This document shows positions 1 through 41,693 of a DNA stretch of 41,693 bases, piece by piece. Both the position numbers and the translations under genes were made by a program. Within the stretch, counting starts at the first letter, position 1. Each line of letters opens with the position of its first letter. Under the pieces are notes generated by a model that saw nothing but the letters and a program-made list of their open reading frames with translations, was not told where the DNA came from and made no database searches. Source of the stretch: a virus (lineage: Duplodnaviria; Caudoviricetes); IMG/VR virus record IMGVR_UViG_3300030372_003595, positions 1 to 41,693 of that record; one strand, given 5' to 3'.

Positions 1-17
1 ATCAATAGGAACTAATT

Positions 18-557
18 ATGGAAGGACAATACACACATTATATCATTATGCCTAACACAGATAGTGCAAAGGCAAAACAAATAACAACAAGGTATGACTG
101 GCAGACCTTTACTTACAAGGAGGTAGAGAAAACAGGTAAGAAGGATGTTTATGTGACTTTACCTACCGATGATGATTTAAAGGCTGATATACAAGCGTTT
201 ATGGACACTCACAGCATTGATTACAATAGTAGCGATACTAAAGCAGAGTTACTTGAAAAGATTGATGTTCATTGTATGGAGAATGGCACACCAACAGAAG
301 AGGTTGAGTATAAATATATGACATCAGAAATAGATGAGACTACAGACCATTCAGCAAAAATATCAGATATGTTGGAAAGGCATCCATTGTACTTTGCACC
401 AAGAGTGTCAGCAGATGGAAGTGAATTATGCATCAAGTCAGATAGTACATTGGCAGAACTAAAGGCAGTAGAGGCGTTAAGTGGATTTTCAGTTTATACG
501 AATGAAGAAGTCAAAGAGTACATTGCAGGATCATCCAAATGGGCAGAAGATGAGTGA
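18..557 (+). CDS. Hypothetical acidic phage protein with a HeH/LEM-like helical motif
   Basis: AGGA RBS upstream. Segment LKADIQAFMDTHSIDYNSSDTKAELLEKI resembles helix-extension-helix motifs. Confidence 0.6.
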   Translation: MEGQYTHYIIMPNTDSAKAKQITTRYDWQTFTYKEVEKTGKKDVYVTLPTDDDLKADIQAFMDTHSIDYNSSDTKAELLEKIDVHCMENGTPTEEVEYKYMTSEIDETTDHSAKISDMLERHPLYFAPRVSADGSELCIKSDSTLAELKAVEALSGFSVYTNEEVKEYIAGSSKWAEDE

Positions 558-790
558 TGAAAACAGCAGTACGAGTTATGGGATTGATATTGCTTACCAG
601 TTTATTGGGATGCAGTCATGGATGGAGCGTAGGAGGTGTTGTACTTACTCCTCAGGATACTGTTTCAAATACGGTTTTTATCGAATTAATGGGGGCTGAT
701 TCTGTTCTTCATTATTATCACGGAAAAGTTTATAACCAATCTAATTGGTGTTGGTTACATCATCAATTTGAAGATATAACGGTGAAATGA
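554..790 (+). CDS. Small lipoprotein (possible o-spanin-like lysis protein)
   Basis: Basic N-terminus, hydrophobic stretch and lipobox LLG-C. Overlaps neighbours by 4 nt and lies in the lysis cluster. Confidence 0.55.
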   Translation: MMKTAVRVMGLILLTSLLGCSHGWSVGGVVLTPQDTVSNTVFIELMGADSVLHYYHGKVYNQSNWCWLHHQFEDITVK

Positions 791-1107
791 GTGGGAAACC
801 AGATACCGCCAGAAGCTATCGCACTACCATTCTTGATGACAATGCCATTGTTAGCATTAATCTTAAGTGGCTCGCTCAGGGATGTGTACTATTGGCTGGT
901 CTTATCTATTACTACTTTCAAATCGAAAATAGAATTCAAGCGTTGGAAAATAAAGTGGCAACTGCGGATGAACAAATTGAAAACTTACTTAGCAAACACA
1001 TTGTCGAAGAAAGAATTGAACGAGAAGAGTTAGCAGCTAAAGTGAAATTTTACGAAAAAGAATTAAACCTAAACCCATTTAGTTGGGGTAAGAAAAAGCG
1101 GAAATAA
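787..1107 (+). CDS. Single-TM coiled-coil membrane protein (lysis cassette, spanin/holin-like)
   Basis: TM segment WLAQGCVLLAGLIYYYF followed by a heptad coiled coil and a basic tail. ATGA-coupled to the upstream gene. Confidence 0.6.
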   Translation: MSGKPDTARSYRTTILDDNAIVSINLKWLAQGCVLLAGLIYYYFQIENRIQALENKVATADEQIENLLSKHIVEERIEREELAAKVKFYEKELNLNPFSWGKKKRK

Positions 1108-1108
1108 T

Positions 1109-1426
1109 ATGGATTTTATGGCAGTATATGGCGAAGCGGGAATGATAGGGGTAGTAGGCGTTATGTTCGTCTATCTTGTTATATCTTTATCAAAAAAAAG
1201 TGAAGCTCAACAAGAGGCATTAGAAAAACTAAAATTAGAAAACAGAGGTCAATCTGAGACATTGGAAAATATGGAAGGGATGATAATTAAACTTATTAAT
1301 AGATGGAATCAATCCGATGACAAGCTTGATAGAAAGTTCGATGCGATGACCAAGGAAATAAATGACTTGGACAATCAAGTGTCTAGAATTGAAGGTTCTC
1401 TCTCAAGAATCAATGGGAAGCACTAA
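1109..1426 (+). CDS. Putative holin-like protein (N-terminal TM + coiled coil)
   Basis: TM GMIGVVGVMFVYLVISL then coiled coil, a BhlA/UviB-like architecture, upstream of the endolysin. Confidence 0.6.
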   Translation: MDFMAVYGEAGMIGVVGVMFVYLVISLSKKSEAQQEALEKLKLENRGQSETLENMEGMIIKLINRWNQSDDKLDRKFDAMTKEINDLDNQVSRIEGSLSRINGKH

Positions 1427-1641
1427 TGCCACATAACGATGATTTATTTGCAATGATGGTCAAGTTCGATGAGCGACAGAAGACCATATTCAATATGCTT
1501 TATCGTGTAGAAAAACACGTAGAAAAACTTAATGGAAAGGTAGCAGATCACGATACCGCAATAACCAAATTACAAACAGTGGGTGCAGTAGCCGTTATAA
1601 GTATACCTATAATCGTAAATGTAATAATGAGGATAATATAA
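1426..1641 (+). CDS. Small coiled-coil + C-terminal TM protein (XhlA-like)
   Basis: Coiled coil then hydrophobic C-terminus. TAATG coupling on both sides. Confidence 0.55.
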   Translation: MPHNDDLFAMMVKFDERQKTIFNMLYRVEKHVEKLNGKVADHDTAITKLQTVGAVAVISIPIIVNVIMRII

Positions 1642-1817
1642 TGTTAGCAAAGTTAATAGCAGATGACTTGTTGTCAGATGATAATGGAAAAGAAGTAATT
1701 GCTGAAATAAATAAAGCAGTAGATATACCAATTATTTCAGAAAAAACTGAAGCCAAGATACTTGAAGCACTTTGGAAAGTAATTAAAGGTGTATTGCTCA
1801 AAAAGATTGGATTGTAA
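1641..1817 (+). CDS. Hypothetical 58-aa protein (MLAKLIADDLLSDDNGKEVIAEINKAVDIPIISEKTEAKILEALWKVIKGVLLKKIGL), not in the ORF track
   Basis: Exactly fills the gap, with TAATG overlaps to both neighbours and AGGA upstream. C-terminal helix is amphipathic. Confidence 0.75.
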   Translation: MLAKLIADDLLSDDNGKEVIAEINKAVDIPIISEKTEAKILEALWKVIKGVLLKKIGL

Positions 1818-2215
1818 TGCCAAAATTTGGCAAGCGGAGTAAAGAACGATTAAAGGGCGTTGATGCTAGACTTGTCAACGTCCTAAATGAAGTCGTTAAG
1901 TATTTTGACATTACAGTCATAGAAGGATTGAGAAGTCAAGAGAGACAAGACGAATTAGTTGCTAAGGGATTAAGCAAAACCAAATTTGGAAAACACGTTC
2001 AAGGAAAAGCCGTTGATATTTCGCCATATCCGATAGATTGGGAGGCTAGGGATGACTTTCATTACTTAGGAGGTTTTGTCCTTGCTACGGCAGCAAAAAT
2101 GGGCGTTAAGATACGTTGGGGTGGAGATTGGAATGCTAGTTCATTGTTTAAGGGGCAACGAACTACAAAAGATAACAAGTTTGACGATTTAGTACATTTT
2201 GAATTGATGGATTGA
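1817..2215 (+). CDS. Endolysin, M15-family zinc peptidase (L-Ala-D-Glu peptidase-like)
   Basis: Motifs EGLRSQERQ, KHxxGKAVD, IRWGGDW and DLVHFEL match Peptidase_M15 endolysins. Confidence 0.9.
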   Translation: MPKFGKRSKERLKGVDARLVNVLNEVVKYFDITVIEGLRSQERQDELVAKGLSKTKFGKHVQGKAVDISPYPIDWEARDDFHYLGGFVLATAAKMGVKIRWGGDWNASSLFKGQRTTKDNKFDDLVHFELMD

Positions 2216-2243
2216 GGTAAGGAAGTGTCAATAAAGGTTATAA

Positions 2244-3005
2244 ATGAAAATAAAAGAAAGAGTGGTGGTGTTTCCAGACATCCACTTTCCGAATCACGAC
2301 GAAAAGGCGTTTAAATGTGCATTGAATGTTCTCAAGGAAATCAAACCAACTGCTTTTTTATTATTGGGAGACACTATTGATGGTGAATCCGTTTCGCATT
2401 GGCAATGGAGCAAGAGAAAGCGTCCACCGTTGGAGTATCAACTTCCATTCGTTGATGAAGAGATCAGGCAAGGGAATAAAGGACTTGATAGGATTGACAA
2501 GGTTCTTGAAGAGATCGGTTGCGATAAAAAACAATTTGCTCAAGGGAACCACGAAAAATGGTTCGACCACTTTGTCGATGAAAACCCCTACCTTGAACAT
2601 TACGGTTCCAGAAAAGCCTTCAAGTTTGACGAAAGAGGATATGAATGGCACGACTATGGTGAAGTCTTTAAAGTGTTCGGAAGCAAGTTATACGCTTACC
2701 ACGGAGGACACTATATGGGAATTGCCCATGCAAGAACTCACGCACTGCAAATGGGATGCAACATTATATACGGACACACCCATGATTGTCAAAAAGCCGT
2801 CATTACCCACATCTCCGGGCCACACATGGCGTATTCAATGGGATGCTTAACCGACATGAGCAAAGATTACTTAAAAGGAAGACCTACCAATTGGACTCAC
2901 AATGTGGGACTGGTAGATATATTTGATAATGGGAACTTCAATTTAATGGTCATGGATATTAATGATGGAGTAACTACCTATGGAGGAAAGATAATACGTG
3001 CCTAA
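2244..3005 (+). CDS. Calcineurin-like metallophosphoesterase
   Basis: All five motifs are present: DIH, GDxxD, GNHE, HG, GHTH. Confidence 0.9.
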   Translation: MKIKERVVVFPDIHFPNHDEKAFKCALNVLKEIKPTAFLLLGDTIDGESVSHWQWSKRKRPPLEYQLPFVDEEIRQGNKGLDRIDKVLEEIGCDKKQFAQGNHEKWFDHFVDENPYLEHYGSRKAFKFDERGYEWHDYGEVFKVFGSKLYAYHGGHYMGIAHARTHALQMGCNIIYGHTHDCQKAVITHISGPHMAYSMGCLTDMSKDYLKGRPTNWTHNVGLVDIFDNGNFNLMVMDINDGVTTYGGKIIRA

Positions 3006-6000
3006 ACAGCTTGAAGAGATCAATGTTTTCAGTTCCGGAACATACTATGCTCCAGACAAGAGAGATATCCCCAATAGTGCTGCCTCTTTCAGTAAGAATA
3101 TAGACCCATTATTAGACAATGGTGCTTTGAAAGGGATACCTGCAAATACAACTCATAAAACAGGTGTCGATTCTATAGGTATGTCAATAATCAATGATAG
3201 TGGAACTATTAGAGCTGTATATATGGATAGCGATGGAGATTTTTTTAAAATAGACGATTTGGAAGGAACACCTGGTACTCCGACCTTATTGGAGTCTGGT
3301 ACATACACATCAAGTCCGGCAATGGAAGTAAACAATAAAGAAGTTCATATTGGGCAAGGCACCTCCCTAGACGTCAAATGGTCTGGTATTGTAACCCATG
3401 GTCAGTTCGGAGGTTCTGTTCCTAGTGGTGTTCAGATAGAGAACGCTTCTCTTACCGCACCATCGTCATTCACGGATATGCATAAGGTTGTAACGGACGA
3501 TACATATATCTATGGTATAGAGTATAGTGGTCAATCACTATATAGGTTTAAAATATCAGACGGGACTATAGATAAGATTGGAAAACCTATTTTCAAGAAC
3601 CAAGCTGACCTAACTGCCCTTGCTCTTGCAAGTGATGGTGATCTATGGTTATTGGATTCAAAAACCTTTCATCAAGGCAATAATATCTTAGGGGTATTGT
3701 ATAAGGTCGATTCAACTACGCTTGAAGTGATACAGGAAAATAAACTAACACTTGCAAGTAGCACTGCTCCAAATAAATACACAGACCTACTAGAAATAGG
3801 TGCAGAGTTGTGGATATCTGCTGAAAAAACTTCAGCTGCTAATCCTGAAAAAGCTTATATAGCCAATGTTACGATACCAACCGCAGATGGAGATACAGAA
3901 GTTACAAATAGGTTTCCATTAATGAGGACTGTACACTCAGGGACACCACCTACTGGTAAGTTTGATACAGGATCAACAGACGATAATGCCACAATGACAA
4001 CTTTTATACCAAGGGTAAATCTTATAAAATTAAAGGACAGTACAGATCATTGTGGTTTTGCAATAGATATTAGAGATAGAGATGGCTCAGCTAGTCTTGC
4101 TAGATTTACAAAATCAACAGGCAATGTAGTTATAGTAAGTAGTTGCATATTGTCAATCCATAAAGGGTGTGATTCAACATCTGATACCTTAACAGGTGAC
4201 AATAAATTATTTTACTTTGCAGATAACACAGGTTCAATAAGTCAAAAACAGATATTTACAGATGGGACAATCAATAGAGGATATGTCGCAAGCGATGGAA
4301 CTAATTATATAGCCGTAGCTCAACCATCTAATTCCGATGCTTTAGATGACTCTTTTATATGGAGAGTGGCAATACCAGATATGGATACTGCTTCAAATGG
4401 AGATTTATTGCAGACCTATCAACTGTCTATAACCTCCAACATTACCAATTCAGCCATATGTACCGCAGATGGGGGCAGTAGTACAGTAGACTTCCATTTG
4501 TTCAGTAGTGGTGATTCTGTGGGTAGATGGTCAAAGCTAGATGATGTAGCTAGTTCTTTTTCTGATAAAACTGCAACCGTGATATTGCAATCAGATGCCA
4601 ACGTATCTTTATCATTGGCTTCATCTGGGGCTTCTTCATCTTTTACAGCAGAAAAGAATTATTTTTATAAGATATCCTATATGTATGATGGGTATCAAGA
4701 ATCTCCATTGAGTACGGATTTCATGATAACTCAAGGGGCTAGCTCAACTCAAGTTTCTATATCCATTGACCTATTCAATATCACATCTATGTCAAAAAGG
4801 ATAACTGGGGTCAATTTATACATGGCTGAGGGTGATACTAACTCAAGTGACCCCACTGGATTCTATCGATTGGCAAAGTCAATTGAAATAAACGACCAAT
4901 GGTTACAAGTCTCTGATGATGCAACATCTCCAGATTGGGGAGTGAAGAAATCTCATCAATTTATCCACAATGGAACAAGCCAAGGTAGTTATGAATCTCG
5001 AACTGGAATATCTGAGGCTCTAGATAATTTTACCCCAAAATACACTTTAAGCACGGTTTTGAATAATCAACTATTCGTGACTCAATGCAGTCACCCTGAA
5101 ATAGAAGATGCAAATCTATATATCTTTAAATCCAGACCTTATAATTACGACCAATTCAATTGGGTCTTTGATTTCATGGTACTTCCTGACATACCTACCG
5201 CTATCAAGGGGTTCAATGGAAGACTTTATGCATTTACAAAAAGTAAGATCTACAGAATAGAGCCAAATGGAATGTATATAGAAGATATCTTTGATGGCGC
5301 AGGATGTTTGAATAGTGAGTCTGTTATTGTAACAGATTATGGAATGTTCTTTGCGGATAACAATAATATATATTTTCACGATGGTAGAGTCCCTAAACCA
5401 ATTGCGGGACCTATTATTACACAACCAGAAGTAACAAATCCTGCAGGTACCGGTGATCCATACCCCATAGCAGTTTATACTGCATGGCAATTAAGACCAT
5501 CTCCTCAAAGAGATGTAGTATTGGGGTTTGATAATAAACGAAGAGCGTTACTTGTATTTTTTGATATACAGTATAATTTAGGCGGTAGCGATATAAATTC
5601 TAATTTCTGTTGGGCATACAGTATTGATTCAAATCGATGGGATTTATGGGATTCGGAAGCAGTTACTTCTTATGTATCTGGTACAAGCGGTGAGAATTTT
5701 ATATCAAATGGTACAAATCTTTATAATTATCTAGGACACGCTTCAACTAAAGTAGCTTGGCAATGGTATTCTAAAAAATTAGTTATGAATGCATCTACTG
5801 TAGATAAAAAATTTATCAAATTACATGAACAAAGTGATTCAGGTTCACCTGTAGTTACCGTTGCCTTTGACAGTGATCCAACTTCATATGGTGCCTTATC
5901 TGCAATAACCAAAGCAAAATGGGCTAGAATCAAAGTTGTTTCTAATGCAACAACAGATAGGTTAAATGCTCTTGGAATGCAATGGCGTGGACTAAGAGAA

Positions 6001-6021
6001 GTTCCGGTAACAGACCCCTAA
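2998..6021 (+). CDS. Large beta-rich virion tail protein (nozzle/stabilization-protein-like)
   Basis: 1007 aa, Ser/Thr/Gly/Asp-rich beta-structure with propeller-like segments. Sits directly before the ejection-protein genes, as podovirus nozzle genes do. Confidence 0.6.
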   Translation: MPKQLEEINVFSSGTYYAPDKRDIPNSAASFSKNIDPLLDNGALKGIPANTTHKTGVDSIGMSIINDSGTIRAVYMDSDGDFFKIDDLEGTPGTPTLLESGTYTSSPAMEVNNKEVHIGQGTSLDVKWSGIVTHGQFGGSVPSGVQIENASLTAPSSFTDMHKVVTDDTYIYGIEYSGQSLYRFKISDGTIDKIGKPIFKNQADLTALALASDGDLWLLDSKTFHQGNNILGVLYKVDSTTLEVIQENKLTLASSTAPNKYTDLLEIGAELWISAEKTSAANPEKAYIANVTIPTADGDTEVTNRFPLMRTVHSGTPPTGKFDTGSTDDNATMTTFIPRVNLIKLKDSTDHCGFAIDIRDRDGSASLARFTKSTGNVVIVSSCILSIHKGCDSTSDTLTGDNKLFYFADNTGSISQKQIFTDGTINRGYVASDGTNYIAVAQPSNSDALDDSFIWRVAIPDMDTASNGDLLQTYQLSITSNITNSAICTADGGSSTVDFHLFSSGDSVGRWSKLDDVASSFSDKTATVILQSDANVSLSLASSGASSSFTAEKNYFYKISYMYDGYQESPLSTDFMITQGASSTQVSISIDLFNITSMSKRITGVNLYMAEGDTNSSDPTGFYRLAKSIEINDQWLQVSDDATSPDWGVKKSHQFIHNGTSQGSYESRTGISEALDNFTPKYTLSTVLNNQLFVTQCSHPEIEDANLYIFKSRPYNYDQFNWVFDFMVLPDIPTAIKGFNGRLYAFTKSKIYRIEPNGMYIEDIFDGAGCLNSESVIVTDYGMFFADNNNIYFHDGRVPKPIAGPIITQPEVTNPAGTGDPYPIAVYTAWQLRPSPQRDVVLGFDNKRRALLVFFDIQYNLGGSDINSNFCWAYSIDSNRWDLWDSEAVTSYVSGTSGENFISNGTNLYNYLGHASTKVAWQWYSKKLVMNASTVDKKFIKLHEQSDSGSPVVTVAFDSDPTSYGALSAITKAKWARIKVVSNATTDRLNALGMQWRGLREVPVTDP

Positions 6022-6287
6022 TGTCTATTAGTAAGAAAAGGGCTCCCAAGGTTGATTCTGATAACATGGAACGTGTCATCCAAGAAGTATATAAAGATAT
6101 CAATGAGATAATAGATTCAGTAAATAGTGGAAACCCCTCAGAGGCTAGAAAAGAAAGTAGCGGTAAAAGAGGTGATCTTAGACTTTCTAAGCGCAGTGAT
6201 GGGGTTTATCAAATTCAAGGAAGAACAGACGAAGGCTGGATTTCCGCAACCAATTTATCTTTTACAACAAAAGATGAAAAGAAATAA
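6021..6287 (+). CDS. Hypothetical small virion-associated protein
   Basis: Likely start is the ATG at 6021 (TAATG overlap with the upstream stop), not 5982. Confidence 0.6.
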   Translation: MSISKKRAPKVDSDNMERVIQEVYKDINEIIDSVNSGNPSEARKESSGKRGDLRLSKRSDGVYQIQGRTDEGWISATNLSFTTKDEKK

Positions 6288-6298
6288 GGAGTAATAAT

Positions 6299-7060
6299 AT
6301 GGCTTTACCATTAGCAGTTCCACTTGTATTGGGTGGATTAGGATTAGCAGGGAAATATCTAAACAGACCTAAAGATATAAATTACAATTTTAGATATGAC
6401 CCAGAACAAGTAATGGCAGGTAGTCATACCTATTCAGCAGATAAGAATTTTTTACAAACTGCAAAGACGATGCAAAATCAAGGTGTCAACTTTCTTTCTG
6501 GTCAATCAGATATGCAAAAAGGGCTCTTGGATGATGCATATAAATCCTCATTCGGCTTTGCGGATCAAATGAATACTCAAGCTATTGAGGCGATGTCACG
6601 TGCCGGTGTTGGAGGTGGCGGGCCTTCAAGGGCGTTTAGAGCTATAACACGTGCAGGCGCAGGTGAGCAGTATAGAAAAAGCGCATTAGGTATTGGTACT
6701 CAATTTGCAAATTTAGGAGCGGGGTTATTACAAGGGGCTTCAAGTGCATTTGGACAAATAGACCAAACTAGGTCGAATGTAGGTATGTTCAATGTTGGTC
6801 AACGAAATCAAGTTAATCTTTCAAACGCTCAAAGTAAAAATGATGCAAGGAGATTTGCAAAACAAATGGGATACCAACAAGCTGTAGGTAATGCAAATGC
6901 AAGATCCGCTTGGGGTGACTCAATGAGCAATAGTATGTTCGATCTTGCCGGACTAGCCTTTGGTGCCACTGATTATGGTGCGAGTGGTTATAATAATTGG
7001 GTAGGGCATTTCGATAGATATACTAATGATTTTTCAGGATTAAATAAGGAGTTACGATAA
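6299..7060 (+). CDS. Putative ejection / DNA pilot protein
   Basis: AAGGAG RBS. Hydrophobic Gly/Ala N-terminus (ALPLAVPLVLGGLGLAG) and a Gly/Ala/Gln/Asn-rich body typical of podovirus internal virion proteins. Confidence 0.65.
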   Translation: MALPLAVPLVLGGLGLAGKYLNRPKDINYNFRYDPEQVMAGSHTYSADKNFLQTAKTMQNQGVNFLSGQSDMQKGLLDDAYKSSFGFADQMNTQAIEAMSRAGVGGGGPSRAFRAITRAGAGEQYRKSALGIGTQFANLGAGLLQGASSAFGQIDQTRSNVGMFNVGQRNQVNLSNAQSKNDARRFAKQMGYQQAVGNANARSAWGDSMSNSMFDLAGLAFGATDYGASGYNNWVGHFDRYTNDFSGLNKELR

Positions 7061-8572
7061 ATGGCACAACGATGGACGGGATATACTTCAGGAACTGAAA
7101 GACTGGTTCAGCAAGTAGAGAGTCAAAAAAATAGAGTTCAGCAATTAGAAATGTTAGGCGCTCAATTGAAGATGCAAAAGAAAATAGCAGATGAGCGTAA
7201 TAAGACTACCCTTAAAGCGGCTGAAATTAGTCAAGAAACACAATTTGGTGTAACCGACAAAACACAAGCTGGTGCTAAAGAAAGAGTAGAAATAACAACT
7301 GGTTCACAGGAAAAACAGACAACTGAGAAAGAAGCCGGAGCTACCACAAGAACGCAGATGGGGATCACGTCTGCTGAAAAAATAAACACAGATAGAATTA
7401 CATCTGCTGAAAAAATAAATGATGCAAAAATATTAGCATCTAAAAATGAACTTGTGATGAGAGAGGCTGGTTTAGATTCTCGCTTATCAAGTGAATTGTC
7501 AAATAGGATAGATTTAAGAAATCTCACAGATACAGCAGCAATGGCTCGTCTTGAAAAAGAATTAGGTACAAGAGTAGACCTAGAGAAAATGAGACAAGAT
7601 GGTAGCTTAGATCGACTTGTTAGATCTTTAAAAAGTAATGAATCCATAGCTAGTTTAAGAGAGTCTGGCCAAATGGATAGGTTGGTCAAGAAATTATTGA
7701 GCGATAAAGAACTTGCGGGATTAGACAATGAACAAAGAATGGCAAGACTGCAAGAAAAGATAAGTGGCGATAAAGACTTAACTGCTTTCGTTCAAGGGGA
7801 AATGAATAGAAGGCAAGTTACTGGAGATAACGCAAGGCTTGAATTGACCCAATTTGTTCAGAGTGAGATAATGAAAAGAACAGGCATGGAATTGGATTCT
7901 AGGGAGACCATTCAGAGAATGATGGAAGGTGGAAAAGATTCTAGGCAACAGAAGGAATTTCTTTTTCAAGCAGGTACTCAATTAGCAGACATAAATGCAA
8001 AAATGGATAGGCAGATAGAAGGTCAAAAGCATAAAGAAGGAATGCAAGATAAGGCGTTTGAACAGACCAAGGAATTATCTAACATAAATTTTGAAAAAGA
8101 GGTATTGGGTAATTTATTAAAAATGAAAATGGGACAAACAGAACAGCAGAGAAACTTCAATTTTCTAGCTAGTCCGTTCAGTCTTGGTAAAACAAGCAAT
8201 GCTTTTGGAATGAATTATAAAGAATCTGATGTATTGAATGCGGTCAAAGGAAACCTACCGGCATTGAGTGAAGCTGTTAAGATAGCCAGGGAACTTCCAA
8301 AATCGACAGAGATCGAAGAAGGGGATTGGTATAACCCATGGAGTGAAGATAAAACTGTAACGAAACTTGACCCAAGGGCCGCTGCTTTGAGTGCGGTCTT
8401 GAAAAACTACGAGAAGGAACTCTCTGGTAGTCAATTTTATAATTGGGGAGAATCTTCAACTACCAAGAAACAAGCAAAGACCGCATTGGGTGACGTTCAG
8501 AGTTTGATACAAATGTTGGATATGCCTTCACAGAACGCTGATTTTGACAGCTTCTTACCTCAAGGATACTAA
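7061..8572 (+). CDS. Putative ejection protein with a long 11/22-residue periodic helical region
   Basis: AAGGAG RBS. Hendecad periodicity over about aa 45-330. Second of the three ejection-type genes. Confidence 0.65.
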   Translation: MAQRWTGYTSGTERLVQQVESQKNRVQQLEMLGAQLKMQKKIADERNKTTLKAAEISQETQFGVTDKTQAGAKERVEITTGSQEKQTTEKEAGATTRTQMGITSAEKINTDRITSAEKINDAKILASKNELVMREAGLDSRLSSELSNRIDLRNLTDTAAMARLEKELGTRVDLEKMRQDGSLDRLVRSLKSNESIASLRESGQMDRLVKKLLSDKELAGLDNEQRMARLQEKISGDKDLTAFVQGEMNRRQVTGDNARLELTQFVQSEIMKRTGMELDSRETIQRMMEGGKDSRQQKEFLFQAGTQLADINAKMDRQIEGQKHKEGMQDKAFEQTKELSNINFEKEVLGNLLKMKMGQTEQQRNFNFLASPFSLGKTSNAFGMNYKESDVLNAVKGNLPALSEAVKIARELPKSTEIEEGDWYNPWSEDKTVTKLDPRAAALSAVLKNYEKELSGSQFYNWGESSTTKKQAKTALGDVQSLIQMLDMPSQNADFDSFLPQGY

Positions 8573-8584
8573 AGTTATATATAG

Positions 8585-11500
8585 ATGGATCCCTATCAGT
8601 TTCAACAATATGTAAACTCCTACAATAGTAACCCTTGGTTATTTGACGATGATACCGTTGATGAACTAGAACGTGTTTCCAAGGAACTCGATATTCCATT
8701 CAAGAGAAATATGGATGTTGAGGAGCAAAAACAAGGTGGAGAACTTTCTAGTTTAGTCAATCAATTCGCATCTGGCGCAGTTGAAGGTTTCTCTACTTTA
8801 GGTTGGTCAGATGACCCAGTGACCCCTAGTGAGCAGATAGCTCATAGTATGGGGCATTTAATTGGGTTTGTTCCGGGAATCATTGGCGCTCCTTTATTAA
8901 AAGGGACTATGCTTGCTAGTTCTAAATTAGGACTAGGTCTTGTTAAGGGTAGTATGGCTCGAAAGGTCTTAGACAAGACTGCCAATATAGGAGAATTCCT
9001 AGCCAAACAAAAATCTCTACCATTCCAAGCGGCTGAATTTGCTCAAGGGAAGTGGGTCACTCCCGGATTGGCAAAAGCTGGATATGACATAGCCAAGGCA
9101 ACAAAGGAAGGAAGTGTTGTTGCAGATATCGCAAGTAGTGGTATCAATCTAGGTCTAGCATCTGGAGTATCTGGGATTTGGGGTGGGCCTAGAGAAGTCA
9201 TAGAATCAACCATTCATGGTGCAGCCTTTGGTGGCGCATTTGGGGCAATTGGTAACTTTACCAATATGCGTAAACTATTAGGTCACTCTAATCCTAAAGT
9301 GGCTCAATCCGCAGACGATTGGTGGTTCAATAAGGTTGTAAAAGGTGGATTAGGTGCCGGATTGCAGGGTGGTCTCGCCTTTGCTCAAGATGCTCCTACG
9401 TCAGTTGTTATGTACGAAACTCTATTAGGTTCTTATTTTGGATATAAACATCCCAGTGCCAAGAGAAAACAAGCAATGCAGTATACAGATTCTTTTTCCA
9501 ATAAAGAAAATGATGTCTATGGTGATGTTAATGTAGGAAGATCTACGGAGATGTTAAAGACCAGTGAATACAATGCTTTGCATCCAGAAGCTCAGGAATA
9601 TGTAAAGAGGCATTTCAAATACAATATATCTGAAAAGTACGATAGAAAATTAAAGCAATTAGACCTATTCATTGAAGAACCAGATACTCCTACGGAAGCA
9701 TCTGTCTTTTTAAAGATGATGAAAGAAAGGCTTGTAAGCAACGTAGAGGCTGAAGAAGCTGCGATGAGGATGCGAAAAGGTGAGAATAGTGAGTTATCTG
9801 AAATGGAGAGCCTTGATGCAAAAGCCAAATCAATGGATAAGTTTGATAGGGATTATGAGCAATTTGAGGAATCTTCTCTTATCTATAAGGTAGCCAATGA
9901 GGTCATACCCGAGACAAAGGAAGGTGAGAAAATTGATAAGGATAAACCACTTGGTGAATTGAGTAAGGATGTGCAAGAAGTGGTTGACAATATGTCTGAG
10001 ACTCAATTGGAACGAGCAAGAGGCGGAGACATAGAAGCTATAATGGAAGTGGTCAAGGGTAATGTAGAGAACAATCCCAACCAAAGAGAGGGCATTGACT
10101 ACGTCACTGAAAGAATGGATAAGGATCAGTTAGAATTAGACACTCCTACTTCAATTCGTTATTTTCTGAGGGAAATAGAAAAATCAGTTCAAGGAGAAGA
10201 GTCTCCTATTGAGATACTGGATAACATACTTGGCGTATATAAAGATTCAGTCACTAAAAAAGACACATATGAGACCTTTATTGAAAAGGTGAAGGATAAA
10301 GCAGATAACTACGTACCAAGTACAGAGGTCGAGAATGGCCTAAAGCAACTATTCAATAGAGTTAGAAATGAAGAATTGAGACCTTATCTATTCTTTAATA
10401 AAGGTGGCTGGCTAGGTACTAGGGATGTATACAATGGTAAAGGTGATAGGGTTGCTGAAAATCAACCATCTCCGTCTGATGAGGTTCATTTTAAAAAGAC
10501 CGGAGACTTTTTTGACAATGTTAAAGTAGTGGAATTCAAGGAGTTCGATGCTTATGGCGGATTGCATAGACCTTATGATAAGCATTTTGGGCCATCGGGT
10601 GAGATGGAGAATGTTATGTATGGATATGACTGGCTTGAATTATCCAAATCCTTGGACAAGGGCAATAGATATCTAAAGATACCAAAGAAGGATAATGGGG
10701 TTGAAAGGGTCTATCCGTACCATAAGAGCGTTAAGAACCTTGAGGGGCTACAGTTGGATAAGACTTGGGATCACTACATGAAGGTATTTTCCAAGATAAC
10801 ATCAGCAGACCCTAACTCGAAGGGGTTCTCTGCTAGAGACCTTATAAATAAAGATGCTACTGAGTGGTTGAAATTTCATCAATTAGATAACGCTTCTCAA
10901 AAGGACCAGTCTAACGCACTTGCGATGTATAGAAAGGCGATGTTGTCTAATTTTCTATATGAACCAGGAGCGCAGTTTGCAAATGCTCAAAAAAGAGTTA
11001 AATATGAGAGTTTACTTGCTAGTAAGGGAATGCCTCAAAAGGATATCGCTAGATTCAAGGACATAGTTGGAGATGAAGGTGTATTGGAGTTCATACCTGT
11101 CATAGGCGAACCAGATGGAAAGGTTCATAAATCAAATGTGAAAGGTCAAAAGGAAGATAGGTACCTTCAACAAGAAGGTGCCATCATCAAAGATAAAATG
11201 TATGAAAGCGAGATCGATGGATACTTGACCTTACATAGTGACCTTTATAAAAGATTATTGGAAGCAAATGGATTTGGAAAGGATGTTTCAAGATTGAAGC
11301 CTTCCATAGCAGCTTGGATAGGAGACCAATTGTTTATTGTGAAAGGTGGAGTTCATCCGTCCCATCCTGAATACGATGCATCAATGGGAGCTAGCAATCG
11401 AGGTATCGTAATGACAAGTGCCGCCAAGATACTACCCAATGGTACAAAGTCATACTATGGTGAGGCCGTTGGTTATAAAAACAAGACCTATCAGTACCAT

Positions 11501-14500
11501 TTTAAAGATTCAAAGACAGGTAAAAGAGTAAAGAATCCAGAGACCGTCAAGATCAAATTAGAAGATCTACGTATTGATTATGGGGTTCGTGAAGATGCAC
11601 ACGCACTTGAAAGTCAGACCATTAAAAAACAGTTTCATGTACTGCTGAATAAACTACAGATACCAGAAAAGGCATTTAAGGATTTTATGTCTGCTGCATT
11701 CGATGAGGGAATCCAAGGTAATTCCATTGCCAATGCAGTTGTGAAGTCCATTGGTGAAAATTCAAAGATGCCAATTCCAAAGAATTTTAGAATATCTGAG
11801 ATAGGGGATGCTGAGTTCACTAAGATAATAAGTAGTCCAAAGAAATATCACTCTCTATATAAAGAATTATTGAAGGAAATGGTAGGTGAGACCAAGTATA
11901 GGGATCGTGCAGATTCCTTCGCTGAAGAGGACTTTTTAGTCGAGTTGGACACATATGTCAATGAACTGCAAAGATGGGCAAAATACAGTGATTTTGACCC
12001 TGTATCAGCACAAGCAAAGCCTGAATTGTACCAAGCGATGATCTTAAGATATAGAAAGAATAAATATATGTATCCAAAGTGGAAACATTCTGCATCTGGA
12101 TGGGTTGCCGGTGTTGACCCGATCAGTAAGGCCAAGTATGGAAAGATAGAAAAGAACACGTTCAAACTAGGTCACAGTTATAAAGGTAAGATGATAAAGG
12201 TTGGTGGGATTGAAAAGAGCTTGAGTGAAGTTTGGGAGCTTTATAAAAATCCTAAAACATCAGCTAGGGATAAAAAGATATATGCTGAGGCTCTTACTTG
12301 GGCAATAATGAGAGTTCCTTCCCCTGCGGTTGCAGGTACAAGAATATTGAATTTCAGAGGATTCATTGATAACGATCTAAAATTAGCAGATTATGGTGTA
12401 TATATGCATCAAAAAGACCATTTCTATATAGATGGTGCAGATGTAGATGGCGATAAGGTATTCATGTACCAAGGGTTGCCAAAAACATTTACCAAAGCAG
12501 TATTTGAGCAACGGAATGAGCTTTCTTATACAAAGAATGGCAAGCAAGTAATGTTTCCAAATAAGGATAAGAGTAAAAAAGTGACCGAAGAATTTGGAAG
12601 TGCCTTTCCAGATAGAAAGACAGAAGCCTTATTTAGTAGTAAGATAAGCCAATATACACCATTTGCTTTAAGGAAGGTCGGTATGTCCGCTTATGAGGGA
12701 AAAGAATCAATGGGAACCGTGGTCAATGCAAAGACCTTTTTGAATTACGTCACTGCTGATATCATTGACCCTAAAACCGGCAAGGGTATTAAAGCTTTAG
12801 ATATATTCACTAAGGATAAGAAAGATGGGACTATGTATCTAGAAACCAGTCTCAAGCATTTGAATGATGTAGTGAATGGTTATAGGAAATATGCAGTTGA
12901 GGCATCCAGTAGGACTGCTGATAGTTCAGAGTATTGGAATATGATAGACGCTAAGACCATGAGAGACCTCTTATTCAGTAAGGCTTTTTATGGAGCGCGT
13001 TTTGTGGATAAAGATGGTAAATCCCATGCTGTGGATTTCAATGATCTTAAGAATACGGAATATGGTGAATTGTATAATATAAATGAGAAATTGTTCGGTA
13101 AGAATTATTATGCGAATAAACCTTGGAGTATAGAAGAAGTTCAATTGGCAATGAGAAATGCTAAGAGTTCTCAGTTTAGAATGAATTCTCTATTCTATCT
13201 CGCCAATAAAATGGCTGATAATAACATACAACTCAAGTATGAGAAAGGAAGTGAGGGATGGCGAAGGCTTGTAAGGTCATTCAATGAGGCTGTGAATGGA
13301 AAGGATTCTACCATACTACCTTATATCAATAGGAAGAACCTTAAGATAACACCTTCTTATATGAAGACTGATTATGCTAGAGCGGAAGAAATGATGGAGG
13401 ACTTCTATGCAAAGCATTCTGAGTATTATTTCAATCAAGGAATCGATGTTGCTGGTTCAAACCAAAATAGATTAAGTGTTCGTCAATTGCGTATTCGTGG
13501 AATGGCTCAGGCAAATAAGAATGTAGAAAACCTCGATGCAAATCATTACAAACTATATCAAGATATGAGGAATGAGAATGTCATCAGACCTCACGACCCT
13601 CTAACAGAAAGTAAATTGGTATTTAACGATATGATGGATATGTATAGTGCTATGGTCGTATCTAAGAAAGGTGAAAAGCTCATAGAATCAATGAATGATG
13701 CAGGGAGAAGTGATCTAGCATATTCATTTTTACAGGATATTGCTCAAAAAGCAGTTAATGTCAAGTCAAAGTACAATCGCGCAAGAAAAAGCAATATACG
13801 AAAGAAAATCGGTTCCATTAAGACCTTGGCTCAAAGTGATAAGAATATAAAGGCAATAAAGGAAGACATAACCAAGAAGGCCAATTCGTTTGGCATAGAC
13901 TCCAAGATAGCTACAGATTATTTTTATAACTATATGCTTAGCTCATTGTATAATCAACCTAAGAGTAAACAAGCAACAGGTGGAATCATAGAAATTGAAT
14001 TATCAAAATTAATGTCAAAGGAAAACCCCACTGAAAGAGATGAGCAAAAGATAGGTTACTATCAAGGAATACTTTCCAATATGGGTAAATGGTACAATAA
14101 GACCAGTTTTCATAGATTCCCAATTGAGAGCAGAGAGGTTCCAGAGTCCGCTAAAAGAGAGTTTATGGGTGGGTTTGCAAAAGCTTGGAACTTAATGAGA
14201 GATAATGAACCTTATACGAAGATAGATAAGAGCATTGGTGAAAGATTGGTCGCAGAGAATATAGACCCGATTGATGCTGCGAAGCCTTCTGAGAAGAAAA
14301 TAGCATCCAAGTCCGAGATAGAGAGATTATATGACCCCATATTTGAGGGAACGACTGATAAAAAATTAGGCAACAATGTTCCTAAGGATATTCCAAATGT
14401 ATTGAAGGAATTAGAATCCGATTTTTCAAAACTACCTCCTGAGGCTACCTTATATATGGAGGATTTCTTCGGCGCATATCAGAATGAGAAACAAGTAATT

Positions 14501-17500
14501 GCCAGACCTATATCCGAATCAAATTGGGATGACATAAGGGGGTTTCAAAAATTTGTAAGGCAAATTCGCATTGAGGGTTCCGATTCTTCGAGAATGAAAA
14601 AGATCTATTATTATATGTTTCCAGAAAGGGTAGGCGAAAAGGCTCTTACTTTCGATATGAGTCAGACTTACAAGCATGAGATTCCCTATCTTCAAAAGAA
14701 TGGAAATATAGAAATGCTTGATGTGAGACTTCCATTTTCTACGATGAAATATCTTAGCACTACCTTTGGTCATATATATACAATGTCCAATATTGAAAAA
14801 GAGATCAATCAGGAAATGATTCAAAGAAGGTATGAATTAGCAGACCAGATCAAAGGAATGGATGGTGGAACTACTGAGTTTGCTAAATTGCATCGATTGG
14901 CAATTGCAAAGATGTTAAAAGAGAAAGGCTCTCAGTCAGGTAGCGATGATGCAAAGAGAGCAAAAAGAGTAATGTATGATAAAGTATGGGAAGAAAATTC
15001 TGCAGACTATGAGACTTTAAGAAAAAAGACATATAAAATAACTGAAGATGGAAAACTCGTTAATAAGACGGGTGATGAAGTGATGGATTGGATAGGAAAA
15101 AGCCACGGTGAATTTCTAGATAGTTTCTATTCAAAGTGGATATCTGCTGGATTTGATGAAAGCGGTTCTAGGCCCGTATGGGATAGGGTGGATGTAGATC
15201 ATAAATATGGAAAGATTGACGATCTATTTGAATATCTACCTAGTGGAAGATTGAATATTAATAGGATACGAAAGAAGTTATATGAAGTTGCAACACATGG
15301 TAAGAAAGACGAATTGTCAAACCTAATACAAAATACCATACTTTCTTCAGATGCTTTGTATCGCATACAATATGAGACAATGTTAGAAGGCAGAATAAGT
15401 GAGGCTAAGATATCAAAAGATAGTTTGAAGGCTAAAGCTTATAGGGAACGTGCTAGACGAAAATTCAAAGAACTACCCGATGGGGAACTGGAATGGAATC
15501 CAACTGCATTTAAACCCACTGGTTACGTTGGAACTAGGTTTGAACGTACTTCTGATTCATTTGAATATTGGCCACATACCGATCATATGGCTACAAGAAA
15601 AAGTAGAAGGGAGGTCAGGGAATACATTAGTAATGACCTATCTTCTTTAAGGGTGAAATTAGATAATTATACGAGAGATATCGAATCTGGCAATGATGTT
15701 AGAATAGAAGACTATGGTATCAAGCAGAAATTGGTAACAGTTCTTAAAGCAGATAAGGAACTCTATCTTGAAGGAAAATTAAGCAAGGAGGAGTTCATTG
15801 AAAGATTCGTTGCTCTTCAAGAACAAGATTATGAAGTATCTTTTGGAGCTAGGCAGAGCGATGACGGTGGCGCTAGTGAACACGCAATGAGATATCTTCT
15901 TGCCAATCACGCACAATCAGATTACTTAACAAAGGATATGGATGGCTTTAACTCTCGTCCCGGTTCTGGTAAGGCGAGAGGCGATGAACCAATGCCTGGC
16001 TTTAGTTTGGATTTTGAAGTATTGGAGAATTATTCAAATCAATGGATAGCTGGATTCCATAATAATCTTACAGCTTTGGTAGCTCACGATAGGATAAGTG
16101 ACTTCTCAAAAAGAAACCCTATCAAGAATAAAGATAATAATGAGGAATGGGAGAATTATATGAAGATGTACACTAGGGATGTACTAGGATTCCCAAGTGT
16201 ATTCAATTCCGATATGATAGGCTTGAATAAAAACCAAAGAAGACAAATTGAAAAAGAAGTTTCTGCAGTAGAAAAAGCAGAGAAGGAAGGTAATATTGTT
16301 TCCTCTGAAAGATTTCAAAGGTATAAAGAGCATAAGGAAACACTTAGAAAGGATAAACAAAGAAGAAAGATTCGCAAAACACCTTATTATTGGTTAAGCG
16401 ATGAGGTCGTAGGTAGGCAGTTGGAAAAACTTGCCAAGGTTTTAGGCGGTAAGGATACACCAAAACTTCCATCTTTTGAAGATAGTATCATTCCTAAGTT
16501 AAAGGAACTCCCAAAGACGGATAAAGCAAGGCAGTATGCTTTAAGAAAGGTTGCTCAAAATATAGGTGCGTTTGAAGCTAAGTGGTCTCTTATATCATTA
16601 CTATCTCACCCCAAGACCGCAATGGGTAATATAATGGGTGGTAGTATAAATACCATATCCAGTAATGGATTAAGGCATTTTGTAAATGCTAAAAGACCTG
16701 CATATCTATATTCAATATTTAAAGGTGCAAAATTAAAAAATGGCACTGAGATAACTCCAGATAACGTAATCCAATTCATGAATAGATTTGCTGAAGAATC
16801 AGGAGCATTGGAATCCTTTATTGTATCTGAGGCTCAGTTAGCACGTGGTTTCAGTGGTAAGAAAGTAAAGGGTTTTCTTTCTGAATTTGTTGAGGAACTC
16901 AAGAAAGACTATAATATGCCAGACCAATCCCTATATGATATTGGTAAGAAACACGGTATCGGTAAGGCTTTTATTGATGGCGGTGCTTGGTTCATGCGTA
17001 AATCAGAACGTATGCTTAGAAGAGATTCATTTATATCTCATTACCTCAGTGCAAGGGAGACCTTATCTCAAATAGCCCCTGACATAGCACACAATGACCC
17101 TTATTTAATCAGACACGCAGTAAAGGGAGTGGAAGCTACTCAGTTCTTATACCATTCAAGTGCAAGACCCGCATTTTCTAGAACATCTACAGGTAAGATA
17201 TTTACAAGATTCATGCCCTTTGCTTGGAATTCTATTAAGTTTAGAAGGCAAGCTTGGTCTAGAGCCAAGGTACACGGTTTTGATATCAATACACCTGCGG
17301 GTAAAAGATTGCAAAGACAAATGACTGCTGATATGATGGTCTTTGCATTAGGTCAAATATTCGTATCCTCTATTTTTGATTCAGCTATGCCTCCACCAAT
17401 GTCTTATATGCAAGATACTGCTGATTGGTTATTTGGAGATGAGAAGACAAGGGAAAGAGCGTTTTTCAATCAATGGCCTCATCCAGCACTTGCTCCACTA

Positions 17501-17761
17501 TCTGCAGTTACAGGCCCATCAATGAGATATGTACTCGGCCCTTTAAAGGCTCTTATAAATGATGATTGGGGAAACTTTGCAGATTATCATCTTTGGACTT
17601 GGGCTCCATTTGGTAGGATAGCTAGAAGTGCTGTTCGTACTTATGACGTACCTGAGATGTGGATGGAAGAACTTACTGGTATGCCAATACATAGACTGGC
17701 TCAAATGATGAAGAAATCCAGAAAGGAAAAAGAAGAACAGGAGTTGTTAGATGCCGCCTAG
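8585..17761 (+). CDS. Giant virion/ejection polyprotein containing a putative two-barrel (DPBB) DNA-dependent RNA polymerase
   Basis: 3058 aa with ordered motifs IDG (D878), LKP (K905), KG (K920), SAAK (K948), RVP (R1243) and GADVDGD (D1286/D1288/D1290). The Gly/Ala-rich N-terminus and helical C-terminus resemble large internal virion proteins. Confidence 0.8.
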   Translation: MDPYQFQQYVNSYNSNPWLFDDDTVDELERVSKELDIPFKRNMDVEEQKQGGELSSLVNQFASGAVEGFSTLGWSDDPVTPSEQIAHSMGHLIGFVPGIIGAPLLKGTMLASSKLGLGLVKGSMARKVLDKTANIGEFLAKQKSLPFQAAEFAQGKWVTPGLAKAGYDIAKATKEGSVVADIASSGINLGLASGVSGIWGGPREVIESTIHGAAFGGAFGAIGNFTNMRKLLGHSNPKVAQSADDWWFNKVVKGGLGAGLQGGLAFAQDAPTSVVMYETLLGSYFGYKHPSAKRKQAMQYTDSFSNKENDVYGDVNVGRSTEMLKTSEYNALHPEAQEYVKRHFKYNISEKYDRKLKQLDLFIEEPDTPTEASVFLKMMKERLVSNVEAEEAAMRMRKGENSELSEMESLDAKAKSMDKFDRDYEQFEESSLIYKVANEVIPETKEGEKIDKDKPLGELSKDVQEVVDNMSETQLERARGGDIEAIMEVVKGNVENNPNQREGIDYVTERMDKDQLELDTPTSIRYFLREIEKSVQGEESPIEILDNILGVYKDSVTKKDTYETFIEKVKDKADNYVPSTEVENGLKQLFNRVRNEELRPYLFFNKGGWLGTRDVYNGKGDRVAENQPSPSDEVHFKKTGDFFDNVKVVEFKEFDAYGGLHRPYDKHFGPSGEMENVMYGYDWLELSKSLDKGNRYLKIPKKDNGVERVYPYHKSVKNLEGLQLDKTWDHYMKVFSKITSADPNSKGFSARDLINKDATEWLKFHQLDNASQKDQSNALAMYRKAMLSNFLYEPGAQFANAQKRVKYESLLASKGMPQKDIARFKDIVGDEGVLEFIPVIGEPDGKVHKSNVKGQKEDRYLQQEGAIIKDKMYESEIDGYLTLHSDLYKRLLEANGFGKDVSRLKPSIAAWIGDQLFIVKGGVHPSHPEYDASMGASNRGIVMTSAAKILPNGTKSYYGEAVGYKNKTYQYHFKDSKTGKRVKNPETVKIKLEDLRIDYGVREDAHALESQTIKKQFHVLLNKLQIPEKAFKDFMSAAFDEGIQGNSIANAVVKSIGENSKMPIPKNFRISEIGDAEFTKIISSPKKYHSLYKELLKEMVGETKYRDRADSFAEEDFLVELDTYVNELQRWAKYSDFDPVSAQAKPELYQAMILRYRKNKYMYPKWKHSASGWVAGVDPISKAKYGKIEKNTFKLGHSYKGKMIKVGGIEKSLSEVWELYKNPKTSARDKKIYAEALTWAIMRVPSPAVAGTRILNFRGFIDNDLKLADYGVYMHQKDHFYIDGADVDGDKVFMYQGLPKTFTKAVFEQRNELSYTKNGKQVMFPNKDKSKKVTEEFGSAFPDRKTEALFSSKISQYTPFALRKVGMSAYEGKESMGTVVNAKTFLNYVTADIIDPKTGKGIKALDIFTKDKKDGTMYLETSLKHLNDVVNGYRKYAVEASSRTADSSEYWNMIDAKTMRDLLFSKAFYGARFVDKDGKSHAVDFNDLKNTEYGELYNINEKLFGKNYYANKPWSIEEVQLAMRNAKSSQFRMNSLFYLANKMADNNIQLKYEKGSEGWRRLVRSFNEAVNGKDSTILPYINRKNLKITPSYMKTDYARAEEMMEDFYAKHSEYYFNQGIDVAGSNQNRLSVRQLRIRGMAQANKNVENLDANHYKLYQDMRNENVIRPHDPLTESKLVFNDMMDMYSAMVVSKKGEKLIESMNDAGRSDLAYSFLQDIAQKAVNVKSKYNRARKSNIRKKIGSIKTLAQSDKNIKAIKEDITKKANSFGIDSKIATDYFYNYMLSSLYNQPKSKQATGGIIEIELSKLMSKENPTERDEQKIGYYQGILSNMGKWYNKTSFHRFPIESREVPESAKREFMGGFAKAWNLMRDNEPYTKIDKSIGERLVAENIDPIDAAKPSEKKIASKSEIERLYDPIFEGTTDKKLGNNVPKDIPNVLKELESDFSKLPPEATLYMEDFFGAYQNEKQVIARPISESNWDDIRGFQKFVRQIRIEGSDSSRMKKIYYYMFPERVGEKALTFDMSQTYKHEIPYLQKNGNIEMLDVRLPFSTMKYLSTTFGHIYTMSNIEKEINQEMIQRRYELADQIKGMDGGTTEFAKLHRLAIAKMLKEKGSQSGSDDAKRAKRVMYDKVWEENSADYETLRKKTYKITEDGKLVNKTGDEVMDWIGKSHGEFLDSFYSKWISAGFDESGSRPVWDRVDVDHKYGKIDDLFEYLPSGRLNINRIRKKLYEVATHGKKDELSNLIQNTILSSDALYRIQYETMLEGRISEAKISKDSLKAKAYRERARRKFKELPDGELEWNPTAFKPTGYVGTRFERTSDSFEYWPHTDHMATRKSRREVREYISNDLSSLRVKLDNYTRDIESGNDVRIEDYGIKQKLVTVLKADKELYLEGKLSKEEFIERFVALQEQDYEVSFGARQSDDGGASEHAMRYLLANHAQSDYLTKDMDGFNSRPGSGKARGDEPMPGFSLDFEVLENYSNQWIAGFHNNLTALVAHDRISDFSKRNPIKNKDNNEEWENYMKMYTRDVLGFPSVFNSDMIGLNKNQRRQIEKEVSAVEKAEKEGNIVSSERFQRYKEHKETLRKDKQRRKIRKTPYYWLSDEVVGRQLEKLAKVLGGKDTPKLPSFEDSIIPKLKELPKTDKARQYALRKVAQNIGAFEAKWSLISLLSHPKTAMGNIMGGSINTISSNGLRHFVNAKRPAYLYSIFKGAKLKNGTEITPDNVIQFMNRFAEESGALESFIVSEAQLARGFSGKKVKGFLSEFVEELKKDYNMPDQSLYDIGKKHGIGKAFIDGGAWFMRKSERMLRRDSFISHYLSARETLSQIAPDIAHNDPYLIRHAVKGVEATQFLYHSSARPAFSRTSTGKIFTRFMPFAWNSIKFRRQAWSRAKVHGFDINTPAGKRLQRQMTADMMVFALGQIFVSSIFDSAMPPPMSYMQDTADWLFGDEKTRERAFFNQWPHPALAPLSAVTGPSMRYVLGPLKALINDDWGNFADYHLWTWAPFGRIARSAVRTYDVPEMWMEELTGMPIHRLAQMMKKSRKEKEEQELLDAA

Positions 17762-18899
17762 ATTTAAAGGATTCAATGTAGAAGAACCATCATCCACTAG
17801 AGTAGACATACCAGTACCAGTAGGTGCAGACCCAAATAGGTTTGGTAATATAAGGGAGTATAAACCAAATTTTATTGATAGGGTAGGTAACTTAATTCCT
17901 GATACGGGTGTAGGTGGTGTATTAAAAGGATTGTATCGTGGTGTAGATGATGGGGTATTTGGTTTACTACCATCTGGTAATTATGAATCTTCGACACCTG
18001 AGACCAAGTTAGGTGAAAATATGGGGCATCTTGCTGATCCATTTGCAATACCTTTAGCTGGACTTAAAACTGCTAAATATGCAGTAAGTGGTGGCACACC
18101 TATTAGTAGGTTAATAGCAAACAGTATTAATCCAGAAACTTATAGTAATAAATGGCCTGAGTTAAAAAGAGTATTGACTAATCCTAAGGTTTTAAAAGAG
18201 GCGGTTATAGATGACATACCCCAATGGAAAAGCCCAGTTTATTATGACAGATTGGGGCAAAGAACGGGTTTGGATGACAGATTGTTTGCGTGGAGAAAAA
18301 AACTTGGTTTAGGTAAGCCTAATGAAAAATATAACCAAACTTTGAATATGGGTCAGTACAACGCAGCGCAAAGTGCAAAGAAAAAAATAAAATATTTACG
18401 TGAAAATCATCCACATTTAGATAGAAGTGCGTATCAAGAAATAGTAGATGATTATAATCAAAATAATCCTATAAATAGAATATGGAATAAATTTGGTAGC
18501 CATACAGAAGATGGTAAAAAATATTATCATTATAAAAATTCAGATGATTATTTTGAGGGAGTAACAGGTAGAGATGGCCATACATTATTTGGGTCTTATG
18601 GTAAAAAGCGAACCATGAAAGGAAGTAAAGAACTTGGTGGCGTATTAAAGGAAGATTATTATGATAATTGGGATTTTGCATTTAACAAACCTTTATCAAG
18701 TTATTTACCAAAAGTTACTTCGGATGTAGTTGTTATGGGATCACATTCATCAGTGCCTGTTTTTTTACAAAGAAGTCTTGCAGAGGCTTTATTAAAACCA
18801 TTAGAATTTAAAGGTACTGCTAAAAGGATATATAGAAAACCAAGCAAAGAACAAATTGAAGCTACTCAGACTATTAGGAATAATCCTTTACCATTTTGA
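17751..18899 (+). CDS. Hypothetical protein (possible additional ejected protein)
   Basis: 382-aa ORF with AGGAG RBS overlapping the end of the giant gene. No recognisable motif. Confidence 0.7.
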   Translation: MPPRFKGFNVEEPSSTRVDIPVPVGADPNRFGNIREYKPNFIDRVGNLIPDTGVGGVLKGLYRGVDDGVFGLLPSGNYESSTPETKLGENMGHLADPFAIPLAGLKTAKYAVSGGTPISRLIANSINPETYSNKWPELKRVLTNPKVLKEAVIDDIPQWKSPVYYDRLGQRTGLDDRLFAWRKKLGLGKPNEKYNQTLNMGQYNAAQSAKKKIKYLRENHPHLDRSAYQEIVDDYNQNNPINRIWNKFGSHTEDGKKYYHYKNSDDYFEGVTGRDGHTLFGSYGKKRTMKGSKELGGVLKEDYYDNWDFAFNKPLSSYLPKVTSDVVVMGSHSSVPVFLQRSLAEALLKPLEFKGTAKRIYRKPSKEQIEATQTIRNNPLPF

Positions 18900-18903
18900 C
18901 AAT

Positions 18904-19188
18904 ATATACAAATCATATACAAAGTAATTGATTAAATCATAATTCTCCATTTAATATGTAGTATGGGGAAGTTGATGGTTTTAATAAAGTTTAGAGAGTA
19001 TTACAGTGTATGTGTTTGTTAGTTGCGAGAGTAGCTCAGCTGGTAGAGCATCACGTTGCCAACGTGAGGGTCGCGAGTTCGAATCTCGTCTCTCGCTCAT
19101 CTGTAACTTCACATATTACTTATTTTATAGACTTTAGCACTTCTCCACAGTAACTACTAAAAACTGTATATATACAATATATATACAA
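18904..19188 (+). repeat. Putative attP: two pairs of ATATACAA direct repeats (integrase arm-type sites) flanking the tRNA
   Basis: ATATACAA at 18904, 18915, 19170 and 19181, each pair with 11-bp spacing, bracketing the tRNA directly upstream of the integrase. Confidence 0.65.
19025..19097 (+). tRNA. tRNA-Gly (GCC)
   Basis: Acceptor stem GCGAGAG/CTCTCGC, D-arm GCTC/GAGC, anticodon arm TCACG-TTGCCAA-CGTGA (GCC at 19058-19060), T-loop TTCGAAT, discriminator U. CCA is not encoded. Confidence 0.97.
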
Positions 19189-19201
19189 AATTGGAGTAAA
19201 T

Positions 19202-20089
19202 ATGCTAAAAAAGAATCTGTATAAGAATCAATACGGTGATATTTATTACAAGAAAATGATAGAAGGCGAAGTGGTTCAGTTAAGTACACATACCAAAGAT
19301 GAACGAATTGCTAATAAATTACATTCCGCATTAGAATACCAAGCACTTAATAAACTGTATAGTCCAAAAAAGGATAATAAAAGGTTTCTTACATTCAAGA
19401 ACCTTCTTATTAAGTATTTAAGACAACCCCATCAATGGACAAAGGAAAGCCGTAAAATGACATCCGGTGCATTAACTCATTTTATTACTAAAGGAATTCC
19501 TGAAAACAAGAACGCTGCCATTATTGTAAAGGGTAGAGTAAACACTTGTATTAATTGGGGATTAAAGAATGGTATAACAACTGATGTAAAGAAGTTTGAA
19601 CAGATTGGAAGTTCTATTCCCAGGCACAGGGTTTTTAATGATGCTGAAATGAAATTAATTAAAGAAGAGGTGCAAGACCCAGACTTTAATCTTTTTGTTC
19701 AATTTGCATATTATACAGGAGCAAGGAGAGGAGAGTTAGTAGGTCTAAAAGCTTACGATTTTAAACCGTTACACTTTGAGGTGGATGGTAAGTCAGGTAA
19801 ACGACTTATTCGATTAAATAGGCAAGCTAGGTCTATACTTTCTATGAAAGAAGGGATCTGGGAGTATAGGGGAGACTATATATCTAAGAAGTTCAAAAAG
19901 AATCTAAGGAGACTGGAAATAAAGGATGGTAGGTTTCATGACCTAAGAAGGACATTTGGATTTAATTTAATAAGACAAGGTATGCCTATTTTTAAGGTAA
20001 GTAAACTATTAGGACATAGTTCTATTGTAACTACAGAAAGGCATTATGCTCCTTTGTTAGCTACGAATGTTGAAGACTTTGTTTTATAA
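19202..20089 (+). CDS. int: Tyrosine recombinase / phage integrase
   Basis: Catalytic motifs TGARRGE (R), GKSGK (K), HDLRR, LLGHS and TERHY (Y). Adjacent to the tRNA. Confidence 0.95.
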   Translation: MLKKNLYKNQYGDIYYKKMIEGEVVQLSTHTKDERIANKLHSALEYQALNKLYSPKKDNKRFLTFKNLLIKYLRQPHQWTKESRKMTSGALTHFITKGIPENKNAAIIVKGRVNTCINWGLKNGITTDVKKFEQIGSSIPRHRVFNDAEMKLIKEEVQDPDFNLFVQFAYYTGARRGELVGLKAYDFKPLHFEVDGKSGKRLIRLNRQARSILSMKEGIWEYRGDYISKKFKKNLRRLEIKDGRFHDLRRTFGFNLIRQGMPIFKVSKLLGHSSIVTTERHYAPLLATNVEDFVL

Positions 20090-20383
20090 ACAATTATTAC
20101 AAGTATTCGTATCACAAGGTAATCCTCCATACATACTTCTTTGTAAATAGAATTGAGCTTTCTTATGTATTTGCGTTAATCCATAAGACCAATATCTATC
20201 ACATTTAGTACATAGGTAAGGTGGATACTCAGAAGTTGATTTATTTCTCCAAGTATCCACTACCTTGTCTTTTTTTATTTCTTTTTTGTCAATCCATTCA
20301 TCTGCATCTTCACCGAAGTAATATTTTAAATCATCTATCCTATTTTTATTACTTATCTGTTCTTTCTGTTCTTTGGAAGCCAT
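20084..20383 (-). CDS. Hypothetical protein with CxxC...CxxC zinc-finger motif
   Basis: CTKC and CNNC pairs. GAGG RBS. Last gene of the leftward operon, convergent with int. Confidence 0.65.
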   Translation of the reverse strand: MASKEQKEQISNKNRIDDLKYYFGEDADEWIDKKEIKKDKVVDTWRNKSTSEYPPYLCTKCDRYWSYGLTQIHKKAQFYLQRSMYGGLPCDTNTCNNCL

Positions 20384-20416
20384 AGTATCCTCGCATACTG
20401 ACTTCCTTCACCCGTC

Positions 20417-20548
20417 CTAATTTTTTATTTTATTATATCCATCTATGACAAGAGTTGCAATCATCATAATTCCAAATAACCCTAACGTAGTCAATGTCAA
20501 TCCCATCCCAAATGCTATGAAATTCACTATCCATTCTGCTATGTCCAT
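20417..20548 (-). CDS. Small (43 aa) single-TM membrane protein, not in the ORF track
   Basis: MDIAEWIVNFIAFGMGLTLTTLGLFGIMMIATLVIDGYNKIKN fills a gap in the operon. Confidence 0.5.
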   Translation of the reverse strand: MDIAEWIVNFIAFGMGLTLTTLGLFGIMMIATLVIDGYNKIKN

Positions 20549-20553
20549 GAGTA

Positions 20554-20775
20554 TCACTTTCCCTCCAATGCTTTTTCTATTCTGTCTATGATTACATTTA
20601 AGTCATAATCATCTGGCTCGTAAAACTGTACGTTAGTGATATGAACTTTTAATTTTATTAAAGCACCTTTAAGTTTTTTAACTTGCTCATCTAGGTCATG
20701 TATATCTGCGGAAAGTCTTGAAACTTCCGATTTGTAATGTTCTTCAGGTACAACTGAATCGAACACTCTACCCAT
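20554..20775 (-). CDS. Hypothetical coiled-coil protein
   Basis: TAATG-coupled ORF in the leftward operon. Confidence 0.6.
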   Translation of the reverse strand: MGRVFDSVVPEEHYKSEVSRLSADIHDLDEQVKKLKGALIKLKVHITNVQFYEPDDYDLNVIIDRIEKALEGK

Positions 20776-20966
20776 TATTGTAATACCTCATCTAATGCCT
20801 CATTTACTGTTTGATTTATAACATCTAGTTTTTCTTCTAGTTTTTTAAATTTTATATCTTGATACCATCTCATTAAATAATGATATGCAATGAACAAGAC
20901 TGCAAGATAAACGACAATAAATACATCAAATCCGTTTTCTGCTAATGATTTTAACCAATATGTCAT
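20775..20966 (-). CDS. Small membrane protein
   Basis: AGGAG RBS. TM segment VFIVVYLAVLFIAY. Confidence 0.6.
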   Translation of the reverse strand: MTYWLKSLAENGFDVFIVVYLAVLFIAYHYLMRWYQDIKFKKLEEKLDVINQTVNEALDEVLQ

Positions 20967-21139
20967 TTCTTACTCCTGCGTTTATAGGTTCTTTTCTTTT
21001 TTGGCTTTACAACTTTTTTTGGTTTTTGATACTTACCAAGTATAAACTCTTTTGTATCATCCATTGCTTTTAAGAACTTTTCCATTTTCTCTTCTTCCTT
21101 TATCATTAGGTTGACTTCAAATTCCTCTAATAGACTCAT
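20963..21139 (-). CDS. Hypothetical 58-aa protein with acidic N-terminus and very basic C-terminus, not in the ORF track
   Basis: MSLLEEFEVNL...KPKKKRTYKRRSKK. ATGA overlaps with both neighbours. Confidence 0.6.
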   Translation of the reverse strand: MSLLEEFEVNLMIKEEEKMEKFLKAMDDTKEFILGKYQKPKKVVKPKKKRTYKRRSKK

Positions 21140-21345
21140 TTACAAAACACGCATTGTTGTCTAGTTAATCCATAAGAAGGAAAATCTTTATATCTATAAT
21201 GTGTATTATCTGCATGGCATTTTTCCCATACCATTTCACATTCTTTACAAAACTTTAATCTCCTAGAATCGGTTTTATATTTTGTTCTTGAAGATTTTTT
21301 AGTAGCTAAATCTTTTGTTGATTTGATATACCAGTGATTATCCAT
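21136..21345 (-). CDS. Small zinc-finger-like protein
   Basis: CKEC and CVFC pairs. AGGA RBS. Confidence 0.6.
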   Translation of the reverse strand: MDNHWYIKSTKDLATKKSSRTKYKTDSRRLKFCKECEMVWEKCHADNTHYRYKDFPSYGLTRQQCVFCK

Positions 21346-21361
21346 TTTTTTCCTAAACGTC

Positions 21362-21402
21362 TGCAGGGGAGGTCAAGAGCCTCATCTCTACTGTCCCCTG
21401 CA
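21362..21402. terminator. GC-rich stem-loop (terminator or processing site)
   Basis: TGCAGGGGA (21362-21370) pairs with TCCCCTGCA (21394-21402) in an intergenic gap. No clear poly-U tail. Confidence 0.4.
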
Positions 21403-21561
21403 TTGGTTTCTTAAGCTTTTGAGACTTCAGCGCCAACCGTTTCACTTGTCACACCTTTTTTGCACACTCTCTACTTCGCCTGATTTAGTAGGGTCATCAA
21501 TATAAAGTGCCTTACAGTTGTTAATATTCTGAAAGATGTTTTTAATGAGAAGTCTCAAACT

Positions 21562-21804
21562 TTAATCGCAGCTACCTAGAGAACAGTCTGCGTTTTTTTC
21601 AATGTCTTCTTGAGTAATACTTTGCCCAATATTTTTTAATGTATCATTGAATTTTCTATGAATGTCATTCATTTGATGAGCAAGGTTGCTATCTTTGTTG
21701 GTTTCATATAAGGACTCTACAATCTCACGTAATTCAGCCATTTCAAACCATACACCAACTTTCTGTATTTCCTTAGTTACTGTCTCTGTTTTTATTTCCA
21801 TCAT
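21562..21804 (-). CDS. Hypothetical protein
   Basis: ORF in the leftward operon with AGGA RBS. Confidence 0.6.
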   Translation of the reverse strand: MMEIKTETVTKEIQKVGVWFEMAELREIVESLYETNKDSNLAHQMNDIHRKFNDTLKNIGQSITQEDIEKNADCSLGSCD

Positions 21805-21994
21805 TCTTTTTCCTGATTATTTTATCGTTCATTATCTGGTCGTATGTAGGCATACCTAACAGTTCCCATATACTATCAAATAGTAATTTCCCATCATCAC
21901 TAACACTGTCTCTTTCTAGTTTTTCTAACGTAGCCAATAACTCTACAAGTTTTTTAGTTCTATCCGTTGCGGTATTTAATTTGACTTCTTTCAT
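21773..21994 (-). CDS. Hypothetical protein
   Basis: GGAGG upstream. ATGA coupling. Confidence 0.55.
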   Translation of the reverse strand: MKEVKLNTATDRTKKLVELLATLEKLERDSVSDDGKLLFDSIWELLGMPTYDQIMNDKIIRKKNDGNKNRDSN

Positions 21995-22221
21995 TTTATT
22001 GGCGTACCTCCTCCTATATAATTCAAGAAACGAATAATACCTTTTTTTGTTGGAGTAATATCTGTTTTGAAAATTTTAGATACCGTTCCAGCTGATTCAT
22101 CTATTTTGAATATTCTTTTCCACATTGCTCTGGATTTTTTTGCTTTTGCGATTGACGAATGATATTCATCAGAATCATCTCGACCATCATTGTGATGTAT
22201 AGTTATAAAGTATAATCTCAT
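21991..22221 (-). CDS. Hypothetical basic protein
   Basis: AAGGA RBS, in operon orientation. Confidence 0.55.
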   Translation of the reverse strand: MRLYFITIHHNDGRDDSDEYHSSIAKAKKSRAMWKRIFKIDESAGTVSKIFKTDITPTKKGIIRFLNYIGGGTPIK

Positions 22222-22364
22222 CCTTTATCCTTTTTTAATGAAGATTTGACAAGTTTGGTTTCTCCATCATTTTTAATAGTTCTCTTTTTTAAAACCATTT
22301 TGTCTTTTTTTTTATCATAAAACCATTCTTCTTCAATTTCTGTATCTTTATACCATTTCATCTT

Positions 22365-22667
22365 TTAACCTTTAAGTTTTTTAATTAAGTCTAAGAACAT
22401 ATTGAAGGGCATGAGGGCATAAGTGTCCCCACGATCTTCTCTGAATGCTACTATATCTGTGTGTTCGCATTTAAGGAACTTGGCAATCGACTTTCTACGC
22501 TTAGCCTGGACTGTGTATTCTTCTATCTTACAATCCACTTCTTCATGTTCTCCCATAGCTTTACCATTGGAACCCCATGCACGTTGAGCCTGTAACCCCC
22601 ACTCCTTAGCGAGGGCTACAAGTTCATTTTCGAAACGATTACCTTTTTGCTTACTTGGACTGCTCAA
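22365..22667 (-). CDS. Holliday junction resolvase, Hjc-like PD-(D/E)xK nuclease
   Basis: KQKGNRFE...VDC...VQAKR motif pattern. Downstream of the primase-helicase. Confidence 0.75.
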   Translation of the reverse strand: MSSPSKQKGNRFENELVALAKEWGLQAQRAWGSNGKAMGEHEEVDCKIEEYTVQAKRRKSIAKFLKCEHTDIVAFREDRGDTYALMPFNMFLDLIKKLKG

Positions 22668-22890
22668 TTGCCCTTACCAGTTTATCTATTGATTCAGATA
22701 TCGCATATAGTCCATCTACTACATTAGCATCGTGTTCATTACGAAATGAATTATAGATATTTGTTGATATATCATCGAAAGCATCAGTTATGTTATGATC
22801 GAATACATCTTCACTCGATTTTAACTGTTCTGCTAAGAATACAATTGAGTCACTGAGTTGATCTTTTTTATTTTCTTTTACGGTAGCCAT
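22651..22890 (-). CDS. Hypothetical protein
   Basis: Overlapping ORF in the operon. Confidence 0.55.
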   Translation of the reverse strand: MATVKENKKDQLSDSIVFLAEQLKSSEDVFDHNITDAFDDISTNIYNSFRNEHDANVVDGLYAISESIDKLVRAIEQSK

Positions 22891-23069
22891 CTATTCCACC
22901 TATGTAAGTTGAGTGACACTTCCATTGGTCCAAGTCCTAGACCTAGATTAAAGTGTTCACCGTTAACGGAATGAAGTCCAACAAACAAGTTCAAGATGGT
23001 AAGCAATATCAATCGTATCGCTGCACCATCTCCTGTGTTTTGAATCTCCATTTTGAATAAGTATTTCAT
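22878..23069 (-). CDS. Hypothetical small hydrophobic protein
   Basis: AGGAG RBS. ATGA overlap with the helicase stop. Confidence 0.55.
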   Translation of the reverse strand: MKYLFKMEIQNTGDGAAIRLILLTILNLFVGLHSVNGEHFNLGLGLGPMEVSLNLHRWNRWLP

Positions 23070-24889
23070 GAATAATCTCCTACTGTTGGAGGTGTTTTTT
23101 GTTTAAACGTCATATGGTTCCAGTCAAACTCGAACATCATTTTGAGGTTTCCACCATTCCTATTCTTTTCAGAATAGACTACTCTATCTTTTTGGTATTT
23201 TTCGCCATTAATAGTGATCACCTTATCAGCCTTTTGAACTACAGTTGTAGAACCTTTAGCTGAATGCATATCAATGTATCCGTTTCTTGCGGATTCCTTA
23301 TTGACGTGATGCACTGCAATGACAATACAATCTTGATTAGTGGCTATCTCTTTTAGTTTCCTAATAATGAGATTCATTCTTTCAAAATCGTTATTTACAT
23401 TCTTTACGTGCATTTCATCCGTGGTATCAACAACTACGATATGAGGATTTTGAAATGCGACTGCTTCTTGCAGTTTATCTACATTGGGTGATTGATGACC
23501 AAAGTATATATTGTCAAAACTTTTATATAGTGACTTTAGGTCTTCATCAAAGGTTGCAGAACCTTCATCTAGTTCGTGATACTTAAGAACATTATTAGAT
23601 GAATATCCATTTACCATTTGAACCATTCTTCCGTAAGTAAGATGCCAGTTATTCTCCAAGGACAGATACATTATCTTATGATTCCTTAATAATGTGCATA
23701 GATTGGATACAAAGGTGGATTTACCCATTCCCGTGTCTCCAAGTATGATCATTAACTCACCGGGAGTTACTGTAAAATCATAATTCATATTATAAATGTC
23801 TCTAAAGTTGAATGCTTTTTCCGATATACCACTTTTAACATATTCAACGAACTTTTTTGCAAGGTCTTCAGCACTTTCTAATGCCATTGAATAATCCTTA
23901 CGTTTGAAGTGAATGCATTTAGGGTCACAATATTTGGACATAATAGAATCATTACACCAGTAATTGTATCCTTTTTCAAATTCACTTTCTGTTGTTGATA
24001 ATGCCTCTTTCTGATTACCTGACCATTGAGCCAAGGTTTCAGATACGACTTGCTTTGGTATTCCATTTCTTCTCATCCAAGCAGCTAATCTCATCATGGA
24101 TTCATTTCTTTCCCCAGGAATAGGGGGCTTAGACAATACTGTCTGCATACAGGTCACTACAGTCGTAGGGTCAATATCAAATGCTGACCTTTTTGTATTT
24201 TGTACTTGTACTGGAGCAACGGTATGAAGTTTTAGGTATTGATTAAGATATGGTGACACATCCTTGAACTCGTATTTTGAAAAATTCCTTTCCGTTGGTA
24301 TGGATTCAGCTTTTTTCTTTATCTGTTCAAATGACAATACGTGCAATTCATCTATTCTAAGAGGTATCTTAAAAAGACCACTCTTCTTATTGTAGCTGAA
24401 TGGCGCTCGTATGAGTCTTGCACCGTCGTATATAGGGTCACAATCTGGAAAAACATCTTGCAACGTACTTTTTACTGTAAAGGGTAGACTAATGGAAGGT
24501 GTGAATCCGAATATATTTGGTAGTACGATGTGAAATCCTGTACCACTAAACCATATTTGAATATGCTCCTTCTTTACACCAAGGTCTTGCATTAGGTCTA
24601 CGTCTACAAAGAACCGAACCAATTGAATGAAGTCATCGTCAGATAGGTTTTTCTTGTCCATATCCAATACGATCTTATCCAAATAGTATACGCCTTTGAA
24701 TGAGACAATGGATTTTGTCCCTTCTAGATGATACTTTATATCTTTATCGAATGTGTACCAACTATGATACAATTCATGTAGATCTTTAGCCTCACCAATG
24801 AGATTAGGCAGATTCGTTACCAAATCCGCCTGACCTCTATTGGTTATGTGACCAGAAGCTATTTCTACGAAGCGTTCAGAACTTCCCAA
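23066..24889 (-). CDS. AEP-family primase(-polymerase) fused to a RecA/DnaB-like (SF4) helicase
   Basis: AEP motifs VLDMD, SGTGFH and IYDxARLIRAP. PriCT-like PGERNESMMRLA. Walker A GDTGMGKST, Walker B VVVD, and IAVHH and KNR motifs. Confidence 0.88.
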   Translation of the reverse strand: MGSSERFVEIASGHITNRGQADLVTNLPNLIGEAKDLHELYHSWYTFDKDIKYHLEGTKSIVSFKGVYYLDKIVLDMDKKNLSDDDFIQLVRFFVDVDLMQDLGVKKEHIQIWFSGTGFHIVLPNIFGFTPSISLPFTVKSTLQDVFPDCDPIYDGARLIRAPFSYNKKSGLFKIPLRIDELHVLSFEQIKKKAESIPTERNFSKYEFKDVSPYLNQYLKLHTVAPVQVQNTKRSAFDIDPTTVVTCMQTVLSKPPIPGERNESMMRLAAWMRRNGIPKQVVSETLAQWSGNQKEALSTTESEFEKGYNYWCNDSIMSKYCDPKCIHFKRKDYSMALESAEDLAKKFVEYVKSGISEKAFNFRDIYNMNYDFTVTPGELMIILGDTGMGKSTFVSNLCTLLRNHKIMYLSLENNWHLTYGRMVQMVNGYSSNNVLKYHELDEGSATFDEDLKSLYKSFDNIYFGHQSPNVDKLQEAVAFQNPHIVVVDTTDEMHVKNVNNDFERMNLIIRKLKEIATNQDCIVIAVHHVNKESARNGYIDMHSAKGSTTVVQKADKVITINGEKYQKDRVVYSEKNRNGGNLKMMFEFDWNHMTFKQKTPPTVGDYS

Positions 24890-25179
24890 GTTTTCTCCTT
24901 GCCTCCACGATTAACTTCTTTTAAGGTTATATTTGCATCGGAAAGCATCCACGTTTTATCGTTTTTGATTCCTCTGAATTTCCTCATTAAAGTATCTGGA
25001 TTAAACATTGTGCCATACGTTTGTCTTATCCATTGAGCAACATCAATTTGAATATGATGAGAACCTATGACACTTTGATGTGGTATCTGTGAAAGCCACT
25101 CAATAATGAGATGTTCGCTATTGAGTTTATTTTGTTTTAGTGACCTAGAGCGTACTGCTCTTTTAAATGGAGCCGGCAT
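24865..25179 (-). CDS. Hypothetical protein (possible winged-helix DNA-binding protein)
   Basis: TAATG-coupled. PDTLMRKFRGIK helix followed by a beta-hairpin-like C-terminus. Confidence 0.55.
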   Translation of the reverse strand: MPAPFKRAVRSRSLKQNKLNSEHLIIEWLSQIPHQSVIGSHHIQIDVAQWIRQTYGTMFNPDTLMRKFRGIKNDKTWMLSDANITLKEVNRGGKEKTWEVLNAS

Positions 25180-25796
25180 TATACTTCAGGTACGCTTGAT
25201 GATTCAGGGTCTGGCTTATTAGCCCACATATTAGATAGCTTTTGACTGCTTTCCATTTTGTAGTTTTTTGGCTTATCGTTATAAGAACGCCACTTTTGAA
25301 GCAAGGCTGTTTTACCTTCTGATTCACTAGCAAACCAAAACCAAGTTTCTCTTCTAGGATTACCATTCTGATTCATTTTATTGGTCTCATATTGAAGGAT
25401 ATAGACACTTCTACCAATACAATCACGGATGCATTCTTCATTTAATCCTGAAAAATCATCTGTCATTGGAGACTTGCTTTCAATTCCAAGCTTGTCTAAG
25501 AAATGTTGAATCTTCCAAGAACCGCCTTTGACTGGTGGCTCAGATTTACTTGAACCCCAATCAACAGATTTACCTTGGTCTTTAGCGTGATTACCATTCA
25601 TATACCAAGTAGTATCATATTGAGCATTGGGACTATCTGGCTTTGAACCTCTTATCTTAAGAGATATGTCTTGGTCATATTTACTTACAACATTTTCAAT
25701 CTCTAATATTTCTATTCTATCTATGTAAACACCTTTAGGCCAATCTTGTCCGCCATTGGATGTTCCATTACCACTTTTACGTACTTCAAATCCCAT
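25179..25796 (-). CDS. Putative single-stranded DNA-binding protein
   Basis: Lies between the annealase and the primase-helicase. Beta-rich with an acidic/Pro C-terminal tail. The call is by context only. Confidence 0.45.
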   Translation of the reverse strand: MGFEVRKSGNGTSNGGQDWPKGVYIDRIEILEIENVVSKYDQDISLKIRGSKPDSPNAQYDTTWYMNGNHAKDQGKSVDWGSSKSEPPVKGGSWKIQHFLDKLGIESKSPMTDDFSGLNEECIRDCIGRSVYILQYETNKMNQNGNPRRETWFWFASESEGKTALLQKWRSYNDKPKNYKMESSQKLSNMWANKPDPESSSVPEV

Positions 25797-26618
25797 CTAC
25801 TTCTCCAGTTTTTTATTTAGTTTCGTTTCAAAGGCATCCAACTCCTTGTTAGTGCCTACTCCTTCAACCCAAGATACAAGTTCAGCTCTCTTGGTATCAT
25901 CGTATTCTTTTACATTTGATATCAATTGAACCACCTTGTTCTTACGGGTTCTTGTTGGTTGCCTATTTTGTTTTATACCTTCTTCGGCATCTTTTATCAT
26001 TAATTCAGCAACGGTTTCAGTGACATTGAATCCATTGGCTTTCACTTCAGCGATATCAGACTTGTTTGGTTCAGGACAATTGTTATCCCTCATCAATCTA
26101 TCTAATTTTATAGTCTGGTCTTGTGTAGCATTACCCGCTACGATCTCTGCACCATTAAGATGAGTTGGCTTTCTATAATCCAAGCCTTTAATATCCTCAC
26201 CAAACCATAGTTCTATGCCAAATCCAGTTATTGAAGAAACTGCTTTAGCCAAGCATCTGCGAATAGCATTTTCTACTTGTGCAGCATCTGGGTCAGTAAC
26301 TGCATTATTACGATTATCACGAACTGCCAATTCCATCGTACCTTCGTGTTCATCGCCTTCAGCATCTGTAAGCCATACATCTACTTTTACCATAGCTGTT
26401 TGATTAGGTAACACCATATAAGGTAAGGTCAATGTATTACCTCCAATGATTACACCGTATTCTCTTGCTCTATATCTAGCGTAGGGAAATGTAGTTTTAA
26501 CCTTATCCCAGGCTACTGCCCAAGATAGATAGTCAAACTTTCCTTTTTTCTCTACAAATTGCTCGTATTCTTCGAGTCTTAGAACGCCATATGCGTTCAT
26601 TGTTTCTGTTTCATTCAT
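25797..26618 (-). CDS. DUF1071 / Sak3-like single-strand annealing recombinase
   Basis: KKGKFDYLSWAVAW and IRRCLAKA...GFGIELW motifs. AAGGA RBS. Confidence 0.8.
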   Translation of the reverse strand: MNETETMNAYGVLRLEEYEQFVEKKGKFDYLSWAVAWDKVKTTFPYARYRAREYGVIIGGNTLTLPYMVLPNQTAMVKVDVWLTDAEGDEHEGTMELAVRDNRNNAVTDPDAAQVENAIRRCLAKAVSSITGFGIELWFGEDIKGLDYRKPTHLNGAEIVAGNATQDQTIKLDRLMRDNNCPEPNKSDIAEVKANGFNVTETVAELMIKDAEEGIKQNRQPTRTRKNKVVQLISNVKEYDDTKRAELVSWVEGVGTNKELDAFETKLNKKLEK

Positions 26619-26698
26619 ATTTAATCCTTATTATGGAGAAGGGGAGTTAAGTCGGAGAAAAGCCACATACCATTATTAACTCAACCCCCCCAGATAAA

Positions 26699-27475
26699 TT
26701 ACGCTTTAGCTATTTCCAAGAATGCGTCTACCCATTGACGATTCATGTTCATGTCATTCTTTTTGTGCCAATAGTGTTCTGTACCCGCATTATATAATGA
26801 CCACATTGAGTCATCACTTCTTTGAAGGTAGGTATCCATTATTTTTCCAAAATTATTTGGGGTTAATCTATTTGGAGGTAGGATTTTTCTAAGACCACGA
26901 AGATTGTCTTTCGTTACTTCCATATTATATATGGGGTCTATAGCATGAACAAATTCCTTGAATCTATCCACGTTATTACTATCGGTACTTGTAAATGAGT
27001 CTATTTGCCCATCTAGTTCTTTAATATTCTTTTCTAATGCTTGAGTATGCTTGAATTTGTAGAATGGAAAGAACCTATTGGTAGTTTGACCATTAGTGCA
27101 TATTTCAACAATTGCCATAAACTGCATTCTAAATGAAACGCTTTTATCGTAGCTATTATTGAACATAATACCAGCTCTTTGCGTACCGGCAGTGGATTCT
27201 GCCTTTATTTTATCTGACATATAAACAAGAGTGAATTTCTTACCATCAAAATGCTCTTTGACGATTTCGTATCCTTGTCTATCAGCAAATCTGTCACCTA
27301 TTTCTCTGACTTTTTCATTAGGTAACAAATTATATTCTTTAGAAAATGCAACACTTTTTATAGGTGTCCACAAGCCATCTTTTTGTAATTCTGGTCTAGC
27401 TAAACCAGTATCTATATCTTCAGCAGTCAAGACAGGAACTGTCCTAACTGGTAAGTAGGGGTCTACACTTATCAT
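26699..27475 (-). CDS. DUF932/DUF945-family protein
   Basis: YNLLPN, NSYDKS...ICTNG...FKHT and WSLYNAGTE motifs. Confidence 0.75.
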   Translation of the reverse strand: MISVDPYLPVRTVPVLTAEDIDTGLARPELQKDGLWTPIKSVAFSKEYNLLPNEKVREIGDRFADRQGYEIVKEHFDGKKFTLVYMSDKIKAESTAGTQRAGIMFNNSYDKSVSFRMQFMAIVEICTNGQTTNRFFPFYKFKHTQALEKNIKELDGQIDSFTSTDSNNVDRFKEFVHAIDPIYNMEVTKDNLRGLRKILPPNRLTPNNFGKIMDTYLQRSDDSMWSLYNAGTEHYWHKKNDMNMNRQWVDAFLEIAKA

Positions 27476-27762
27476 AGTACGTCCTTCATTACGGTTTCAA
27501 GAACTTTCATTCTTGACTTATGTAAAGGGTGAGGGTCTTTTAGACCTTCAGCTAATTTTATATTATGTCTACGTTTACTATCTATATCCCATGCATCAAA
27601 TATTCTAGATGCAACCATATCAGAGTATCCAAACTCATCACGTAATGCATCTTTTAGTTCAAGTTGAGAATATTCATTGGTACTATCTAATGTATCTAAG
27701 AATGGAAATGCAGTTTCAGATGCATTATCTATCATTACGTCAAATTCAGTTGTTGTCATCAA
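27472..27762 (-). CDS. Hypothetical protein
   Basis: AAGGA RBS. Overlaps neighbours. Confidence 0.6.
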   Translation of the reverse strand: MMTTTEFDVMIDNASETAFPFLDTLDSTNEYSQLELKDALRDEFGYSDMVASRIFDAWDIDSKRRHNIKLAEGLKDPHPLHKSRMKVLETVMKDVL

Positions 27763-27967
27763 ATAAGTTCCTTTGATTTTTTTCTGATTGACGCTTTGCT
27801 TCTTGAATTAACCTATCAAGTTTTTTTGTATCTTGAACGGCATTATGAATTAATGTTCTATCTAGGTTTTGTTCGAATTCTGGATATTTTTTGACAATTT
27901 TCTCTACTATATCATCTATGTGTTCAAACATTATTATCCAAGATTTTCTTAGGTCTTCTATAACCAT
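27746..27967 (-). CDS. Hypothetical protein
   Basis: AAGGAAG RBS, in operon orientation. Confidence 0.6.
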   Translation of the reverse strand: MVIEDLRKSWIIMFEHIDDIVEKIVKKYPEFEQNLDRTLIHNAVQDTKKLDRLIQEAKRQSEKNQRNLFDDNN

Positions 27968-28154
27968 TTACTTCCTTTTGTGTTATCTTATCATTATAGT
28001 CTGCTATATCTAATTGTCTATGTTCGCTAGTGCAGGTAAGAACCACTTCATATGGAAATAACATACTTCCATCTTTTCCATTTACTTGTGGTCTTTCTTC
28101 AACCATTGTAGGTGAACCGCAATAGGGACAGTTTAAAGATTCGTAGTCTAACAT
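27924..28154 (-). CDS. Small zinc-ribbon protein
   Basis: CPYC...CxxxH motif. Confidence 0.55.
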   Translation of the reverse strand: MLDYESLNCPYCGSPTMVEERPQVNGKDGSMLFPYEVVLTCTSEHRQLDIADYNDKITQKEVNGYRRPKKILDNNV

Positions 28155-28231
28155 CGTTAGAGAGAAGGCCCTTGAACTCGTAAGAGGAAGGGGTAAGGAA
28201 GCGTGATGTGTTTATCAAGAGCCTATCTCAA

Positions 28232-28600
28232 TTAAAGCGTTAGCATCCTATTGAATGCGTAACTGCTTAGTTCTATTTTATCTTTAACTCGTTGGTCAAA
28301 CTTCTTATATAAATAAGGTTTCTTGACCTTTCTAGCAGCCTTGACTCCTAGTTCTTTATTTATCTCACGATGATATTCCAATAACTGTTTCTTGGTCATC
28401 ATTCGTATATGAAAGACTTCAGTAGCGTAAAAATTGCTTATAAAGTCCTTTCTAACTGTATCTGTGGAAGTTGAATACTTTTTCCACGCATGAGCCTTAA
28501 CTTTTTCATTATAAGACTTAGTATTGGGGGTTTTTAAGTTGCTTTTGAAATGGAGCAACTCGGATTTGGTTTTTGTGTTTAACGCATCCTTTATTAACAT
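28232..28600 (-). CDS. Basic hypothetical protein, first gene divergent from the repressor
   Basis: AAGGAGG RBS supports a start at 28600 (MLIKDAL) rather than 28633. Confidence 0.65.
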   Translation of the reverse strand: MLIKDALNTKTKSELLHFKSNLKTPNTKSYNEKVKAHAWKKYSTSTDTVRKDFISNFYATEVFHIRMMTKKQLLEYHREINKELGVKAARKVKKPYLYKKFDQRVKDKIELSSYAFNRMLTL

Positions 28601-28622
28601 ATAGCCTCCTTTGAAAGTAATC

Positions 28623-28646
28623 ATACTGTACATTATTGTCCAGTAT
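28623..28646. promoter_or_regulatory. Putative repressor operator (imperfect palindrome) in the divergent promoter region
   Basis: ATACTGTACA-TTAT-TGTCCAGTAT has 9/10 arm symmetry. On the - strand it overlaps TGGACA-N17-TACTTT, a sigma70-like arrangement. Confidence 0.55.
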
Positions 28647-28722
28647 TAGTTTTTAAATTGTTTAGTTTGTTGTAATTATTTTAGTAAATATGTATATTCT
28701 GTCGTCTTTAGGGGTAAAGAAA

Positions 28723-29532
28723 ATGACAAAACAAGAAAACGACAATATCCTGGAATGGTTAAAAACCACTAGGATTCCTTTAACCGAGATATCAAAGAAA
28801 AGTGGATTAAGTAGATCTACTTTGTATAACTGGCTAGAAGGCGGAGAAATAAGAAAAAGGAATAGAGAGAAAATCCTTTCTATTTATGAAGATGAAATTG
28901 AACTAATAGACGTTAATGTCCGACTAAAAGGAGAAGTTGAGATGAATAATGCTATTCATTTAGAAGCAAAAGAAGAGTTATTACAAAAAAATAAATTGAT
29001 ACATTATCAGGAAAAAGAAATAGATATATTAAAAAAAGAGCTTGAAAAATCAGAAGCTGAAAAAGAAATAATAAGAATAGATAATGAATACGAACAATGT
29101 CAGCCCGATTTTGAGACAGTTGTGCAAATGAGAAATGTTTTTTCTTTAAAATCTATTGAAAGATGTATTATGAGTATCAATGATATGGATGTATTTGCAA
29201 ATGCTTTAAATGCTGATATTGAAGAAATATCAAAATTATATAATCTTGGACAATGGTTTAAGAATGATGAACACCCAATTGATTCTTTAATAGATTCCGA
29301 AAGTTTAGATAAGTTAAAATCAGCAACATCCGGGATACCTAAACAAGCCAAATTATATCAATTTACGCTTGGTGCATTTTATTTAGAATTTCATGTACTA
29401 TATGCATATAATTACAATTTTTGCATGACAAGATGTCTTTGTAAAGTAAATTGGTCTACATCTCCAATTATTGAAACAAAAAATGTGATTTTGCATAAAG
29501 GTGAAGTAAGCAAAATTGAGAAAGAAAACTAA
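28723..29532 (+). CDS. HTH (Xre/CI-like) transcriptional regulator, probable repressor, with an unrecognised C-terminal domain
   Basis: HTH LTEISKKSGLSRSTLYNW, then coiled coil. It is the only + strand gene within the leftward region. Start could be 28690 or 28723. Confidence 0.75.
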   Translation: MTKQENDNILEWLKTTRIPLTEISKKSGLSRSTLYNWLEGGEIRKRNREKILSIYEDEIELIDVNVRLKGEVEMNNAIHLEAKEELLQKNKLIHYQEKEIDILKKELEKSEAEKEIIRIDNEYEQCQPDFETVVQMRNVFSLKSIERCIMSINDMDVFANALNADIEEISKLYNLGQWFKNDEHPIDSLIDSESLDKLKSATSGIPKQAKLYQFTLGAFYLEFHVLYAYNYNFCMTRCLCKVNWSTSPIIETKNVILHKGEVSKIEKEN

Positions 29533-29545
29533 TCTTTGAAATTTT

Positions 29546-29576
29546 AGAGGGGTGATAACACATAAAACACCCCTCT
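29546..29576. terminator. Bidirectional terminator-like hairpin between convergent genes
   Basis: AGAGGGGTG pairs with CACCCCTCT (9 bp) between the repressor stop and the ParB-like stop. Confidence 0.6.
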
Positions 29577-29603
29577 TTGGAATATAGTTCTAATTAAAGA
29601 ACT

Positions 29604-31298
29604 TTAGTCATTGTACAATATACTCTTGTCTAAGTAAACGAACTTTAAAGACAAGTCATTCCATTCAGCTTCCTTACTACTGAAAATACTTAAAAATGGA
29701 AATGGTGTGTTATTTTGTATGGCGTACTCTATGATGTCTTTCTTTTTACCACTACTTATCTTTGTAAGATTTGCAGTAGAGAAACAACTAAGCACATTGA
29801 ACCTAAACTCCTCATTATTAGAACTTGTCCATGTAACTTTAAACCATTCTTTTAGATTCATCAGACCTAACTTCTTGGCAAGTTTATTCAGTTCTTTAAA
29901 TGATGCTAGATTCATTGATTCTAAGATAAGGCATTCGTATATCTTATCTTTTAAATGACCAGTATTGTAGGCTTTAGGTAAGTCATCACGTATCCGATCT
30001 AGGTTGTAGCCAACTATATGGTCTTGAACGCTGATACACCCTAAAGTAGTACCTTGTTTGACCATCCAATCTTCAATATGGCTACCATTTACTCCCACAT
30101 TGACTAAAGGAGCGCAACCTTTCTTTTGAGACACGAATATCTGGTCTTTTAAGTAGGTAAGATAATCAGTAGCAATAGCACGACCGAATTTCTTAGTCTG
30201 TAAATGATACTGACCTTTATCTACCTTTTCTTTTGGTGTGTCATTGGTAGACGTTTTCTTTTTACCTGCTCCTTTGATGATAGGTTCATCCCAATCGCCG
30301 TTCCAAGCCATTATTTTTGGTTTTTGCAAAGCTTGACCAGCACATTCCCTAAGAAAGATATATCTTAAGAATAAAGGAACAATACCTCTTTGACAATTAT
30401 CGTCCCAAGTTCTTAATTCCTTATCTATTTTTATTTTATGAAATGCTTCATAGGCAGCTTCGGGATAAATTTCTGTCCATATGAATTTGACAAATTCTAC
30501 ATCAGAACAATAATCATTGTATTCTTCTTCAGCAAATAGAGTAGGTGCTTTCCTTACTTTGTAGCCATATGCTTTTTGAAGATTTTTGAACCGTTCTTCT
30601 GGTTCTGTACCATATTCATCTTCTTTAATTCCAGTATTGCAGAATTCAACCATTGTTTCTCTAGGAAACTTATTGTCAGTAAGACCTGGATATTGAAATA
30701 CTTCATAAGACTCGGTAAGAAATTCATTTTCATAATATTCCTTAACAGATTGCTTATTTCTTTTTGCAACCCATTCCAACGCCTCTTTTTGAATGCTTTT
30801 ATGATGCTTGGCAAATCCTTTCAACTCAGATAAGAATCGTTTATCTATGTTTTCAAAAGTATCTGCTTTTAGCAACTGAGGTATGAGATTACCTAGACCA
30901 ACCCTTGTCTTGACATAATCAGATGAATGTCCAAACTTGGATGCAACTTCAGTTATGGTCATATTAGTATCAACCATATTCTTAAAAGCCATTATCTCTT
31001 CATACAGAGTAAGGTCTTTACGCATTGTATTTTCAGAGAGCTGCAGTCTTGTGAAATCGCCATTTGGCTCAGACAACTCATGAATGGGTACTAATTTTGT
31101 TCCCAATTCCTTTAAAGCCTCTAATCGTCTATGTCCAGCAATCAGATAGTATTTATCATCTTTATTGTAGACTACAAGCGGTTGAATAAGACCATTTTGT
31201 TTAATGTCATTGGTCAACTCTTGAAATGACCTTTCTTTTTTATCTATTTTACTACGAACATTACTTTTAAAGTGAATGTTAGCAATTGGTACGTTCAT
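29604..31298 (-). CDS. ParB/Spo0J-like protein (N-terminal ParB/Srx domain + HTH + long C-terminal extension)
   Basis: GLIQPLVV, LIAGHRR (GxRR), ENTMRKDL and HTH ITEVASKFGHSSDYV. AAGGAG RBS. Confidence 0.85.
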   Translation of the reverse strand: MNVPIANIHFKSNVRSKIDKKERSFQELTNDIKQNGLIQPLVVYNKDDKYYLIAGHRRLEALKELGTKLVPIHELSEPNGDFTRLQLSENTMRKDLTLYEEIMAFKNMVDTNMTITEVASKFGHSSDYVKTRVGLGNLIPQLLKADTFENIDKRFLSELKGFAKHHKSIQKEALEWVAKRNKQSVKEYYENEFLTESYEVFQYPGLTDNKFPRETMVEFCNTGIKEDEYGTEPEERFKNLQKAYGYKVRKAPTLFAEEEYNDYCSDVEFVKFIWTEIYPEAAYEAFHKIKIDKELRTWDDNCQRGIVPLFLRYIFLRECAGQALQKPKIMAWNGDWDEPIIKGAGKKKTSTNDTPKEKVDKGQYHLQTKKFGRAIATDYLTYLKDQIFVSQKKGCAPLVNVGVNGSHIEDWMVKQGTTLGCISVQDHIVGYNLDRIRDDLPKAYNTGHLKDKIYECLILESMNLASFKELNKLAKKLGLMNLKEWFKVTWTSSNNEEFRFNVLSCFSTANLTKISSGKKKDIIEYAIQNNTPFPFLSIFSSKEAEWNDLSLKFVYLDKSILYND

Positions 31299-31456
31299 AC
31301 GTCTCCTTTTATTGTATTTTGAATGTAAATATCTATTTTATCTTCAAGTTGCTTTAACTCTTGCATAGCCTTGAATCTTTTTTTGAGTAGATCAACATCA
31401 GTAATGACTAGACCATAACCATCAAACTGATTTAGTATGTTTAATATTTGTTCCAT
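31295..31456 (-). CDS. Hypothetical 53-aa protein, not in the ORF track
   Basis: MEQILNILNQFDGYG...IKGDV. ATGA overlap with the ParB-like start and TAATG overlap upstream. Confidence 0.65.
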   Translation of the reverse strand: MEQILNILNQFDGYGLVITDVDLLKKRFKAMQELKQLEDKIDIYIQNTIKGDV

Positions 31457-31551
31457 TAGTCTTCTTCCTCATATGGTTCGCAATGCTCTAAACAACTAGA
31501 ACATATGTAATGATACTTTACTTTTGCTTGACAACAGTCGCTTATCAGCAT
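31456..31551 (-). CDS. 31-aa Cys-rich micro-protein (MLISDCCQAKVKYHYICSSCLEHCEPYEEED), not in the ORF track
   Basis: AAGGA RBS, TAATG coupling to the next gene, CC...CxxCxxHC pattern. Confidence 0.65.
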   Translation of the reverse strand: MLISDCCQAKVKYHYICSSCLEHCEPYEEED

Positions 31552-31586
31552 TTTAATTATCCTTTTATTTAAGGTGATGTTTGAAA

Positions 31587-31950
31587 GGTCACTATGACCC
31601 CAGATTTGAGGGTAAATCCCCCCAAGGTGGACAGTTTTTATATATTAGGTAGTAGTGTGTAGGTTGGAGATAAACTGTCCAAAATGGAAGGATTTGTTAA
31701 AAGGCAAACGAGTATCATTTAAGCACAAAGTAGCACATTGATATACTACCTACCTCTTCATATGACACTCATTTACCATAAAGATGGCTCAAGATATTTC
31801 CGGCTTTATGTTCCACGAGTGGATGCACACAGACGGTTTTATTTCTGTTGGCTTTAATACCTTGAGCCTAAGGGATGCGGAGTCCCAAATATAAGTTAAT
31901 TTTTAAAAAAGTCAGTTAACTCGGTCACAACTAAGTAACCGAGCAACGAC
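31587..31950 (-). ncRNA. Candidate large structured non-coding RNA (unclassified)
   Basis: ORF-free gap with four long stems whose substitution-type mismatches become G-U pairs on the - strand, plus a 9-nt loop-loop complementarity. Confidence 0.6.
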
Positions 31951-31975
31951 CAAACGAGGAAAGCGAATAAATAAC

Positions 31976-32113
31976 TCACTTCCCAAATACCTTTTCTCTA
32001 GCTCTGGATTGAGCCTCGTAAAGAGTTTTATACTTACTCTTAGGTACTTCTACGATAACATTGAAACCAGTGACGAAATGCCACCAGTTTTCATTTTCAG
32101 CAAATAAATACAT
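31976..32113 (-). CDS. Hypothetical 45-aa early protein
   Basis: AGGAG RBS supports a start at 32113 (MYLFAENE). The upstream part of the 69-aa ORF overlaps a hairpin. Confidence 0.55.
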   Translation of the reverse strand: MYLFAENENWWHFVTGFNVIVEVPKSKYKTLYEAQSRAREKVFGK

Positions 32114-32196
32114 AGCTTTTCTCCTAAATGCACGTTTTTTATTGCAGGGATTTAAAAGAGGGAGCGTGATGCCCCCTCTGTACAACTGATCAGACT

Positions 32197-32571
32197 CTAT
32201 CTAGAACCAAATCCTAACTGGGCTAGAATCTCATCCGTATCAGAATCCTCTAAGACCGCATCAAATGATACCTTAGAGTCTGGTCTACGATTGCAGAACA
32301 TATACCCATTCTTACCAATTTGGGCGTGACCCTTGAATCCATAAAGGCTTGCAAATGCATCCATCTTATCTTTCATTGTGGATTGATCCATCTCTGGTAC
32401 CTCAGCACACGCTATACGGTCTGTCTTCTTAATTAACGAGACTTTCTCTTCAATTGAGAGATTCTCCCACTTATCAGACTGTGGTATGGTAGTGAAGCCT
32501 TTCTGGGATTGTGAGCCATCCTTACGGATCACTGGGGTCTCATCATAGAATTGGAATAAGAACTTTAACAT
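32197..32571 (-). CDS. Hypothetical protein, first gene of the leftward unit
   Basis: AAGGAG RBS supports a start at 32571 (MLKFLFQ). Confidence 0.7.
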   Translation of the reverse strand: MLKFLFQFYDETPVIRKDGSQSQKGFTTIPQSDKWENLSIEEKVSLIKKTDRIACAEVPEMDQSTMKDKMDAFASLYGFKGHAQIGKNGYMFCNRRPDSKVSFDAVLEDSDTDEILAQLGFGSR

Positions 32572-32803
32572 ATATAACTCCTTTAATTGGATAGACATTT
32601 ATTATTGGGCTGTCTATTATTGCCTAACTCAGCAAGGGCCGAGCAAGAGGACAAGCCATACCGGTTTATTCAACTAAATATGGATGGGTTGACCATCTAA
32701 GCGAGGGGGGTGGGTATCCTATATATCTCCCACACCCATTCTAAACCAAATTTTTGAAAATGGTACGTAGTGAGATGAATGTCTGTTCTGTTACTTTCCT
32801 ATT

Positions 32804-33004
32804 GTGAAAAATAAACAAACACCCGATGTAGAGAGATTTAACCCCGAAACTGGTTTATTTGAGTTAGTCAGCGATATGGATCAAGACGAAATGATGGAAA
32901 TACTGGGTGTATTTAGTGCAGAAGAGAAGATTATGCGTAGAACGATGCGGATAACAGATTGGATATGCAATATAAAAGGAATGCTTCATATTGAATATGA
33001 TTGA
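32804..33004 (+). CDS. Hypothetical small protein
   Basis: GTG-start ORF at the beginning of the rightward unit. No clear RBS. Confidence 0.45.
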   Translation: MKNKQTPDVERFNPETGLFELVSDMDQDEMMEILGVFSAEEKIMRRTMRITDWICNIKGMLHIEYD

Positions 33005-33015
33005 TACGCATGGAT

Positions 33016-33134
33016 TATATAACAGTATATATAATACTGTAGTAATACTACTGTTATATATATATAACAGTAATATATATGGAACTGTTACGTAACACAA
33101 CAGATATATTATTTAAGTATACTATTATAACAGT
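33016..33134. repeat. AT-rich TATAACAGT repeat cluster with a perfect 24-bp palindrome (candidate ori or pac/terminase-binding region)
   Basis: TATATAACAGTA at 33016-33027. Palindrome TACTGTTATATA|TATATAACAGTA at 33049-33072. ACTGTTA at 33084 and TATAACAGT at 33126. Confidence 0.7.
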
Positions 33135-33144
33135 TACTGTATAG

Positions 33145-33933
33145 ATGGATTTTATTTCACGAAGATTTAAAAAGAACGATTATCAAGATGTCACCTATCC
33201 TGTATACACCAAAGAAGAAGCAAATAATAAACAGATAGAATACAAGTCTTGGAGGGAGTGTCAGGTAGGTGATTTTGGTCTTAGTGATGATGGGTACGTA
33301 TCTGAATGTATCTATCGTAAGAAATATAAGAACAACGAACAGGTAACCTTTCCTTACGGGAGGCAATGGCTGAGTGAGGGTGGTAGACTTAAATACATAC
33401 CTCATAGGGATACGGGTCAATATACTCAAGTTGGTGTTCTGACGTGGGATCAGCAAGAGGCGAATAAGACTAGAACCAAGAATGCAGTAAAGCTATATGC
33501 TGAGATGATGCTCAATGGAGACAATATCAATTGGGAACTCATAGGGAAGGTCTATCGCAAAGACCAGGAACGACCCGACCTTACGGCAAAAAGATTATTT
33601 AAAAAGGAAAGTATACAGAAAATGTTAGACAAAGAAATACAGAAAGCCCTGAAACAGAGAAATATATCCCAAGGAGATGTATTAGACATTTTATTAGATG
33701 GAATTGGGGTAGCGAGGGAAAATAAAGATGCTTCCAATATTCTTAGGGGTGCTGAACAATTCATCAAGATACTAGATATGCTGCCAAAGAAGTCTATGCA
33801 AACCGATACGGTTCAAATAGATATGACCAATACCATATTGGATAAAATAGCTACGGAAGAAAAGAAAAGTTTAAAAATGTCGCAGAAGAAGGAGGTTCAT
33901 GATGAGCCGTACAAAGCAGAAGAAGAGGAATAA
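33145..33933 (+). CDS. Putative terminase small subunit with N-terminal extension
   Basis: Upstream of terL. C-terminal helices ISQGDVLDILL...KDASNILRGAEQFIKILDM resemble the TerS oligomerisation region. Confidence 0.55.
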   Translation: MDFISRRFKKNDYQDVTYPVYTKEEANNKQIEYKSWRECQVGDFGLSDDGYVSECIYRKKYKNNEQVTFPYGRQWLSEGGRLKYIPHRDTGQYTQVGVLTWDQQEANKTRTKNAVKLYAEMMLNGDNINWELIGKVYRKDQERPDLTAKRLFKKESIQKMLDKEIQKALKQRNISQGDVLDILLDGIGVARENKDASNILRGAEQFIKILDMLPKKSMQTDTVQIDMTNTILDKIATEEKKSLKMSQKKEVHDEPYKAEEEE

Positions 33934-34084
33934 ACCAGCGTTTCATAAAAAATTAGTTGTAATTGAATGCGAAGATAATGATAAGCTTCTTTCATTTATG
34001 AAGGTAATGGAAACTGTGGGTAGAGACATGGAAATCAAGGTTACGGATGGAGAAACACATTACTATTTTGGGTCAGATTATTAA
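33899..34084 (+). CDS. Hypothetical small protein
   Basis: Strong AAGGAGG RBS directly upstream. Confidence 0.6.
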   Translation: MMSRTKQKKRNKPAFHKKLVVIECEDNDKLLSFMKVMETVGRDMEIKVTDGETHYYFGSDY

Positions 34085-34086
34085 AA

Positions 34087-34104
34087 TTGGACATTTTTGT
34101 CCAA
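34087..34104. promoter_or_regulatory. Palindromic operator-like site upstream of terL
   Basis: TTGGACA-TTTT-TGTCCAA, the same TG(G/T)ACA-N4-TGTCCA pattern as 28627-28642. Confidence 0.5.
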
Positions 34105-34159
34105 CTAAGTGCAACAATATTAGGATTTATAGCTTTAAAGACATCTATATCTATTAAAA

Positions 34160-35653
34160 ATGGCTAAAATAGAACAACAAACCAAGATATTACAAAAACT
34201 TAAAAACGATATGATGATGTTTGGTAAGGTCTGTATGCCAAATATGTTCTCAGCAGACTCTCCAGACTTTCATTATAAGATTGCAGAACGATTATTAGAC
34301 CCAAGTAGTAAACAAATCAACATTGTTGCCCCTAGAGGTCACGCTAAATCGTCTATTGTGGGTGGAATTTTCCCATTGCACCATCTAATGTTCGCAGAAG
34401 GTCAGAAATTGGTGGTTTTAGTGTCTCGAACACAAGACCATGCAGTCAAATTACTCGGATTACTCAAAGATACGATGGATTTTAGCGATACATTTCGTTC
34501 TTTGTTTGGATATTGGGGGTCTCATAGTGCAAAAAGTTGGTCTAAGAGCGAAATTGAGCTAAAAGATGGGTCAATGGTCATTTGTAAGGGTACGGGCCAG
34601 CAGTTACGGGGTATAAAAGTAGGGAACCAACGTCCTACGCTTATTATTGTGGATGACCCAGAGGATGAAAACAATACCAAAACGGCTGAAGCGATGGAAA
34701 CAAACCTTAGATGGCTTCTTCAGAGTGCCGTTCCTTCTGTAGACCCACGAAAAGGTAGAATAGTCATCATTGGAACCCCTCAACATCAACGATGCATGGT
34801 AGAAACCTTACAGGAAATGCATGGATGGGAAAATATGACCTTTAAACCAGACTTTGAGAACAATATCGCCCTATGGGAAGATTGGTGGAGTATAGAAAAG
34901 CTATTAGAGAAGAAGAAGGAATTGGATTCTATTAATAGGTTATCTGTGTTCTATCGTGAATATGCTTGTGAAATTGTGGGAGATGAAGATCAGTTGTTTA
35001 AAGCGGAAGACTTTTCCTACTACGAAGGTGATTTCATTCGTAAAAAAGGAAAAAATTATTTAAAAATAACATCTTTGGACAATTCTAAATGCGATAAACT
35101 GGTTCCCATTAATGTATTTACTGGAGTTGACCCCGCATCAAGTGTAAAAAGAAGTGCTGATTATTCGGTTATATTTAATTTGGCGGTAGACGATGAAGAT
35201 AATCGTTACGTTCTTCCATATTATAGAAAACACGCTACGCCATTAGAGTTAGCAGAAGCTATTGTAAATAACTATCGAAAGTATAGACCTGAAAAGACTA
35301 GGATAGAATCTGTAGGATATCAAGAGATGCTACGAGAATATGTGATAAAACGCTCACAGGAAGAGGGATTGTTCATTCCCGGTCTCAATATTAAAGAAAA
35401 TCCACGAAATTCAAAGAGCAATCGATTAGAATCATTACAACCTATGTTTGCAAAACGTAAAATATTTATGAAAAAAGATGACCAGAACCTTATTGATGAG
35501 TTACTACTGTTTCCAAGAGGAAGACACGATGATATTCTTGATGGTATGTATTATGCCAATAAAGGCTCATTTACCCCTTATCATGAAGTAGAAGATGTTC
35601 CATTGTTAAGTAGTAAAAGATTCAACATCTTTAACGATTGGCAATTAGTTTAA
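34160..35653 (+). CDS. terL: Terminase large subunit
   Basis: Walker A APRGHAKS, Walker B LIIVDD, coupling motif IGT, and nuclease motifs GVDPA, IES and HDDILD. Confidence 0.95.
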   Translation: MAKIEQQTKILQKLKNDMMMFGKVCMPNMFSADSPDFHYKIAERLLDPSSKQINIVAPRGHAKSSIVGGIFPLHHLMFAEGQKLVVLVSRTQDHAVKLLGLLKDTMDFSDTFRSLFGYWGSHSAKSWSKSEIELKDGSMVICKGTGQQLRGIKVGNQRPTLIIVDDPEDENNTKTAEAMETNLRWLLQSAVPSVDPRKGRIVIIGTPQHQRCMVETLQEMHGWENMTFKPDFENNIALWEDWWSIEKLLEKKKELDSINRLSVFYREYACEIVGDEDQLFKAEDFSYYEGDFIRKKGKNYLKITSLDNSKCDKLVPINVFTGVDPASSVKRSADYSVIFNLAVDDEDNRYVLPYYRKHATPLELAEAIVNNYRKYRPEKTRIESVGYQEMLREYVIKRSQEEGLFIPGLNIKENPRNSKSNRLESLQPMFAKRKIFMKKDDQNLIDELLLFPRGRHDDILDGMYYANKGSFTPYHEVEDVPLLSSKRFNIFNDWQLV

Positions 35654-35719
35654 GATAGTACGTTGAGAGATAGAATTCTCTCTTTATAAAATCACGCCAG
35701 TTTTTTCCATAGGACATTA

Positions 35720-37894
35720 TTGGCACATAATAAACATCCCGAAGTAACGAAGTCTGAACGACTTCTTGACAACTATCACGAAGGCAGAGCTACGTGGGCA
35801 ACTCAGGCTATGGAAGACGATGAGTTTCGCAATAATCAGCAATGGAAGAAGGTTCATAAAGATGTATTGGCTCAACGCTCTCAAGTTCCCATTGTTGATA
35901 ATATTATATATCCCGCAGTAGAACAGGCAAAAGCACTTCTTACTGCCAATAAACCAAAATTTCAATCCACGGGTAGAGATGACTCCGATGGTAAAGTTGG
36001 AAGGTTGTTTTCAGATATAATGGCATATATCTGGGATTTATCCAATGGTAATGTAGAATTAAAGCAAGTTGTGGATGATTATTATGTAAAAGGAATGGGG
36101 GTCATGCAAACCTATGTGGATGGATTGTCTGACTTCGGTAGAGGTGATGTTAAAATAAAAAGTATTGACCCCCTAGATTTATATCTAGACCCCAACTCAA
36201 AAGACCCATTTGCTAGAGACTCTGCCTGTATGATAGTAGCAAAAAGAATTACGGATGAACAGATAAAAACTGTTTATCCATTCGTTGCTGATAGAATTGA
36301 TGAAATGATGACTTCTAGTAGCAATAACAGATATCCATCTACATCTAGGGATGGCTCGGAAGACCAACAAGTTGGGCCCACGGAAGATGATGACGGGTAT
36401 TACAAGCATTATGAGGTTATTGATAGATATGAGAAGGTAAAACTTCCTTATTTTCATATCCTTGATTCCATTACCGGCGAAGAAAACATTATGAACGAAG
36501 AAGGGTTTAATGAATTTCTCGAAGAACCGGCAGTTATAATGGAAACTGCTCAAGGAGTACAGCACGTCACAGAAAATAATGCGGTGCTAGAATTATTGCA
36601 AGTGTATCAAAACACCGGTGGTGTCTACCATATGATGCAAGACCCTCAAACGGGGCAACCAACAATGATGCCTGGAGAAGAACATGAAGGTGCCATACCG
36701 GGAACAACTACAAGACTGACCATAGTCACCAATGCAGAAATGATAGAGGAGGGAGTCATTGTTCTTAATCGTGTTATGGTTGATAGAATTCAACGAATAT
36801 TATCTATTGGTGGTTTACTTTTAGATAATCTAGTTATGGATATTGATGAGTATCCCATTGTTCCATTAATGAATAGGCACAATCGTAATCCATATCCTAT
36901 GAGCGATGTTCGATTTGTAAAGCCAATACAGGAATACATTAATAAGCTAACCTCTTTAATCATTGCTCACGCTTCAAGTTCAACCAATACAAAACTATTG
37001 ATACCAAGAGGGTCAATGGACAGAAAGCAATTAGAAGAAGAATGGTCAAGAGCCGGAACTGGCGTTATTGAATACGACCCTGAATTAGGACAACCCATTG
37101 TAGCGGGACCGATACCACTTCCAAATGAATTATATAAGAACAAAGAAGATGCAAAGGTAAGTATCTATCAGATACTAGGAATTCATCCACTGTCTCAAGG
37201 GGATCCAAGTGCAGCCCCTCAGACCTATAAAGGAACAGTGGCTATTGATGAGTATGCCCAACGTCGTATTAAATCGAAACTAGACGATATCGATGAAATG
37301 TTGAATCAGGTGGCAAAAGTAGTTATTCAATTGATTCAACAGACATACACCGATGAAAAAGTTGTTCGATTAATGAAGCCAGACGGCAGAACCACACAAG
37401 CAACATTGAACAAACCAGTTTATGATGATTTTACTGGTGAGATAGTCGGGAGGGTCAATGATGTTACGATTGGTAAATATGACCTTATTGTCGTTAGTGG
37501 CTCTACTCTACCATCTAATCGTTGGGCAAGATTTGATTATTATATGCAACTCTATCAAGCGGGTATTATAGACCAAGTTGAGGTCTTAGAACAGACAGAG
37601 GTTGCAGATACAGAAGGAGTATTGGAAAGAGTCTCTATTATATCTCAACAACAACAGACCATTAATGCTCTGGAAGAAGAATTAAAAAGAATTAGAGGCG
37701 ACCTTCAAACTTCGGAACGTGAAAGTGTTCACGATAAGAAGAGGGTCGAGATCGAGAAATTTAAACGTCAGTTGGGTAGGGCGAGTGATAAGACCGCTAA
37801 AGCAGTGGAACTCTTTGAGGCTCGTTTAGGTGACCAACTTGGCATGGAACGGGAAACGGAAGCTGAACCAGAAACACCGGTTGCTGTCGGATAG
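35720..37894 (+). CDS. Portal protein (P22-like, with C-terminal coiled-coil barrel)
   Basis: 724 aa directly after terL. NNQQW...NII.P.V N-terminal pattern, KPIQEYINK, GKYDL, and a Gln-rich helical C-terminus. Confidence 0.88.
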   Translation: MAHNKHPEVTKSERLLDNYHEGRATWATQAMEDDEFRNNQQWKKVHKDVLAQRSQVPIVDNIIYPAVEQAKALLTANKPKFQSTGRDDSDGKVGRLFSDIMAYIWDLSNGNVELKQVVDDYYVKGMGVMQTYVDGLSDFGRGDVKIKSIDPLDLYLDPNSKDPFARDSACMIVAKRITDEQIKTVYPFVADRIDEMMTSSSNNRYPSTSRDGSEDQQVGPTEDDDGYYKHYEVIDRYEKVKLPYFHILDSITGEENIMNEEGFNEFLEEPAVIMETAQGVQHVTENNAVLELLQVYQNTGGVYHMMQDPQTGQPTMMPGEEHEGAIPGTTTRLTIVTNAEMIEEGVIVLNRVMVDRIQRILSIGGLLLDNLVMDIDEYPIVPLMNRHNRNPYPMSDVRFVKPIQEYINKLTSLIIAHASSSTNTKLLIPRGSMDRKQLEEEWSRAGTGVIEYDPELGQPIVAGPIPLPNELYKNKEDAKVSIYQILGIHPLSQGDPSAAPQTYKGTVAIDEYAQRRIKSKLDDIDEMLNQVAKVVIQLIQQTYTDEKVVRLMKPDGRTTQATLNKPVYDDFTGEIVGRVNDVTIGKYDLIVVSGSTLPSNRWARFDYYMQLYQAGIIDQVEVLEQTEVADTEGVLERVSIISQQQQTINALEEELKRIRGDLQTSERESVHDKKRVEIEKFKRQLGRASDKTAKAVELFEARLGDQLGMERETEAEPETPVAVG

Positions 37895-37916
37895 ACAAAT
37901 CGGATAAGGAAATAGC

Positions 37917-38828
37917 ATGGAAGAACAAGTACAAGACATCGTTGCTGAGGAAACTACAAACGATGTACCAGTTGAACAAACTGACGTATTAGAGCCATTT
38001 GACCCCACTTTTGACCCAGATAGTGGAATGTTTATGGCAGACAACGTGGCTGAAGAGCCACAAGTAGCAGAACAACCTCAGGAAACCCCTCAGGAAGAAC
38101 GCTACGAATATTGGCAAAGTAAGTATGACCAACAGGCGAGTGAGTATAACAGAATGGAAGAGAAACTAAAGGAATTTGAAAGTGTGGCGCCTATCGCAAA
38201 GCACATTGAAGCCAATCCTTGGATTCTTGACAATGTTGCACAATCACTCTCTGGTAACACCCCCGAGGTTGCCGGCAACACCGAATCAAGGGGCTTACCA
38301 AAGAAACCGGAACGTCCTAGTAAGCCAAGTAACTATGACCCATCAGAAGCCTACATGGATCCTGAGTCTTCGAGTTTCAAATATCGTGATGCTCTAGATA
38401 ATTACCGTGAAGACTTGGTTTCGTACCAAGAGAACATGGAATCCTATCGTGAAGAGCAACAGAATAGACAGTACGAAGCTCAACAAAGACAACAACAGGA
38501 AGCAATGGCTCTACAACAACAAGAAGCGATGGCGAGAAACCTACAAGAGAGTTATGGATATACTCCTGAAAGAGCCACAGAGTTCATCAAGTATTATTCA
38601 TCTCCTGACAGTATCTCACTTGAGAATCTAGTTGCCTTAGACAGAATAAGAAATGCTCCAAGTAGTGCCGAGGTGGAAACAAGGCAGAAAGCTGAGATGA
38701 TGAAGAATCGTCAGAATAGGGTAAATATCCCTCCTCCGGCAAGTGTCGGTGGTGGTGAGAACCAACCTCAATATTCAGATGAAGACTTATTCAATCTCGG
38801 TTTGATGCAAAAGAAAAAATCGGTTTAA
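37917..38828 (+). CDS. Capsid scaffolding protein
   Basis: Acidic, Glu/Gln-rich coiled-coil protein between portal and capsid. AAGGA RBS. Confidence 0.75.
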   Translation: MEEQVQDIVAEETTNDVPVEQTDVLEPFDPTFDPDSGMFMADNVAEEPQVAEQPQETPQEERYEYWQSKYDQQASEYNRMEEKLKEFESVAPIAKHIEANPWILDNVAQSLSGNTPEVAGNTESRGLPKKPERPSKPSNYDPSEAYMDPESSSFKYRDALDNYREDLVSYQENMESYREEQQNRQYEAQQRQQQEAMALQQQEAMARNLQESYGYTPERATEFIKYYSSPDSISLENLVALDRIRNAPSSAEVETRQKAEMMKNRQNRVNIPPPASVGGGENQPQYSDEDLFNLGLMQKKKSV

Positions 38829-38844
38829 TTAATAAGGATAAAAA

Positions 38845-40158
38845 ATGGCAAGTAATGCAAAGAACCTAGCGTCAAGTGGGGTTCTATATACAGATAGACG
38901 AGATTTTTACATTCGTCCTAACGTAGTTAAAGAGCTATGGACTGATGTTTCGCCTTTTACAACTGTTATCGCCAATCAAAACACTATGTCTGGAATGGCT
39001 GACCCACAGTTTAAAATGTTTGAACATCGTAACCCATGGGCTAAACAATATTTTCAAACTTCATCTAGCGCTGCTTGTGAGGCTGATAATGCGGCTGACA
39101 CATGGGCAGTTACTTCTGGTTCCCCTGTAGGAATGGAAGGTGAAGGTGGCGATTACGCATACAACAGTTGGATAGGACTTCAGTGCGAGGTGTGGACTGG
39201 ACTAACTCCTGGCTCAACTAAAAAAGGTGTAGTTCTTATTACCGCAGTAGCTGGAAGTGGTTCTAGTGCAAACATCAGTGTGAAAAACATGGGTGATGCT
39301 TCAATTACTCCTGCAAGTGGTGATTATCTAGTAGTTGTAGGTAATGCACATGGTGAAGGTACAGTGGCTGCAACTGCATGGAGTGATGAACTTGCAGTAG
39401 TCTATAACCAATGTCAGATATTCAAGACACCATTACAAATTACAGGTACGCTTCTTCAAGCTGCCTTACGTGGTGAATCATCTGAATTGTCTAGACTTCG
39501 TGACCAGAAATCACAAGAGCATAAGATTCAAAAAGAAAGAGCTTTCTTATTTGGACGTTCACCGATTAATACAAGTGGTGGCTTTGATGATAATTCATTA
39601 TCTGATGCAAATAGCAATCAAGTTCGCTCAACAATGGGTATTATCCCTGCAATTGAGAAGCACGGTGCCGCATCTGGTGATGACCAGAATCGTTTCACCA
39701 TAACAGAAGCTAGTTATTCGTATGGCGATTTCGTGGACGATATGGAAAAGGTATTCCAATACGTTCCTGAAGCTGGTGTGAAACGTGCTTTCTGTGGAAT
39801 GGGTGCAATGAGTTACTGGTCTAAAATGTCTGGAGCATCTGGTCTTGCAGGTAACTCTGGTTGGACAGTTAGCTTGGATGATATGAAACGTGATTCATTG
39901 GGATTCAACTACAGGATGCTAGAAACACCTCATGGTGCATTGCAGTTAATTCCAACACCAGTATTACGTCAAGCGTATAACAAAACTATGCTTGTTGTAT
40001 CTGATGAGAATCTGTTCCATGCTCAGTACAGAGCGCCAAAGTTCCAAGCAAACATCTTAACAGATGATGCTTACGATGGTGTCAAGGATCAATACTTCTC
40101 TGATGAAGGTATCGGTGTCACGCTAATTGAGAGTCATAAACTATTCCAAATATCTTAA
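38845..40158 (+). CDS. Major capsid protein (DUF5309/SU10-like, with inserted beta domain)
   Basis: SPF...FKMFE, GNAHGEG...NQCQIFKT, ERAFLFG...TMGI and TPHG.L motifs. Follows the scaffold gene. Confidence 0.85.
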   Translation: MASNAKNLASSGVLYTDRRDFYIRPNVVKELWTDVSPFTTVIANQNTMSGMADPQFKMFEHRNPWAKQYFQTSSSAACEADNAADTWAVTSGSPVGMEGEGGDYAYNSWIGLQCEVWTGLTPGSTKKGVVLITAVAGSGSSANISVKNMGDASITPASGDYLVVVGNAHGEGTVAATAWSDELAVVYNQCQIFKTPLQITGTLLQAALRGESSELSRLRDQKSQEHKIQKERAFLFGRSPINTSGGFDDNSLSDANSNQVRSTMGIIPAIEKHGAASGDDQNRFTITEASYSYGDFVDDMEKVFQYVPEAGVKRAFCGMGAMSYWSKMSGASGLAGNSGWTVSLDDMKRDSLGFNYRMLETPHGALQLIPTPVLRQAYNKTMLVVSDENLFHAQYRAPKFQANILTDDAYDGVKDQYFSDEGIGVTLIESHKLFQIS

Positions 40159-40170
40159 GGGAGGTTAATT

Positions 40171-40569
40171 ATGGCTAGACCTTATTTAGGTGGTTCAAGT
40201 GGCGGTATTAAAGCACTTGCCTCTTCTCAAACACTTAGTGTTGCAGATAGCGGTAAAGTTTTTATTTGTTCTCAAGCGGGAGCTTATGATATTACTTTAC
40301 CAGCAGCGAGTGACGCAAAAGGATGGGAAGGCACTTTCATAGTTGGAACAGCTGGATCTAGTAATTTTGATATTATTTCCGGAACTCCCGATGTGATGTA
40401 TGGTGTAGAAGTTGGAGATTCAAATATACCAATAGACGCAGTAGACAAAATTACCTTTGTAGGTAGTAGTGCTGTGGTAGGTGACAGAGCAGATATTTTC
40501 TGTGATGGCACTAATTATTACGTAACTATGTTTGCATCTGCTGACGCAGGAGCTGGACACTCAGGCTAA
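40171..40569 (+). CDS. Putative capsid decoration/minor structural protein
   Basis: GGAGG RBS, directly after the capsid gene. Small beta-rich protein (DSGKVF, ITLPAA, DGTNYY). Confidence 0.6.
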   Translation: MARPYLGGSSGGIKALASSQTLSVADSGKVFICSQAGAYDITLPAASDAKGWEGTFIVGTAGSSNFDIISGTPDVMYGVEVGDSNIPIDAVDKITFVGSSAVVGDRADIFCDGTNYYVTMFASADAGAGHSG

Positions 40570-40581
40570 AACAAATAACGA

Positions 40582-40603
40582 TGGGGGAGTTTCGGCTCCC
40601 CCA
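40582..40603 (+). terminator. Stem-loop with UUCG loop after the capsid operon
   Basis: TGGGGGAGT-TTCG-GCTCCCCCA. It lacks a U-tract, so it may be an attenuator or stabiliser. Confidence 0.6.
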
Positions 40604-40618
40604 GAGTTGTAAGGAATT

Positions 40619-40885
40619 ATGACACAAACACAACTGATAGAACTGGTAAAACAACATCACCCTGAACTAGGGGAGGCTCAGATACGTATATACTTGAATC
40701 GTGCTTTAGATGAGTTCTGTCGAAAGACTAGAATTTTAAAAACAATGTATACTTTTAATACGGTTGCTGATAAACGGTATTATCCATTGGATAGCGACAT
40801 ATTAGAGGTAACACGGGTGGATTACGATAATTACGAGATACCTAGACTAGGCACTCCTCCCGAAAAGATTGATACGGATATATAA
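40619..40885 (+). CDS. Head-tail adaptor-like protein, N-terminal part
   Basis: LIELVK...IRIYLNRALDEFCRKT...YYPL pattern resembles the N-terminus of podovirus adaptor/tail-tube-A proteins. Confidence 0.6.
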   Translation: MTQTQLIELVKQHHPELGEAQIRIYLNRALDEFCRKTRILKTMYTFNTVADKRYYPLDSDILEVTRVDYDNYEIPRLGTPPEKIDTDI

Positions 40886-41280
40886 TGGCTGATGACGCTA
40901 GAACAAATGCATTAAAACACGCTTGGTGGATAGAACGGGATGCTATAGCCATTGTAAAAAACTCAGCTACGGATACCACAACCAATCACGTTTCTGTTTC
41001 TGAAGCAAAGCAAGTTAATGTCCACGCAGTAAAACTAGATGATGATTTTGTAGCATCTGGTAGCGGGACCGATATGACCGAATCTCCGAATATTCCGGCT
41101 GAGTTTCATGATGCACTGGCGAATTATGCTATAGCAAAGGGGTATGAGTTAAAACCAGAGTTGATTAGACAAGCTGGGTATTTCAGAAGTTTATTCAACG
41201 ATGATGTAAGAGAAGGGAAAAAGTATGCGAACAAAGGTCGTGATGGGACTGCATACAATATCATTCCCCAGGATTATTAA
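40885..41280 (+). CDS. Head-tail adaptor-like protein, C-terminal part
   Basis: PNIPAEFHDALANYAIAKGY pattern resembles the C-terminus of the same adaptor family. Confidence 0.6.
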   Translation: MADDARTNALKHAWWIERDAIAIVKNSATDTTTNHVSVSEAKQVNVHAVKLDDDFVASGSGTDMTESPNIPAEFHDALANYAIAKGYELKPELIRQAGYFRSLFNDDVREGKKYANKGRDGTAYNIIPQDY

Positions 41281-41600
41281 TGCCTTTATATATTGAAATA
41301 GCTCAATCCAATGGTGGTCAGGTAGTAACTGCTAGTAGTTCAAGTAACGGAACCACAAGCGTTGTTTTAGCTGATTCATCACTACTCCCTTCTTCTGGTA
41401 AGGTTGTTTTTAAAGATAGTAATGGAAATTTGCAAAAATTGACCTTTACTGCAAATAACACATCAACAAATAAATTGACCATAGACGCAAGTACATGGTT
41501 AGCGACAGGAAATCTTGAACACCCTGCAAAACTATATGAAGATTCATATCATCCCGCTATGGAAAATATAGCGATAACTGAAAGGGTAATAACAGACTGA
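41280..41600 (+). CDS. Hypothetical beta-rich structural protein
   Basis: TAATG-coupled, Ser/Thr-rich. Confidence 0.6.
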   Translation: MPLYIEIAQSNGGQVVTASSSSNGTTSVVLADSSLLPSSGKVVFKDSNGNLQKLTFTANNTSTNKLTIDASTWLATGNLEHPAKLYEDSYHPAMENIAITERVITD

Positions 41601-41693
41601 TGGCTTCTTTTCAAATACAAATAGAAGATATGATAGGTACAACTGATTTTAATGATGATGCATTCATAACTCAGGCTATACGAGATGTGGGGG
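41600..41693 (+). CDS. Partial CDS truncated by the window end (MASFQIQIEDMIGTTDFNDDAFITQAIRDVG...)
   Basis: TGATG overlap with the upstream stop. Frame is open to the end of the window. Confidence 0.6.
   Translation, partial: MASFQIQIEDMIGTTDFNDDAFITQAIRDVG

Follow-up and report, generated by a model that had tools for sequence, protein, structure and literature searches.

A genome fragment of 41,693 nucleotides from a small, uncultured marine phage (record IMGVR_UViG_3300030372_003595; hereafter the window) encodes a protein of 3058 amino acids that, with a probability of about 80%, is a single-chain two-barrel RNA polymerase (RNAP) set between helical domains, packaged into the capsid, ejected together with two cysteine-free partners, and used to transcribe the early genes from DNA. 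The fold is predicted from a structural model, and ejection and target are proposed by comparison with other phages. In its predicted form, the protein combines the layout of an N4-like ejection protein with a catalytic core of the crAss/QDE-1 type. Virion-packaged two-barrel RNAPs have already been shown for gp66 of phage phi14:2 and gp96 of phage P23-45; the novel parts are the protein family and the kind of phage that carries it.

Table 1. Features of the window (nucleotide positions)
Feature	Position	Strand	Remarks
1007-aa gene upstream of the cassette	2998..6021	+	Weak propeller-repeat matches only, in 4 and 3 of 19 relatives; possibly a tail nozzle (weak assignment)
253-aa gene	6299..7060	+	Hydrophobic N-terminus, 0 Cys; likely outer-membrane ejection protein
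503-aa gene	7061..8572	+	0 Cys; likely periplasmic tunnel protein
Giant gene, 3058 aa	8585..17761	+	N-terminal Gly-rich helical domain, two-barrel RNAP core (predicted), conserved helical C-terminal domain; 0 Cys
N-terminal domain, aa 1-520	8585..10144	+	Rich in Gly and Ala; two hydrophobic stretches (aa 87-113, aa 177-196), a possible membrane anchor
Modelled polymerase core, aa 640-1560	10502..13264	+	pLDDT 86.7, pTM 0.83; matches gp66, QDE-1, RDR2, P74-26 gp62
First beta-rich barrel region, ~aa 833-1003	11081..11593	+	D878, K905, K920, K948; bounds from model strands
Catalytic double-psi barrel (DPBB), aa 1168-1297	12086..12475	+	Isolated DPBB structures align to it
R1243-V-P1245; D1286-V-D-G-D1290	12311-12319; 12440-12454	+	Inside the catalytic DPBB
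Long helix, aa 1359-1393	12659..12763	+	DSSP H720-754 in model; likely bridge helix
Helix and loop, aa 1433-1446	12881..12922	+	Conserved D1446 at end; likely trigger-loop helix
C-terminal all-helical domain, aa 2260-3050	15362..17734	+	Best conserved part of the giant protein
382-aa gene downstream of the giant gene	17751..18899	+	Variable among relatives; 0 Cys in window copy
Tyrosine integrase	19202..20089	+	PF00589 2e-15, phrog_1 7e-28
Mostly minus-strand block	20084..32598	-	Small ORFs, primase-helicase, Sak, DUF932, ParB-like; likely early genes
Conserved non-coding element	32703..32765	.	Single copy, at early/late divergence; in 20/20 regions (window and 19 relatives)
Head module	34160..40158	+	Terminase large subunit, P22-like portal, 303-aa gene, SU10-type major capsid protein

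Conservation and predicted fold of the polymerase core

The initial annotation had recognised a series of ordered motifs, all of which we recovered at the same places in the open reading frame: SEIDG at aa 875-879 (D878, nt 11216), RLKP (K905), FIVKG (K920), MTSAAK (K948), MRVP (R1243, nt 12311) and DGADVDGD (nt 12431-12454; D1286, D1288, D1290). DxDGD arises by chance in 5.7% of shuffles of the giant protein (n=20,000), RxP-x(25-60)-DxDGD in 0.44% of 20,000, and the complete ordered pattern, which was drawn up after the sequence was seen, in 1 of 20,000. Conservation in homologs is a stronger test than these odds. Every named motif residue is invariant across the 57 rows of alignment A1 (the query and 56 of 59 hits; P0001, P0046 and P0059 excluded). 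Among 120 distant homologs of at least 1500 aa, clustered apart at 50% identity, 119 cover the motif columns, and all of these carry K905, K920, R1243, P1245, D1286, D1288 and D1290; D878 and K948 are each found in 118 and G879 in 111. Conservation does not extend to G1289 across the whole family: of the 119, 55 have G, 37 I, 16 S and 11 A, variants that reflect at least 24 changes on the tree, and self-inhibition of gp66 has been linked to the same motif position. The 'DGAD' of the window protein, with its additional Asp, is peculiar to its sub-clade, 112 of the 119 having GG.

The single-chain two-barrel fold that had been claimed from these motifs is supported by a confident 34-row model of the core and three structure comparisons. 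Foldseek placed gp66 first (E 1.1e-10, TMq 0.46), followed by QDE-1 (3e-8) and RDR2, and every row listed was an RNA polymerase or a transcription complex. VIA-align gave Z 15.6 for QDE-1 (549 residues aligned, rmsd 5.7) and 14.8 for RDR2 (PDB 7Y7S, 2J7N, 7W82), the highest values obtained; model residues 1-913 align with QDE-1 528-1186 over both barrels, so that the paired DPBBs are present in the predicted structure. In a wide search of 48,161 chains, ranks 1-18 were all two-barrel RNAPs, with gp66 at rank 8 (Z 10.2, 662 residues, rmsd 4.7). Gp66, Foldseek's first hit, was not among the best 50 rows of the VIA-align run that gave QDE-1 its Z of 15.6. P23-45 gp96 reached Z 9.9, and DPBB structures taken alone could be superposed on residues 529-658 of the model (Z 7.0-7.4, rmsd 2.4-2.5). 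Global superpositions are loose (best TMq 0.46). In line with membership of the two-barrel superfamily, a catalytic DPBB with RxP and DxDxD is accompanied in the same chain by a second DPBB, seen in the model alignment, with a conserved Asp and lysines; the T7-like fold of Schitoviridae virion RNAPs (vRNAPs) is not what the model shows.

QDE-1 and RDR2 are cellular RNA-interference enzymes with 9-12% identity to the window core and without phage flanking domains, yet their motif order is the same (DG, KG, SxxK, RxP, DxDGD, trigger-loop Asp). From this order, D878, K905, K920 and K948 would be equivalent to QDE-1 D709, R738, K743 and K767; the distance from K948 to R1243 is 295 aa in the window protein vs 195 in QDE-1/RDR2. 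In QDE-1, as described in PMC9508822, RxP binds the 2'-OH through its arginine, and the three Asp are indispensable. In the putative bridge helix, G1366, G1372, K1373, V1380 and K1383 are invariant in A1, and D1446, for which D1116 of QDE-1 is the suggested counterpart, occurs in 112 of 112 distant homologs covering that position.

Outside the core, the protein is less easily assigned. The N-terminal domain has no PDB sequence match, and neither flanking domain matches solved ejection proteins. The C-terminal domain resembles LPD38/LPD39 by language-model (Atlas) features (0.95/0.93), which we take as a lead only; its model (pLDDT 61.7) is uninformative, with no Foldseek match at E <= 0.001. 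Linkers at ~aa 520-640 and 1590-1700 vary in length among homologs and contain insertions. The gene body shows no frameshift against contigs from three other runs, the sole compensating pair (17754/17757) lying near the stop; an assembly artefact is ruled out by these contigs and by the existence of 59 homologs of full or nearly full length. One metatranscriptome run (word share 0.08, without silent control) yielded two short, identical contigs from the polymerase core, which are not counted as expression.

The family comprises at least 241 clusters at 50% identity. The giant protein has no match in Pfam or PHROGs, nor a PDB sequence match (phmmer; profiles A2, A3, A4); the GenBank phage set holds no cultured member, tblastn of GenBank phages gave no match whether the query was the core, the C-terminus or either of two distant homologs, and we found no description of the family in the literature searched. 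Gp66 was not retrieved by hmmsearch and scored E 0.029 (probability 1.7%) in hhalign; crAss RNAPs are extremely divergent among themselves, so that a miss with one of them does not set the family apart.

A cysteine-free gene cassette

The giant protein contains no Cys vs ~29 expected from the 0.95% in 46 other window ORFs, and Cys is equally absent from 58 of the 59 close homologs and from 109 of the 120 distant ones. Across 34 loci, some of them near-duplicates, Cys is absent from the giant gene (34/34), gene -1 (32/32) and gene -2 (30/30); gene -4 in these loci has 1.0% Cys. Low Cys is not confined to ejected proteins, given that the portal has 1 in 724 residues and the 303-aa head gene none. 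Cys suppression is a mark of the Schitoviridae ejection operon (PMC11445570; PMC3715699), and the arrangement seen here, three adjacent late genes that are Cys-free with the largest last, is that of the podovirus three-protein ejection cassette. The small-medium-giant order behind a gene of ~1000-1250 aa is conserved among relatives. Because the Cys-free three-gene block resembles the N4/DEV operon and its synteny is conserved, packaging and injection of the giant protein are likely, on grounds independent of those in the initial annotation, which had argued from gene position alone. No family match (Pfam, PHROGs) was found for the 253-aa and 503-aa proteins, nor a PDB or GenBank match for the 1007-aa protein. 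In 4 of 15 relatives scanned, the giant proteins carry inserted NADAR, cpYpsA, HhH or REase domains, which fit an injected multi-domain protein.

The phage and its relatives

The genome is ~47 kb, of which the window record covers 87%, and relatives with terminal repeats measure 41.5-47.1 kb. The capsid matches SU10_MCP and the portal P22_portal; tblastn with the capsid found 3 non-crAss phages of 43-44 kb. Giant virion RNAPs have been called a hallmark of crAss-like phages (PMC10136315); this phage is not crAss-like, because of its size, P22-type portal, SU10-type capsid and integrase, and because its polymerase has no significant sequence match to gp66. It has neither crAss-type head proteins nor a ~100-kb genome, and no match was obtained to phi14:2 gp102, presumed to be the capsid protein from the offset in gene numbers. 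Ile or Val at motif position 4 is stated for all crAss-like RNAPs, whereas the window has DVDGD and Ile occurs in 37 of 119 distant homologs.

The conserved non-coding element is a candidate packaging site or polymerase start site. No convincing repeat family or promoter motif was seen in 18800-34200, sigma-70-like and terminator counts equal those of shuffles (72 vs 72.3; 9 vs 9.0), and a hairpin-T motif repeated in some relatives is absent from the window. Neither a DNA polymerase gene (28 window proteins scanned) nor a second phage RNAP gene was recognised in the window. Two scans of GTDB revealed no prophage (among at least 600 pattern matches listed, and among 45 matches), and integrase homologs gave two uninformative MAG labels as host clue. 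SD-like words precede 24 of 39 starts vs a 13% background. To our knowledge, Bacteroidota lack SD use, so this argues weakly against a Bacteroidota host.

Discussion

Gp66 of Cellulophaga phage phi14:2 (PDB 6VR4; bioRxiv 10.1101/2020.03.07.982082) likewise has two DPBBs in one chain and few Cys (2 in 2180), and phi14:2 also places replication and structural genes on opposite strands. The DxDID form of gp66 is shared by 37 of 119 distant homologs, and the RxP-DxDxD spacing is 39 residues in gp66 and most distant homologs but 43 in the window protein. Gp66, however, has 2180 aa and is encoded with a further giant gene on either side, in a genome of 100 kb, while the window polymerase is part of one 3058-aa chain that includes N- and C-terminal domains of its own, in a genome of ~47 kb. 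The vRNAPs gp50/gp71 of N4/DEV (Schitoviridae; PMC11445570, PMC13434306) are closer in architecture, being of similar size (about 3000-3500 aa), built as N-domain, polymerase and C-domain, and encoded by the last and largest of three Cys-free genes; yet the N4 polymerase is T7-like, N4/DEV genomes are ~75 kb, and the window protein lacks the zincin HExxH, with no second phage RNAP recognised. P23-45 gp96 (PMC10770324) is also a two-barrel RNAP inside a giant virion protein, but there the polymerase, which has no clamp, occupies the N-terminus of a tape measure protein of 5002 aa in a long-tailed phage, whereas the window core is central and the phage likely short-tailed. Phage polyvalent proteins are giant late-gene products with inserted domains too, and the window protein has an LPD38/LPD39-like C-terminus; the main text of their survey lists only N4-like RNAP modules and uses 'DPBB' and 'barrel' 0 times (PMC5512222).

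Encoded with the structural genes, the giant protein would be made late, packaged and threaded out through a short tail and a channel that, on the model of N4/DEV and T7, would consist of the 253-aa and 503-aa proteins. After refolding, D1286, D1288 and D1290 would bind Mg2+, R1243-P1245 would select ribonucleotides and K920/K948 would hold phosphates, if the predicted fold works as QDE-1 does. By analogy with phi14:2, the minus-strand replication block, the likely target, might then be copied into RNA without the host enzyme.

Other readings place the same fold in a different setting. Two-barrel RNAPs also act outside the virion, SPbeta YonO being one, and the non-virion enzymes P74-26 gp62 and P23-45 gp64 match our model at Z 11.3 and 11.2; that the window protein is likewise expressed and used inside the infected cell, rather than injected, is nevertheless very improbable, given that gp62 and gp64 have ~590 residues as solved and the window core sits in a 3-kaa Cys-free chain, in a structural operon and behind two Cys-free genes. 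An injected polyprotein, cut into a free polymerase and channel or cargo pieces, would agree with the variable linkers and with the cleavage proposed for fused crAss proteins (Drobysheva et al.). We consider it unlikely: HExxH is absent from the giant protein and its four neighbours and present in only 3 of the 59 close homologs and 7 of the 120 distant ones, and P23-45 gp96 remains full length in virions.

It is also improbable, if injection is accepted, that the main task is RNA-templated synthesis, primer synthesis or PolD-like DNA synthesis. The best Z values belong to enzymes that copy RNA, the nearest named Atlas cluster is RdRP PF05183 (0.82, a lead only), and the 28 proteins scanned in the 87% complete record include no recognised DNA polymerase. 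Against this stand the weak PolD match (Z 5.1, rank 43), the invariant ribose-selecting arginine of RxP, the phage's own primase-helicase, and the phage relatives tested, gp66, gp96 and gp64, all of which are DNA-dependent RNAPs; we infer the same dependence here. That the barrels are a dead relic with a purely structural role in the ejection channel is scarcely credible, with seven catalytic-site residues kept in 119 of 119 such divergent proteins. An injected, DNA-transcribing polymerase remains our preferred reading. Small podoviruses are said to need the polymerase of their host to bring the genome into the cell (PMC11445570). A bolder and rather doubtful extension is that this marine lineage has built an N4-style ejection motor around a two-barrel polymerase as close to eukaryotic RNA-interference polymerases as crAss gp66: the intact chain, anchored in the inner membrane, would pull the ~47-kb genome in by transcribing from 32703-32765, even in integrase-bearing members.

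The proteins described here form a separate family, not picked up by Pfam, PHROGs or PDB sequence searches, in which a two-barrel enzyme appears to occupy the ejection-protein slot in marine phages of 40-55 kb, some of which carry integrases. From the hundreds of relatives without annotation, the strategy of injecting a two-barrel polymerase would seem to extend well past crAss-like phages. The family also suggests that giant ejection proteins serve as a chassis loaded independently with unrelated polymerases. The natural G/I/S/A variants are on offer at the position tied to gp66 self-inhibition, and the giant protein provides a marker for a phage group without a name. Finally, the family adds a deep and diverse branch to the question of where eukaryotic RNA-interference polymerases originated.

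A predicted two-barrel RNA polymerase core

The initial annotation placed six ordered motifs of two-barrel RNA polymerases in the giant protein, and all six are found at the claimed positions of its open reading frame (see table). DxDGD alone arises by chance in 5.7% of shuffles of the protein, and RxP followed by DxDGD in 0.44%. The window (41,693 bases) is 87% complete according to CheckV, and the giant gene body is frameshift-free in contigs of three other runs (30/30, 26/30 and 29/30 bins covered), two of which are labelled marine or seawater metagenome.

Structure prediction supported a resemblance to gp66, the virion polymerase of crAss-like phage phi14:2, and to eukaryotic QDE-1, both named as two-barrel enzymes in the initial annotation. 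An AlphaFold2 model of aa 640-1560 (pLDDT 86.7, pTM 0.83) matched 16 PDB chains at E <= 0.001 in Foldseek, including gp66 (1.1e-10), QDE-1 (3e-8) and maize RDR2 (1.2e-4), and VIA-align gave Z 15.6 for QDE-1 (549 aligned, rmsd 5.7), 14.8 for RDR2 and 11.3 for P74-26 gp62. Two-barrel RNA polymerases filled ranks 1-18 of a wide structure search, in which gp66 aligned over more residues than any other chain (662; rmsd 4.7, Z 10.2), PolD scored no higher than Z 5.1, and structures of single double-psi barrels aligned to aa 1168-1297, the region containing RxP and DxDGD. In BFVD, closer unnamed viral models came first (best E 2e-31), followed by crAss-like proteins (from 3.6e-11). The sequence link between the family and gp66 is not significant; the best hhalign stretch (E 0.029) pairs R1243 and the Asp triad with gp66 R1322 and D1361-D1365. 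According to PMC9508822, QDE-1 binds metal through D1007/1009/1011 with D709 assisting at cation B, binds phosphates through K743 and K767, and favours ribose through R962 and D1116; judged by order and context, D878, K920, K948, R1243 and D1446 would correspond to these residues. We regard a two-barrel RNA polymerase fold of the core as nearly certain.

Table. Features of the window
Feature	Position	Strand	Remarks
Metallophosphoesterase gene	2244-3005	+	
Giant gene	8585-17761	+	encodes 3058 aa
Variable slot after giant gene	17751-18899		
Minus-strand block	20084-32598	-	
Hairpin	32122-32176	-	follows the first early gene; 5 relatives retain it in part
Non-coding element	32703-32765		60-base, single-copy; start of minus-strand block, early/late divergence; in 20/20 regions examined
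Palindrome	33045-33076		AT-rich, near-perfect; immediately upstream of 262-aa gene
Capsid gene	38845-40158		

Conservation of the family

A word-index search with aa 800-1400 returned 59 homologs of 1743-3680 aa, which resemble the giant protein across nearly its whole length; 58 carry DxDGD and the remaining one DVDAD. Because that approach may be biased towards proteins with the motifs, a profile built from 34 core regions was also searched against 1.84 billion representatives; 241 clusters passed E <= 0.001, and 196 passed 1e-10. Among the 150 matches listed, 141 were new and 120 of these had at least 1500 aa (median 2966 aa). The initial annotation named a lack of motif conservation in homologs as grounds for refutation, and conservation is high: among the listed distant homologs covering the core, all 119 keep K905, K920, R1243, P1245, D1286, D1288 and D1290, while D878 and K948 each occur in 118/119, and D1446 in 112/112. 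Some bias is left in these counts because the profile itself contains the motifs, yet the matches are several hundred residues long, so motif fragments are an insufficient explanation. Motif position 4 varies in the same 119 proteins (G 55, I 37, S 16, A 11); it changes 24 times on a FastTree tree, versus at least 48 times with shuffled labels. One sub-family alone accounts for 452 matching stretches in IMG/VR. In one relative's locus (L071, 8049-14478), the giant gene is apparently split into frames of 487 and 1616 aa; the contig contains undetermined bases, and the split may be an assembly error.

A probable ejection cassette depleted of cysteine

The giant gene closes a plus-strand structural run of genes for endolysin, metallophosphoesterase and proteins of 1007, 253, 503 and 3058 aa. 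The 34 loci compared, out of 73, share this order wherever their contigs are long enough, except that one sub-clade has an additional small gene. The giant protein contains no cysteine, compared with 85 in 8935 residues of the other 46 window ORFs (29 expected; Poisson 2e-13), and cysteine is likewise absent from 58/59 close homologs and 109/120 distant homologs among the matches listed. In those 34 loci, some of them near-duplicates, no cysteine is encoded by the giant gene (103,744 residues) or the two preceding genes (12,234 and 7,051), in contrast to 1.0% for the gene four positions upstream and 0.23% for the next gene downstream. According to PMC11445570 and PMC3715699, suppression of cysteine characterises the ejection operon of three genes across 191 Schitoviridae and is tied to periplasm passage; the crAss ejected proteins gp65-67 are similarly almost devoid of it (1, 2 and 1). 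As a counterpoint, the portal and one head gene are cysteine-poor too, and neither flank of the giant protein matched solved ejection proteins. The likeness of the C-domain to LPD38/LPD39 is confined to language-model features; LPD38 occurs in phage polyvalent proteins only. Weighing these points, we consider packaging and ejection of the giant protein very likely.

Inserted NADAR, cpYpsA, HhH or REase domains occur in 4/15 relatives scanned (P0119, P0026, P0110 and P0155: NADAR, DUF7831, cpYpsA SLOG, helix-hairpin-helix or REase). The slot following the giant gene holds proteins of 350-620 aa from several unrelated families, or is empty, and lacks cysteine in 22/31 loci; its product is possibly injected cargo. 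Another locus (L012, 18500-20260) has a tandem pair of integrase genes behind the giant-gene block.

The phage and its place among virion polymerases

Recognised window genes comprise terminase (phrog_38), P22-like portal, SU10-type capsid, integrase, Sak, primase-helicase and a ParB-like gene. Of 49 records longer than 40 kb that were selected because they contain a family member, all but two measure 40-55 kb; 46 have a homolog of the window capsid (38/39 of those at least 90% complete) and 13 an integrase. The three records with terminal repeats have 47,023, 47,090 and 41,504 bases, and the P22-like portal was present in 5/5 tested. Capsid and polymerase identities do not run in parallel: in G012, G013, G015 and G016, capsids are 85-89% identical and giant proteins 32-34%, which suggests exchange of the ejection module. 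The metallophosphoesterase is 81-90% identical among relatives whose giant proteins share 31-59%, a degree of constraint that is striking for a gene lying between the endolysin gene and those of the tail. A genome of 88,986 bases (G014) with two capsid and two terS-like genes is probably two genomes joined during assembly.

The layout resembles that of the N4/DEV virion polymerase, but the fold differs from the N4 group; motif position 4 and the head genes depart from the crAss-like group, and the window capsid matches only three GenBank phages (23-27% identity), none crAss-like. The giant protein thus appears to belong to neither group; its mode of action is most likely gp66-like. Literature searches found no description of the family, and its motifs were absent from the supplements examined of PMC10770324, whose virus table is limited to genomes with at least two RNA polymerases; the family may already be included in the 23 family alignments of that study.

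Non-coding elements and the likely target

The non-coding element comprises a G run, a TATA-like core, CCCACAC-CATTCTA and a T run. About 400 bases beyond it lies the 262-aa gene, kept in 28/29 genomes and read by position as a small terminase; given this neighbour, the element is a candidate packaging site at least as readily as a candidate polymerase start site. A hairpin-plus-T-run motif occurs on one strand in four sister-clade genomes (G020 13, G019 7, G018 6 and G017 3 copies), for the most part concentrated in the early region in those genomes whose positions were examined, and between small early genes in the two loci inspected, L227 (G020 22539-27966) and L225 (G018 15486-22256). It was found neither in the window nor in a reversed control, and is reminiscent of the terminators that recur in the pre-early region of P23-45.

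In phi14:2, the replication module lies in the opposite orientation and is transcribed by gp66, according to 10.1101/2020.03.07.982082; by this parallel, the minus-strand block would be the likely target of the giant protein. Taken as a whole, we give a probability of roughly 0.8 to a packaged and ejected two-barrel RNA polymerase that would transcribe the early genes of these phages.
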